The notes under the pieces: model-generated | Seen by the model: only the letters and a program-made list of their open reading frames with translations | The model's database searches: none | Told to the model about the DNA's origin: nothing | Assembly: GCA_036172245.1 (NCBI GenBank) | Contig: JAYWIR010000015.1 | Coordinates: 3,596,001 to 3,660,000 of the forward strand | Direction of reading: 5' to 3' | Length of the DNA: 64,000 nucleotides | Origin: Raillietiella orientalis | Taxonomy: Eukaryota | Part shown: positions 1 through 64,000 of the stretch, piece by piece | How positions within the stretch are numbered: the stretch's first letter is position 1 | How the letters are laid out: each line of letters opens with the position of its first letter | Position numbers and translations under genes: made by a program

Positions 1-982
<982 letters not shown>

Positions 983-2766
983 ATAAATTCTGCCTGTAGT
1001 CAAAATAAGGTACACAAACAAGAGGAACTGAATTTTTCTGGCCACCTGTTGTGATTCGACTTTGGAAAGCAAGAGTTGCTTAATAATTGTGGTGAAGATC
1101 TCTTTCTGATCAATTAATTGGATTAGCAACTTGAAAAAATAAGAAGGAAAAAGTGTTAATGCATTTTGATCTTCCCCTACCATGCTTAACAATAAAAAAT
1201 AAAAAAATAAGGTTTCGAGAAAGGGCTGATTAAATTGATCATCCCTGATGCAAAGGGATTCAATGCACAAAATGTAAGTGAATTGTGAAAGTGTCCATTT
1301 TCATCAACACATATGTGTATATTTTCTTAACTGGAGGGCATTTACATTTTTAAGGGTGTTAATGAGCCCAAGCTTTTGCACTTATGCTTCAGATGTAGCT
1401 TGGGAAAATTAAGAGAATAAAGTAGTCATATTATTGAATAACTACTATGTCTTATCGATTATTAGGTTTTCTGGACATTTCATGAACAAGGTTTGGTTAT
1501 TCGTAAAAAGGAAAAAATTTCAATTGTTTTGTCCTAGTTGTTCCTATGTTCTGCATTCTATTCTTCTTACATGTTTGCTTCATTGTTATTAGACAAATTA
1601 GGGTATTATTGTGATGAGATGAATTTTTAATTGAGAATTTTGTTACAGTTTAGGCATGCATCAAGTATGAAATATACTCTATCTGCAAATATTCTAAAGA
1701 ATAAGCTAAGGAATGGTTTCCTTATTTACTGTACTCTTGAATTTGTTATATGCTATGAAAATAATGTATTTATGTTGCATATGATCCTGGTAAGAATTAT
1801 CACTTTCCTCATGCTTGGGAAATGAGATGTGCTTTCCAATAATATTGTTAGAAAAGGTCATCTGATACTATAAAAACACTGCATTATCATCTCTACCATA
1901 TCACATTTAAGTAAAAAGTGTAATTTTTTCGTTTGCAAAAATTGAGTTACATAATAATGGTAAGTCTTGCAAGGAAAAGTACAAAGTTTGTCCTGAACTG
2001 CTGTATGTACACCGTGCTATATGTATATTTCAGTTTTTTTCTGATGTTCAAGATTTTACAATTCTGTCACTTCTTTCAGTATAATGAGATCTTTAAAAGT
2101 TGCTAAGATGGATTAATACTAATATTAGCAAGCTTCCTTAAGGTCCCTTTTCTTTATCTGATTTTACACCTTCCAGAAAGAATTTTAGGAAAGAAGTAAT
2201 TTTCAGCAGAAACTTCAGCGGAAGAAACAAGTTGGAGTTTTTATCAAAATGGGGCAGAATGCAAAATTCGGAGCAACAAAGGATTTTTACTCATTTTACT
2301 TATTGTGTGCTGCTATTCATTTTCACAGAAACTCAACAAGTGATACAAAGAATAAGCATTTGTGGGGAGCATATACAGTGGAGCTGCATTCCTTCAACAG
2401 GTTACCTGAAACTACCTTTTAAGGATGATCTGAGCTTGCTATGATAACCAGATATTTAATCTGCTGCTTACAAACATATTTAATGAAAGCTTCTACTTTC
2501 ACTAGAAAATTAAAGAATGCTAGACCTTTGAGATGTAAAATTGTAAATAAAAGCTTACGAACTTATAGATTCTGACTTTACATGACAGTGTTGCTGACTA
2601 AGATCAGATGTTATTCTGACATGCTGATATCAGTGAACTGTTAATTTATGCAAGGTCAATTAGCAATTTAGATCATGAGATTATTGAACCATGCAAAAGT
2701 ATGTGCGTGATGCCGGCTGTTTTCCGATCAAGAATTAGGAAGAGCAATTTAAAAAAATAATTTCTG

Positions 2767-5700
2767 TTAGGAGCTATAGATTTCTATTATCTTCTTGACA
2801 GCTTCCTTAGTTTCTGCATCGATATTGAGATCCTTGCATATTTCCCATTTGTTATTCCCCGTAAAGTAAACTGGTATGCTGAATACCATTCCTGATGGAA
2901 TTCCATATGTTCCTGAAATGATACATGCATTTCTAGTAAAATAGTGACCAAAAGTTACAGAATCTTCATTGTGTATAATCCGTTAACAAGGTGTAGTTCC
3001 TTATGTATTGAGCACTTGATGAAGTTGTATTTGTAATGGTAAGAAAAAAAAAGTCAAACGGGGTTTACCGATTAGAAGTTCAGTCATCATATTGGTATTT
3101 CCCCTCAAAAAGAACCATAAATTTCTTGTGGCACAAACTTCACTTTGCAAATTGTACTGATTCAAAATTGGAAAACTCAAACTGTAGCTGAGATCCAAAC
3201 AAAAATGTTTAGGAAACTCAAGAATACACTAGTTTAGTATTCCGCCGTGATATGTTTTATGAATTTTCGATGCTTATGAAAATGCAGTTTTTTATGTTTC
3301 TGTGTGGTGAGCAGCAATTATAATTACTGCGATTCATATTTTTCTTACACGGTAATAGAGATTTTATTTGAAAAACATTATTAAACACGAAATTATTCAT
3401 TACGCCTGAAGCCCTGTCACAGGTAAGAATGTGACCATTTTTGTTTGGAACATCACCTACAGACTCCTTAATTAATGAAGTATTGTGGGAACACTAACAT
3501 TTATAATTACAAAATGAGTTATGACGTCCATTGTCATTTTTCTGGAGATCTCCTTAGGTACTGAAAAAATATTTTGGAAACAAAACCAGATGGTTACAGG
3601 AAAGTAGTGGTATTCTGTCCAAAGGCACTATACCAACCACCATTTCACCCTTTTTTTTCGTATCTACAAAATAGGCTATGTATGCCCCCGCTCTTGATAA
3701 CATCAAGGCAAAGTAACCCAGGTTTGTGCCGATTGTTTTTGGTAGGGTTTCAAAAAAGCATATAGTTTGTTCCTTCATTCTACCGTTTGCTTCTTCTGCG
3801 GGCAACCTGCTTCAAGTCTCAGAATACATCGTTAGAATTCGATTTTTGCCGTAGCAATCCTGCCGCAACAACATCACGTACTGCCAAGTGTGCCAAATAC
3901 AATTTGCTTAAACCGCTCATCAAAGGCAACTTGGAAAATATCGGAGCTGGAGACACGGGATTTCCTCATTTGACCTTACATGCCGCCGCACTTTTGGAGT
4001 CGCAACCTGCCATAAACTGTGGAATTTTGTGAGGACGACAGTTGGTCGCATTCATCCACAAAACAGCCACCGCTGAGGAAACCAGAGTTCCTCGCGAGAG
4101 CTACCACCAGAAGAAAACTGGAAGCGCCGCTCAGCAAAAGCTACCATTTGCAAGAACCAGCTCGTTGTGGAATGTGTACGAATCTCAAACGAACTTTTTA
4201 GTCGGTGAGAAGTTTCCGAATGCACTGCAAAAGGAATACAGACGTTAATAATTGCAAATTCAAACGAAGTTGTCTCGGATATTACAAATCTTCGGCATTA
4301 CAAGAAATTGAATGGATCTTTGCGGAAGCACCACGTCTTAAAAAAGAAATTCTTAAGAGCACTATGAAGAATCAATAAACGAATTGCGAATTGGCTGGCA
4401 GTTTCGACTCGGATTGATTCGTTATTCTTTGTGGCTAAGAGAATTCAAGACAGGAGAAACGGAACGGACCTACGAGGAGATCGAATTCGATTTACGTTGT
4501 TGCCAGCTGAGCAAGGAAGTCCATGATTATGGTGAAGTTTAAAATACGTAGCTGCAAATGAATTATAATTTTCATGTATCGGAATGTACTGTTTCACGTC
4601 TGCAGGAATTAATTGCTGTGATATGGAAAGCGCAAACATTTAGCATGGCCTGTTGCATCGATCTTGATCTTTGTAAGTTGAGTATCAACAAGCTGTATTG
4701 GCACCTTACCATCAGAAACAACAGTTGCAGACATTGGAAATTTGTTTGCGTCGGCAACATCAGCAGCATCTTCAAACCACCAAGATTTCATTACTTCTAA
4801 ACAAGCATGTGCTTTAATCAGATGCCTCTCTTTGTTATTTCTCTGCAATGTGAATAGTTTCATTTCGATCAATTTTCAGGTTGATTTAAAGGAATAAAAT
4901 AGTACCTGTGTTTCGTTCAAAGTTTCGTTAAGTTCTACCTTCAAATCCTTCAGTCCATGTAAAATCTCTTTTATCATTCTTTTATACCAAGGTGGTCCTG
5001 TGATGGCTCCTTTGTGATCCTTTACAGTAGCTTGCGATATGTCCACATGGATCCTCTCTCCAACCAGTCCCCATATATAAACGTCGTGTATCTGCCACGG
5101 ATTCACATTAAGTTTGGGAGCTATTATGGATTTACATAATAAAAGAGGCAACTGCGACTGGGCGACAATATTGTGATGTGGTATACGGCTGAGGTGTTTC
5201 ACCAGACTACGAGTCCATACACCAGTTCGAGGGCTGATGCCTACGAATACTTTGCAAGTATCTTTCGCATAGGAATCCAAGCACTTGGCATGACACATAG
5301 CGTGACTGGATATTTTGTCTAAGGGGCTGTCAGAGAGCGAGTCCATTATGACCACGTAATCACAATTCTCAAACGCAATTTTGAGATCTGTACACACTTG
5401 AATTTTCTGTACACTAGAATTTGCGAGATCCATGAGGTCCATTCTCAGACCCTCCAAGCGTTCCCGAGATTCTCCACAGTGATAAATGTTTATGGAACCG
5501 GAAACGAAATTGTAAGTTCAATTTTAATTAACTAGGCAAGCAGCGAGCGTCTGAACTAAACGATACCTATTTTCAGTGAGCGTCCAAACACATTCCCTAT
5601 CATCACCTGGGGAAGCAATACATCACACGCTTTACTCAACGCTGCAGTTATACAAACTGTAGGTAGATTGGCATGCCTCATCAGTTGTTCACTTTGTTGA

Positions 5701-8700
5701 CTCTGCAGTTCCTACAAAATCAACACTTTTAATATTATCAATAAGCAACATCGAGGATGAAACGCCAAATTACTTGGTAACGGCGTTTATACGGAAAATG
5801 GATGTTTAGAAGCGCCATCATCCCTTTATTACAGTTTCCGTTTCGAAGGTACGGCATAAAAAATTTACGATTTGTGAATGGCTTGACACGTAGTGGGCGC
5901 AGCCAGCCGAGAGCTGTGTGGGACTGAAAGCAAAGCACGGCGGGGGGAAGGGGGGGGGGGGGACCATAGAAACTTTCGGATCTGGAAGGATGATCCATCG
6001 AGCTCTTTTGAGGAAAAGTTTCGAAAGAACTCCTGCAGATGGGAAACAGCAGTATAGCAGTGTTGGGTGAATGTAAGTAAAGCCAGTTCAAGTTTTGTCA
6101 GTAATGCATCTAGTCCATTTTCCCAAGATTGCACAGGGCTGGGAATAAACCAATTAAGGATCTGTTAGGTCACGACGATATTTCAGAAGCTGCAAGTCGA
6201 AGAGAGGCATTCGAGATTACCGAAGTCATCAACCGGTCTCATTACCTGGATGTCTTCTGACTCAGGCTTACCCTGCTTCTGAAACAGCGTCATATCCCTA
6301 TACCGGAAATCCGCCAGCACGAAAGACTTTTTAAAGCAAAAAGCAAGTACTGCCTGTGAAGGATGCTCAAATGTTTTCTTGCAGGTTCGATCGATAAGGT
6401 CTAGGATGAGGACATCAGTGGAAAATCTTTACGTGATGTGGTAATTAACCAATTTAAAAAAAAGGAACTGAGTAGAAAGTGAGATCTCTAAATAGTAAGC
6501 GTAATTCAAAAATAAAACGAATCCGTTGTCTTTCAGGCATGCCAACAGACGGAATCCTACTTCAAATTGATGTGAACATATGTAAATTATTTACTTTCGC
6601 TGCACTGAGTGTTTATCGTGCACTTTTTGTTTTCGCACTTGATTTCCAATCTTTGTATTTTAAAAGCATGGGCTGTGCAGATAAAATCTCATCTAAACAT
6701 GTGAGAGCGCTGTCAGAACAAATACACATTCATATGTTTTTTGACAACAAGGTGCAAAAGACTGGACCGGGGAAAGCTAAAAATCATAAAACAATTAATG
6801 GCAGTTTTACTGAGAATCCACCGATCTCGGTAATCTTTCACTTTAGAAACCTCAAAACTGTGAACTTAGATTTGACGTCGGGTCTTACAAAGGAAATTGA
6901 ATTCGAAACACTAAAAGGAACAAGGCGAAGAAATGTATTTCGCCGTACGAAGTGTTGATGGTATTGTATATCTATAAAATTGTGATAATTGTTTCGAATT
7001 TGTGGCAGGCTTGAACAAGTACAGACCGCCACTCTGGTACTGAATGGGTTTTGTGCACTACGAACTAGAACAGGGGACTCTGATGACAAATTCATATTCC
7101 ATCGAAAGAAGGGATTACTATCGTCACCACTGTGATGGATCAGTGCCGTTGCGACGTTTCAACTTTTTTCTTGGAATTTGTCGGCCTTCATTTGGCAGGA
7201 GCAGGTCAATTTGAGTAGCGTGGGGAACCAAGAAACGGTTGGTTTAATCTTCTACTACGCTGTTACATTGTGTCTTTTTATTTTGAGTCACGAATTCTCA
7301 TTTCACATAAGGCGCTACAATTTTCACCAGTCTCACTACTCAATTAAAGGCTCGATGCAGTCGATTAAAACTAAACGCCGGACTATCTTATATCGATGTC
7401 CGATTGAACCCTGAATACCTGCTTATTAAATAGCGTCCTCATTCTCAAATGACCTGTTGTTATGTCCAGATTACAATTCATTACATTGTAATAACCTTCT
7501 GCGTATTCTAAGAAATCACTTTCTCCGCCGATCAGAAAGTTTGTGTTGCGGTTCAGCTTCTTCCAGACTATGGGAGAAGCCTTCCTGGTCCACTTTTCTG
7601 TCCCACACAAATGCTCCACAAATTCCTAAAAGTGAAACAAATGTTGCACATTTCAGTGAGTACGTGAGTAAATACTTTGCCAGGAAAACGACGAAGAGAG
7701 GGAGAGAGGAAAAAAAAAAAAAAAAAGGGAAAAATATGGACGTGAATTTTTCAATAGTTCAAACCGAGACCTCGGAATGTCATGTGAACACATGGATGTG
7801 TTCGCCTTCCATCTACTGTTACTTGTTTTTATCCACCTCGAGCAAGTAGTAGCCCTCTATCCTTCCACGGGTCCCCTTTGATTTTTTTCCACTCATAGCG
7901 TGAATTATATGAAATGAACACGAATCTTCGTGATGTTTAATAAAAACCATTGGAAGGTGAAATGAGTGCTTTCCACGCGTGGTGGTGGAAGATGAAGACC
8001 ACCAGCACCGCCGTATCTCCGATGGAAATCCCGAAAGGGCTTATCCAGAAGGAGATCGGCGTAGGAAACTGTGGAAGAGTACAGGCCTGGAACCACCGAC
8101 ATATCCTGGGAAGGATTGAGGACAACGCCTAGGCATAAACGACGCACAGTTCCCCAAGTGTAGTGAACCTCCGTGATAATCCCAGGAGACATAAGTGAAA
8201 TAATTGGTGAAAACGGATGCACGAATACCCAGAGTAAATGATCAAAGAAAATAAATTCACTCCACCCCTTGTGGGAATTGGGGAAACGAGGGCTTTCCAA
8301 ATTTTTCGTCATTATCCACAAGTTAATGAGGCATTCTTCGCCTTTGCAAAGGGCACCCGGTTCTAACTGATTGTGGGAACGACCGGGGATTCAGTGATGC
8401 TTTCATTAATTTTACTTTCATTTTTATTTTACTGATTTTAGAATGCAAAGAAATGATGGGAGAGTTAACAAAAACTTGGTTTACAGTTTTCGATATTTAT
8501 ACCATGCGGCAATTTTTGCTTACGCTTTTTTATTGATAGCAAATCTTTTTTTGTCGTATCACAAATGATAAAGATATTTCCAGCGGAAAGGTTATAGTTG
8601 TAGGCTATGAAATATAGGCTAGTAAATATGTATATTATTTAATCCATTGCATATTTAATTTTTTTTTATGTGGCACATGGCAAGAAACACAACAATCGCA

Positions 8701-11018
8701 ACAATATCTTTCTTTCGAAGGGATCTGAAAATATGCATCGGTTCATGAATACCACGTGCGTTCTGATTATTTACAAATAAGTGATTTGTTATTTAAATTG
8801 ATTTATCATTGCAATTTTGGTGATTGGAGCTTGGATCCTAATGGAAACGTTACTTTCCTGAAAAAGTCGAGGGATTTAGTTATGGTTTTTAATATTAGGA
8901 AGCGAAAAAAAAAAAAAAAAAATCTACGAACCGGACATGCAGCACAAGAACGGAAAGACTTCCGTCTGTATTCTAAAACCAAAGTATAGAATATAAAGAA
9001 AAGAAAACAATAGTAATAAATGTGTAAATCTTTCTTATAGACTGAATATGCACTGAATTGCACTTTCAGAGTCAACTAATTGCACTGCATTACAAAGGAA
9101 TCTTTTCGAATGTTATGGGGACAGGCGTAAGGTGAAATCATTAAGTTTTCTTGGAATCAAAAGCAAATCTGGAAGCGAAAACGCTTGTAAAGTTTCTTAC
9201 ATGGGTTTTCAACACAGAGCTTTTTTTGCCTCGGATGCGATCTTAGAAACGACTGCAAGTCGTTTCATATTCGACTCATTCACTGAAAATTTCATACATT
9301 CGGATCCCTTAAAAACCACACCTCGAACAAACGTCAGGTTGAGATGGAAAAGTAATTGCCAAGTGACTGACAACTCTTACCCAAAGCTTCGAAGCCTCGA
9401 TATCCAACCTTGAGAACATACTTTTGGGGCATCCGACATACTGATTTGACCGACATCGTGATGTTCAAAGCAATGCGGAAAGAGGTGTACAGTGCAAAAT
9501 ACCAACCCTTTCGTCTTCTGGATGTATTAGCGGAATGCACTTAGTTTCGGGGGCAAGTCGCACCCATATTTGCTTAAGCCTAAAAGAATTCTCGATGAAG
9601 GAAACCATTTACTAATTTTAAAGCACATTGCTCTACCACGAATCACTCACTTTGCCCGATTACTAATCATTAAGGGAAATGCTATGCCTTACGAAATTTA
9701 ACTTCGGTCAATATCAGATTTCATGAAGCAGTTTCAGGATTCCTCGAGTGCAACGATATTGAGTTTATTAGCACTTGACTGTAAATCAAGAGCTCAGTCG
9801 ACGAAGACCTCTATTTTAAACATGAATCAGGGAGGCTGGAAGAATGGCAAATGCTCCCATCGCCAGCGTCACTCTCTGCTTCATAACTTGAGAACTGATT
9901 TTTAATAAAAAAAAAAAAAAATCGCTGCATAAAAAGCCAAAATTATATGCTCTTATGTTGATTTGGTTAAGATGAAATCCTGGATGAGTTTGCTCAAACG
10001 AAGGATTAGAAGGATGAAGCCCCAAGTGACTGGTCCCACACACAAAGAAAAAAAAACAGAAAATGAGATTTGAAGCAAAAGAAAAAAAGAGCTTTAGGAT
10101 ATCTGGACATATATATTAAAGTAAAAGGAAAAGACTATTTAGTATAGTGACTTAAGAGTAACTATCCAAATTCTTGACTATGTATGTCGTTTGGCTGAAT
10201 TTCCCGTTTAATTTTCCCGTTAAGTGTTTGCTTAAACACTTAACGATCGGAATTATTATTTTTTTCTTTGTTCCTTTTTAATTCCGTTTATAGTAGTTTA
10301 GGGGGGGGGATATAATGTCGCTCAAGGATAGTGAATGGTTCTTTATAGATTCAATTCCTGAAGATATGATAAGGACACATTTGTCTAAAGTGAGGAATAT
10401 AACCAAATAACATTCGTTCTCATAAAGCTTCTCATAAGTACTTTTACATAAACGCGAATGAGGAGTTTCACAATTATGTGTTCACAACAGCACCAGTTTC
10501 TCACTTGGTTTGCTTCGGGCAACACTGCATGGGAACAGCTTAAATCCAAAATACTTATGCCTTTGCAATATCCAAGAATACCCGAGCGAGCATCTAATCT
10601 TTGGAAAATTTTGGCAATTTACGTAATGTAGTGTGTTTTGCGAGCAAATCCCTTTGAGGTATCTCATTCATGCTACTAATCCCTCATTTTGTGGGACTGC
10701 TCCGATGACGACCACTCCAGAACTTTCCATGACGACGAAAATTATTATTTGTCTCGACATTCGTAATTTAATACTGCTGCCAGTTTAAACGAGAGCGATT
10801 CCTATTCGTATTTCCTGTTCCGGAACGCAGGTTCAGTTTACATACCATCATGCGAAATAGTTTTTCTTTTCCTCTGTACTCACTTTCCATTCACTTTCTT
10901 CCTTTACGATTTTCATTACTCGAAAGTTGGGCAAGGAATTTGCTAAGGCATCAGCAATCAGTTCAGCTTTTGCAAACATCGGGCAGCTCGAACACCCCGC
11001 GATCACGATGCACACCAT
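2767..11018 (-). CDS. MDH1B: Malate dehydrogenase 1B-like protein; exons 11018-10884, 7625-7419, 5711-5567, (5498 or 5471)-4906, 4842-4710, 2912-2767
   Basis: The N-terminus MVCIVIAGCSSCPMFAKAELIADALANSLPNFRVMKI...W/EFVEHLC...ASPIVWKKL...LIGGESDFLEYAEGYY matches the MDH1B-specific glutaredoxin-like extension. The MDH fold follows: VCITAA...GNVFG, DLMDLA, KLNVNPWQIHDVYIWG, GAITGPPWY, AHACLEVMKSWW...ATVVSDG/TYGIPSGMVFSIPVYF...WEI. Intron phases are consistent; the exon 4 acceptor is uncertain. Confidence 0.9.
3400..3946 (-). CDS. Candidate unrecognised exons inside MDH1B intron 5 (nested gene or alternative 3' end); 3946-3882, 3795-3634, 3560-3511, 3456-3400
   Basis: Four segments join in frame through GT-AG introns of 86, 73 and 54 nt: SDIFQVAFDERFKQIVFGTLG/KEANGRMKEQTICFFETLPKTIGTNLGYFALMLSRAGAYIAYFVDTKKKGEMVV/VPKEISRKMTMDVITHF/VMFQTKMVTFLPVTGLQA*. 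No homology recognised. Confidence 0.3.
7976..8287 (+). mobile_element. 5'-truncated copy (3' end) of the LINE family at 16.8-22.1 kb, inside MDH1B intron 1
   Basis: Encodes WWKMKTTSTAVSPMEIPKGLIQKEIGVGNCGRVQAWNHRHIL, versus WWKMKTTRTTISPLGILKGLIQREIGIRNCGRVQAWNYRNIL at 21.75-21.87 kb. Both end with CCACCCCTTGTGGGA...GGGAAAC. Flanked by a 12-bp target-site duplication with one mismatch: GAGTGCTTTCCA (7964-7975) and GAGGGCTTTCCA (8288-8299). Confidence 0.9.
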
Positions 11019-12339
11019 CACTTCGAAATGCACCGAACGACAAGCACCAGCCACACCTGAAACGTGCAAAAAAGAACGGATGTCTGCAATTTTCAGAATT
11101 GCCACCAATCAGCTAGGGCTAACCGATTCACTATTCTCGCTTGCCATCTGAACAGGTGATTTTTTTTTTTTTAAACAAAAACAAATGTCCACACACATCT
11201 TTCAAAAAAAGTGACTCCGGAAATCAGTTTCCTTTCTTTATCTGTAGACTTTGCGACTTCGAATGTTTTGGAATGAGTGGAAATGGAAACTATTCCTCGA
11301 TAAAAATCTATAACTCGCAGGGTAGATGGCTAATTGGGACTACAAAGCAAATGCATAATGATCCTTCGAAAAATTGAATGAGCTTTCATTTTTAAACAGC
11401 TTCTACGTGCTGTTTGATAAGCACGTGCAAACTCAACAGCATGTCATGCAGATTCATGGTGAAATTGAATATGTGAATATGGCAACCTATTCAGGATTAT
11501 GGTTTCATACCAACTTAAAGCATATTTGGTCAGTACAAGATGTGGACTGAGGACTGCAACAAGGAACAACCTTTTGGTTTCAAACTCGAATTGCGTTCAC
11601 TCCACTTTCCATCAATCCAAAAAAGATCATGGTCTGATTAGAAAAAGAAGCAGCAGTAATAGAACAATTGAGACTCATTTTCTTTATCATTACATTGCAT
11701 AAGAATTCACATCTCCATGATATCCAATGACGATATTATTTCGATAATTTGCCAAACTGATCCATCGACTGTTTGTAATCCCTTTTTACCTCAACATTCC
11801 TTGAGGCAATTCCATTGAACAAATTATCATTTTGTGTGCCGATAAGCTCATGAATTTGAAACCATGCGTCATGTGAATTAAGGAAAGCTTTAGACTGATT
11901 GATTTCAACCAATCATTAATGAAGTCTTGTTGCACTTCTCCTTCCAACCTTTACAACCATTAGTTATCATCGATCTTTTTGCCAGAATTTTCTTGCTAGA
12001 TAGTTAATTCGTTATTATTTTCGAGGGAAGGGAGGGGAAGAAGTATATTACTGTCTTTTTGGGGAGAAAGTGAGGGGGAGAGGGGGAGGGGGGAGAAGAT
12101 GTGCAGTTCATCATCACCGCAATGATTTCATATTAACGAACTTCTTTCTGCAACAGCCGATCGATGGGTGACGGTTCCAATTCTTTTCCATGGGACACCG
12201 CGTTTGTTTCCCCATCTTTGTCCTCGGTAGCTCTATCGTTTCTCACTGGGCCACGTTTGTTTTGCCATTTGCTGGGAGTGAGAGATCGGGATGGGAAGTC
12301 GATGGAGGTGGGCAGGGAGCGGAGGAGGGGAGGAAGGGG

Positions 12340-13950
12340 AAATGATTTCTCCTCTTACAATGTGGCACTCAGCCTCGCACGAACTTGTTGCTCTGCTGCC
12401 GCAGGGTGCACCTGGCGATCTGTCCTGCCGCAGCTTCGTCGACTGATTTCCCTCTTAAGGAGTCCCGTTAGGACTTGCGCGGCTGAGACCTGCAAGAATC
12501 CCCCCTCGGAGCTTTGTCCTCAGGATGAGGGCTCTCCCAACGGAGATGACATAGGGTTATCCAGGGGGCGAGAAGAGCCCTTTTCCTTGGAAGAGTCCTC
12601 GAAGGATCTCCGATCCGGACTGGTCTCTGGGACCCGCAGCCTGATTGACCGCTCCCCAGTACTGGGAGAGGGTTCTAAGGATGCACAGGTGGAATGGGAC
12701 TTCCAGGCTGCTACATGCGAGGCTCTCCTCACCTCGTGGGGTTCCTGGTTCCTCACAGGATCCTACCGTGATGAAACAGCAGGAGGCAGTCCTGAATCTC
12801 TGGCAGCAGCGGTCTCGATGGCTGGCGGGTTCAGAGTCGTTGTCCAAACCTTTCCCACGTTGTTTTCAGTGCTTCAACGGTGGCTATCTCCTGCTGGATG
12901 TGTTCCTCCGGGGTCGATTCAGGTCCTCTGAGAGCCCTGATCCTGCCAGCATTCGCGAGTCCCGTAAGGTCATCCACCCTTGCAGCCGGAGCTTGTAGTC
13001 CAGCACTTGTCTTTCTTGGGGACTCCCGCTGGTGGAAAAGTGACCCATTCATCGAAAGCGGGTTTCGTCCTCCTTCGGGAGTCAAGTCTACATGGCAGAT
13101 GGCACGCTAAGAAACAGCAGAGTGACCTCGGTACAGCTCTTCGTCCCGGAGTTCCCGGTTGGCTTTTTCGGGACCATCTCGAATCGCTTCTGCTTTGGTC
13201 TCGGTTCCTTTTCCATGAGGAATCTCCTCGGTGCCACCTTCCTGTTGACCCGGAAGTTAGGCCGTCGATCCCGTTGCGTCACCTCGCGTAGGCTCGGTGG
13301 AACACGCATGGTCGTTCGCCCCAGGCGGCTGTCTGATGAGCTGCCGCAGGTACGGAGATGGGCAGAGGTGCGTGGCCACATGGCGCATACCGGTGCCTCC
13401 CTCCTGGCGCGGCCAGTTCAGATACCCTCAGCTTCCGGCCGTCCCACACCAAGCGTCATTGGGCATTGACCAGGTGCCCGACCTCCTCTTCTGGCATGTT
13501 GAAGAGCGTCCCGAACAGGGAGTTTGGGTGGCATTCCATAGGTTGGCCTCCTCACTAAGGGAGGAATTCGCCTCTCTGTAGCCCAGGGTTTGCTATCTGA
13601 TTCTTCTGCCAGGATGCCCTCCCACTCGAGTGCCAGAGATGTGCTTCTGAACCAGCTTTTGTCTTCAGCATCACTTCTTGTCGAGCGTAAAATTCCTCCA
13701 AGAGAAGCGTCGGGCACTGATGCTGAAACCGCTATTTCTACTACCTACTGACGCTTCTCCCTACTTCCCTGCATCCACATCATTGCTGCATAAGGGGTAA
13801 ACTCGTTGCTGATTGATTGCTGTACCTAGCCTCGTGACTATGGCTACTATTTAAACTGTTTATACGATCTCTTTGATTTTGAGCAGCTCTGTTTAGAATG
13901 ATCACCATTGTTAGTAATCCATCCAGCTGCCTGTACTGCTGTTTCTTTTG
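12340..13950 (-). mobile_element. Decayed gag-like region, possibly from an LTR retrotransposon
   Basis: GC-rich block in AT-rich surroundings with broken ORFs. A frameshifted zinc-knuckle-like EC/PHCKRRNHF lies near 12345-12375. The family cannot be assigned. Confidence 0.3.
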
Positions 13951-14144
13951 CTTGTTCTACAGCATTCTATCATCTCCCTTTTCTACGGATCATAAAGGGA
14001 CTATGAAAGGATCCACATGAAAGCTCAGTCTCTGGAGCTCCGACACACTCTTGGATCTTTCTCTTTCTCGCTACCGGAGTCGAACCTCGTGTCCTGGAGC
14101 GCGGAAAGAGGTTTTGGAGTGACCCCCCCCTCCTCAGAGGCCAA

Positions 14145-14602
14145 TTTTTATTCCGCAGAGCTTTCTGATTTGACCCAAATTGCATAGTTTTCTCCCTTGA
14201 ACCCAGCTGCAAGTCACCGGTTTCACTCTTGCACTCGATTGCGAATCCCCGGTAACGACTGTTGCATTTAATTGCAAATTCCAACTAACAACTCTTATGC
14301 TGAATTCCAATTTTTTTTCTTATACTGAAATCCATTCGGTTTCCCAAACATCAGTAGGGAGGGGCAGATGGTGTTCTGTCTTTCTATGGAAACCAATGTT
14401 CAAAATACAAAAAAAAAAGATTTGATTCCGCAACGATTGTTGATGTGGTCCAAATTTGCATAGTTTTCTCCATGGATCCCAGTTGCAATTCATCGGTTTC
14501 GCTCTTCCACTTAATTGCAAATTCTAAATAATGACTCTTGCACTGAATTCCAATTCCTTGGTTTTAATTGAAATCCATCAGGTTTCCCAAACATCGGTAG
14601 GG
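14145..14602. repeat. Diverged tandem duplication, two units at about 14145-14362 and 14420-14602
   Basis: Shared collinear blocks: ATTCCGCA, TTGCATAGTTTTCTCC, TTAATTGCAAATTC, CTGAATTCCAATT, GAAATCCAT, GGTTTCCCAAACATC(A/G)GTAGGG. Confidence 0.85.
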
Positions 14603-16182
14603 TGATTCGAGAGGAAGCCGCCTGCCCTTCTTTCTTACCCGGCCCTTTCGTGAACTTGGAATGGACCCTTGCCTACAGGCTGAGACCTCTTGGATCCATA
14701 GTGCCTCAGGAAGGACATATGAACAATGACGATCTGGTGCCTTTGGATCCTGAAGGAGCAAAATGCCACCAAATGAACCGGGATACGAGTGGAAGCTGCG
14801 TTAGAACTCGAGCTTCGTCCTTCCGGTTCGCGTCTCCGGAGGATCCCGAAGGAAGTGTTTCCCCTTTACCGACTATGGTCACTTCCGCTAGCTGATCTCC
14901 CTGTTGTCACCCGTTATGAAGAGCCTCTGTAGACACTCTGAATGCCTGTGTAGCCATTTTTGAATGCTGGGCCGTAGTGATCCGGACAAAAGCCCTTTCC
15001 CTGAAAAGGGTCCATCTCGTGCAGTTTGAAGGGGTATCTAGGAAGACATCCGGATGTCGGTTCGTTCTGAACCGTGATCTCTCAAACGGGATGAGCCTGC
15101 TGTTCGTTTTTCGATACGAATATTCGCGTTGCAGAAGTCTCCTGACCCCATTCCACCAACCTAACGAAGAACTGAGCCCAAGGCGAAAAATATTCCTTCT
15201 TCAGCCTTTTCCTCCCGTCGAAGTGTCTGTTCTTCTTCATGTAGAGAGGCGCCGACCAGGGACTCCAGAAGCCCTTGATTTCTAGTCTGGACATGAATTT
15301 GATGCTGTTGAGCATTGGGCAGCTGCATGAGGAAGAACATCGGTAGGAGCTCGAGAACTTTCGGAAAGAGAGGCAGTCCCTTCTATCTCCTCTTCCTCTC
15401 TTGACCGACATGACTGAGCTCTCCCAGATCTGGAAAACCATGTCGGCATACACGTGAACTGCTCCTTGGCCTCCACGGAAATAAACAAAAAGGGCGATGG
15501 CTTCGGTCTCTGAAAACATTGTGGTTGTTGCGGCGTTGAAGAGAGGAATTTTTTATCCCCTTTGAGCAGGAGAAAAATCAAGCGGAGAAGAACATTCTTG
15601 AATTTCCTCTTCACCAATGAAAATGTTCTGCATTAAATCTTGGGTTCGTCTTCGGAGTCAAAGCATGTGAAGTATAGGAAGCTCCTGAATTTAAAGAATG
15701 GAGAATGGCCACCAACCTTTTCTTGGTGCCTTTTATTTAAGAAGAAAAAAAGAAAAGATTCGGTCCCGAGATTAACAGTGAGAGTCTGTTGTCGTCTTTG
15801 AAAACTTAATTTCCTACGCGTAGCTGACCTATCTGTAGATCAAAGACTGAAATCCTGACGCACCCATGCATGGATGCACAAGAGCCTCAGCATCCCATCG
15901 TTCCATTTCAAGATTTCCGACAAAATTTGATTTCGGTTCGAATTTTTTCCTTCCTGTCGAAAAAAAATTGATAATTGAAATCACATGGTGCCATCGTATG
16001 AGAGTATTTGGTGCTTGCCTCAGGCTGTGGTCACCAAACATCAAAGCTCAACAGTCGCTGACCCTCGGCGATATAAACGTGTTTCTTCGAGAGGATCAAA
16101 TGCAGTTTGATTCATCAGGATTTAGCAGACAGACGGGCTTTATGTCAACAATCGAGACGTCTTCAGCTAACAATGGGAATGC

Positions 16183-16239
16183 CTTCAGTTAACAATGGCG
16201 ATGCCCCTCCCCACGGGACATCGCCATTGTTAACTGAAG
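16183..16239. repeat. Perfect 21-bp inverted repeat (hairpin)
   Basis: CTTCAGTTAACAATGGCGATG (16183-16203), 15-nt spacer, CATCGCCATTGTTAACTGAAG (16219-16239). A degenerate direct copy of the left arm lies at 16161-16182. Confidence 0.95.
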
Positions 16240-16630
16240 TAATTTTGGAACAAAAATGACTTTTGAGATGAAGACGCTCATTTCACATTTTTGCACTCAA
16301 AGAAGAGAGATTGATTCCGCGTTCGAAAGCACCACCGCGGTAGCGACGCGCTTCGTGCCCGTCACTGATTCGGTGCGAAGGCAAAAAGATAGATGGCAGC
16401 GGATGCAAGCTGGACCCTTTTCAAATGGAATCAAAAAAGCACTCGAAAGCATAAAAGATTGCACTCCATGAAGACACGAATACTCACCTTCTTTTACAAG
16501 AGCAATGCACATTGAACGTAAAGGATCGGAACTTTATTTTTCCTTCAGTAAGGACTGTCTCGTAGCTTTGCCACCACTACGCAGTGATAGTGAGTTAGCA
16601 GATGGGGTGTGCGAGGGAGAGCTAATCTCT

Positions 16631-16748
16631 ACCTGCTCGGGCTCCCGCTCGAAGCGCGCATTTCTTTCGCCTTTTACTAAAGAAATCCGTGGGCGGGAGC
16701 GTCGAAAAGAGCGTTTTCCGAATTTTTGTGAGTGCCCTTTTAGGGCAA
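16631..16748 (+). ncRNA. U5: U5 spliceosomal snRNA gene (complete, ~118 nt)
   Basis: Invariant loop I GCCTTTTAC (16669-16677) closed by TTTCTTT/AAAGAAA. Internal-loop CCG. Stem GCTCCCGCTC/GGGCGGGAGC. Basal GCTC/GAGC. Sm site AATTTTTG (16721-16728). 3' hairpin TGCCCT-TTT-AGGGCA. Confidence 0.95.
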
Positions 16749-16751
16749 GCC

Positions 16752-16768
16752 GTAATCTAAAAGATAGA
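16752..16768 (+). promoter_or_regulatory. snRNA 3'-box-like processing signal
   Basis: GTAATCTAAAAGATAGA just downstream of U5 contains the AAARNNAGA core. The same motif (AATCCAAAGGTAGA) follows the second U5 copy at 22175-22188. Confidence 0.6.
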
Positions 16769-16909
16769 AGCAATGTTGTGCAGTGCAGCTGAGGACTCTC
16801 GCCAGCACCAGCAGCAGAGCCGGAAAGGCTGCGGAAGAAGACCTGCGACCCTCCCGAGCGGCGATGGCAGTGCCCGCCGCGAGGATGCAGCAGCAGGCAG
16901 CAGCGGGTG

Positions 16910-18415
16910 ATGGCGGAAAGGCCGGAGCTACCCCGCCCGCAGCCTATGGAGGTAGCGTCAGACGAATGTTCTGGAGCGACGGTCACGACGACCCCGGCAA
17001 CAGGCAGGCTCGCAGGCCTACCCGTTGCTAGGGTCGCCACGGCTGCAAGCGTGGAGCGGCCATCTTTCTCGTATGCGGCTGTGGCGGCGGGGACGGCCAT
17101 CACCCGACCAGCCCACAATTTTGGAAAGCCCGTGGTCGGCGAAATTCAGAACATTGACGAGCCCATCATTAAGATGGGCTCGAATGTTAAGCCGATCACA
17201 TTCAAAACTGGATTAATTAGAATCCACAATATCAGGGAGCTGTACTTGGCCTTATACCGGCCAACTTTGACACGGTGTAGGCCATAATTCCAAGCATGAG
17301 CCAACAATTGAGGGATGCTCTGATCGAGAAGGGCATAAACATCCAAGGCAGGATGGTCCGAGGCATCGGAGATATGCCGTATACCACGGTTTTTCTCGGT
17401 GATGTGTGCGGGACCAACAGTAAGCAGCGTGGGCACTTCTTGCGAAATATGGAGAAGTCCTAGAGGTGGAGTTCCGGAACTACTCCGGAAACTTGTTTTC
17501 GGGCGAAGTGGTCGCCAAAATTAAGTTGTTCGAGGAGGTGCAGATTCCGGGGGTTGCCCATATCGATGGGAACTCCCAAGAAGTATCCGTGAAGTATCGC
17601 CACAGCCGGTGTTCTGCACCGGCTGCAAGCACTTCGGTCATCGGGTGAGCACGTGCCCAAGGTCTCGATGCTTCCTCTGCGGGAAGCAAGGACACCAGGT
17701 ACGCACCTGTAGCATGCCCGAGGTGTGTGCCTTCTGTAAGAAGCCGGGGCACGCGAGGTGGTGTTGCCCCGAGTATGCCAACTGGCGTACGATGCGTGGA
17801 CTCTCCCCCGTGCGGGAGAAGGTTCTGGCGGAGGTGGCGAAGCCTCAAAAGCAGGCGGAGAAGCAGAAGAAGGCGAAGGAGACCGCTCCGGTTTCGGCGG
17901 ACGGCTTCGCTGAAGTGAGGAAAGGCGGCAAGAGGAGGTTGCTCGTTAAGGAGCAAGAGCCCTCCCAGAAGGCCGCAGAGAAGGAAATTGCAGAGGATGG
18001 CGATAAAATGGAGGTGAACGAGCCCACCCCGGAGGCTCAGGAGGTCCCGCAGCTCACCGAGGAGATGAGGGAGCTTGTTGAGGAGATCTGCCAAGAACCG
18101 ACAGAAGTGCAGCAGGAGCAAATCCTGACCCGCATCTGCGAGGTCCAGCAAAATATAAATCAGTTGGTGGAGGCAGGCGAGCGGGAAAAGCTGGAGAACA
18201 AGCTTTTCGAGGTGGAGGCGACCTACTGCGTGAAGGCCAACCCGGATACACCCACACGCAAGGTGGTAGCCAAGGCCGGAAGCTCGATGGAAGGAGAAGA
18301 CACAACCGACCAAACCGGCACTGAGAGCGATGCCGGTAGTGAAATGCCCGCTTCTTCCTCGGGAAGGCTACAATGGTCTCCCCGACAGAAGAAGCTCAGA
18401 AAGGGCAAAAAATGA
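16910..18415 (+). pseudogene. LINE ORF1 (gag-like), frameshifted
   Basis: ATG at 16910, SYAAVA motif, knuckles CTGCKHFGHRVSTC, CFLCGKQGHQVRTC and CAFCKKPGHARWCC, then a charged/coiled tail. The reading frame is broken between about 17.28 and 17.61 kb. Confidence 0.85.
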
Positions 18416-18424
18416 ACCCCCTTG

Positions 18425-21400
18425 ATGGCCTCGTCCTTGTCCACCGCTAGGAGACTAAACATCGCCTCCTGGAATGTTATTGGACTTCAAGAGCAGGCAA
18501 GAAGGAAAAGAATAGTGCGGAACATCGCGCACTGTGACATCGTGTGCCTACAAGAAACCCACGTGATGGAGCAACAAATCAGCCATGAACTGGACAGGCG
18601 ATTAAACGCCCAGCTGTTCACCAGCGAGGGACAGTCGTACACCATGGAGGTGATGATCTCAATCAAAAACGAGCTCGCCGCCACCATTCTGGAAACCTTC
18701 TGTCCCGTACCTGGAAGAGTCATCACCTTGACGGTTGTCCTGCTCCGCAAATGTTCACCTGTTTCTGGTGAATGTTTATGGACCCCACCAAGACAAGCAT
18801 CGGTGCGCGGAGACGCTCCACGAAGCCCTCCGACAAAAGGTCGCACCGAAGGATATCGTCATCATCGTTGGGGATTTCAACATCCCGGATGAAGTCGTCT
18901 GCTCCCGGGACGTCAGAGGCAGGACAGCGTATCGGCGGCTGTCCGACGAGTTTGGGCTTCGATGGCTAACTGCCATCCACAAGCCGATCAATCACGTCCT
19001 CTGCAGCTCCGACATAGGGAACCGAGTCTTTGGGTTTCGCGGCATGCTCTACACAGTGTCCGACCACCCATTGCTGAGGTTTTCCCTGAGGACTGAAAAC
19101 CCTCGACAAAAGAAGGCACCCAGGGCGGTGCTCATCAGCATGCCCTCCTGGTTTGAAACGCTACCCTATCACCAAGAGCTCGTGGAGGCGATTCTGCAGT
19201 CGACCACCATCAGCAGAGTCGCCGACTGGGATAGCATGAAACATCGTGTCCACCTCTTCTGCAACATGCAGTTCGGGGACAAGAGATTGAGGCAGGAAGC
19301 GTACCGGGAGCTGAACATCCAAGATCGCTCCCTCTCGAAATACTGGCAACAGTACGAGAGTCGGTACGTCTTCCAAAGCATCAAGGGAGAAGTGGGAATG
19401 CTGGAGAAGAGGAATCTGGCAACAGATATCTTCTGTATCCAGTACGATGGTCGTGCCAGGCACGCGTCGGAAGACATCACTGAAGCCTTCCAGAGGCATT
19501 ACGTGGAACACTTCCGACGCAGACATCTGTGCAAATTATACGAAAATAGCTTTCTGAAACATCTGGAGAAACGAGTCGATGGAAAGAATCGAAAGATACT
19601 GGGAGAGGAAATCTCCGAAGAAGTGAAAGCTGCGTTCAAGGACCTTCTCAAGGATGTGGCAGCGGGCCCTGATAATGTTCCCATCTCACTCTATCAACGG
19701 TACCTGCATGCCTACCAGCGTTTGTTCCACCAGCTGACGCTACGCATCAGGGAAGAAGGACGACTACCGCAATCCTTCTATGAGAGTAGGATGAGATTGT
19801 TACCAAAAGGAGGCGACCTCACGCAGGTCACCCAATGGAGGCCAATCTCGATCCTCAACTCCGATGCCAAGTGGTTGGCGAAGATCTGGGCCAACCGCCT
19901 CGGCAAGGTCATGCCGAGGCCGATCTCTCTGGTCCAAACATGTGTGGTGCCTGGACGCCACATGTCGGACAATGTCAAGTGTCATCAAGCTACCATTGGA
20001 CTCAGCCGATATATCGGCGAGAGCTTGGTACTAGGCTTCACTGACATGGATAAGGCTTTCGATACGGTGGACCATGAGATGCTGCTGGAGATTCTAGGAA
20101 GACTGGGCCTCCCAGAATACTTCCGCAACTTCGTGAAGATGATATTCGAACAACATTTCCACATCAAGATAAACGGGGAAACGAAGCAGCTATTCGGATG
20201 ATGGAACGCGGAGTCCGTCAGGGTGATGCTCTAAGTCCGATGCTGTTCGTCATCTATATGGAGGCCCTCTCGTCGTACATCGAGAGAACTGGGTACCTCC
20301 AAGGAATCAAAGTGGACAGTTAAAGGCTCACCTACTGGCCTACGCAGACGACCTTCTCTTCTTGAAAGGGGAGAGAGACCAGCGAGGCTTTCTGCATGTG
20401 GTGGAGCTTATGAGTGAAGGATTGGGCTGGAAGATCAACGCCCAGAAGGGCCAGCTTTTTCCCGTCGGAATCCTGGACCTCTCTACACTCACGAGGGAAG
20501 GATTCCGTACGGTGGATCGAATTAATTACCTGGGTATCCACATAGGAGATGCTTCAGCATCCCAATTACTGCGGAAAGAAATCCTGGGGAGAACAGCAGA
20601 GGAAGGAGCGAAGTACACCCGCTCGGACTTCAATATGAAGAGCAGGGCCAATCTTTGGAACGGAGTTCTCCTTCCAAAGATGCTCTTTGGAGCGGCCTTC
20701 TCTACAATATCCCAGAACACCAAGCGCGATGTGGAAAAGCTTCAGCGGAGAACCCTCTGGGGAAAATATCGACCGAGAGTACGCCTTAAGCCACTTTGTC
20801 GTCCTAAGGAAGAAGGAGGATCCGGGATGAAGTTGCTTGCATACGCCGTGGACGTCATGGACGTGCGACAAATCCTGGAAATGTCTTCCAACTGGGACGA
20901 CTGGCCGTACGCAGCGCACAGGGCGTACTCGCTGTTGTTGAACAACTCGAGAGGCCTGATGATTGCGCTGGTTGGCAGAGTTGGTGAATGGTCCACCATC
21001 GACCCGACGTGGCGAAGGAAACAGAAACTCGTCAAGAAACAACACTTGAAGATCATCCCGAAGAGCAAAGAACTCTGGCAGGAGGAATCCATCCTGATTA
21101 TCTCGTGGATGCTCCCCGTGCAGGATGACACGAGGAGCTGGATAAACCAGTGGTCCGGAGTGACTTTGCGTAATACGGAATCATGGGTACGACGACGACA
21201 CCTGCATCATTCTCGGGTGCTGAGTTATGTCGAAAGGATTTCTGGCAGCTTCACACTCAGGACCCGCGAAGTGTGGAAAAATCATCGCGACTTCGCATGG
21301 TCCAGAGTAACGAAGAGGAACATTCGCCAGTTATTAGAAGAGGAACAAGACACCAGCGCTCTCCGAGATGCCGCCGACCGCTACGCTAGTAGTGGATTCA

Positions 21401-21919
21401 ATCCACTGGCGATTGGGACGGTGCTCTGGAGGAGTGATTGACCACCGGACACTCAGGATAACCTCCTGATGTTTTTCCATGGAGGCATCATGAGTGGTTG
21501 CAGGATGAAGCTCTTCACGGGAATAAGAGAGGAAGAAATCTGCAGAGCGTATGGTGGAATAAATACAAGACGTCATTTCCTGACTTGCCCCACACTGCAA
21601 GCCGAGTGGACTACTCTGAAAAGGGCCATCGGGCTGTCCAACGATAGAGGTTTTGGCAGGGATGTTCCAGGGAACTGGAACGGTTCCCCGCTATAACCTC
21701 ATGGTAAGAGTGACCATCGACCTTTTCATCACCGCCATTATTGTGCGGTGGTGGAAGATGAAGACCACGAGGACCACCATATCTCCCCTGGGGATCCTGA
21801 AAGGGCTCATCCAGAGGGAGATTGGCATCAGAAACTGCGGACGAGTGCAGGCCTGGAACTACCGAAACATCCTGAGAAGGATTGGAGGAGGAACCCAGGC
21901 CCAAACGACACCCAGGTGA
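18425..21919 (+). pseudogene. LINE ORF2 (APE endonuclease - reverse transcriptase), frameshifted
   Basis: APE motifs ASWNVIGL, DIVCLQETH, VNVYGP, IVGDFN, SDHPLL. RT motifs AAGPDNVP, WRPISILNSDAK, DMDKAFDTVDH, RGVRQGDALSPMLF (~20207-20250), YADD (20341-20352). L1/Tx1-like LCRPKEEGGSG. C-terminal CRAYGGINTRRHFLTCP. Several frameshifts and stops. Confidence 0.92.
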
Positions 21920-22076
21920 TTAAATGCAGCGAACTTTCCAGAGACCCAAAGAAGCAGACTTCGAGTGAACCCCAGCGATAGGAAGTGCAATTTTTGTTCA
22001 ATTTGTATGAATGAGATTGTAGTGTGAATGAAAGAGAAAATAAACTTACCCCACCCCTTGTGGGACTTTGGGAAAC

Positions 22077-22169
22077 CGTTTATTTCTTTCGCCTTTTACT
22101 AAAGAAATCCGTGTGCGGGAGCGTCTAAAAGAGCATTCATGCAATTTTTGTTTTGCCCCGATGGGGCGA
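22077..22169 (+). pseudogene. U5: 5'-truncated U5 snRNA copy immediately 3' of the LINE
   Basis: ATTTCTTTCGCCTTTTACTAAAGAAATCCGTG is identical to the upstream U5 over 32 bp. Sm site AATTTTTG at 22143-22150. A different but intact 3' hairpin GCCCC-GAT-GGGGC, then a 3' box. The first ~24 nt are missing. Confidence 0.92.
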
Positions 22170-22799
22170 TAAGAAATCCAAAGGTAGAAAAACTCAATAC
22201 TGCTTTGCTGAAGATGTGGGGTAAGCGGTGTTGCTTTCCCACTCTTTGAGGACCGATTACGCTGGTGGTAGGAGCCGGTAACGGCTGGAAGAGAACCCCG
22301 GTGACCCCAAGGGCCAGTAAGGCACGCGCTATGCTGTGCACAATCGTGGCCCACGTCCCTGCCAACAGGAACTTTGGATGCTTACCTCAGAGTTTCTTGA
22401 CAAGCATCCATGTAAAGAGGAATGCAAGACATGGGGATTGGGTGATCCGAATCACATCGGTTCGCATGCATGCCCGGACTTGGTTCGAAAAGGGCAACCC
22501 GTCGCGGGAGTGGCGGAAATGAAAACAGAAATTCTCAAAAGACCATATTAGGGGGATGACTTTACTCCTAAGCAAGATTCTCTCCTCGGGTCACACTTGG
22601 TCCTTGTAATAGGGGCTGTAAGCACCAGAAGGCAAGTGGACGAAAAGGAAGAAAGGTGAATTAGTGCCCGAGTGAGCAGTTGATCAGCACAGAGTCCATG
22701 GATTGAAAACAAAAAATGGTGTCGCGTCCTGGAGTCACCGTTTGGTAATTTCCGGTACCTTCGTGTAAATATTCACTCCGGTTGTTCCTATTTAGTTAG

Positions 22800-23160
22800 T
22801 TTTACCGGGACTCAACCTCATAGACCAGTGAAGAATCGCGCTCATTGAGAACGTCAACTGTAGTCCAATGTTTTCGGTCACTCCTGTGTCGAGGCTTAGG
22901 CGATTGAGCTAAGAGTATCACACCGCTGGCTGGTTGGGTGTCGAGCACTGTTTACCATCTGCGACATGAATCCGATTCCATGGTTCGCTACGTTCCAAGG
23001 TACTCATGAAACCGCTGGCGGTGATGCTATCTGTATATCATTTATTGGGTTGTACGATGAAGTGATGAGACAAAAGTTATGGATCGCCTGGTTAGCAAGG
23101 GGCGTCGCGGCTGCATCGGTTGGGCTTATACTCAACCTCTTTGGTAGACTTCGTCAGTGT
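22800..23160 (-). mobile_element. Possible decayed LTR-retrotransposon pol/integrase C-terminal remnant
   Basis: A stop-riddled frame ends RSDRKHWTTVDVLNERDSSLVYEVE, loosely like the W-x-G-x-V...SY-x-V end of gypsy integrases. Confidence 0.2.
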
Positions 23161-23164
23161 TAGG

Positions 23165-23213
23165 GGGATCCAGCCATTCGCTGTTCATATGGAACAGCGA
23201 ATGGCTGGATCCC
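23165..23213. repeat. Perfect 22-bp inverted repeat (palindromic hairpin)
   Basis: GGGATCCAGCCATTCGCTGTTC (23165-23186), ATATG, GAACAGCGAATGGCTGGATCCC (23192-23213). Confidence 0.95.
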
Positions 23214-25840
23214 GAGCCCAGTAGTCCAGAGCCTAGTACTGGATGAACTTGAGACAGGGGAGAAGTGCCACGAGCAGCTTTAGGGGAAGCGGTTCATGAA
23301 CCAAAGGCCGTAACTCCACGTCCCTGCGTGTAGAATTCTTTCAATAAATAACTCGAAACTGAGGAACGCACGCAAATCTCTGCTACCCACAGTATCAAGA
23401 CAATTTTTGTCAACGCTCCTGGTTCGACTATGTAAGAGTGCACGTGAAAATGTCCGGTTTCTCTGGATTGGCGGTCGACGAAAATTAACCTGCCTTTTTG
23501 TAGACCACGTGTAGGCATTGGTAATCGAGCAGTGCATTGTACCATGATTTAATGGAGCCGTGGGGCCATAAAAGGCGTAGTCAAATTTATTCCCATGCAG
23601 CCACTGCACCATGCTGCTTTTGCAAATAAATAGGGCACACAAAAAGCTGTTTCAGGTTAGAATGGGAGGAAAGAGGCAGCAGGGATTTCACAAACGCCAG
23701 AGACGGAAGCAAAGGCATACCAGAACAATAAACTGAAAAGGAAACTTGCCATCTCAAATAATCATTCTTTGTTCGAAAATCAATGGATACTCCCTGAAAT
23801 CCCTGTCCATAGCCTTCCACAAAGGATTCCTTTCTTTCATTAATTCCTGCCACTACAATGTTTTGAAATACGTCTTGAAGTATTCATTTTTCACGCTATT
23901 AGTACTTCACAGGGTATATTCTCTCTTTTTTTTATTCTTCCTCCGAAATCGATTCATTGTCGATACAGTAAATTCCATTTGCTTCTTCGTTCCCCTCATA
24001 AATCTTGCACCCGCTGTAAAACAGTTCCGCAAGGAAGTGCATCACGGAGTTATCTGTCAACCGACTGTAAAACCTCGTCTGTCAGCTCCATGACATATTG
24101 TATATTGAGAGACAACCCAATATTCAAGGTAAATATCTTGGAAAACCAGTGCTGGTCTCCACTGCTATAGTACTGATACAGTACTGTATGTTTGTATCTT
24201 TAATCAGTCTTTTGTTGTTTACGACTTGGTTCATAATGTTGTTCATTAGAGGTCCTTTGTTCATTACAGCTGAATTCAAGGTTCCCAGCAGGACAGAAAG
24301 ACAGTCGTTGGCATCCTATGTCACTATTTGTGATTGTTATGTTCTGGTATATTGGTGTACATTGTATACGTGGTTCCCAGCCTGTTCAGTTCGTTGGTAG
24401 CAGGCAAACTCTTCTGCTGCTTTCTAGGCATATTTTCCTCTTTACTAGCAGCTAGGTGCTAAAATCTCCAGTTAAGATTCGAGATATATATTGCCTAATC
24501 TTATCCACACGCACATTGGTTTTCTTGTATTGAAAGCACCCACACATACATCGACGATGAGAAGATGAACCGCCCATGACCGATGAAGCCGCATCATACA
24601 ATCTTGCCAACCTGTACATGCTTTGAGTACTGTAGGAACCAAATTATTTTAAAGTACTACAGCCACATCCTTGGTGTATATCAACCGTTGACAAAGAAAT
24701 TGTGCCACGTCAACTCCACACAGGCATCCAGTGGCAGGATATGAGTTTCTTGAGGGCAAACTATGCCCTACCGTTTTTGTTGTTCCATTAAATTTACCTT
24801 CTTCACTTTTTCCCAGCACCATTAACATTCCGTGTTCGAATGACACAGGTGTTCACGTGAGATCATGTGAACGCCTTCTTGATTTGTGAATCTGCGGAAC
24901 TCCTTGAAGATCGCTTCCGCTGAGAGTGCATCTCCTTGAAGCGAAGTCTTTCCTTGAACTTCTTTCAAACATTCAGTTAAATTTGAACGGAATCGTTTTT
25001 CCGTCGTTTCTCTACAGCTTGCTGCTGGTCCTGTTTCTTGTTGTTCATCTATATGGGATGGATTCGATTTGTTGCATGCTTGTTTGCGCTCAAGGACAGT
25101 TGCCAGACACGATAACACTTGTTCATCTTTGTCCTCCAAAATCATACTGGTTAATTATGCATGAATCTTTTGAAACCTTGATGCACTTTTCCTGGCATGA
25201 GGTCTTCTGCCCGTTAGGAAGGCCACACTGTTAAAGCTGGTCGTACACATGGATGCAATTTCTACGTGGTTAGTGCTCCAGTCTTGCAATTCGATGTCCC
25301 AGAATTTCTGCTACCTCCTGAATTAGGTTCTGCCCCTTGGAATTCACACGTGCCTCAGTTACTGTGTTATCTGGATGCCCCAACTCATCGCCGCTGCATT
25401 TTTTATATCCTTGCAATATGCTGGATTGGATATGTACGAAAGGAGATAGTTTGACGCGAATTTCACAGAGGAAAATATAACCCTTGCTTCTCAAAAGCCA
25501 ATTTGTTGCTCCTGGACCGGCCCTTGGTTCTCGGTAAGCATTATGAGCAAAATTTAAATCACTGTGCTCCATTGTAGAGAAAGCTTTGGGGAATCCGAAA
25601 ACTCGACACAACTGCTTGGAAGCGAACCGTCTCAAAAGATGAACTGACGAAAGTCAATCAATGAAGACAAGCATCTTCTCAATTCTGGAACTAAAGAGAG
25701 ATGCGGATACAGGAAAAGTTCCCGGGGAGAGTCTGAAGAATGCCGGAGGTGTCGTATCCAAAACTTGCACAGTTTACATCAACATTGTCCTTGCTAGCCT
25801 GAGTGTACTGGTGAGCTCATAATCTTCCTGACGCATTACA
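23214..25840 (-). pseudogene. Endogenous viral element: decayed N-terminal half of a Bunyavirales-like L (RdRp) gene
   Basis: Collinear, intronless, broken frames. An endonuclease-like block FASKQLCRVFG...ATNWLLRSKGYIFLCEIRVKLS...SSILQGYKKC lies at 25.63-25.39 kb. About 2 kb later come AFVKSLLPLSSHSNLKQLFVC, YAFYGPTAPL and HSRTRSVDKNCLDTV. Order and spacing recall orthobunyavirus L (FGRELCKSL...TPDNYLY...IIDYKVSVS...TYDKY; LMKNILSVSQYN; FAIVFPSADI; SRAIRLDKERCQRI), compared from memory only. Confidence 0.55.
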
Positions 25841-27689
25841 GGATTGCGATATGGGTGGTAGGCGAAAGCCCGTCATGCATGGAGCAGCTCCGCAGCAGCT
25901 TCCTCGGGTGTCTTCAGGACAAAGGAGGACAGCTGCAAGGGCGTTTCCAAACTCTTCAAAAAAAAAGAACACCTCAGAATTAGGTGCGGGAATGTTTCCA
26001 CTATCCAGCACCAGGAGCAGTGGGGGACGACGCTTCCCCTTCGCCCAGCAGTATCAGCTCCGATTGCGTGGGACGTTCCGAAGCACGAGAAGCATGCTGT
26101 CAACTGAGGGGAAGCACAGAGCTGTCCAAATAGAGAAAAGGGATCACCAATTCCGAGGACTGGATGTCCAGAAGATCCTTCCAATGTGACAGTCTTTTGA
26201 CGTGCGCACTAGACGTTGCCGTGCCAGCTAGCAGCCGCCTTTACCGACGCCCGTGCCTCGAGAGCGTGACGGCCCCTCCTGGGGAAGGTTTGGATGTACC
26301 TCGGTGCCGCTACTTATCTTCCTGCCCCTCTCACCCAAACTGCCATTCCGGACGACCGGGTTTTCCTGATTTGGGAATTCCTCCTTTTTCCGAGAGGAAG
26401 GAGTGGAGGAGGAATCGAGTGAGAGAGATGTAGAATTATGCTCCTTACAACGAGCACTCGAGGTCCATCCCATTCCACCACCCAGGAAGCTATTTTATGA
26501 TTACTTTTCCTGATTCTGCGACATAAAGAAGAAGATGGACAACGTCCACTCTGAACAGGCGTACGCGAAGACAACGTTTCAAAAGTTCCCTCCGTCGAAG
26601 TTTCCAGCCTTGTCGCAGCTGACAGAGCGCCACTCGAGAAGCAGAAACCTACCAAAGAAAACAACCAAGACTTTTACTGGGGTTCCACAATGCATGGAGG
26701 CAGGAAAGTCTCTGTCCCCCAAAACTCGGTGTGGTGAATGTGGCGAGCAAGGACAGCTCCTGACCCGAGTCACGGTGTGCCACTTCAAGGCTGCGGAGAA
26801 CACCAGAAGGGAAGTGGCTTCAATCGCAGGGAAAATCCATCAAAATGCAGAATAAGGAAAAGAAAACCATGCCGCCCAAAATGGAATAGACTACTTATGT
26901 TTCTAGTTTTTCATATCCTTAATCCCTCCTACATTCTTTCTCCTGCGTAAACCCCCTCATGTCCCCTCAATCTGAAGAAAATGGAAAAAGATAAATTTGA
27001 CTTCATTTTTCATTCGATTACTGTATACTGGCTGCACCAATTCATCTTATGCCTACTAAAATTCACCTGCATCCTGCTATAAATTATTTCACCACAATCC
27101 CACTCTTATTTATTCGGAGATAACACACTATCCAAAAACGCCGAGAATGATCTAGAAAATCATTCCAATTCCATCAATTAAAATCTTCATCAGCTCATCC
27201 TTCCTGCTTCTCCTCATCAACCTGTCGAGTCCCACAGTCGCATCCATCTACGTCTTTGCTTCTCACCATTTTTCTCTGAATCTCAAGGCGACCGTTCTCT
27301 GAATATGCAGCAGTTTTCAACTCTGTCGTGCATCAAAAAAAGAAAGAGAAAAGAAACCTGACACTCAGATATAGCACACACTCTACCACTAATAGAACTC
27401 ATATCTTATTCGAATTCTTGACCAAATTCTCATTCTCATCTTCTTAGGGGCTTTACTTATGTTTTCTATGAAAATGCCCTCTAGTCTTTCTCGCTGATCA
27501 CACTGTTCGTTTGGTCGCGTCTTCACTTGACCGCGACGAGAAAGACAAAGATCAAAGTTTCATCAACCTCGGCTCCAGAATAGCGCCCCGTCGAGGGACC
27601 TCCGCTGCATGTCCTCCGTTTAAGGCAACTCCCAGTCGCCTATGCAGGGCCGACCGCCGAAGATGCGTGCCCGTGGGCATGAGAAGCGC

Positions 27690-27860
27690 CTTCCGAGCGT
27701 GCGGGAGAAGGAAGCAGAGAAGGTGATGTATGTTGTCTCATAGACTAAACCACTGCATGAGGCATTCTCCCATGTATCAACAACGGCACAATGCAACTGT
27801 GGATAGAATAAGGAAAGCCTCCATCTCTACAGCCGGATGGAGACCGATCTCTGCGAACCT
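27690..27860 (+). mobile_element. Remnant of an RLE-type non-LTR retrotransposon (NeSL/Utopia-like), C-terminal zinc-knuckle region
   Basis: LSHRLNHCMRHSPMYQQRHNATVDRIRKAS...WRPISAN fits the L-x-H-V-x-N-H-C...R-H-N-A-x-V-x-R motif that precedes the restriction-like endonuclease. Confidence 0.65.
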
Positions 27861-30800
27861 ACGTCTCTGTTTTGCTTTTAGTGAATTGCTACCAATTTCC
27901 CAAAGTCACTTGTTTCTTCCCGGAAGCTCACTTGGTCGCTGGACACCGTATTTCTGTTGGCCTCGTGATTCAAACCATCTTTCTCAGTTCCTACGAAACT
28001 TATTTCATCGGAACAGATTGGTTTGAAAACTTTTGGTATTGAAAGTCAGCTTCAGCCAAAGGTCAGTCAAGCAATAGTTCGTGCAGCTTGAGAAACTTCT
28101 TATGACATGGAACAAGTGCTTAGGAATCAAGGAGAAAAGCGACGAAAGCAAGTTTTTCAGATTCTGACTTTGAAAAAGTCAAAGAAGAGAACTTCTCTAA
28201 TCGTTTGCTTATTTATTACGATGGGAAAACGGCATCCGAATAAATGCAAAAAAAAAAAATTGCAAATGCCAAGAGCTTTTTTCGATGTCTGGATATCAAA
28301 ACTTCCTGTGATGCACAAAGGATGCTCAATTGCTTGGCATGAAATCCAAAAGGGCATCAAAATTAATAAGTCTGTTACTTGAAATAACGAAAAATTCATT
28401 GCTTTGGAAATAATACGTTCCCAAATTATTAAACAGTAAGCGCAGTGAATCGCGCAGTTGCGAAGTGTTACAGGGATTCAATCAATAAAGTAAGTAATCT
28501 AGGATGATCTAGAATTAGGTATCAGGCTATCCCGTAGAGAGGTTGCGACCAAAGTACATCATCCAGCGTCAGTATCAAACTGCCCAAGCTCACTTATGTT
28601 AAGAGGACGGAGGGTACCCAGCATCCGATCTGTAAACATTCGGATGCGTAAAAATGGATCGACGCTGTCCAACGCAATCCAGCAGTTTACACCTAGAAAA
28701 ACGTACACACACAAAACACTGATTTTCTCAGAGGGCGAAAGCTCGAAGGCGATCGTGGGTTACCCTCCATTTGCATTTTCTCTTTATGGATGTCCACAGA
28801 AAAGGGATGCTGTCTCTTCCGCGTGGCATCAGAGAGAAATCGCGAGCGAATTCTTCTTAATGAATTCCCATCGGAAAACACGAATTTCGACACGGACAAA
28901 TGAATGGTGCAATCAGGTGTCATTAACGAAAGAAAGTAGGAATCACTGAAAGGTACATCTGAAGAGACACGTCTCATAAATAGCTCAGAGTGACTCTTAG
29001 GAGTGAGCTAAAGGTTCCAAAGGTATCCTCTCTCTTATTAATTCAGAATTGGTACTCTCAGAGGCATGCATTCAAATCCCATTTTCCAACTTGAAGTCTC
29101 TCAAAACTCAAGACAGAAATTTAATCCCATAAAAAGAAAGTGTTCCTCCAGCACACGGAAATGCGAGATCGCAAAGGGGAAAATGAATTTACTTCATTTC
29201 AATCGCATTTTAAAAAATAAAATGCAATAGAAAAAAAATCAAATCAAATCAAACCATATCTTTGTGTATGAAGAATATAAACACAAGATGATAAAATCGA
29301 AAGAAAAAAAAAAAAAAAAAGGGTGGGGGTGGGGGGGACCAAAAATCGATACCTACCTGCTCCGTTTAGAAAAGAAAAAAAGAAAACACCTTCCAATTTT
29401 CTGAGAAACCTTCGACAGAGACATAAGGAATTCACGTTCGGGAAGCTCCACTGCCTTCCTGCATTTATCTTGGAAAACGATTTCTTGCGAAATCCAGATA
29501 CACTTTCCTAGAAGGCCACTGATTCTTCTCAGCCTGAACGGACAGTTCAAGAACGACTACGGAATGGGATCCGTGAGGATTCCTTTCTGCGCCTCAACTC
29601 TTCTACAAACAGTGGAAAAGAGCTGTAAAACATGGAGGAGGAAAACGCTGCCCTCAACAGAGACTACCAGAGGGAGCATTTTATAAACTGCGGAGCTTCA
29701 CTTGGGAGCACTTCATCATTCTGTCCCTTTGGCAGCGGCTCGCCGTCGTTCCTCTTCAATAATTCCGTGGACGAATTGCGCCGGCACAGAGAGTTCAATG
29801 CAGGACACGTGGCTGGTTTGTCTTGCCCGGGACGATGGCTCGTGGGGTCGCCCTTCGTGGTGAATTGGCTCTTGGCCCCACGACCATGCTTTTCGCTTAC
29901 TGTTCCGGAGCGTGAAGACACAGCACACAGGAACCACTTGTCACTCTTGGTCATCCACGACCGGTTGTCTGCGAAAGACGGTTACAGCCACGCACGAAGA
30001 ACGTTACTCTGGCAAACGAAGAGCAGCGGTGTGAAATGCAATGGTTGGTTTCTTTTGTTCCTTTCCCAAGTGGTGTTTCATAGACCAATTTTTTTCTTTT
30101 CCCCTTCTTTCAGATACATTTTTCTCCATCGATGCATCTGAGGTTGTGACCTGACGAAATTTGGATGCTGTTTGTCGAGGTTTGCAAAACACATTAAAGG
30201 AAAAAAGGTTTCACTGGCTCTCGATAAGGTGCAGCTGACAGCAAATAAAACGAAAATCTGAATAAATGGGAAATATTCCACCGTACGAGTGCAGCTCCTC
30301 GATGTACGACTCATCCGAAAAGTATGAGATGTATACCAACAGCCAGGCATAATAATCAAAGATGCGTTTGGAGAGAGAGAAAAAAAGTTCTGCGAATTAA
30401 CAAAATGAAAACGATCGTTTTACTTGCTGCTTCTAAATCTTTTCATGCTGCTTTCGTCCCTTTGCTGCCCTTTCATTTCAAAGACTGTTCTTTGTACGCA
30501 ACTGTACGTCACCTAATTAAATGACGAAGAATAAAAAAACAAACAAACAAACACTTTACCCGAAAACCGTTTTATTTCCGTATCGAATTGCGGACTTGAA
30601 TTGCGGAATTGCAGGTCAAGTCGTTATGAGCACCACAATTTGGGAGAATGAAAACTCCTGTTACTGATTTCAATATGAATACAACGTTTTTTCCTCTCTA
30701 TAGCTGAAACAACATTGCCTTACGAACATTTCCAGACTTTTCCTAATTTTCATGTTTGCTTACTAGCGGAACCTCAGCAACACAATTACATTTCTCCTTA

Positions 30801-31230
30801 TATAAATCTATATGGAGAGGAAGCTAATGAAATGCAGTAACGTGGTTTTATTAAATGGAAATAAATCATGAGTATTTCATGATCGTAAAATCACCTTATG
30901 TAATATACACGCCACATAATGTTCACCATACGTATTTGCTCAAAAACAAATAATTTAATTGAATAAATAGGCGATAATGCACCAATTAACAAATGAACAA
31001 AAATCCTTGATGTTTGACTCATCACTTATATGATACCAATTAATTCATAAAAACCTCAAAAAGTAAAGGAATAAAATCAAAAATTACATAAGGAAATAAC
31101 TTTTCAATTAATGTACTTTAATGTCATTAGTTTGCCAATCATTAAAAATTCCTGAAGCTTCTAGAGTTCTTGCTATGAAACAATTTTACACACAATGGTC
31201 CATATTTCCAATGATAAATAAGTAATCTCA

Positions 31231-31824
31231 TCAGCGATCAATTTGTTCCATGGGAAGAAAGTGGCAGCCTAATAATCCTGGGCCACTCCAGATCTCTGGC
31301 ACTACAGTCAGATAACAGACGTTGCCTGCTCTACGAACAACCACAAAAATAGGACGCCCCCTGCTATGCCCCACTATGGTTTGCAAATCCATCAGACTAT
31401 TAAAATTTGAAGCACTGAGGGAGCCAAACTGAATCAACTGGTCACCCTGCTTCAAACCTGCTGAAGCAGCAGGTGAAGAAACAGCCACACTTTGCACATA
31501 GGCAAAAGCTTCTTCCGTCCCTGTTTCATTCATCGACTTTGCTGATTGGTAAGAGGCATGTAGTGAATGCAAGCCCTTTTCAATTTGTTGCATTATCTGA
31601 TTAAGATCTGTTTGTAAGCATCGAATCTCATGCCTCTGCCACCTGATGGTGGCTACATCTATATCAGAACGAGGATAACCTTCTGAATCTATCAAAGCAT
31701 CTTGCATGTCTATGCCACTCTGCTTAAGTGAGGTGAATAAATCACTCAGTTTTTTTTCAATGAGCTGCTTCTCCTTCATCAAGGACAGAATATGTTCTCT
31801 GCCTTGATTCATGGAGCAAGGCAT
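31231..31824 (-). CDS. PSMD9: 26S proteasome non-ATPase regulatory subunit 9 (p27/Nas2), intronless; alternative start at 31812
   Basis: Nas2 N-domain LIDSEGYPRSDIDVATIRWQRHEIRCLQTD, then a PDZ domain FAYVQSVAVSSPAASAGLKQGDQLIQFGSL...WSGPGLLGCHFLP. The first ATG is at 31824; the track's 31875 start is a GTG inside MZT1. Confidence 0.95.
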   Translation of the reverse strand: MPCSMNQGREHILSLMKEKQLIEKKLSDLFTSLKQSGIDMQDALIDSEGYPRSDIDVATIRWQRHEIRCLQTDLNQIMQQIEKGLHSLHASYQSAKSMNETGTEEAFAYVQSVAVSSPAASAGLKQGDQLIQFGSLSASNFNSLMDLQTIVGHSRGRPIFVVVRRAGNVCYLTVVPEIWSGPGLLGCHFLPMEQIDR

Positions 31825-31825
31825 A

Positions 31826-33287
31826 CTAGCACTTCTTTTGTACTGCTGCTTGACTTGCCTCTTTTTGCAATTCACGTATAACGGTAGCTAGAGCTTCTGG
31901 AATAAAAAAATCATTGAATCAGTGACACATGACTTAATACACAACAGTTCATTTGCATTCATCAGACACACAACAGCTATTTGGCTCATCTTTGTCCTGG
32001 ATATTTGGAGCAATTATAGTTCAAAATAAATACTCCAAATCTCTAAACAATCCACAAAATCTTATTTCTCATTATCACAATTCTTGATGCATTTTTAGTG
32101 AAGTGCATAGTATACTGTACACTGCAGATTGTTAGTGTGCAAAAACATAACTACTTTGGTGTTAACCTAACTTGTACAAAAGTATATGTATAATTAACTT
32201 TGATGCATTAGAATTATTTAGTCGAAAAAGAACTATTTGAACATAAAAAGGCAAATGGATTTAATTTCTAATTAAAAACAAAAACAAAAGCACTGATGGG
32301 AAGTTTTCCACTGACACCTTAGAATATCGAAAAATTGGTGAACAGAAAGGGTGATGTATAGTTCGACAACTTTGGGAAAAAATGAGTCAATGCATTTTTT
32401 TGCAATCGAATTTGCATTTTTAACAATGCGTATCCTTCGTTTACATGTAAACCGAATCCACCTTAATTAACAATCAAATTTATCAATGACAAGGACTGGA
32501 ATCATGAAAAGCACTTAACATAGTAGTTCCAACTTGGCTGGAATTGTGAGAAACAATACTAAGCACTATTAAATCAGATGATTAAAGATTTTGCACTAAA
32601 TCTTTACATCTCTGATCATTAACCTGTCGTGATCATATGTTTGGTTTTCTGATAGTCACAACAATAAATTTCGTTTTAAATAATTAGTTCAAAGGCAAAT
32701 GCATTTGGATTCAAAATTCTCACTTTGCACGCGTTTCAGATTATGGAGACGCGCAAATGATTTCAAATACAAAACAAAAAGTCCATACAATTTAAAATGA
32801 AAATAATTCTTGTGTCATTTATATTGCAATTCGAAGATGATACTCGAAACTCGAAATCATTACATCACATTGTGCTTGCTTTCAACATAAACAGGTGGGT
32901 AATGAACAGTTACGCCGCATGACGGAGGTACTACAAAATCAATCTCAAGAAACATGGCGACTGGTTTGTTCCATCATCATTTCAGTATAAAAACTAGAAA
33001 CACCAGAGTTGCAATTATTTATTTAAAACGCATCACGTATAGTTCCACTGAATAAAAGTAACTATATAAGATGCTGAGTGCACAGTAACATGCAATAGCA
33101 AAAATGATCGGAAATTACTACTACTACGAAAACCTCACATACCGGGATTAACACCTAAGTCACAAAGACGAATACAAAGGATTAAAGTTTCTTCATCTAA
33201 ACCAGTGTTCAGCAACTGGGAAATTTCTCGTAAAGTATCTAATGCTTCCCTAAAAGAAATCAACTTCGCAGCACGATCATTAGCCAT
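31826..33287 (-). CDS. MZT1: Mitotic-spindle organizing protein 1 (MOZART1/GIP, gamma-TuRC), 71 aa; exons 33287-33143, 31896-31826; 5'UTR intron 33363-33297
   Basis: Spliced translation [71 protein letters not shown] carries the MOZART1 signature EIS-x-LLNTGLD-x-ETL...C...G-x-NPEAL...I-x-EL. Canonical phase-1 intron (gtatgt...ttccag). Confidence 0.95.
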
Positions 33288-36200
33288 CTTCCAAACCTAC
33301 GAAACACAATTTTACACGATTACCAAATGCAAATAGATGAAGAAAAATATTTCATATACTTACGAAACTTCATAAAAAATTTACTGTTTCATTTGAGAAT
33401 GATTAAACGTCTATACTAAAAATAGAGAACTTTCAGGACATTTTTCACCTGGAAACAAACATTCTCCAATTAAAGCGAAACATAGACTCCTTTGTCGTTT
33501 TTGCTGTGTTTGAGATCAAATTTCACTGAACGGTTAAAACGATATGCACTCACAAAAGTTTTTATGTTATTAAAATTGGCGAAACTTGGAATCTGACATA
33601 AGTGGTTTCGATTTTCCAGGCTACACACATGTTAAGAAATCTTCCTGAGTATCCAGAAAGAAATGTGTGATTGTCCTGATGTCGAACATAGTAGTAAAAT
33701 ACTTCCGTACGTTTTTTCTAGAAGTAGTCTCTCAGCATTCATTTTTATTTGTTTCAGGAGCATCATTATTCATCCATAAAACACATCGAATTGGTGACAT
33801 TTTTTTAATATACTTTCCTGTAAGCTTTCAAAATTATGTTTCGGAATGATATTTTATTTAAAAGATTTAATACTCAAAAGGGAAGCAAATAGAATAACAG
33901 CGATTCTTAATGTAATGGATTCATTAAATAACTACATATTTATCTGTCTGTGTTTTCCCTTTCATTAAAGTCTTTTACACTTTATTAGAACATTCGGCTG
34001 TTTGTTTCGAATAAGACTGCGCAAAGAAGAAATATTTTATCAGTTTGAAAAGACAACGAAATTCTTTTTTTTTAAAAAAAGTTCTACAGGAAGAAAAAGT
34101 CTTCTTTGATATGATGAAATTGATATTTCTTAGAATGTAAACAAAGTGATGTGCTGCTTTGAAACAGCACACTGAAAAAGAAAAACAAAAAAGCCAAAAC
34201 AAAAATCAAGATGTACGTTGTCGAAAATTAACTGAAAAAAGCAATAAGTTTAAAAAAAAGCAAGTGACTTCATAAAAACAAACGAGCTGATTGTTCATCT
34301 TATCACATCTGTATTCATCATGGCATGATGGTGACTGCGAGGCTCGGTGTTGAATTAGCGAACGAAGTCACCAAATTCAAAAATACAAGAAAATGAGTAA
34401 ATTGCATACTATGACATTCGTAGATCGAAGTAACATATGGCTAATTTGGTCAAGTCTTTTCTTGACGACTTTGATGAACGAAAACAAGATGATAGAATTG
34501 ACAGCACCTGGGAACCTGCAGATCTGTCTGGAGCGAAGAAGAAAACTTAGGAATCTTCCTTCTGAGTAGCAAAATTAGAGTTCTGTGATTAATAACAAGC
34601 TCATTTATTATTTTGCAAGTTCATTTCATTCGCTAGAGGTTTTCGTTCTGACGAATATCTACGCTAATGATCCATTATGAATCAAATTGACAAAGAAAAT
34701 TTGCAATGGGAATGAGCTAATTTCTCTAATGATCAGCATTCATAATAGTATTCAATCTAACCTAATGCAATCTCTCTTCAGTCCTGATTAGACTCCAACA
34801 TACTGGTTTGAACTGCTTATCTTTTATTGGAATCTTGAGTTAAAAAAAAAAGACGTCAGAAGTAAGTTAAAGATGAAATCAGCAGATGACTGAACATCTG
34901 CATTTCCTGATCCATAGGCTCAGGAAACTATCGTGAAAGAGTTAGTGATTTTAAACCGTGCCCCTGAGAATCAGTAATTTGCAGCATATCTTCTGCTGTT
35001 GAGACATTGGGCTTTCTTAGAAACCTCATGGCTTTCACAAAGAGTGGAAATTTTGAATTATGGTCGATTTTTGGCAACAACAACAGCAATTAATCTACGC
35101 AATACATCATTGTCAGAAAGTAGTTTTTGAAAGCATGAATTATTTTTTTATAACTTTACTTGATTTCGTTTGTCTCTTTTATCGCAAATATGAATTAAAT
35201 TCTATTGATTTTTAGCGAGCTTTGGTACTGAATTATCTTTTCTGTATTTCTGTCATTTGAAAGTTAACATATATAATGCATTAACCTCTTAAATATTAAG
35301 TAAGTTTTATCTTTTGATTACTTATTTGGATCCGTATTATCATTCCAAAGCATGGTCCTCACTCAAATAGGATGATTTCTTTGCATTCTGTTTACATAGA
35401 GCAACGCAAAAACAATGCAAAGGATGCAAAATTGCTCATGGTCTCAATAAGGGGGAAGGAGAATTTGGAGTCGTTTTCTAAATCTAAGAAAGATCAGATT
35501 TTCGATCATATATGAAAAGCTAATCCAGTTTTCAAGATTCATTTGATTTTCTTGTAGTATTTTATTTTGGGTTTGAGGTCAATTAATTTTACTACTGAAG
35601 GGTTTGCTTTGTAGTTTATTTAGAGACCGTGTAGGCTTTCAATGAAACGTGTCTTTTCAATTAATTTTCATCAACTACATATACCTATAATTCTGATCGA
35701 AATGGATCAAATTTATGGTGCTTCCTTGTTGAAGGTTACATCTATTGAGAAGATACGAAATTCTTGTATTAGATCTTTCATCGACAGAAAGATCCTCTTC
35801 AAACGAATTCATCTGCTGTCTTCTTAGCAGACTTGATGCAACACCAACGAATGAATGGAGCACGAATTACACCAAGAAATTCATAAGTACCGAGTCCCTG
35901 TGTGGAATAATTATGCTTAGTATTGGTATTAAATGCTATTATACCTAATCATGTGGTCATCCAAAACAGGATGCAGGCGGGAAAAACTTCGAATGTGTTT
36001 GTAGATTGCATCTTTGGAATGAACTGCTACAGAGACTAATATTTCGAGTTTAACTAGTCTCAGTGAGGGAATGCATCTGTTGGAAAGGCTTGAGGGGGAT
36101 GCTCTGATAAACTTTACGGCATCGACATCTTTGCATACATCCCGGAGTTGCACTTTAATGCACGCAGTTAATAAACAATTTTCTTTGCAATCATACAGTA

Positions 36201-37699
36201 CCAGAGAATGCAATGAATAATTGCCCTATCTCAATGACAGAACGAACAATACGTCGTTACTTTAGAAGTACTTTAGGAAATGATGTAAGCTACCTTAGCA
36301 ACGCAGTGTTTCCGTATTGCTTGCGCTTCCGTTTGTGTGATCTTTAGAATGACGTGAGCAAAATCGAGCGTTTGTACTCTGCATTCTCAAATAAAATAAT
36401 GTGTTCGTTCCCACGGAAATTAGGTGACGCAGTAACGGGTTCGAGGGAATCTACCCTCTGTGCTTTTTATTGATTGCGTGATGGTGACACACTTTCCTTA
36501 TCAAAACATTTGGAGGAGTCGATCAAGTTTCCGCATGCCATGAGGAAGAACACAAGCTGTTTCCAAGATAACCATGACGCAAGGTTCCTATCGAAAAGTA
36601 TTTTCGGTTTTTAATTGAGCTTTCGGCCTTACTTCCGGTATGAAAGGCTCCTTCCACTGGCAATCGAGTCAGAGAAAAGGGTCAGAGGAACTTATTCCTT
36701 CTTCCACTCTGCCTTCCTGGAGAGCTGACAGGTGCACCTCATCTTCCAAAAGCGCTGCAGAAAGATGCCGAATAACTTGGGAGCTGCCCAACTTCACGAG
36801 TCTGATTTCTCGTTGAGTATAATTGCGTCACTGCCGCAGCCGAACAACAACAACAGCAAAAAAAAGGTGCAACTTGAGAATCTGACCATGAGTAAGTCTA
36901 GGTAGGAAGAGCAAAAGGCGTCCTTCGAGACAGCAGCCTCGCTACTGTAGGCTTGATGGTACCTCCTCGATCCTCGACTGGGTTCACGTACCATCTTTCA
37001 ACCGCTCAGGCGAAAGCAATCAACGGTCCCCATTTCTGCAGGACTCGCCGAACGTCGCCGTGTGTTGCCGACAGTGGGTTCCTTCTCCGTTCCGCGTCGC
37101 TTTCCCCTTCTTCCTTTCTGACGTCTTCGTCCTCCTAAGAGCTTTCTGAAAGACTCCTGCAGTTAGCCCGTGCGGATCCCGCTGTGGTCCTCGCGATGGC
37201 AGAAGTCGTCAGGAAGACCAGGACTGCCTTCGCTGTCTTTCCTCTCAGAAGCAGCTATCAAGGATTTCATTTCTCGAAGCTGTTCCGGAGGATGGGGAAA
37301 CCAGGAGTAGGAAAAACGCGCCGAGCCTGCTCACGAGTTGTGGATTCGCTCTCCATGCCTCCGGTCTACTCGCAGGGATTTCCACGTCTGCTAACTCGAG
37401 GTGCCCCTTCTTCCTCAGAGCTGAGTGTTTCCTATGCGCGAAGTTGCCGTGTGAGGGCTGCTGGTGATGTGGTCTTCTCATTTCCTTCAACAACCTTTCC
37501 CCCATCAACCCTCAAATGGAATGTTCCTTCTTGAGAGCTTGCTTCTGTTATTCCTCTTGACATCCCTTTTTGATCCTCTCCTAGAAGTGCAAGGGAAGGC
37601 TTCTAGGAGGATCGCATCAAGCAAATGAAAGTAGAGGGATCAAATTCTCTGACATGGAAGAAAGGTCTTTTTTCGGAAGTCGTCAGCGCATCTCTTCAG

Positions 37700-38450
37700 A
37701 GGAAACCCGGCAGTGGAATCCTTCCTCTGTCTCTGCTCAGGTGTCGGCGTTCAAGAGGCGTACGGGTGCCATAAACGAAAGCATCAGGATGCTGAATTAT
37801 CTTACGGGTTAAGAACATTTGGACGAGGGAAATCGCCTCGTTTCCAAGGACGAAATGAGCCAAGAGCGGTGAAAGAGACCCATGGTTCTTTCTCTTCTGA
37901 TGCCGGCACGAACCTCGAAGGTTCAGGGATGTAGGGATGTCCCTGCGTTCGCTGCGGAAAAGCAGGCATCTGACAGACGTTTCCCGAGGCAAACTGAGTC
38001 AAAGCGCTCACAGATGCCTAGGTTCAGATCACTCGGAAGCGAGCATTCGCAGGTCTCCGACCTTGACGATTCTTCTGCCTCAAAGAGCTTGGAGACTCCG
38101 CGTCGGGATGCCGGTTTAGGCATCCTGGAGCTGGACAGAATCGGAATTCAAGTGCAGTTCCGAATTCTGGCAGCTTGCGCCAAGCTGTGGACTTGCTCGT
38201 TCTGTGCGCTTGCACGCCTCATCCTACGGAGATGCGCCGGCAGCGAAGGACTGCTCGCGTTGCTGCGAGCACCCATTACAGACTGCGAGGATCTGGCTTC
38301 CCCCCTGAGGCAGCGCGCCTTCCTATGGGAAGCCCAACCATGGATCTTCTGCTGTCCAATAAATTTCAATGCCTCTGGGCAGAAGGCTGTCGAGTCCGGT
38401 GCTTTATTCCAGGAAATGCGCCCGGAGGAACTGTGCCCCCTGCGACACTT
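37700..38450 (-). mobile_element. Highly decayed LINE reverse-transcriptase remnant
   Basis: Degenerate RT motifs in the expected order: NKAP/GLDSL (~38400), LGICERFDSV (~38000; cf. D..KAFD.V), GDFPRPNVLNP (~37820; cf. GVPQGSVLSP), LNADT (~37750; cf. YADD). Confidence 0.4.
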
Positions 38451-41400
38451 CCTGACACAACCTTTAGAAGTGGTGGCTCAGGACACAGCAAAGTGGTCGA
38501 CCTGGGACGCCATATCCCTTTCCGAAGCCTTGTCTATCCCAGGAGAAAGAGACGGCAGCTTCCAGTTGGCGAGTTGGTAGTTTTTCTGCACCACTGCAGG
38601 GAAAAGAAAACTCCTGGGCGTCTGGAAGATGCGCGAGTTGGAGGATGCTGCCACTTCGCGTACTCTGGCGACGAGACCCCTTCGGTGGAGTCAACTTCTG
38701 GGTGTTGCCCCCGAGGAACTTGTGGTCCCTTCCCAATGTCTCAACGCTTCTCATTCCCTCTCTCCTGAAAACAGACTGTGCTGCTTTTGTTATACTGGGA
38801 ATTCCAATGCAACGAGCGCCGGAAGCATCGTTTTCTCAAGCACTGCATCCCCGAATTGTGCCAGGTATGGATCGGCGGAGTCGGTCTTGCACCTGGTTTT
38901 GGACGGCGATGCTTTCCAGGACCTATGGTGGAGGCTGGCTGGGTCAGCCCTCCTTCACCAGGAGGACACCGGTAGCGACCTGCTGTGGCGGTTCTTTTCG
39001 CCGGAAGAGTTTCGACGAGCGCGGTGATTTCAACCATTGGTTGCATCTCTACCATCGTCACGGGGCCCGCCGGCTCGAGACCACGAAGCAGAAAAGGGAG
39101 GTAACCAGGATATGTAGCCTCTCATGTAAGGATGGCTGCAAGGTGGCCTTACCTAAAAAAAAATCATGGAGGAGATCGCCGGCATTTAGAGCCGGTTTTG
39201 AAGGAACGGAGGACACCGGTGATCCTTGTACCCAGCCTCTTTTTATTTTTTAGTTTGTTTTTCGTTCCCCGTTCCCTTTGCTCCATGTCTTTCCCAGTTT
39301 GCAGAGTTTCATCCTGGTGTACACAGAGCGAAATCAAAGACCCTTGCTTCATCCCCTCGGGTTTCATCACTTTTTTTTCCATTGTTCCTCTTACCCTCTC
39401 TTCCGTTTCAGACTTTCGAATATTCGACCTGCGTGTCGGTGGACCTTCCCCCTCAAGTTCTTTTATCTTCGTTTGGGAACCGCGGTTGGTTGGTTGGTTT
39501 GGTTTATTTTTAACGAAATAAACGTTCGGCGTGACCAAGTGAAAAACCTGGATGCTCCTGGGCGCTCAGAGGCACCACTGGATGCCATCTATTCTCGCTC
39601 GCTGCGCGATCCCGGAATCGTCCTGCCTTTGAAAGTCAAGGAGTTACCTTGACAGCTCGAAGATCATCCACGATTCATCGTGTGCTTGCACGGTGGTTAC
39701 TGGTTGTTCTTACGTTTGCACGGAGAATTCTATCCGTGAAAAAGAGCTCACGTATTCTGTCTGCGTTGCAGACTGTTTGACGTGTGACGACGGAGACAAT
39801 TGCAAAGGCAGCTGAGTGAAGAAGCCTGCAGCCATGGGACTAGCATCAGAAAGTTACGGTGAAGAAGAAGAGAAATGCAGTGGATAGCGTGCGATGAGAG
39901 AAGGTCAAGCAAAATGCAATGGTGTCTTTGCTTACTTTTAGTCAGCATTGGTGCGCTCCTTGTTTAGCGAGTAACGGATGTTATAATGAATGTAGGTAAA
40001 GAGTTGTAGAAGAGAGTAGTCAGTCATTTCTACTGCGCTGCATCTTGATCTGTTGACAGTCCAGAGAACGACTACTCTGCTCCGAATTCGCTAAACCTAC
40101 GTTTGGATTCTTCAGCGATCGAGGAATAGATGCCATCCTGATGTTCTGAATCGGTTTATGCGTGCTGAAGGACTCGAATGAAGATTCCGTCAGTGACGCT
40201 ATCAGCTTTAGCTGAACCGCCTGGTTCCCTGCAATCTTGCTACTCTCTCACTCCGCATCCCTTGTCCCCTCTTGAGATCTTCGGCACACGAGTTGCAACC
40301 ATGCCAAGAGGACGACTAGGCCGTAGTTCCTTTTCCTCCCAGCCACGAAACATCTGCACCTCTAGCCGCAACGGAAGCTGAACGTCCGGAAGCATTTAGG
40401 AAGCCATCACTGTGATGCGGCACGCCAGCATCACGAAGAAAGAGGCATTTTTTTCACGTTTGCATTCCGCATCCTCATCCATCCTCCAGCCAAGGGAACT
40501 CGGAGGCGGACTTCTTCCACCGCTTTAGGCTGCTGGTTCTCAAGGGAGCGCACAGTTGAAGGATGTCGAAAAACCAGGCCTGATCCTATCTCTCGGCTTT
40601 TCGGGGAAGGACAGTGCCTCCTACTTGCTCTGGTGGGATTCCAGATGCTCTTGATCTCCACTGAGCTGGCCTGCGTGATGGAGGAAGAAGGGCAGAGGGA
40701 GGAGTCATCTAAACTCGTGCGGCCAGCAAGCAGAGGTGCCCCCTCCGCACCCTAAGAGGCTCGGGACAAGAGGAGGCGCGATGGGGATCAGCCGCCATCC
40801 CTTGGATCATTTGCGACTTTGAGAGCAAGCGACTGTCGGTGTTACCGGGACAGCAAGCGGAAGCTGAGAGAACCTGAAGCTGACGAGGCTGAAGCAGTCA
40901 GAGAGATCCAGAAATGAAATGATGCTTGCGCCGCAGGAAGGAACGGAATTCTAAAATGCCTTTTAACCTCAGGCATGAGAACTCCTGCTTGCCTCTGCTT
41001 CCCTCCAGTCGTTCGGAAATAGAAGCAGAGAAAACTGGGAGTGCAAGAAGTCCTCGCGGGCACAGAAAGCGTGCGGTCCTCTGCTGCTCCAGGTTCTTCC
41101 TTAGTTCAGTACGCGTCCTTGGTGCAGAGGGAAAAAGGGGCAACCAATGGAAAACGATGGAGCGCAGATTACTGAGAGCGATCTTCAGGCGACGCCCACA
41201 CAGATGAAACAAAAGGGGGAGGAGAAGAGGAGGGAGAAGATGCAATTGACGTGCTTCCCTCGGAGACGATCCGAGGAGCCCCAGCGCTTCCTGACAGGAA
41301 GACGTTTAAAAGAAACCTTCCTCCAGTTTGCGGGCATAATGGCGGCAGCGCCTTCTCTGCGGAGTGAAGGGACCAGCGAGAGAGCGACGTTCTTCCCTCA

Positions 41401-42409
41401 TTGGTCCCGAAAAGTCTACTCTCCGTCGTCTTCGCTTCCCTTTTTCCCTTCTGTTGTTCTAGGAAACAGCAGAGAGAATAAAAAGGGAGGAAGGAATATT
41501 CTCTTTTCAGTGGTGTAGGCGATAATCATTACGGAGGACAGAGGGAACGCGGGAGAGTGCTCTCTTGGAATACAAGGAACCTGCCTTTCTGGAAGATCTT
41601 GGAACGTAGATAGTTGCCTCATCTCTGCAGCACTGGATCTTACCACTGCTGGAGGAGTGCTGAGCGGCAGGTCGTGGAGGCCCTGCGAAGAGACAGATCG
41701 ATGCATCGATCGATTCGGGATAGCGTTTCCTAGGGAACGGAGCTTCCCATTGGAAAGCTCTGTGGCTGGAAAGGGCGCGGTGCTTTCCACGGATTCCTCA
41801 GTCTTCTCCGCCCGGAAAAGGCAAAAGGTGAGGCTAGTTTCAAGCGCAACTAGGGCAGACGGGCTTCCCGTGGGATTTCTGGGGAGACAACAGGGAGCAT
41901 CCTCTTTAAAAGAGGGAAAAAAACTGTATTTCTTGCAAAAATAGTTGGGATCGTATCTGAGGCGGAAAAACGTGAGAAAACCAGCAGTCTTTGTATTACG
42001 AGAGGCAGACAGAGACGGAAACAAGGGGCAACAACGGACCGGGGAAGAAAGGCAGGAATGGCACCGGGGGCGGAAATCTTCTGGAAGTCAGAGCAAACCA
42101 GCTCAGCGGAACTTCCAGGCATCAAGTATGGTCCAAAAAACGTGCAGAAACAAAAGGGAGGTGAAGAAAGTCAAGCAGGTCCTCGGAGTCCATGGAAGAA
42201 TTTTTCCTTTGCTTTTGTTTTTTTTCGCTCTTTTTTTTCCTCTCTTTTGTTTTTCCTTCCTCCAGGTTTCTCTTCGGCTTTCGAGATGTGTGCACTCACT
42301 CCTCGGTTGAGCAGGCACGGCGATTCTTCAGTTCTCGCTTTTCTCCGACTGCTAGAGGGTCTTTCCAAACCGCATGGAATCGTGCGGCGAGCACCAGGGT
42401 CACGTAGTT

Positions 42410-45400
42410 TCATTGGTGTATGTACCACAAGAAGAAGTACATGAGGAAGCATAAGTACGCGACCGGAAACACTACTCGCGAGATCACGTCGATGGACTTG
42501 GCTATCCGGACAGGGTTGTATCCGTCTTCGGAAGAGGCATCTTGTCTTCCGGCCTCATAAACAACTCTGGAAGAGCTTCCAGCTTCCACGACCACGGGAA
42601 GGTTCCCGTTCTTCTTGTCCGACCTGTGCTTCCTGATCTGCAACAGGAAAAGGAAAAGCAAGTGAGGACGAGTAGCCTGCGGATGAGAGCAGAGTATGGG
42701 GGTGAACGCGCGCGTGCTCGGAGAGTCCCTGGAGAGAGTCTTTGTTTGGTCTTTGAAACAGAGCTCCAGCAAAGAAGGAAACCAAGGAGGAAGCCAGGTA
42801 GAGAGAGACTGCTTTGAGGCAGCAGGACTGCAAGCGCCATCAGTGGGTTGCCTCAGGCGGAAGGTCCAGGGGGAACAAAAGGGCCCGGACGACAGTGATT
42901 CAGAGGAGGACAGCATGACGGAGGAACCGGGAAATGATCTCGGAGCAACTGCCTCTTTCAGCGGTTCCTCCAAGACGCAAATCCGGGAGAAGAACAGGGT
43001 CTCCATGCACACAATTCCTCCACTCAGGCTTTTGCTGGAGGCCGCTTGGCTGTGGTCCAGCGCGCGGTGCCAAGCATTGCGGGTTCGAACCCCAACCAGG
43101 GAAGGATCGACGCCGAGAATCAGAGGTGCGTCGTGGGTTCCAAGTCCCTCCCGCAGAATGACTCTGGTTGGTCCAGGAGTTTCGAGTGCAGCACCCGTAG
43201 AAGTCGAAATCCCCCAGATGCCCCCGTTGACAGGCCGAGATTCGAAGTTGACCCTCCGGTGTCCTTCCAGGAATCAAGAAGCACTTCGGAGTTCCCATCC
43301 GGTTGTGAAAATGGAGCCATATCATCGCGTACTGGGGTTGGTTGTTACCCCCCTTGAGGGGGTTGCCTCTCCAGAGTGCAAGAAGCACGCTGCTCCCTTC
43401 GTGGAGAGTCCTTCAGAGAAATTGGGAAGCGTCCCTTCGAAGTTCTCTTCGGAGGAGGAAAGAAGGAGAGCTTCCCCTGTGGGTTTTCTTCGGAGAAGAA
43501 ATTCCCTTCAGAAGAGGATCCTTTCCTGATTCCATTCGGAAAAGAAATAACGGAGCCGCTCCCTCCAGAGAGTCCCTCTGGAGAGAATAAGGAAGAAGTT
43601 CCCTTCGGGGCTCTCAACCAAGCGTGAGGTAGAGTGGACTCCTTCCTCCAGTGCCTTCCTGGATTCATAGGGTAGTCTCTCCGAGGTTACCCACTATAAC
43701 TTTGGAGGGTGACACGCATCCCCGGGTGGAGTGGACAGGGCGCTTTCCTAAGGAGGCGAGCGATTCTTCAGCACTTGGGGAACCAAAAAAAGAAAACCCG
43801 AAAGAAAAAAAAAAGCAGAAAGGAAAGCAGGGAAACCATAAGAACCCAGAAGGATTTCCATCACTCGGTCGATAGCGCCATGGCGACAACTTTGTTGCCA
43901 AGCGCAATGTCGTGGGTCCACAGGGAGGAGGCACCATCGTCAAAACTCGCCTCGAAGGACAAGCACGGGACAAAATCCACATCGTCCTTGGAGCAATCTC
44001 CGACCAATCCTGGTCAAAGAGAGTGGCTAGGCACTAGAGTTCCCCCTAGGGGTTTCCTCAGAGACATCTTCGAGGTGAGCCCCCCGAACCCAGAACAGCG
44101 TACGAGAAAGTCTCTAGCAGGGTCAGGAGAACCTGAGTGAAAGGATCCAGATTCCGGCCGCCGTTTCAGTTTTGGAGAGTAAAGGAACCCAAGTCTGTAA
44201 ATAGGGAACTCTGAAATCGAGACGGGAGAACCTGTAGGAATCCAAAAAGATGGTTGATCACAATCCTGTAGTGATTCTTTGATCTTTTCATCAGGTAGGG
44301 TCACATGATGCCCAGATGGTTCTTCCTCGAGTGGCAACAGGGCCCAAGCCTACTGTAGGAACGGTGGCTGGTGGCTGCAGAGAGTTTCGAGCAGCAGCCC
44401 TTCAAAATGATCTGGGAGATCAAGCATCTTTGAGGTCAAGGAAGTGAAGATAGCAAACGATGAACTCGAAGGATTTCAGGGAGAGAGAGCTCCGAGGTTC
44501 AGGAACATGGAGATGAGGAGGGAAAAACACGTTATCAAATGAACACAGTACGCCCATGAGGGCGAGACCTTCGCTTGCAACAGCGAAAAAGACGCGAGAA
44601 GGAAGGGTTCCAAGCGGCAACGCCTGAAACGGCAGCACCCAAAGCCGCTGCTCTCCCCGGAGGCCGGGTTGGCAGTTCGCGTTCGATCCTGCGCAACCCC
44701 GTGGTTCCCCGGCGGCTGGACTCTCGCTAGGAGTCTCCCTAGGAAGGTGGAGCGCTTAGAAATGCTCAGCTTCTGGGTACGCTAGAGGGAGCGGGATCCG
44801 GGAAGTGCTCAAGTGAATACGGTGGGGAGGCGGTTGAGATAGCAGCTGCCCGCGACACTGGCAAGAGAGATCCGTCAGAGATCCTGGGAGCAAGATGCAC
44901 ACGCCTCACGATCAGAACTCAGAGAAGCTGCAAGAGACCTTGGACCTTGTCCGAGCACACAACTGACACTACAGACTATAAAATTGCTCCTGAGAGAGAA
45001 GAGAAGAGAAGGAGAGTGTTGGTGCTTCTTGTGAGCTTTCCTCAAAGGAAAGAAGGGAACTCACGGATCTGAGCCGCATTCTTTTCATCCCCAGCAGCAG
45101 CAGCTTCGGCATGCTGCGCTTCCGACCGATGTAGTTGACGCAGATGAAGCTTAGCATAGAAGCGTAGATGAAGACCATGCAGACTCCGTCCCAGGCGTTC
45201 ATGGCTGTCAGGTTGGACACAACCGGTAGATTCGACCGAAAGCCATTGGACGTCGTGAAGAAGTTCAAGATGGTGGTGACCCCGATCATGACCCGGGCAG
45301 GCACAGCATTCCACTCCAACCAGAACGTGGTAAACGAACTAGAAACCAGGACCAGTCCCGGGATGAAAACCGTGGTGAAGTAGAAGGCCCTGTCCCTGGT

Positions 45401-48400
45401 AAACTTCAGGTCCACTCGGAGGCAGCTGAACTCTCCTGGAAGCATGGAACACAGCGCTCGGAGACGTAGGAATCTTTCCCCCTCCCCTCTGCAAAAGAGC
45501 GCGCCCTTGGGGACTAAAGAACCTCCAAAAGCTCTCTTGCTTTTGGTGAGCTGGACAGCAAGATAAGGAAACAGAACGATAGCGCTTGGGTGGAGTCGAA
45601 GCTGTTGCAGGGCGCGCCTCGACCTTGAGTCTACCCTCAAACGCCTGGGTCGGAAGTTGCGCCACGGACCGAGATCACTCCGCCTATTTTTCCAACTCCA
45701 CAATCTATGGTCACAAATCCTTTCGAGGCACGGGTCATTTGCGCTGGTCCCTTCCAGGTTTCTCCGCTCCCCATCGTTTCTGCTCCGCATGGTGGAAGAA
45801 GAGCAGCAGCACCGCTCAGAGCGTCATTGGCTCGTAGTCGCTGAGAAGGGGTTGGGTCGAAGGCCGCTGGCAGAATGCCTTCCCTTTGGGAGGTCGGAAG
45901 CTCGGCCGAAACTCTACTTCCTTCTGCCCCCCAAATAGACCCTCTCTGGACCCCCTCAGTGGGCAGACGGCTCTCGAGACAGGTGGGCGAGCCCTCCGAC
46001 GAGTGGAGGAATCTAACAGAAGACGGACGGTGCCAGAGAGAGAGGCACAAAAAGGAGGAGGTCTTTTTCCAGGGACACCCGAGGGGTGTCTTCTCTTCGC
46101 CGCCGCCGCATTGTGCGCGCGCACGCAGGGGGCTTGGCAGCAGCGACCCACCTCTCCAGGAACTCACGTCACAACGGACGGTGCTGTTGTCCATCAGGTA
46201 GGCGTTCAACATGGTCAGCTTCTCGCCGCGCAGGATACCGTTGCCCCCCTCTGTGTCCGACACCCACTGGTACTTCAGCATGTCCTGCTCGTATGAGTCT
46301 GCAAGAAAAATCAGCCACCTCTGAGGTCGTCTGTTCGGGGACGGAGGACGGATGGACAGGAGGGTACGAGGGAGCCATCCACTTGCTCCCCTCTTCCTTT
46401 TCTCTCCAGTCCCTCTGGTGGAGGAGGCGCTCCTGGTGGCCGCGCCGGAAGTGTCCCGGAAAGGCGACAAAGGAGGGCGAGGAGGAGTGAGAGAGGATGA
46501 GGAAGTTGAATGAGGCGGACGAATGGGTGTGCACGCCGGAGGAGTGGCGGCCGTATCACCTGCTAATACTCACTGCTTTCCAGCGAGAAGGAGCACAGCG
46601 GAAAGTCGAAAGGGAAGATCCTGAGGTCTCCCTGGCAGGAGAGGACGAGACTCCTCCTGGAAGGAAGACGAATCGGTCTCCAGCTGGTGGATCTGGGAGC
46701 CGTCCCAGTCTGGGGAACGGGGCCTTGGGAAGGGAAAAGAGAGGACTCCACGGAACAAAGGGGTCCTTCGCCTTCCCCCCTCTAGCGCGACGCAGGCGAA
46801 AGCGGAGAGAAATACCTCCAAAAAGGGGATGGAAAATGGGGCGGCGGAAGGGAAGGATCGCTCCCACAGCACATTTTCGGGTCCACCACGAAGATGAATC
46901 CGGAAGCCTTGCCTTCCTGTCCCTTTTCCCTCGGAAGGGACAGCTCCTCTGAAGAGCTACGAACGCGAAGAAAGGGTTTGCGAGCTCCCTCTCAAGAAAG
47001 GAGCGCTGGAAAGGCGCGGAATGGTAGCCACCCCCCCCCCTTCCCTCTGGAAGGACTCTCAGAAAGGGAAAGCTTCTCCCAGAGGTCCGAGTCTCCCTCC
47101 CGCACACTGTCCTTCCCGCTGACCTGGTGGTGTACTGGACGTCCCCGCTGCTGAAGACGCGCAGGACTAGGTTGGGCACGGTAGGGTCCTTGAAGTCCCC
47201 GTGTAGGATGAAGAGGGTATCCGGGAGCCACAGGTGGTCCAGATGCTGATAAGCGTTCAGGTAGTTCTTGCGGCTGTGGTTGCGGTGGCGCAGGCGCGGG
47301 TCCACCCACCGCTGATGGAACAGGAACTCGATCTCGTACTTCTGGAAGGGCTCAGTGATTCCTTGAGAGTCTGGGAGGGAGTGCGCGCAGTGTCTGTAAG
47401 GGTTCCTGGAACCAGGACATCCCTCCCTAGGAGACGGCGTTGTAGGATTGAGGGTAAGTTGGAATGCGAAGCCGCGAGGGGTGGGAAAGGTTCGCGAGGG
47501 ACCGAAGGATCGAGGGAGGGGGCAGAATCTGGGAAGGAACCCCCTGAGTCGGAGGTCTTGCTCCTCCCCAGAGTTCCTCCCTGCGAGCCTGTTCGCAGCG
47601 CGCGCTGGTCTGGGAGTTCGTTCGCCCCTGCCCACCCTCTCTTCGGGCTGCTCGTCTGACAATCCCTGATTTTCCCGGATGGAGAATGGCACGATGCCAC
47701 CACCATCTTGAGAGAGTGGGGCGGTCAAGGACCGAGGAGTGGGAGAGGGAGGAAGAGGGAGAGGAAGAAAGCGCACATCTCCTGAGTATTGGACTTTCTC
47801 TTCGCCTCCATGTCCTGACAAAGTTCTCGAGACGCCCTCAGGCGGAGCGAGTGAGGCGCGTACATTTCTGGGATGGAAAGAGAGAGAAATCTTCCTTCCC
47901 CAGGTCGCCTAGGGAGAAGAGAGAGGGTCCTGTTATGAGACTAGGAGGAGGTACAAGTGACCTTTTTTTCCGTTCAGAACTCCCTCGGAAGAGGCGACGA
48001 ACCCAGATAAGGAGCTGGTGGGGTAGGGGAAGAAACGGACGGATGCTCCCGGAGGTACTTACCAGGCTGGACTCATCAGGGGACGAAAGACTCAGCAGTA
48101 GAAGGCTAACGTTGACGACCACCGGACCTGTGAACAGAGGATGCTGCATGAGAGCGAACTCCACGGATTTCCCTGGAGGAGGGAACCCACTCCCAGGTGC
48201 TTCCAGGCGGAAGAGAGAGGGATACTGGGAGGAAGGAAACGGTTCTTTCTTTTCGAGAAGAGCATGGCCTGGAAAAGGGGAGGGGAAGGGAGGTATCCCC
48301 TCCTCACCTGTCCCCTAGCTTTTGCACCCCTGCCTTGCCCGAGAGAGGGCAAGTCGATGAGCGATCCCTTCCCGAAAAGGCAAGGGGAAAAGGAAAGGAG

Positions 48401-51400
48401 GGAGAGGCTCGCTACCTTCTCGCCCTACCGGCAGGAGGGATTTCCTCCTCCTCTCCCCTTCTTGGTGTTCCTAAGCAACAGAGACAGTGACTATTCCGGC
48501 GCGTTGAGGAAAGGAAGGGCAGGCGAGGGAGTGCAAGAGCCGCGAAAACGCCGCTTTCGGAAGCGATCCCGAGGAATCGCAACCTCATGCTCTTCGAGGG
48601 CTCTTGCGCTGACTATATCAGTGGGTGAAAGCCCATCGTGGGGGTTTCTTTCCAGGAGGCACCTTCCGGCGGAGGATTTCTGGTCAGCGGACCTTTGGGA
48701 ATGCGAGAAAAGAAATCGGTGCCGTATTCCTCCTTCTCGTCCCGAGGTGCAATAGGGACTTATTTTATCCATGTCTTCTCCCGCCTTCTTCAGAGGAGGA
48801 TTGATCCCATCCGGACGAGCTACTTTCTCTTGGACGCCCATGGTGGACGGCTCCAGCGTAACCCGGAGAGAGCCGTCGAAGTAGCGGACAGAAGGGGAAC
48901 ATGAAGGAATAGACCGCGGTGGCTCGGCCCTCCGGCCCGCATGGGAACGAGTCGGGAACAGGGAGACGAAGAAGCTCCTTGACACGATAGGAGGAGGGAG
49001 AACAGAGGAGATGATCTGCAGGCTCCAGAAAGCGCCACAGAATTCCCGTAGGCTGGATTTCTTCGAAGAAATCCGTGTGGGATTCCGCTTCCGGAGATTC
49101 TCCTTCCTTCTAATGGAAGGAGGAGCAGCCGGAGACGTTGGACGCCCCTAGTGGGAAGTGCGGAGGCGTCCGACTGTCCTTTCCGTGCCAACACTCCGGT
49201 CATGTTGTGACCAGCGGATTGTCGGAGAGCCGAAATGGGGAGGGAAAGCAGAAGGAAAGACGGGGAAGCTATCGTTCCTCGAGGACGTGGAATGAGACGG
49301 GGTTGCCTTGGAAACGGAGCAGGAGGGGAGAGAAAGGAAGAGAGGGGATGATGAAGTGAGCGGAGGAGTAGAGGAGTGGAAGTGTAGGAGGAAGAGGAGG
49401 AGGAGGATAAGAAAGGAAGACGATATTGGAAGTCCTCTCTCTCCCTGTGGGCAAGCGCCAGTGGAGGCGGAGATGGCCTATAGCTTGCTAACTGCCACGT
49501 GGGCGTGGCTCTGAGTGAAGGACGCACCTCACCGTCTCCGTAAGCAGCCGTTCGGGAACCACTATCCCCAGTTAGAGCCCACTCGAAGGAGTTACCCTCG
49601 TGGGGGATGGGGCAGGGAGAGGGAGGAAGTCCGACGTAATGGGTGCCAAAGTTTCTTTTCCCTCGACTCGCCGGTTCCCCTGAGCCCTTTGCGCGGTCCC
49701 CTTCCTTTTCCTTTTTCTTCTAGGCGGGAATCCGACGTACCATCGGAGGGAGGAAGAATCCTCTTGTCGTATCCTTCCTTCAGGAGGCTGTCCAGGATCT
49801 GGTTCTCCGCCAGGTTCGCCGAATTCCTGAAAGACAGTGCTCGCCGTCAGCTCGTTTACGAGGGCAGCGGGTTTGCTGCTTCCGGGGTCGCCGGACAGCA
49901 CGGGAGGGAAGCGTCGTGCGCGCGCGGGAAGGAAGACGATCCAGAAGGGATGGATGGATCCTCCTCCTCCTGCTCCCAGGGTGATAGCGGCAGCCGGTCA
50001 GGAAGGGCGCTTCGCCTCAGTCACGGGCTCTCAACTGCTCGTGTAGCCGCCGGTCATCACATCGCTCCTCTTGTCGAGTAGTGACCCGACAGGAGCTCCT
50101 TGAGATGACCCGAGGAGTCCGTTTCTGGATAATTTAACGCGCCGAACGCGAAATTCTCTTTCTGCGCTCTGGGGAAGGATGGCACCGCTGACCGCGCCGC
50201 CAACCAGAGAAGAATTTTCGGTCTATTTATGAGAGATTCCTTGCCAAGATCGCATCTGTTCCATTTCCCACGCATGACCTCTCTGCCTTCGGGTGCTAGG
50301 AAAGCTTCGACGAGAAAGTTTCCGGGAAAAGCGCTCCTCCGGGGATGGTAGCAGAAGCTAGCACCGCTCGCGACTCCTAGGGAGATTTTCCTATGAATCC
50401 AGCATTCGAGCAGACGACTCAGCGTCGTAGAAGCTTGTTTTCCTAGGAGACTCAGCAAACGAAGTAGCGTCTGCTCCACTCCGCCTGATGGACAGTGGAA
50501 CGGATGTGGAGATCAAGGCCCGGAAGTAACCCCGAGTCCCTTCACTGCGATTCTGGAGGGACGGGACGCGGCTGTTGCTTTTCCGAGACCTTTGCCAAGT
50601 CTTTGGTTCACCTCAAGCAGCTTCCTCCCTCTCGCGTTTGCATTTCCCACCCGAATTCGCCCCTCCTTTCGCGCTCAACCTCAGGAGAGGTCGAGGCCCC
50701 AGTGCCCGTGAACCTCTTTTCCCTTATCCTTGCCAAGCTTAGAACGGAGTCGCTGCTGGAGCTCCTGCTACTGCGAGAGAGCGCACAGGGAAACCGCTAT
50801 AATCCCCGAGTGACCGCCGATTGGTGTTGTCACGAGGTTACGAGCGCCGCTGGCTGTGTCCGGGACTCCGATAGCCACCCTAACCAATCGCGCGAGGGCG
50901 TTGTGCAGTTCCGAGGATGCTCGAGCTGCCAGAAGTTCCCGGATTTTCCGGATTAGCAGCAGCAGCAGTTCGATCTCGACCCTTCTGCAGGACTTTGCAA
51001 AGCTGCCCAAAAGGCGCATGGGTCGAGGTTTTCCAAGGGACCCTCCAATTTCTGCTGCTACGGGAGTCTTCTGTGTCCTGGGCGAGAGGCACGCAAGAAT
51101 TGGCCAGCGCTACGAAAGAGGAAACCAGCGAGAAGGGGGGAGGAGCCAAAGGGATCTTCAGTCTTCTGCCTTCTCTCTCCCCCTCTCTCTTTACAGGATG
51201 CTCCGGACGTTGCTGTGAGAACACTTGGAGACTTCAAGGAGAGCCCGAAAGTCCAAGGATCCAGGAAAAGGAAGCCCCTACGGAATCAGGAGAGATCTTT
51301 CTCCGATGCTTCTTGCCCTCCCACTTCCGCTTTTGGAGATTCCTGACCCTGAAAGGGAGGATTTACCACCGGAATCCCATTAGAGAGGACCCATCCTCTC

Positions 51401-53281
51401 CCATGCTCGACGGTTTGGGAGGAATATGGTGGCAGGGCCCGCGGCTCCACGCGGGAGGTTCTCTGACGTCAACGGGATCAGAAGGGAGGAATTTCTCTGT
51501 GTGGATCCCCCGGGTGCTTCTCTACAGAACTCTAGGGAGAGCCTTCCAGGGAATCCGCTTCTCGAGGAAGAAGCGTTCCTTGAGCACGCCTCCTTCCTTG
51601 AGGAAAAAGGCCGAGACGCTTCAGGGACTTCAGGAAGCTTCTCGCAATTTCCAGGACTTTCCGGAGAAAAGAGTGAAGGTTTTCTTCTTCAGGGTTCCCA
51701 GGGAATAAGAGGATCCTGCCGTGAACTGCAAATGTTCATCCTGGGACGTCATGTCCCCAAGAGACATTGGAGCGGCTGTTCCGCCTTGCGCGCCTCAAGG
51801 AGGCACTGCTCGGGGAGAAGCTCCCTCCCTGGCCACGTGCGGCGTTGCTATCCTCCGGAGGCAACAGCCTGGATACCCGGTCCCTTCGATGATGCTTCTG
51901 GTCCCGCAGGCTGGGATAGGATCCCCTGTAACCGCTCGGCCCATCTTCTCCCACCCGCCCACTCCACTCCGCATCGTCAGTGTGTAGAGCAGTTTCTCCA
52001 TTTTCCAGCTTCCGAGGACCAAGATGAACGTCTCGCATCCCGATGCATCTTGCTCCCTCCTCCTACCTTTCTCAAGGAATCCTTTGCGTTCTGGATAATA
52101 AAGGACGTGCTACAGGACGAAAACCGGTATGAGGAGGGAGCGTTCAGCGTCTTCCTTGTTCCCCTTCCTGAGGATCGCTCCGACTGTTTCAGAGTTCCTC
52201 CGCAGCTTTCCAAAGTCCTCGCAGTCCCGCGTTCGCCCGTACCCGGAGCGTCCTTTTCTTAGAATCTGCTCCCGACACCGCTCTTCCTGAACCCACGCCC
52301 ACGAGTGCTTTTCCGCGCAGATTCCTGTCCTCGGCTAGCAAGCGCGAACCCTGTGAGAAGCGAACAGCCGCCAATGGGAGCCGCGAGGGCTCGCGGCAGC
52401 GACGGGATCGGCTGGTGCTTTGGAGACCCGGACCGCTCCGTAGGATGGAGGGCGCCGCTCCTGGTTGAGCGAGCGCGCCCTCGCGGGGCAGAAGCCAGGG
52501 GAGCAAGGAGTCCCGCTGCTACCGCCACAGCGGTCGAGGGAGGCAGACACGCGGCTCTTCAGTACTGGGAAAGGGAGACGCGCTTCCAGGTCCTCGCCTG
52601 CCGAGCAGCGGCGTGGGTGCTGCCATGCTCGGATGGAGGGGGAGGGTTACCATGGCGTGCCTGTGGCAGATGAAGGGAGGAAGAGAGAGGATGAGTTGCC
52701 GCGGACCGTTTCGAGGTACATCCGGGTGCGCCGACCAGCCGATCCGTTCAGGGCGCTGCCACCAGAGCGGGTGAGAGAGACATAGAAAGCCACGCTGCGG
52801 GAACAGTGCAGGAGACATCAGCGTTCATCCATTCTCCCCCTCCCCTCCTTCGAGTTGCTTTAAAGGGGGAAGACGAGCCGGAGGGGCAAGTGCGAGCAGC
52901 CCATATCTTCAGGGAAGGAATCTGCGACGGATAGAGCGCACGCGTCCTCGCAACGGCATCCTCTAGGCCGAGCATCGGAAATCGTGGCCGAGGGTCAAGG
53001 GTCGAAAAGTCGCCCTCGAAGTGTTCCCCCCCGATGGCGGCGGAGTCTGATCCTCCGCGAGATCCCGAGGGGAAGATTCGTGAGGCTGCGAGCGCGCCAC
53101 CCGGCAGAGGAGTGCCCGGGACGAAGGGGTCGACTGCCATTTTGTTTTTGCCTCCCGGAGGCGAGCCTTGCAGGCAGAGCCCCATCCGGCCCTGCACTCA
53201 CTGCATGGAAATCCGGGACATGGAGATGAAGGCGGCGAGGCAGACTGCGGAGATGCCGGGGAACCACGTCCATGGCGCCAT
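42410..53281 (-). CDS. pHCl-1: pH-sensitive chloride channel 1-like Cys-loop ligand-gated anion channel, 425 aa; exons 53281-53202, 49826-49741, 48127-48063, 47341-47124, 46656-46574, 46298-46152, 45435-45065, 42637-42410
   Basis: Eight GT-AG exons total 1278 nt in one frame. Signal peptide MAPWTWFPGISAVCLAAFISMSRISMQ; ILDSLLKEGYDKRILPP; VNVSLLLLSLSSPDESSLKYEIEF...WVDPRL; Cys-loop CQGDLRIFPFDFPLC; GEFSCLRVDLKFTRDRAFYFTTVFIPG; M2 NAVPARVMIGVTTILNFFTTSNG with the anion-selective PAR; M3 NLTAMNAWDGVC; M4 IAKSIDVISRVVFP. Confidence 0.93.
43040..43110 (+). mobile_element. Possible tRNA-derived SINE head in a pHCl intron
   Basis: A-box-like TGGCTGTGGT followed about 30 nt later by a B-box GGTTCGAACCC; no complete cloverleaf. 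Confidence 0.25.
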
Positions 53282-55849
53282 CTTCCATCACCTGGGCAAG
53301 AGAGAGGAACTTCACATACACCCGAGAGGACCGGAAAGGGGTGACGGGGAACGGGGAAGCGGGCGGGACGGACAAAGGGGATGGGAGCAGCCGCCTCCTT
53401 CTCTCGCCTCGTTCCGTCCCCGGACCCGCCAGCCGCTGCTCACATGGGGACGCCGTGCGAGACGCCTCAACAGGAGGGGAGCTCTCACTTCCCGCCCTTC
53501 CCCCTCCCCGTAAGCCGGGCCTCGCCTTCCCCTTCGCGTCGCGAAAGTTCTTCTGGTTCCCGGCGGGGCCTGTCCCTGAGCCTTCTCCTCCTGGTTCTCC
53601 CTCCAGACGATGAGACGGGAGAGCATGGGGTCCTTCGCATCGAGTGAAGCTGGGAGCTAGGGAATTTTTGCCGTGACCTAAGAAGGAAGGGGTAGGAGGA
53701 CTCCGAGATGGCAGGGAGAAAAAGGGTGAAGGATGCCGCGGGGGAACAAGGTCCAGGCAAAACTCTGCGGACGAGGAGGAAGCCACGTTGAGTTCTGGCT
53801 TCTTTCCTGCAGGAATGCATATTCCCTTCCGAAGGCCACAGATTGGGATCAGGAAGCAGGCGCAGAAGACCCACGTCGTCTGGATCCCAACCAAACCCTT
53901 CATGTTCAGAGGTCTCTTCCAGAGGGCCAAGTGACGCTCCCAAAGGTCGCATCGATCCTGGGATCGACCTCCTTCCCTACCTCCTTCCTTCCACCCCTTG
54001 TCATTTCCCGTTAACTGGACATCCTTTCTCTCTTCTCCGCCCCGCCAGACAGCGGACCCCAGGCAGCGCCCAAAGGCAGAGAGAGGAAGGAAAGCGTCCT
54101 GGGAACCCTTTCTGCAAGGGTGATGACTGAGCCACCACGGAGCAGGTAACTTTATAGAGCTAAGGCCAGGGTTGACAGGACACCACCTCCTTTCCGACTC
54201 CTGCCGGAAAGTCCATTTACTCCACGGGGTTGTCATGGTCCGGGACGGAGAGATCAGCTGGGAAAGGAAAAGGAGAAAAAGACGACGAGAAAGGAAACGC
54301 ATTAGGGATGCTCCCAGGGAAGACTGGGGGCTCGATCCGGTTTCCCACTCCCGCGTCTCGCGCGCGGGAGGTGTCGAGAAAGGTCCTTTGTGGTAACTCG
54401 AGGAGGGGCCTTCCATTTCCTCCAGGAGCCTCGCTAGGGACGAGGACGAGGATGTCGCAACCCGCACACCATTCTTTTTTCCTGTCCACCTTCCTCCTTG
54501 CCGATCGCCTCCGGGATGAATCTCAGGAGTCCTTTAATGCATGGAAGGCATTCCCCCATCCTCGTTCGGCTAAGCGGTCTCTCCTGGTCCTTCTGAGAAC
54601 GCGGAACTGAGCACCCGCTCTTCCTTTTGATTTTGACCCTTCAGGGATGACGTGAGCCTCCTGTGAATCGGGTCATTTTTCAGAGGTGGCTACCGCTGAC
54701 CGCTCCCTAGATCCCTGGGGTGGAAACCCTAGGCATCTAGTGAGCGTTGAGAGCATGTCAAGGAGCGTCAAGGACAGAGAGTCACGATGACAATCGGAAC
54801 TCGTGTTCCCGGGAGCTATGCGCGCGAGAGAACGCACGCTAAGAGACTGCATCCAGGAGGGTCATCCTGAATCCTAATCACCAGGAAAGCAAGTCTTGCC
54901 AAGTTCGGCTCCCTCGACTTGAACGTCGCGCGTGGGTCACTCTGAAAGATGGTGCGATTCTAGATGAGGTGGATGCTGCTGTAGAGAGCAAAAAGAGGAA
55001 CTCTCTGCCTTCGTTCTTGGAGCAAAAAGCGTTCACTTCTCATCCTACCGGGTCCTCCTCAAAACTGTCCGCTTTCTCCTCCATCCAGGAAAATGAAAAA
55101 GGCGCAATGGGAAGGGATGGAGAGGGTAGACCTGATTTCGAACCCGTTGCGTGGAGCAGGGATGGAGCCGTGAACTTGTTCGTGGGGGCACTGGAGGACT
55201 ATTTCTAGGAAGTTCACTCCGGAATTCTCCTCTCAGGACACAAGAAGCACCTGTACCACGGACGGAAGACGCCTTTCTGTGCCCCGAGGGCTTTCCGCAG
55301 GGAACGCCGTCCCAAGCTTGGTGCTGATCGCGAGGGAGGAACGCCACTACCGGCACCGGAAATCGGTACGGGAACGCGATACCCTCACCATCCGTGGGAA
55401 AGCTCCGATGGACATTTCCTCGGCTATGCCTTCCACACTCAGGCCGGGGGTGGTGGTTCAGGAAACGCCAGTCCTCAGAATCGCATGGTGTTCCTTAGAG
55501 CGGGGCTCCTGGTAAGGCGACTCGAGGAGGGGAGGAAGGAAAAAAGATAGGTCGGAGACAGCAGTCCCTCTTAGTCGGTTGAGGACCCTTCAAGGTCCCA
55601 CTGCAGACCGTGTTCTCCCTTAGTTCGATTTGCCTGTAGGTGTCTCGCCCTCTGCTGCTGCCGTTACGGGACAGGCCACGAGCGTCCGGGAGAGGCGTCG
55701 GCGGCACCCGGATCCCGGAGAAGAAGCGAAGTCTTTCCCGTAGGGAAGTTCCACTTAACACCCGCCTCACCTCTGCTCGCGTTGGGGGATATGTCCTGGT
55801 CCCATGGCCAACCCTCATCTCTGCGCCGACCGGTGGCTCAAGTTGTCGG

Positions 55850-58250
55850 ACTGCGACCAAGCGCGGAGGTCTCTTTCCTACGCAGCCGTTGCCAGGGGAA
55901 ACCGAGAGAAGTGGATGCTGAGGAGGGGGATTAGGGACAGAGAACACTTCCGCCTTTTCCTGCATCCTCTGGAGGAGCTCTTTGGGACACCCCAAGCTAA
56001 GCCGCCATCGAGGAGAGACCCTGGGAGTCAGAATAGGAGTCTCTGAATGACCTCGATGGCGGTGACACGTCTGTCCTTCCTCAGGAGGCGAACGAGAGCT
56101 TCCGGGTCCTCTCCAAACCCGGAGATGCTCGTTTTCCAAGAGACTACCGCTCCTTCATTCCCTGGGTCACGAAGGTGCTCACTGGAGCGTTTCCTCGCCT
56201 CAAGGATCCGCTTCCCATTCTCCCTTCGGAGGGAGCAAGGGAAGAAGGAGGAAGGAAGAAGGGAAGGGCGGAACCGTTTCTGACCTCCCGCACCTTTCGG
56301 TTGCACGTCGATTCGTATTCAGAAGGAAAGCCACCGTTGTTGAGTTTCTCAACCAAAAAAGGAAGGTCGAGAGGAAGGGAGGAGGAGGAGAGCAAGCGGT
56401 CACTCCAGAAGGAGAGGTCAAGTGACTTGCTAGGCAAGAGGAGTGCAGTGAGGTTTCAGAGCAAGCAGCGCCTGATTTCGGGACAGACGTGCTAAAGCCA
56501 GAACTATCCTGGAGAGATCCGTTCCTTTCTCCTCTCCCCATCCCTTTGCTCCGGAAAGCGTCAGTTCTTTCGATTCCAGGACTGTATCCCTTGTTCTTTC
56601 TCGAGGGGAGCCCGTTCTCCTCTCCGTTCGACCCTTCGTGCCTTCTGCTGTTCCGGAGAGCCGGCGTCGATGCACCCTAGATGGAGGGAGAAAAGATGCC
56701 GTTCTTTCGCCCCTCCCTTGAGCCAGGGGCACTCGGGCTGCTGTGGAGCTCGAAGGAATCTCCCCCTGGCAGCTCGAGCCGGAACGCAAAGAGTCTTCGG
56801 ACCTGGTTTCTCAGGTTTTCTGGAGAGAAGCAGACTTCAGTCGCAACCTCGAGGCCATCAAGGTGTACTCCGGGAGCGCTGCCAGTAGCTTTCGGCTTCC
56901 CTGGAAGCTCCTTCCTGGCATAAGAGAAGATGGTGAAGCGCTCCTCCGCTTTTCCGAAAGGAGTTGGATCCAGAGAAAAGAAGGGCTTGAAAGATGCTGG
57001 ATGAGGGGGAGGCTTCGCTGTTCCCTCGTCGTTGGGGTGAAACGTCCTCGTACCGGAGGGACGCTGTTTCCCTGGGTCAGTTCCCCTTTCGTCCTCACTC
57101 GGATCTTCAGAGGAGGGAAACTCGCGGAAGTGGGGCCGAGATCGCGGCGACGAGATGCTGGGGGAGGGATGGGGGTCTCCTCCAAGGGACAGCCGTGCGG
57201 ATCCTCAGGGAGGTCACGCGCTCGTTCCTCTAGGATCTCAGCATAGCTCCTGGGGAAACATGCCTTGCCTAACCCACGTTTCCCCACGTCTCTTTTTCTT
57301 AGAAGGAGCGATCACTGGCATGTCTCCGGGCAAAAAAGGAACGCTCAGGGATGTACTCTTGGGAAGCTTGGAAAGCCCGAGAGGGCTGGGTTCAGGAGAA
57401 GAGGAGTGTCCCTTTCAGGAAGCATGAGCGCCTGCATCCGTAGAAGATACTGCCTTTCCCGTTTCAGCGTGAAGAGAGAGGGGGACATCTTCTCCCCTCT
57501 CCGAGTTTGCTGCTAGGGAACCACCGAGGTACCTTTTCGTTCTCGACACCCTCTTTCATCTGCTTCTCATGAGAGCCTCGCGGAGGAACTCTGAACTCCG
57601 GAATACAGTGGTCTGCTCCAGGCTCCGAGCACGATGAGAATCGGGAAGCAACGCAAAGAAAGTACCTCCGGAAAGGAAGTGGTGGCACTCCACCCGAGAA
57701 GACCAGAAAGTCGAAAGGGATGGGACGCTTGTCGGCGTAAGCGGTGGGCAGAGCGACTTGAAGCCGAGCGCTCTCTGAGAGACGCAGCACGAAGATGCCT
57801 GCTCAGCATGTGGTGCGTCACTGCACCGAAACCACCCACAGGGGTAAGCCGCGGGCCATCGCGAAGCTTCTCAGCCACCCAGTGGGTCCGAAACCGATGG
57901 GGGAACTGTCCCCTCTCCCCTTGGCATGTGACTCGCTTCATCCCAAGTCCACGCTGCGTATATGGCGGCAGCAGCCCAGAGTGTTCAGCCAGCGATTCCG
58001 CCCAACTAACGCTTGGAGCGAAGCAGCAACGCAGGCGAAGCTTCAGGGACAGCAGGAACAGGAGAGGGTGGACTTCGATGGAGGACGAAGTAGATCCGCT
58101 CATGAGCCAGGTGGATGGGACGAATGCCCTCAAAAGGCGAGGTGCTGCCTCCTCCTTCCTGCCTCCCTTCAGCTCTCGGATCGTTCCGGTCCTCTTGCAA
58201 GGATGATCATCCTCGGGATCGTTGCTTCGGGCGGGGACGTGTCTTCCTTT
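55850..58250 (+). mobile_element. Decayed LINE remnant (ORF1-like start and eroded endonuclease/RT)
   Basis: RRSLSYAAVARG (~55865) echoes RPSFSYAAVAAG in the ORF1 at 17.06 kb. Downstream stop-riddled frames have weak APE/RT-like patches (DGEALLRFSER; QRRRSFRDSR). Confidence 0.3.
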
Positions 58251-59395
58251 TGGTTCTCCCCCTTCTCCCGAAGAAGGGATCCCGGGAATGTTTCGGAACG
58301 TCCCTTCTCTAGCGGCGATGCCTCCGCTTTTATTACAAATCGATAGTCGCACTGCTAGCTTTTATGATGCCACATGACTCGTTTCCATAGAATCTGAAAG
58401 CCGAATGCTGGTCCCATCTTCCCCAAAGATTCTTGCTCGGAGTCGTTGCAGCACCATGGCAACCGTAGAATGAGAGGCGAGGATCGTTCGATTCCCTAGG
58501 ACGCATTTCGATCCTGAAAGGGGGACGGGGGGCTCACGTCCACGTGATTATTTCTTAGATCCCCTTCCTTCCGGAGAACGGCCTCCTTGTCCACGGAGTC
58601 TGACACCCGCCCTCCTCCTCACCCTGAACCAACGTAGAGCTGCCGAACTGCTTTTCGAAAACTTGCCGTGACATTCCTCCTGGTTGCAGCTGACACTCTC
58701 TCTCTTACTTGACCATCCGCCTGCCTCGTGACGGGGGCCCTCCGACGTCATGGATTTCTGCATCCATGCATCATTCCGCTCCTAATCAGCTCGGCTTTCA
58801 GCGTCCATGGACCTCGAGTTCGTTAGCTCCCTCCAGAGCCGTGTAGGCACGGAAAGACCTCGCGTGCCCGGGATCCCTACGCCTGGGCGTGCCGCGGAAA
58901 TTCTGCTTCCTCTTCTCGCGCCCCCTCTTCCTTTGTCGCTCTCCATTCGGATCGGCCGCGCGCAAGATCTACGCAACCCCGTCCCTCACTGTTTGACACG
59001 GCGATTCTTCTGGCTCACATCGATTGGCAAGATTTCCTGATGGACGTCTCGCCTCCGATGGCTGGCGGCACATCTCCCGCGCGATCGGCTGCTGTCGGGC
59101 CTCCCTTCCGCGCGATCGATGACGCCACAACAATTTTTCACTTGGCGCGCGCTGCCAGGAGCGCGCGCGCCTGCCCCGGAGTCCCCAGCGGGAATCCCAC
59201 AGCGAAAACACGGGATCGTGTCACATGCACACGGATGCAAGAGATACCTGGCTCGTCCGCCGCATACGCAAAGGCTCTCTGAAAGGGAATACGGAGCACC
59301 CGATTTATCCACCAGGAGTGCGGGGTATTCATAGCCTTCTGCCGGCGATGGTGCGCACACGGCTCGTGGATTATTAATAGCCTGAGCACGAGGCT

Positions 59396-59556
59396 TTTTA
59401 TAGCACTTGTTAGCAGCCGTTACGCCGCTTCTTTGAGCTCCCAGCTGCGCCAATACATCCGCTCTCAGTCATTAACAATCCAAGCAATCGGCAGTAGGCG
59501 CCCAACAACAATGAGAATTGAGCAACAGTGTCCGTCCGCTAACAATGGGATGCACG
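59396..59556. promoter_or_regulatory. Candidate divergent core promoter: minus-strand TATA box plus a plus-strand initiator and short first coding exon
   Basis: TATAAAA on the minus strand at 59402-59396. Arthropod Inr TCAGT at 59465-59469. CAACAACAATG start at 59511 encoding MRIEQQCPSANNGMH, ending at donor G|gtaaca (59556). The patch is locally AT-richer than its surroundings. Confidence 0.3.
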
Positions 59557-62500
59557 GTAACAGTGCGTACTTCCGTCTCACTAATTCTCTAGCCGATCGA
59601 TCTAGAAGAACCAATACATTTCGAAGGCGAGTGGGAAACGCTTGCGTGATTTGAACATCCACGAAAGGATTGGCATGGGATGCAAGGAAGGCGGGCAGAG
59701 ATGGAAACCAAGAGGACCTCTTTAGCCTTTCCAATAACTCCCAAAGCATCCACACCTGCCCGTTTTTGCTGCCGTCTCCCATCCTTGGTCTCCAAAGCTA
59801 ATCACCTTTCGCTTGAGTCCCCTGCCAGGAACTCTTAGACTTATCTCTGGCAGACAGTCTCACGGAATTTTTCTTAATGGACAGGAAGAACCTCCGTATC
59901 TCTGACTACAGGCCTCTAACCTCAGATCTCAGGCTCACGAGATGCTTCCGGAAGAACGCTCACCTAAGGATCGCCTGTTCCCTGTCGCTGAGGCATGAGC
60001 GTGACCTGCCATACATCCCCCCTTTATGACAATCTAGTCCTGCTGTTTGCCTCCTTTTTTGGCATCATCAGGGGAGAACGCAAATCCTCGAAGAGTGCGG
60101 GAGGGTTCGAACTCTTGCAGGATGCCGAGTCTCGTCGTTTTCTGAGGGGGGGGGGGGGGAAAGGGGAGCATTCGCCGGCTTGCCGTGGGGCAAAAAATCC
60201 TCCTCCGCTTACCACTCCAGTTCTCAAAGAAGCATTTCAAGAGGAAGACGAGGAGGGTCCGTGCCCACCTCCAGGAAGTTTCCCCGAAACCGGAAATAAA
60301 GATGCAGCGAATGGGTCAGCTGAGTCGCTCACAAGAGGGTCCGCCACCACGGCGCTTCACGGCTCCATATCTCGGTTCCCCGAGCACTTGTGCCTACCTC
60401 GCGTAGCCCACCTCGGTCTGCACCCCCTGCACGCCAACCCACAAGATGCCACTGCGCTCTTCTTGCGGGTGAAGAAAAACGTGATGGACCGAGAAAGGCA
60501 GCTCATTCTGAGGAATCCTTCTGTCCTGAAGGGCATCACGCCCTCAGGATGACCGGAAAGGTCTTTCTATGTGAGCCCTGTGGTCCCGCCTTTCGTTAAA
60601 TCCGGGCGCGTTTTCGAGCTCCATACCCGCCTTCCCACGTTTTCTTCATCTCAGAGATCTCCAGAATTCCATCTTAGCGCTCCGGAAGCAAAGTAGGGAT
60701 TTCGCGTCCGAGTTGGAGAGTAGCGGCTTCCCTACCCCGACTCTGTCACAAGCACGCTTGGTCTCTTTATCTCAAGTTCGGAGACTGTTGTTCAGTGACC
60801 TCTTTCGGCGCTCTGTGGTCCCTGACGTTGGGTGCCATCATGACCAGAAGTCATCTCTTCTCTCCCTACTTCCCTGCCTCTGTTTCGTCGGAAGAAGAGT
60901 TGCTGACATGAAGTTCTCGGGTCGAATGGTAGGAGTCTGGGCTGGGAGGGAGATGCGCGGCCGGATGTGATCAGGAGACAGCTATCTGGGTCCGACGCAC
61001 AGGCACGAGCTGACCTTGGGTCTCCTTCCCCTCCTTTCCTAACTGCATTCCTCACGAGGGACCAGGTCTCCCGGTTCCAAGCTCCCCAAGACTCCTCGGG
61101 GGGTCTCTTCTTACTGAAATCCGTCGAGGATGACCTTCCTAAAGATGGCCCTCAGAGGAGGGGCGAGCACGTAGAGTGGGTGGGAGAAATAACTAAATCA
61201 CGGAATGAACGGGAACGCGGAAGTGTGGAAAGGAAGGGACGGCCCCATCCATTCAGGAGGGAAAAGATCTCAGGAGACAATTCTCTCGGAATCAGCAGCT
61301 GTCGGACAGGGGAAGAACGCCCTGCAGCAAGGCAAGAGTAACAGAGGTTTCAACAGCATCGCCAGCACGAAAAAAGGAGCCAAGTCCTTGACAGAATTAG
61401 GGAGAGACCTCGCCTCCGAGACTCTCATCCCGAAAGAGCTCTGAGTCAAGGAAGACGAGGGAAGGAGGAAGAGGTCTCCACCGGGAGAGAGAGGATTCCG
61501 AGATGCTTCAGGCTGGTCAGATCAATCGGTGATGATCAAAAGTGGTGTTGGTGTTGGTGATGGAGGGGTCTGGTTTGAGAGAGGAAGGGCACGCGGAGAG
61601 AAGGGTGCACTGCCATCGTTCCAAAGAGGGAATCCCCCGTGGAGACCACGGAATCGAGTGGTGGGGAAGAAGGTGGGAGATGCAAACTGCGACGGCGATC
61701 CTACGGCATCGCTTCTCGCGAACAGGGGACGGAGGAAACGCCCGCCATCCTTCCCTGCGATGTGAGCGACGGGCTGCGGGCGTTTCCACGGAAACGAGGG
61801 TTCCCTGATCGAACCAACTATTAGGGAGCGCTGGAGGCAGCGGAACTCCGCTCCCGCTCAACGGACACCACCCTTCCCACCCGACGGCGGCGCCGATGCA
61901 CGGAGCTTCCCGGAAGGGATTTGTTCTCCCCCTCTCGTTCCAAGGGACTCACCTGTTCATCTTCCCCGGAGACGTACGGCAAGGGAGAGACGCAGTATTC
62001 GGAAGCACTTCTTTCAGGACTCTCCCGACCTCTCCTGGAAAGCTGCAGCGGGAACGTTTGCGCGGTATACTGACGTCCTGCCAATGCGTCCTTCGCTCCT
62101 TCTCCCCAGCCCATAGGACGCAGGCGCGAGTGTCGGAGCGCGCACTTTCGCGACGGGCATGCCTTCAGAGAGCCGTCCGCGAGGACGGCGCGGGACTCCG
62201 CCGCCGCGGGCGCACTTTAGAGGAGCCCTGCACCTCCATTGGGGCACTCCGCGGGAGGAATCGGCGGTCACGAATCTTCCGACCGTGACCAGACGGGACT
62301 CCTGTAACGAAAGGACTTCTGGACTCACTGGAAGAAAGGGGAGAGAGAGGAGAGGAGGTAGGAAGCAAGCAACCGAGAGAGGAGTGGCTCCCTGCTTCCT
62401 TCTGATGCGCTGAGGCACTTCTCAGCTCTCCTGGGCATGGGAAGCGGAAAGCAGGACGATTCCTCTTCCTCCATCTCCTGTTCACGGCTTATTTCAGAGG

Positions 62501-64000
62501 GGAAAGGGGAGACGGAGGGAGCTGAGTGTGGCCTCCTGCTCCGTGCTGGTCGGACTGCGCAACTGAAGCGCAGGTTCGGAGATCTTCCTTAGACGAATGC
62601 CGCTCTTCCCAGTCCTCTTCCATCCCTCTTCCGCCCCATCTCCTCCCCCCCTTCTTTTCGAACCACGGTGGCTGCTTCGGGCGCGCTCGCCTTCAAGTGG
62701 TCGCTCCCTCCGTGCATGAATCTCTCAGCTTCTTTTCATCCAGACTCTGCCGCATTCACCCGAGACTCTTCCTTCCCCTCCCTCCTGTTTTCTTCCCTCT
62801 CTTCCAGAATGCCATTTTTTTTTGGCACTTCGGAAGAGGGCGTCTGGATGGAAAGAAGCCAGGAGATGAGAGGAGGCTGGAAGCGACGGATCTTGAAGGA
62901 ATTTTTCCCTCTTCGGCCGGACCTGGTGGCGCTTCGTGGCCTCCTGTCGAAAATCGCAAGATGATCTTGCCCGGATCCTGTTTCCATGTGAACTCATCCG
63001 GAACTCTTGCAGTGCCGAAACAGCATCGCATGCATCTCGGGGATCATCTCGCAAAGACATCGGAGTGAATCGGGTGGAAATGATGGCAGCCGCGCACCTT
63101 ACACGGAACCGGAAACTGCGTTGGAGCGGGCCAGTCAGGGAAGGAGAGATGCCAGAGGGTGGTGGTGAAGTACCGCGGACGCGAAGAAGCGCGCCAACTG
63201 TGGTTTCGCAGTCTGTTTCAGCTTTCGCCAACTGACCAGAGAAGAGTGACCTCTGGACTGTCCCAGAAAGGGTAGGATCGCTGGCTGCACAAAGAAGGAA
63301 GACAAGTTGTCCTGGATTAGCAGATGAAGGATGGAGGGATCAGTCGTAGAAAAAAGGTAAATTCAGGTTGTTCGCTGGGTCGGTGTCAGTCCCTGGCATC
63401 TCTCCTGGAGTCATCTTCAGATGCTGTACTGCAACAGCACCATCGACTCAAGCAAATTCCGAAGTGGAAGCTGCAAGAGTGCTGCTATGCCCCCAGAAAT
63501 TCCCGGAAGAGAAGCAGCATAACTTCGAAACCGTGGCATACGAAGCAGAAGTTGCAGATCGAAGTTCGGCCTCCATGGACGACATCAGTAAAGGAAGGAA
63601 GGAGATAAAACTCCGACGACGTGACCCCCTTGTTTCTGAAATGTAAGGGGAGGAGTCCCAGCGAAAAAGGAACTTAAGAGGAAGAGGGTTCCGAAATGTA
63701 GTCTCATGAACAAGTCTCGGATGAACAAGCCAGGCTCCGGGCTTGGTTAGGTTCCCCATGGAAGAAGGACACTCCCTCATTTCGGGATTCGGTCGCGTTT
63801 TAATTTCGATAAGACTCCCGGGGGAGCACGCTTCTGTGCTATGGTGATGGAATTGAGGACGCCTCCTAGGGTAGAGAGTCTCCACGGAAAGCGGTTTTGT
63901 TTGCCCGGGAAACTCTGGCATCATCTTCCGCTAGGCTGGCGGCTCCTCTCTGCTCAAACTCCCTGCGGCACGAAGACCGTCGAGTGGACAAAGGCAATCC

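What the first reader, a model, noticed from the sequence alone, without database searches (positions are those of the whole stretch)
16631..22188. U5 snRNA-associated L1/Tx1 LINE with an apparently gene-restoring architecture
Seen: a complete U5 gene with 3' box, then directly the LINE, then directly U5 from about nt 25 onward with its own Sm site, hairpin and 3' box. A plain insertion into U5 would leave only the first ~24 nt upstream, yet the upstream U5 is whole. The copies are not a simple TSD: they match for 32 bp, then differ, and each has a different but perfectly paired 3' hairpin (TGCCCT/AGGGCA vs GCCCC/GGGGC), so both look derived from functional paralogs. The upstream copy includes the 3' box, which mature snRNA lacks, arguing against a U6-L1-style template-switch chimera. 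Known: Tx1-clade LINEs target multicopy RNA genes (Keno at U2, Mutsu at 5S, Dewa at tRNA arrays) and Utopia targets U2. Inference: this family targets U5 and carries the downstream part of U5 plus 3' box at its 5' end, rebuilding the host gene and being transcribed by read-through from the U5 promoter. I cannot say from memory whether this has been described.
Basis: partly seen in the sequence, partly recalled or inferred. Interest (0 to 1): 0.85.

Follow-up and report, generated by a model that had tools for sequence, protein, structure and literature searches.

The report
LINE retrotransposon lodged in U5 gene
A slightly decayed L1/Tx1-type jumping gene sits inside a U5 spliceosomal RNA gene of an insect, with a whole U5 gene just upstream, a layout already reported for U2 genes whose cause is still open.

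Summary
Rfam finds an intact U5 gene at 16633-16750 (82 bits) and a U5 lacking its first ~22-27 nt at 22077-22169. Each is followed at the same distance by a 3'-box-like motif. Between them lies a same-sense, ~5.3 kb L1/Tx1-type LINE with a CCHC ORF1, an AP endonuclease and a reverse transcriptase, broken by about 6-7 frameshifts and one in-frame stop.

The two U5 segments are not a target-site duplication. They are 32/32 identical across the loop but only 56/82 identical after it, while the LINE is at most about 4% decayed. A template-switch chimera is unlikely because genomic 3' flank is present.

I could not test the family-level claim. No genome, reads or related copies were obtainable. 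The only other copy in the window (7976-8287) is 5'-truncated, has a 12-bp duplication, and lies in at best a decayed U5-like site at a different position.

Prior art reduces novelty. U5 is listed as a Tx1 target in Kojima 2015, and "intact snRNA gene upstream, truncated gene downstream" was described for Utopia/U2, where it was attributed to deletion or recombination.

Read-through carriage of U5 (0.38) and neighbouring gene plus deletion (0.30) remain near-equal explanations.

The parts
16633..16750 (+). Intact U5 snRNA gene (U5_up): complete stem I, invariant loop 1, Sm-like site and terminal hairpin
   Evidence: Rfam RF00020 at 82.1 bits against a gathering score of 40, model positions 1-117. 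Fold.
16760..16768 (+). 3'-box-like motif AAAGATAGA, 10 nt after the U5_up hairpin
   Evidence: Motif scan. It is homologous to the flank of the downstream copy. The consensus is recalled from memory.
16769..22076 (+). L1/Tx1-type non-LTR retrotransposon, essentially full length and same sense as U5. The 5' limit is uncertain (16769 to about 16865). The 3' terminus is ...GGGAAAC with no poly(A) tail
   Evidence: Pfam APE and RT. tblastn frame map against relatives. The 3' terminus is shared with the second copy.
16865..18415 (+). ORF1 region: RRM-like stretch plus three CCHC knuckles (17615-17656, 17669-17710, 17726-17767). The reading frame changes about three times
   Evidence: Three-frame translation and motif scan. 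Pfam zf-CCHC scores only 14.8 bits, below its 20.8 cutoff.
18425..19040 (+). AP-type endonuclease domain of ORF2, with a frame change near 18740-18800
   Evidence: Pfam PF03372, E=2.6e-5. Frame map.
19437..20829 (+). Reverse transcriptase domain in three frames, with breaks near 20180-20210 and 20314-20340. YADD at 20341-20352
   Evidence: Pfam RVT_1, E=1.9e-11 and 2.7e-3 for the distal part. tblastn. Best solved structure is human LINE-1 ORF2p, E=9.7e-23.
21439..21693 (+). In-frame stop (21439-21441) followed by the ORF2 C-terminal Cys/His stretch (...HFLTCP...)
   Evidence: Translation. Similarity to the zinc-finger region of relatives is not significant.
22039..22076 (+). LINE 3' end: AATAAA (22039-22044), conserved hairpin CCCAC...GTGGG (22050-22064), terminus GGGAAAC (22070-22076)
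   Evidence: The hairpin and terminus are conserved in the second copy.
22077..22169 (+). 5'-truncated U5 (U5_down), from about nt 22-27 onward: loop 1, 3' strand of stem I, Sm-like site and its own perfect hairpin. It has no 5' strand of stem I and no promoter
   Evidence: Rfam 55.5 bits. Alignments.
22180..22188 (+). 3'-box-like motif AAAGGTAGA, 11 nt after the U5_down hairpin
7976..8287 (+). Second, 5'-truncated copy of the LINE 3' end, 81-82% identical to 21747-22076
   Evidence: blastn of the element against the window. Sequence.
7964..7975 (+). Upstream copy of the 12-bp target-site duplication of the second copy (GAGTGCTTTCCA). The downstream copy, GAGGGCTTTCCA, is at 8288-8299
7916..8318 (+). 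Flanks of the second copy (7916-7975 and 8300-8318). Once the insertion is removed they align colinearly with U5 nt 19-96, so this may be a decayed U5 pseudogene (weak evidence)
   Evidence: Local alignment score 40. It was reached by 4/1000 dinucleotide shuffles and by 1/60 control segments. One non-U5 tile of 2126 reached the same score. Rfam finds no U5 in either flank at E<=10.

Best explanation
Shown: an L1/Tx1-type LINE inserted by target-primed reverse transcription into a U5 snRNA gene, in the gene's own orientation, at about nt 20-27. This left the promoter-less 3' three-quarters of that gene (U5_down) at the element's 3' end. The intact U5 gene at the 5' end is not a duplicate of the cut gene. 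Its 3' two-thirds come from a different U5 paralog and carry genomic 3' flank (a 3'-box-like motif).

Inferred, and my preferred mechanism: that U5 3' part and its 3' box arrived with the element's RNA. The donor copy lay just downstream of a U5 gene and was transcribed by read-through from the U5 promoter, which is a 5' transduction. At the new U5 target, the end of the cDNA (complementary to the start of U5) annealed to the target's own promoter-proximal ~22-27 nt. The junction therefore rebuilt a whole U5 gene upstream of the element.

The rebuilt gene would keep the host's U5 dosage, and its promoter is the element's only evident source of transcription. This copy is now inactive as it stands (frameshifts and a stop). 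Whether the arrangement is heritable across the family is not shown.
For: 1. Intact U5 plus truncated U5 in the same sense, with the LINE between them.
2. The two U5 segments are 32/32 identical across the invariant loop and 56/82 after it. The LINE has one in-frame stop over about 4,700 coding sites, which bounds its neutral decay at about 2.7-4.3%. That predicts at most 4-7 differences between TSD copies, so 21 or more has P=8e-9 to 1e-5. They are therefore not a TSD of this event.
3. Both 3' flanks carry the same box-like motif at the same distance, so the upstream U5 is genomic or read-through in origin, not a mature snRNA.
4. No remnant of a second U5 promoter or of U5 nt 1-27 lies between U5_up and the LINE body. 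The best local score was 22, and 97/100 shuffles reached it.
5. The leader before the first ORF1-frame ATG is only about 100-140 nt. GC rises from 0.45 to 0.65-0.78 right after the 3' box. No separate 5' UTR or promoter is evident.
6. The hypothetical pre-insertion target (first 27 nt of U5_up joined to U5_down) folds as a proper U5, at -44.2 against -41.6 kcal/mol for U5_up.
7. The only clear TSD of this lineage in the window is 12 bp, which argues against a ~120-bp staggered cut.
8. The window shows no U5 array: only these two Rfam-level U5s in 64 kb.
9. Co-transcription with the target and homology-guided 5' joining are established ideas for target-specific LINEs, as cited in Kojima 2015, section 20.
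Against: - Only one full-length copy could be examined. The donor, the element's true 5' end and other copies are all unseen.
- An snRNA-type 3' box should terminate or cleave most U5-promoter transcripts, so read-through RNA would be rare (established knowledge, not tested here).
- The model still needs a founding DNA-level event that first placed a LINE just after a U5 gene, and this copy could be that founder.
- The published account of the same layout in Utopia/U2 invokes deletion, recombination or gene conversion, not carriage.
- The second copy is not at the same U5 position, and its U5-likeness is weak.
- The U5_up promoter could not be verified: the insect PSEA consensus is only in figures, and there is no similarity to the other U5-like site's upstream region.
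Confidence: 0.38

Rival explanations
1. Neighbouring gene plus deletion, a one-off event. Two U5 paralogs lay head to tail. The LINE inserted into the downstream one at about nt 22. The spacer, promoter and first ~22 nt of that gene were lost, either at integration (top-strand break upstream of the bottom-strand nick) or by later deletion or recombination. The intact U5 is then simply the upstream neighbour.
For: - This explanation was given for Phytophthora Utopia, where U2 downstream of the element starts at nt 39 and intact U2 genes, not nt 1-38 fragments, lie upstream (PMC4640811, section 6).
- It naturally explains why the two U5 pieces are different paralogs.
- A third, decayed U5-like site 8.7 kb upstream hints at a local U5 cluster.
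- The LINE's 5' end is undefined, so some of 16769-16865 could be spacer.
Against: - No array is visible: 2 Rfam U5 matches in 64 kb.
- It requires the deletion to end within about 10-100 nt of the upstream gene's 3' box.
- No spacer or promoter remnant is detectable.
- GC composition turns LINE-like right after the 3' box.
Confidence: 0.3
2. Very long target-site duplication (about 120-140 bp, R9-like) that inherently leaves a whole U5 upstream. The upstream functional copy was later overwritten by gene conversion from another U5 paralog.
For: - An 'exceptionally long' TSD is on record for the rDNA-specific R9. I saw the title only, in a reference list; the length is recalled.
- Homology between the two copies ends soon after the 3' box on both sides.
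- Concerted evolution of snRNA genes is well known.
Against: - The copies are 56/82 identical after the loop, against at most about 4% LINE decay, so a conversion covering the whole gene and flank must be added.
- Such divergent paralogs imply that conversion is rare.
- The only clean TSD of this lineage here is 12 bp.
Confidence: 0.08
3. The partial U5 belongs to the element rather than the target. A LINE RNA that read through into the cut U5 of its donor locus (a 3' transduction ending near that gene's 3' box) integrated into the 3' flank of an intact U5 gene, guided by flank homology. U5_up was never cut.
For: - Both 3'-box regions are homologous, with weak similarity continuing about 27 nt further (GCTGAGGA against GCTGAAGA at the same offset).
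- Use of read-through 3' sequence for positioning is known for R1-type elements (recalled).
Against: - The related copy at 7976-8287 ends at ...GGGAAAC directly followed by its TSD, so U5 is not part of the element's 3' end.
- The U5_down junction at about nt 22 resembles the near-5' target positions of Tx1-clade elements; Mutsu inserts about 20 nt into 5S.
Confidence: 0.07
4. Template switch. At the end of reverse transcription the RT jumped from the LINE RNA to a U5 transcript, as in U6/L1 chimeras and the snRNA heads of SINEU. The U5 cDNA end then annealed to the cut U5 target.
For: - Tx1-mobilised SINEU families show recurrent 5' addition of U1/U2 sequences (PMC4494074, abstract and sections 17-19).
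- This would also yield a paralog-mismatched, structurally perfect U5.
Against: - U5_up continues through a 3'-box-like motif and flank homologous to another U5 locus. Mature and normally processed precursor snRNAs lack this, so only an unprocessed read-through U5 RNA would fit.
Confidence: 0.07
5. Assembly artefact: a false join through the 32-bp stretch shared by U5 copies.
For: A 32-bp perfect repeat is present. No reads were available to check the assembly.
Against: A join inside the repeat would still require a real genomic piece reading 'U5 nt 60-end, 3' box, LINE 5' region', so the key adjacency survives.
Confidence: 0.05

Closest known systems
Tx1-clade target-specific LINEs: Keno (U2 snRNA), Mutsu (5S rRNA), and an unnamed Tx1 family whose target is given as U5 snRNA in Kojima 2015, Fig. 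3 legend
   Same: APE plus RT LINE with a nucleic-acid-binding ORF1, inserted in the sense orientation a short way into a small multicopy RNA gene. Mutsu inserts about 20 nt from the 5S 5' end; here insertion is about 22-27 nt into U5. U5 is already listed as a Tx1 target.
   Different: - Clade membership was not tested. No Repbase sequences were available, and the best protein relatives are at most 33-35% identical.
- The host is an insect, whereas the papers I read describe Tx1 targets in vertebrates, lancelet and cnidarians.
- The text I could read does not say whether those elements have an intact target gene at their 5' side. Figures and supplements were not visible.
Utopia (RLE-type LINEs in U2 snRNA genes), Phytophthora copies
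   Same: The same architecture: the snRNA gene downstream of the element is 5'-truncated at the target position, and intact snRNA genes, not the expected 5' fragment, lie upstream (PMC4640811, section 6). The same puzzle applies: how such elements persist in a low-copy essential gene family (section 11).
   Different: Utopia has a restriction-like endonuclease and a single ORF, targets U2 rather than U5, and its Phytophthora U2 genes lie in arrays. The authors attribute the layout to deletion, recombination or gene conversion, not to carriage by the element.
R9, rotifer 28S-specific element with an exceptionally long TSD
   Same: A long duplication of the target would also leave a complete target copy upstream of the element.
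   Different: The two U5 copies here are far too different to be a fresh duplication, and the related copy has a 12-bp TSD. R9 is known to me only from a title in a reference list and from recall.
snRNA/L1 template-switch chimeras (U6-L1 type) and SINEU heads
   Same: A whole snRNA sequence is joined to the 5' side of LINE-derived sequence. Tx1-type machinery is implicated for SINEU.
   Different: Here the U5 carries genomic 3' flank with a 3'-box-like motif, the LINE is essentially full length rather than a 3' fragment, and the downstream flank is the rest of a U5 gene.
5'-transducing retroelements (for example the SVA subfamily carrying MAST2 sequence) and R2 co-transcription with 28S
   Same: Transcription from an upstream host promoter, with upstream host sequence carried into new copies. 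The target's promoter replaces an internal one (as discussed in PMC4494074, section 20).
   Different: In the model proposed here the carried piece is the missing part of the very gene that is targeted, so insertion would rebuild that gene. I did not see this described in what I read.

Membership tests
U5 spliceosomal RNA (Rfam RF00020) | Score at or above the curated gathering threshold over the full model, with stem I, loop 1, Sm site and 3' hairpin | tested here: met
   U5_up scores 82.1 bits against 40, model positions 1-117. U5_down scores 55.5 bits, but its first ~25 aligned positions are LINE sequence with non-canonical pairs, so it is a 5'-truncated gene.
L1/Tx1-type (APE-bearing) non-LTR retrotransposon | AP-type endonuclease N-terminal to a reverse transcriptase in ORF2 | tested here: met
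   Pfam PF03372 (2.6e-5) and PF00078 (1.9e-11) in that order. Best solved structure is human LINE-1 ORF2p, E=9.7e-23, against R2 at 1.6e-12.
L1/Tx1-type (APE-bearing) non-LTR retrotransposon | ORF1 with zinc knuckles, and a C-terminal Cys/His motif in ORF2 | tested here: inconclusive
   Three exact C-x2-C-x4-H-x4-C motifs are present, but Pfam zf-CCHC scores 14.8 bits against a 20.8 cutoff. The C-terminal motif is visible but not significant.
Tx1 clade specifically (as opposed to L1 proper) | RT-domain phylogeny placing it with Repbase Tx1 families | not testable with these tools
   No labelled Tx1 sequences were obtainable. Relatives are at most 33-35% identical and unnamed or generically named.
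Target-specific LINE (U5-specific) | Most copies have 3' junctions at one position of the target gene | tested here: inconclusive
   There are 2 copies in the window. One lies at U5 nt ~22-27. The other lies at a weakly U5-like site corresponding to nt ~76, with no Rfam support. The genome-wide set is unavailable.
Simple or long target-site duplication | Flanking repeats identical at insertion, diverging no faster than the element | tested here: not met
   88/114 identical overall and 56/82 outside the loop, against at most 4-7 differences expected (P<=1e-5).
snRNA-LINE template-switch chimera (U6/L1 type) | snRNA part ends at or before the mature 3' end, and the whole is flanked by a TSD | tested here: not met
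   U5_up runs on through a 3'-box-like motif homologous to the other locus's flank. No flanking TSD was found.
'Intact snRNA gene upstream, truncated gene downstream' layout (Utopia in Phytophthora) | Upstream flank is a whole target gene rather than its 5' fragment | tested here: met
   for this locus. Described for Utopia in PMC4640811, section 6. Membership in the Utopia lineage itself is not met: this element has APE rather than RLE, and two ORFs.
   No other full-length copy could be fetched. The only compatible check passed: the inferred pre-insertion target folds as a U5.

The most novel reading that the evidence does not exclude
A U5-specific LINE lineage that carries U5 nt ~23-end plus the 3' box as a heritable 5' module. 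Every full-length insertion into a U5 gene would then rebuild a working U5 gene from the target's promoter and first ~22 nt, and would place the element under that promoter by read-through. This would be a gene-restoring eukaryotic retrotransposon, analogous in logic to bacterial integrative elements that restore the tRNA gene they enter (recalled). It would also offer a new explanation for the intact U2 genes found upstream of Utopia, and for how LINEs persist in low-copy essential snRNA gene families.
Probability: 0.25. Interest if true: 0.8.

Novelty: new member of a known kind. Interest (0 to 1): 0.45.

Why it matters
snRNA genes are few and essential, so a LINE that inserts into them should be costly to the host. 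Kojima and Jurka called the persistence of such elements hard to understand. This locus is a clean, fairly young example of the odd layout, in an APE-type element, at U5, and in an insect. It allows two explanations to be excluded: a simple TSD and a mature-snRNA chimera. If the remaining 'carried U5' model holds genome-wide, it would show a retrotransposon that repairs the gene it hits and borrows its promoter. If it does not hold, the locus is an ordinary insertion next to a neighbouring U5 gene.

Tried and rejected
- Whole genome: none is held.
- Sequencing runs: none was listed for 16000-23000 and no RNA holder was listed, so reads were never laid.
- LINE 3'-end pattern searches found 0 matches in metagenome, viral and prokaryote-genome contigs.
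- The RT protein found no relative in viral contigs. 13 stretches matched a peptide pattern, but none was confirmed.
- The 32-nt U5 loop stretch in metagenomes gave 1 locus (L001). It is an unrelated organism's U5 (66.6 bits) in a 2.4-kb contig with no LINE.
- Protein searches found no close family member. 282 hits at E<=1e-5 among 6840 candidates (best 33% identity), and 90 hits at E<=1e-8 among 7627 candidates (at most 35%). Cluster look-up gave no clade names.
- The insect PSEA consensus is only in figures, so the U5_up promoter was not verified.
- No promoter similarity was found between U5_up and the U5-like site at 7.9 kb.
- Rfam found no U5 in either flank of the second copy.
- Flank similarity beyond the 3' box (16817-16851 against 22272-22307) is not significant: E=0.61 and 10/500 shuffles.
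- Weak tblastx hits suggesting a third LINE at 12.4-14.7 kb were pooled-statistics noise. They shared E=0.007 with scattered hits elsewhere, and no LINE-like ORFs were seen there.
- A search for short TSDs around the whole U5-LINE-U5 unit found none.


Full report
**What is there**

A whole-window Rfam scan at gathering thresholds returns exactly two matches, both U5.
- The first is 16633-16750 at 82.1 bits, covering the full model.
- The second is 22057-22169 at 55.5 bits. In it the model's first ~25 positions are aligned to non-U5 sequence with many non-canonical pairs.

Direct comparison shows that real U5-to-U5 homology runs 16660-16772 against 22082-22193, with 88/114 columns identical. 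The first 32 columns (loop 1 and its stem) are 32/32 identical. The other 82 columns are 56/82 identical.

Both copies keep an Sm-like AAUUUUUG and a perfectly paired terminal hairpin of different sequence. Both are followed 10-11 nt later by AAAGATAGA or AAAGGTAGA. These match the snRNA 3'-box consensus as I recall it; that consensus comes from no call.

The downstream copy lacks the 5' strand of stem I and any promoter.

**The element**

Between the two U5s, in the same orientation, lies about 5.3 kb encoding the following.
- An ORF1 with an RRM-like stretch and three exact CCHC knuckles at 17615-17767. Pfam zf-CCHC is below its cutoff.
- An AP-type endonuclease (PF03372, 2.6e-5).
- A reverse transcriptase (PF00078, 1.9e-11; YADD at 20341-20352).
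- A C-terminal Cys/His stretch whose similarity to relatives is not significant.

The best solved relative is human LINE-1 ORF2p (E=9.7e-23), against R2 at 1.6e-12. Mapping with 12 distant relatives shows the RT in three frames. Overall I count about 6-7 frame changes and one in-frame stop at 21439-21441, so the copy is inactive as it stands but only lightly decayed.

It ends ...AATAAA...CCCAC-loop-GTGGG...GGGAAAC at 22076, without a poly(A) tail.

Its 5' end cannot be fixed. After the upstream 3' box (16768) come about 100-140 GC-rich nucleotides before the first ATGs at 16865 and 16910. GC rises from 0.45 to 0.65-0.78 at about 16800.

The 3' junction is ambiguous over U5 nt ~19-27, because the element's terminal GAAAC resembles U5 GAAGC.

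A neighbouring gene for a pH-sensitive or glutamate-gated chloride channel is about 81% identical to insect proteins over 40% of the query, so the host is an insect.

**Not a target-site duplication**

4.3% of possible substitutions in the element's ~4,700 coding sites would create stops. One observed stop bounds its neutral decay at about 2.7%, or 4.3% if three stops are allowed. Two TSD copies should then differ at no more than about 4-7 of the ~80 variable columns. I observe 26 differing columns out of 82 (23 mismatches and 3 gap columns). The probability of 21 or more differences is 8e-9 to 1e-5.

The two U5 segments therefore come from different U5 paralogs, unless a later gene conversion rewrote one of them. 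The only unambiguous TSD of this lineage in the window is 12 bp (see 'The second copy').

**Not a mature-snRNA chimera, and no hidden second promoter**

The upstream U5 continues into flank that is homologous to the other locus's flank, including the box-like motif. Processed snRNA lacks this flank.

No remnant of U5 nt 1-27 or of the U5_up promoter region is detectable anywhere between U5_up and the end of the LINE. The best local score was 22, and 97/100 shuffles reached it.

Similarity of the flanks beyond the 3' box is not significant (E=0.61). No short TSD brackets the whole unit.

**A compatibility test of the 'carried U5' model**

If U5_up is a chimera of the target's first ~27 nt and a carried 3' part, then the target gene before insertion was those 27 nt plus U5_down. 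That in-silico gene folds into the U5 shape at -44.2 kcal/mol, against -41.6 for U5_up. The model passes, but paralogs sharing stem I would pass as well, so the test does not discriminate.

**The second copy**

blastn of the element against the window finds one more piece. 7981-8149 and 8231-8287 are 81-82% identical to 21747-21915 and 22021-22076. It is 5'-truncated, ends with the same hairpin and GGGAAAC, and is flanked by GAGTGCTTTCCA and GAGGGCTTTCCA.

With the insertion removed in a script, the site aligns colinearly with U5 nt 19-96, score 40.
- 4/1000 dinucleotide shuffles reached that score.
- 1/60 control segments reached it.
- In a scan of 2126 tiles, one non-U5 tile reached 40 and several reached 37-39.
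- Rfam finds no U5 in either flank at E<=10.
- The upstream region shows no similarity to the U5_up promoter region.

I read this as a possible old U5 pseudogene hit at a different position (nt ~76). It is suggestive of a U5 association in this lineage, but it argues against a single fixed site unless the two copies belong to subfamilies with different sites, as reported for Mutsu in 5S.

**What could not be done**

- The 3'-end pattern has no match in metagenome, viral or prokaryote-genome contigs.
- The RT has no relative in viral contigs.
- The U5 32-mer fetched only an unrelated U5.
- The best protein relatives are at most 33-35% identical and carry no clade label.

'Tx1' against 'L1' also remains unassigned.

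**Literature**

- Kojima 2015 (PMC4494074). I read the abstract, passages, and sections 17-21. The Fig. 3 legend lists 'U5, U5 snRNA' among the targets of Tx1 families. The same paper documents recurrent 5' addition of U1/U2 sequence by Tx1-type machinery and discusses transcription from flanking promoters.
- Kojima and Jurka 2015 (PMC4640811). I read passages and sections 6, 7 and 11. [quoted passage not shown] They attribute this to deletion at integration, or to recombination or gene conversion in arrays. They also state that only Keno, Utopia, Dada-U1 and Dada-U6 had been reported for snRNA genes, and that persistence in about 10 U2 genes is hard to explain.
- A zebrafish preprint (10.1101/858944, passages) notes retrotransposons interrupting U1, U5 and U6 repeats.
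- Locati 2017 (PMC5340908, passages) places Mutsu about 20 nt into 5S, with subfamily-specific sites.
- Across five full-text searches, I saw no paper among those listed and opened that describes a U5-targeting LINE in detail, or a LINE that carries part of its snRNA target and rebuilds it. Kojima and Fujiwara 2004 and Repbase Reports are not in the library.

**How it most likely works**

Shown:
- insertion into U5 at about nt 20-27, in sense orientation;
- an intact, paralog-mismatched U5 with genomic 3' flank immediately upstream;
- no intervening promoter or 5' fragment;
- a very short leader.

Inferred, with confidences:
- 0.38: the U5 3' part and 3' box came in with a read-through RNA from a donor lying behind a U5 gene. 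Homology between the cDNA end and the target's first ~22-27 nt rebuilt a whole gene.
- 0.30: the published alternative, an adjacent U5 neighbour with loss of spacer, promoter and 5' fragment. The carriage model itself needs one such founding event, and this copy could be the founder.
- 0.08: long TSD plus gene conversion.
- 0.07: a 3'-transduced partial U5 landing in a U5 3' flank.
- 0.07: template switch to an unprocessed U5 transcript.
- 0.05: misassembly.

Against carriage, 3'-box processing should make read-through rare. In its favour, the window shows no U5 array, and a rebuilt gene would remove the cost of hitting a low-copy essential gene.

**Verdict**

U5 as a LINE target and the 'intact gene upstream' layout both have precedents, so I file this as a new member of a known kind, with a moderately probable and interesting novel reading.

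Noticed in passing
window 7976-8287 (TSDs 7964-7975 and 8288-8299): A second, 5'-truncated copy of the same LINE lineage's 3' end (81-82% identical) with a 12-bp target-site duplication. Its pre-insertion site is weakly U5-like (about nt 19-96), suggesting an old U5 pseudogene hit at a different position.
   Followed up: yes
window 44969-47908, minus strand: Exons of a Cys-loop chloride channel (Pfam Neur_chan_LBD and Neur_chan_memb). It is about 81% identical over 40% of the query to insect pH-sensitive or glutamate-gated chloride channels, which identifies the host as an insect.
   Followed up: partly
window 22050-22064 and 8262-8275: A short hairpin (CCAC...GTGG core) just before the GGGAAAC terminus is conserved between the two LINE copies despite about 18% divergence. 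It may be a 3' recognition structure for the reverse transcriptase.
   Followed up: partly
window 1-12000 and 30000-36000 against 36000-64000: Strong compositional contrast: 32-42% GC in the first two stretches against 48-62% GC in the last. The LINE (52-54% GC) stands out from its immediate surroundings.
   Followed up: no
window 7700-7735: A purine-rich stretch with an A run of about 17 (gggagagagg, then the A run, then ggg aaaaa) about 240 bp upstream of the second LINE fragment. It might be the tail of another retroposed sequence.
   Followed up: no
L001 960-1070, minus strand: A 2.4-kb metagenome contig carries a U5 gene (66.6 bits) sharing the same 32-nt loop and stem as this window's U5, but with GC-rich, unrelated flanks and no LINE.
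   Followed up: yes
window 23165-23213: Weak mir-5892-like match (31.3 bits against a gathering score of 82, E=0.013), about 1 kb downstream of the truncated U5. Probably chance.
   Followed up: no

Follow-up and report, generated by a model that had tools for sequence, protein, structure and literature searches.

The MZT1–PSMD9 locus

A locus of Raillietiella orientalis in which the coding sequences of two conserved genes, MZT1 and PSMD9, lie one nucleotide apart raises the question of how the downstream gene is expressed. The locus is contained in a 64,000-nucleotide stretch of contig JAYWIR010000015.1 (the window), to which all positions refer. MZT1 and PSMD9 are arranged head to tail on the minus strand, and a common exon holds the MZT1 stop codon, one nucleotide and the PSMD9 start codon. 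By direct reading, the MZT1 TAG occupies positions 31828-31826, a single T at position 31825 forms the spacer, and the PSMD9 ATG follows at positions 31824-31822. Both ORFs are complete and lie on the same strand, and neither a promoter nor a poly(A) site separates them. A gap of one nucleotide between conserved, unrelated ORFs of the same strand is unlike ordinary intergenic spacing, and the locus is dicistronic in structure. An earlier note on this DNA had described the arrangement, and all of its coordinates proved correct to the base on the minus-strand reading.

Relative to MZT1, PSMD9 is read in the +1 frame. In this frame, the third codon past the MZT1 acceptor (exon from position 31896) is a TAG at positions 31890-31888, and a stop-to-stop ORF (31231-31887) opens directly after it. 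This TAG was seen as the earlier note had it, and an in-frame fusion through the acceptor at position 31897 is therefore impossible. The shared exon contains no ATG upstream of position 31824, again in agreement with that note. The pair stands alone in its neighborhood, with no other recognizable coding exon within ∼4 kb on either side. When the 85 ORFs listed in the region 27000-37200 were considered without the two MZT1 and PSMD9 genes themselves, none of the remaining 83 stop-to-stop ORFs of at least 48 amino acids gave a Pfam match.

Identity of the two encoded proteins

The MZT1 ORF is split into two exons (ATG 33287, donor 33142, acceptor 31897; minus strand). The start-codon exon (33143..33296, ATG 33287-33285) encodes residues 1-48 and the first base of codon 49; its 5′ limit at position 33296 is the putative acceptor proposed in the earlier note. 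The exon ends at position 33143 and is followed by a GTATGT donor whose GT is located at positions 33142-33141. The intron (31897..33142) is 1246 nt long with 32% G+C and closes with a T-rich tract and CAG just before position 31896. In the shared exon, MZT1 coding sequence (31826..31896) supplies the last 23 codons and the TAG, and splicing in silico yields an open ORF of 71 codons. The MZT1 ATG at position 33287 has a strong context, with A at -3 and G at +4. Exon 1 contains exactly two additional ATGs, both out of frame as previously claimed, at positions 33280 (6 codons) and 33196 (4 codons).

By Pfam, MZT1 is a clear family member. Exon 1 matches positions 1-36 of the MOZART1 profile (PF12554) with an E value of 1.9e-16, and the exon-2 peptide, which is sub-threshold by itself (E 0.08), extends the profile match at positions 36-46. 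MZT1 is a tiny microtubule-nucleation protein of the γ-tubulin complex. Proteins of the MZT1/MOZART1 family are typically about 70-85 residues in size, and the domain is found here in a protein of family-typical length. The Drosophila Mzt1 protein consists of 82 amino acids (PMC6065531).

The PSMD9/Nas2 (p27) ORF (31231..31824, minus strand) is complete and intronless, with 197 codons and a TGA stop. Pfam identifies PSMD9 as a clear family member as well, with an N-terminal helical Nas2_N domain (PF18265; E 8e-29, 99.8 bits, cut-off 23.2; residues 14-90 aligned to profile positions 3-79 of 79) and a C-terminal PDZ_2 domain (PF13180; E 2.9e-7, 31.1 bits, cut-off 27; residues 107-174). PSMD9 is a proteasome assembly chaperone unrelated to MZT1; its fly counterpart is CG9588. 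In an alignment of eight PSMD9 sequences that includes this ORF, the N-terminus lines up with the homologue starts, and all 35 invariant columns are retained over the full length. A representative search returned 2508 relatives at E ≤ 0.001. Identity does not exceed 48% among the best 150 of these 2508, and the best-matching clusters have names that range from insects, fish and mammals to a tardigrade and a mollusc. An ETFA exon compared with longer proteins reached no more than 59% identity, over many phyla, and an Atlas search gave bacterial ETF clusters alone. In a 14-row tree, this PSMD9 forms a long, unplaced branch within Metazoa (1.59 changes per column versus a median of 0.87). The intact ORF, the conserved columns and the Pfam matches despite low identity point to purifying selection, under which PSMD9 would have to be translated somehow.

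Junction structure and 3′ end

No AATAAA or ATTAAA hexamer is present between the MZT1 and PSMD9 stop codons. The first canonical poly(A) signal after the MZT1 stop is the ATTAAA at position 31122, 110 nt beyond the PSMD9 stop, and a candidate shared 3′ UTR (30847..31230, minus strand) additionally contains ATTAAA at position 30959 and AATAAA at position 30852. The statement of the earlier note that a promoter or poly(A) site would not fit between the ORFs is thus borne out by the 1-nt spacer and by the lack of either hexamer before position 31122. Because no poly(A) signal separates the two stops, a normally polyadenylated MZT1 mRNA should include the whole PSMD9 ORF.

The junction itself displays no outstanding signal. 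The UGGGA word of viral termination-reinitiation sites is absent from MZT1 exon 1 and from the part of the shared exon that precedes the junction. The 157-nt junction region is not unusually structured (z -1.6). A local hairpin (31778..31808, minus strand) starts 13 nt after the PSMD9 AUG and has a predicted energy of -15.9 kcal/mol in a 44-nt window. Its z of -3.39, with 2 of 200 shuffles as good, refers to a window that was picked after the fold was seen, and more stable folds occur at two other places in the exon (-20.9 and -17.6); the hairpin is not exceptional within the exon.

Proposed expression from a dicistronic mRNA

The best explanation, held at even confidence, is a dicistronic locus like those catalogued in Drosophila. 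Transcription would begin upstream of MZT1, and the 1246-nt intron would be spliced out. The resulting mature mRNA would contain the 71-codon MZT1 ORF, UAG, one U and the whole 197-codon PSMD9 ORF, and would be polyadenylated at the signals 110-380 nt beyond the PSMD9 stop. MZT1 would be translated by ordinary cap-dependent scanning because its AUG has a strong context. We infer that PSMD9 is produced mainly by post-termination reinitiation, in which the 40S subunit released at the UAG would restart at the AUG two bases further downstream, with leaky scanning past the MZT1 AUG supplying a minor share. Both short out-of-frame ORFs of exon 1 terminate well ahead of the PSMD9 AUG and would therefore allow scanning to resume. 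Reinitiation efficiency drops as the upstream ORF lengthens, and 71 codons is long. The length of the MZT1 ORF, the missing UGGGA word, the unremarkable folding of the junction and the space that the intron offers for a separate PSMD9 start site stand against the dicistronic reading.

A stricter form of the dicistronic reading, in which PSMD9 is promoterless and is translated solely by ribosomes coming directly from MZT1, through UAG-U-AUG coupling, is put forward as a tentative and somewhat unlikely proposal. PSMD9 output would in that case follow MZT1 output at a fixed ratio, and the locus would be a eukaryotic ‘operon’ of an obligate type, joining two housekeeping genes that are essential and have unrelated functions.

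The earlier note also proposed that skipping of MZT1 exon 1 gives a PSMD9-only mRNA. This isoform requires a hypothetical 5′ non-coding exon, the end of which (33364..33373, minus strand; GTAAGT donor from position 33363) is suggested by consensus-like splice signals alone. The shared exon is AUG-free ahead of the PSMD9 start as the proposal assumed, but the putative skipped mRNA as a whole is not. The hypothetical exon carries an ATG at positions 33373-33371, 9 nt ahead of the donor, which opens a 26-codon uORF that enters the MZT1 exon-2 frame and ends at the same TAG. The short uORF of such an mRNA would favor reinitiation.

Conservation of the gene pair

The pairing of MZT1 with PSMD9 was sought in other sequences. 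A metagenome scan gave 208 pattern matches, 145 relatives and 80 PSMD9 loci that were kept, and 58 of the 80 include 300 or more bases of sequence ahead of the PSMD9 start. MZT1 exon 1 matched none of the 80 loci in tblastn (best E 3.2), a comparison with probably mostly distant taxa rather than with close relatives. No Pfam match above the cut-off was obtained for 19 upstream ORFs that end near the PSMD9 start in these loci. One sub-threshold DUF7151 match was observed among the 19.

Protein searches gave a similar result. MZT1 exon 1 had no significant phmmer match (best E 0.34) in 167 PSMD9 relatives, comprising the best 150 of 2508 and 17 near-length matches. The near-length search (17 matches from 98 candidates) yielded none with a MOZART1 domain in precomputed Pfam annotation. 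A comparison of MZT1 exon 1 with longer proteins (27 candidates) also gave no matches, which is weak evidence. Drosophila Mzt1 adjoins CG3229 rather than PSMD9 (PMC6065531). That no conservation was found is a point against the dicistronic reading.

Alternative explanations

PSMD9 could instead be expressed mainly from its own monocistronic mRNA, with its ORF in the MZT1 mRNA serving as untranslated 3′ UTR. Such an arrangement with separate promoters is a serious possibility, although it falls short of being probable. PSMD9 transcripts would originate from the 3′ portion of the MZT1 intron, from the shared exon or from an alternative first exon spliced to position 31897. Transcription initiation within the 1246-nt intron is a third route to PSMD9, which the earlier note did not weigh. 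The last ATG before the PSMD9 start is located at position 31916, in the intron, and a start between positions 31913 and 31825 would generate a short AUG-free 5′ UTR. The strong MZT1 AUG and the 71-codon length of its ORF likewise disfavor translation of a downstream ORF. The intron contains TATA-like and Inr-like words, but these are expected by chance at 32% G+C and none is diagnostic, and the Drosophila-derived motifs of housekeeping core promoters (DRE, Ohler motif 1 and the E-box word) each occur zero times in it. Separate promoters would also leave the exact 1-nt spacing unexplained. The fly catalogue bears on both sides of this question. At 114 of 159 FlyBase dicistronic loci, one or both genes also have a monocistronic form (PMC4528330), but one FlyBase pair with the same 1-nt spacing, CG34314-Rad1, is annotated as exclusively dicistronic (PMC4528330, supplement file 2).

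It is very unlikely that the locus is a trans-spliced operon of the nematode or tunicate style, in which a spliced leader (SL) added at the AG of the TAG would generate separate MZT1 and PSMD9 mRNAs. The AG is suitably placed two bases ahead of the PSMD9 ATG. However, the pyrimidine-rich acceptor and the upstream 3′-end signal of an SL operon are both missing, as the bases before the AG are purine-rich without a pyrimidine tract and no poly(A) signal serves an MZT1 mRNA ending at its stop. No SL RNA family was found in the window either; the two RNA matches there are both U5.

A PSMD9 retrocopy inserted into the MZT1 3′ UTR, untranslated or redundant and decaying while a working gene resides elsewhere, is highly improbable. 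An intronless ORF and a long branch are what such an origin would leave, but intronless PSMD9 is found elsewhere too, for example in metagenomic contigs L002 and L004, which match in one piece. Moreover, the 197 open codons, both domains and all of the invariant columns in the comparison with the homologues are at odds with decay, and no second PSMD9 copy lies within the window. Neither a poly(A) remnant nor target-site duplications characteristic of a processed retrocopy were found: no A-rich tail follows the 3′ UTR, and the sole flanking direct repeat is a T-rich 11-mer at chance level, one copy of which is the pyrimidine tract of the intron.

The bolder variant of coupling is a fusion of MZT1 and PSMD9 by programmed +1 frameshifting at the MZT1 stop, where slippage of a ribosome holding UGC (P site) and UAG (A site) would give AGU AUG. 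This variant can hardly be credited: shift-at-a-stop sites such as that of antizyme exist, PSMD9 is in the required frame and that frame is open from position 31887 so that a slip meets no further stop, but one in three frame relations fits by chance, no MZT1-PSMD9 fusion occurs in the 167 PSMD9 relatives or the 27 longer MZT1 candidates, and no stimulatory structure stands out.

Significance

If PSMD9 is made from the MZT1 mRNA as the dicistronic reading proposes, the locus would offer a clean natural case of translational coupling in an animal, with a 1-nt spacer and a 71-codon upstream ORF. The two conserved products can be assayed easily, and the pair would be a useful test of the reach of post-termination reinitiation among cellular mRNAs. 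Genes of MZT1 size are often missed in annotation, and gene finders that assume one ORF per transcript will lose either MZT1 or PSMD9. The pairing so far does not bear on whether microtubule nucleation and proteasome assembly are functionally linked.

Comparison with known systems

Termination-reinitiation in viruses is directed by the TURBS of caliciviruses and influenza B, in which UGGGA motif 1 is located upstream of the junction. As at the MZT1–PSMD9 junction, the stop and start codons are adjacent or overlapping; the downstream viral ORF depends on upstream termination, as is proposed here for PSMD9. The locus does not belong to the TURBS class because motif 1 is absent upstream of its junction. 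A second parallel is provided by MIEF1-MP and ASDURF, functional microproteins encoded upstream of the main ORF in animal mRNAs. In these cases, too, an upstream ORF of ∼70-100 codons encodes a stable protein that belongs to a different complex from that of the downstream product. The MIEF1-MP and ASDURF ORFs are located within the annotated 5′ UTR of the main gene, whereas the upstream ORF here, MZT1, belongs to a universally conserved gene that contains an intron, and its distance from the downstream ORF is 1 nt.

Green algae produce both proteins from one capped polycistronic mRNA (PMC7896298). The algal mRNAs resemble the present locus in their small upstream ORF and short inter-ORF distance, with leaky scanning and post-termination reinitiation as the candidate routes. 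Changes in the upstream Kozak-like context indicated leaky scanning in the algae (PMC7896298). The MZT1 AUG context is strong, and reinitiation is therefore favored here. The main text of PMC7896298 does not contain the words MOZART, proteasome or tubulin. A literature search on MZT1 and PSMD9 with bicistronic, dicistronic or polycistronic arrangements found no report of such a pairing, in keeping with the earlier note, which knew of no described linkage of the two genes.

The closest counterparts are found in Drosophila. FlyBase R6.04 holds 159 dicistronic pairs, 45 of which are expressed exclusively from dicistronic transcripts (PMC4528330). Supplement file 2 of that study lists CG34314-Rad1 (‘1 nt bet. 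stop/start’, ‘all di/polycistronic’) and tectonic-CG42730 (2-nt spacing), both labelled ‘unrelated’, and both annotated as products of dicistronic transcripts exclusively. Like MZT1 and PSMD9, these pairs consist of unrelated ORFs on the same strand with a gap of 1-2 nt, too short to accommodate a promoter or poly(A) site, and CG34314-Rad1 further resembles MZT1-PSMD9 in that one partner is a conserved housekeeping gene. The fly pairs comprise different genes and are backed by cDNA or RNA-seq, whereas MZT1-PSMD9 is known here from sequence alone. CG9588 and CG42787 (Mzt1) are absent from the supplement files of PMC4528330 other than file 1. The architecture of the locus is already known from Drosophila gene pairs, and the pairing of MZT1 with PSMD9 is new to it.

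Structure of the MZT1–PSMD9 locus

The minus strand of the window between positions 30800 and 33800 was read directly, and its stop-to-stop frames were listed. The MZT1 ORF starts at an ATG (33287-33285) in a strong context, with A at -3 and G at +4, and extends through 48 codons of exon 1 to 33143, where a GTATGT donor follows. The 1246-nt intron (32% G+C) ends with a T-rich tract and a CAG acceptor ahead of 31896, the first base of a shared exon that holds the MZT1 3' coding end and the whole PSMD9 ORF. In this exon, MZT1 continues in the same frame for 23 codons to a TAG stop (31828-31826), and scripted in silico splicing joins the two parts into an open 71-codon ORF. Exon 1 matches the Pfam MOZART1 profile at positions 1-36 (1.9e-16). 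The exon-2 peptide takes up the profile again at positions 36-46, which provides independent support for the splice.

The downstream ORF (197 codons; ATG 31824-31822 to TGA 31233-31231, minus strand) is separated from the MZT1 stop by a single T (31825). It is a full PSMD9/Nas2, with matches to Nas2_N (8e-29) and PDZ_2 (2.9e-7) above the Pfam cut-offs. Its N-terminus aligns with the homologues' own first residues, and all 35 invariant columns of an eight-sequence alignment are present. Identity is at most 48% to each of the best 150 of 2508 matching representatives, no near-identical match was found in the protein collections searched, these 150 included, and a small tree places the protein on a long, unplaced branch among animals. 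An ORF of such divergence that nonetheless stays open throughout and keeps both domains is, judged by its sequence, under selection, and on that reading it must be translated. The 64-kb window contains no second copy of MZT1 or PSMD9, and the locus lacks signs of recent retroposition, with no A-rich tail and direct repeats at chance level.

The earlier note proposed a bicistronic unit with a TAG-T-ATG junction, and its coordinates proved exact in the minus-strand reading and frame listing. Scripts also reproduced the two additional ATGs that it had reported in exon 1 (33280 and 33196; each is out of frame, has a weak context and opens a short ORF, of 6 and 4 codons, respectively) and the absence of any ATG in the shared exon ahead of 31824. 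In the PSMD9 frame, the third codon of the shared exon is indeed TAG, so that splicing cannot yield an in-frame MZT1–PSMD9 fusion. No AATAAA or ATTAAA lies between the MZT1 and PSMD9 stops, and past the MZT1 stop ATTAAA first occurs at 31122 and again at 30959, followed by AATAAA at 30852. Barring a non-canonical site, every MZT1 mRNA therefore spans the whole PSMD9 ORF, and the locus is firmly dicistronic in structure. The feature is real and had been precisely described; its mechanism we infer.

Translation of PSMD9

Translation of PSMD9 from the dicistronic mRNA has, in our judgement, an even chance of being the route used. The 1-nt stop/start spacing, the AUG-free shared exon, the early termination of the short upstream ORFs and the Drosophila dicistronic precedent argue for it. 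The strong MZT1 AUG and the length of the MZT1 ORF argue against it, 71 codons being long for an upstream ORF that allows efficient reinitiation, as do the absence of the UGGGA motif of viral termination-reinitiation elements (TURBS) and the unremarkable structure of the junction region (z -1.6). An 11-bp hairpin (31778-31808, minus strand; -15.9 kcal/mol, z -3.39), chosen after the fold was inspected, begins 13 nt 3' of the PSMD9 AUG. Hairpins at roughly this distance past an AUG can aid its recognition, and the position of this one is suggestive of a role in AUG selection but carries little weight; two other shared-exon sites fold more stably, and by the standards of the exon the hairpin is unexceptional.

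The earlier note also suggested that skipping of the MZT1 start-codon exon (33296-33143) yields a PSMD9-only mRNA. The evidence for the putative 5' exon, which ends at 33364 (minus strand) and is followed by a 67-nt intron to 33296, consists of good consensus splice signals. This exon has an ATG at 33373; in the skipped isoform it begins a uORF of 26 codons that is in frame with MZT1 exon 2 and ends at the same TAG. An mRNA of this kind would therefore still contain an upstream AUG, although it would exchange a 71-codon upstream ORF for a 26-codon one, favouring reinitiation.

The main rival to dicistronic translation is a separate PSMD9 transcript that is initiated within the intron or the shared exon. 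If transcription began between 31913 and 31825, the 5' UTR would be short and AUG-free. A motif scan of the intron found no diagnostic promoter motif, and we regard this route as possible while leaning against it. All other readings are improbable even when taken together. Trans-splicing of a spliced leader at the AG within the MZT1 stop codon is unlikely, with no pyrimidine tract before the AG and no 3'-end signal for MZT1, and a +1 shift at the MZT1 stop would enter the PSMD9 frame but finds no further support beyond this frame relation.

Genomic surroundings

The MZT1–PSMD9 pair is isolated, since none of the 83 other stop-to-stop ORFs of at least 48 aa between 27000 and 37200 (85 listed, less the two gene ORFs) has a Pfam match. 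A long G+C-rich block (48-62%) with many open frames on both strands occupies 36000-64000 and contrasts sharply in composition with the AT-rich MZT1–PSMD9 island. It contains minus-strand exons of a Cys-loop ligand-gated ion channel (Neur_chan_LBD, 46556-47908; Neur_chan_memb, 44969-45823).

A block resembling a non-LTR retrotransposon lies between two U5 snRNA matches of the same orientation, each full-length over model positions 1-117 of 117 (16633-16750, plus strand, 82.1 bits; 22057-22169, plus strand, 55.5 bits). The arrangement could reflect either an snRNA-associated element or the duplication of a unit. The LINE-like element (17525-21441, plus strand) has frame breaks, Exo_endo_phos (2.7e-5) and RVT_1 (2.5e-11) ORFs, and a CCHC zinc-knuckle-like ORF that was spotted by eye and has no Pfam match. 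Its G+C content is about 52-54%, versus 32-38% in genic islands. At 82-741 (plus strand) lies a large exon that encodes part of electron transfer flavoprotein alpha (ETF 5.5e-27, ETF_alpha 3.1e-24). Its identity to animal ETFA from many phyla is at most 59%, which fits an animal lineage that evolves fast or has been poorly sampled.

Comparison with other lineages and known dicistronic systems

MZT1 exon 1 found no match in 80 metagenomic PSMD9 loci (best E 3.2), none of the 19 upstream ORFs abutting PSMD9 in metagenomic loci had a Pfam family above cut-off, and an MZT1-like stretch occurs in 0 of 167 PSMD9 relatives. A search for longer proteins related to exon 1 returned none, which is weak evidence. 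In Drosophila melanogaster, a passage of PMC6065531 has the Mzt1 coding end overlapping the 3' UTR of CG3229, which is not a PSMD9 gene. Given these comparisons, the linkage appears lineage-specific, or at least not widespread.

A literature search found no paper on the pairing, in agreement with the earlier note, which knew of no described linkage; the architecture is already known from Drosophila, and the MZT1–PSMD9 pairing was not found described. The fly counterparts are CG42787 (Mzt1) and CG9588, which we take to be PSMD9. Both are absent from supplement file 2 of PMC4528330, the file searched, which does include unrelated pairs with stop-to-start distances of 1 nt (CG34314–Rad1) and 2 nt (tectonic–CG42730). 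According to the portion of that paper on FlyBase annotation, polycistronic transcripts occur for about 2.5% of genes, with 159 dicistronic pairs, in 45 of which both proteins apparently come from a dicistronic mRNA only (PMC4528330). Green algae, as outlined in part of PMC7896298, use the same architecture as MZT1–PSMD9 on a large scale, and leaky scanning is favoured there for the polycistronic mRNAs.
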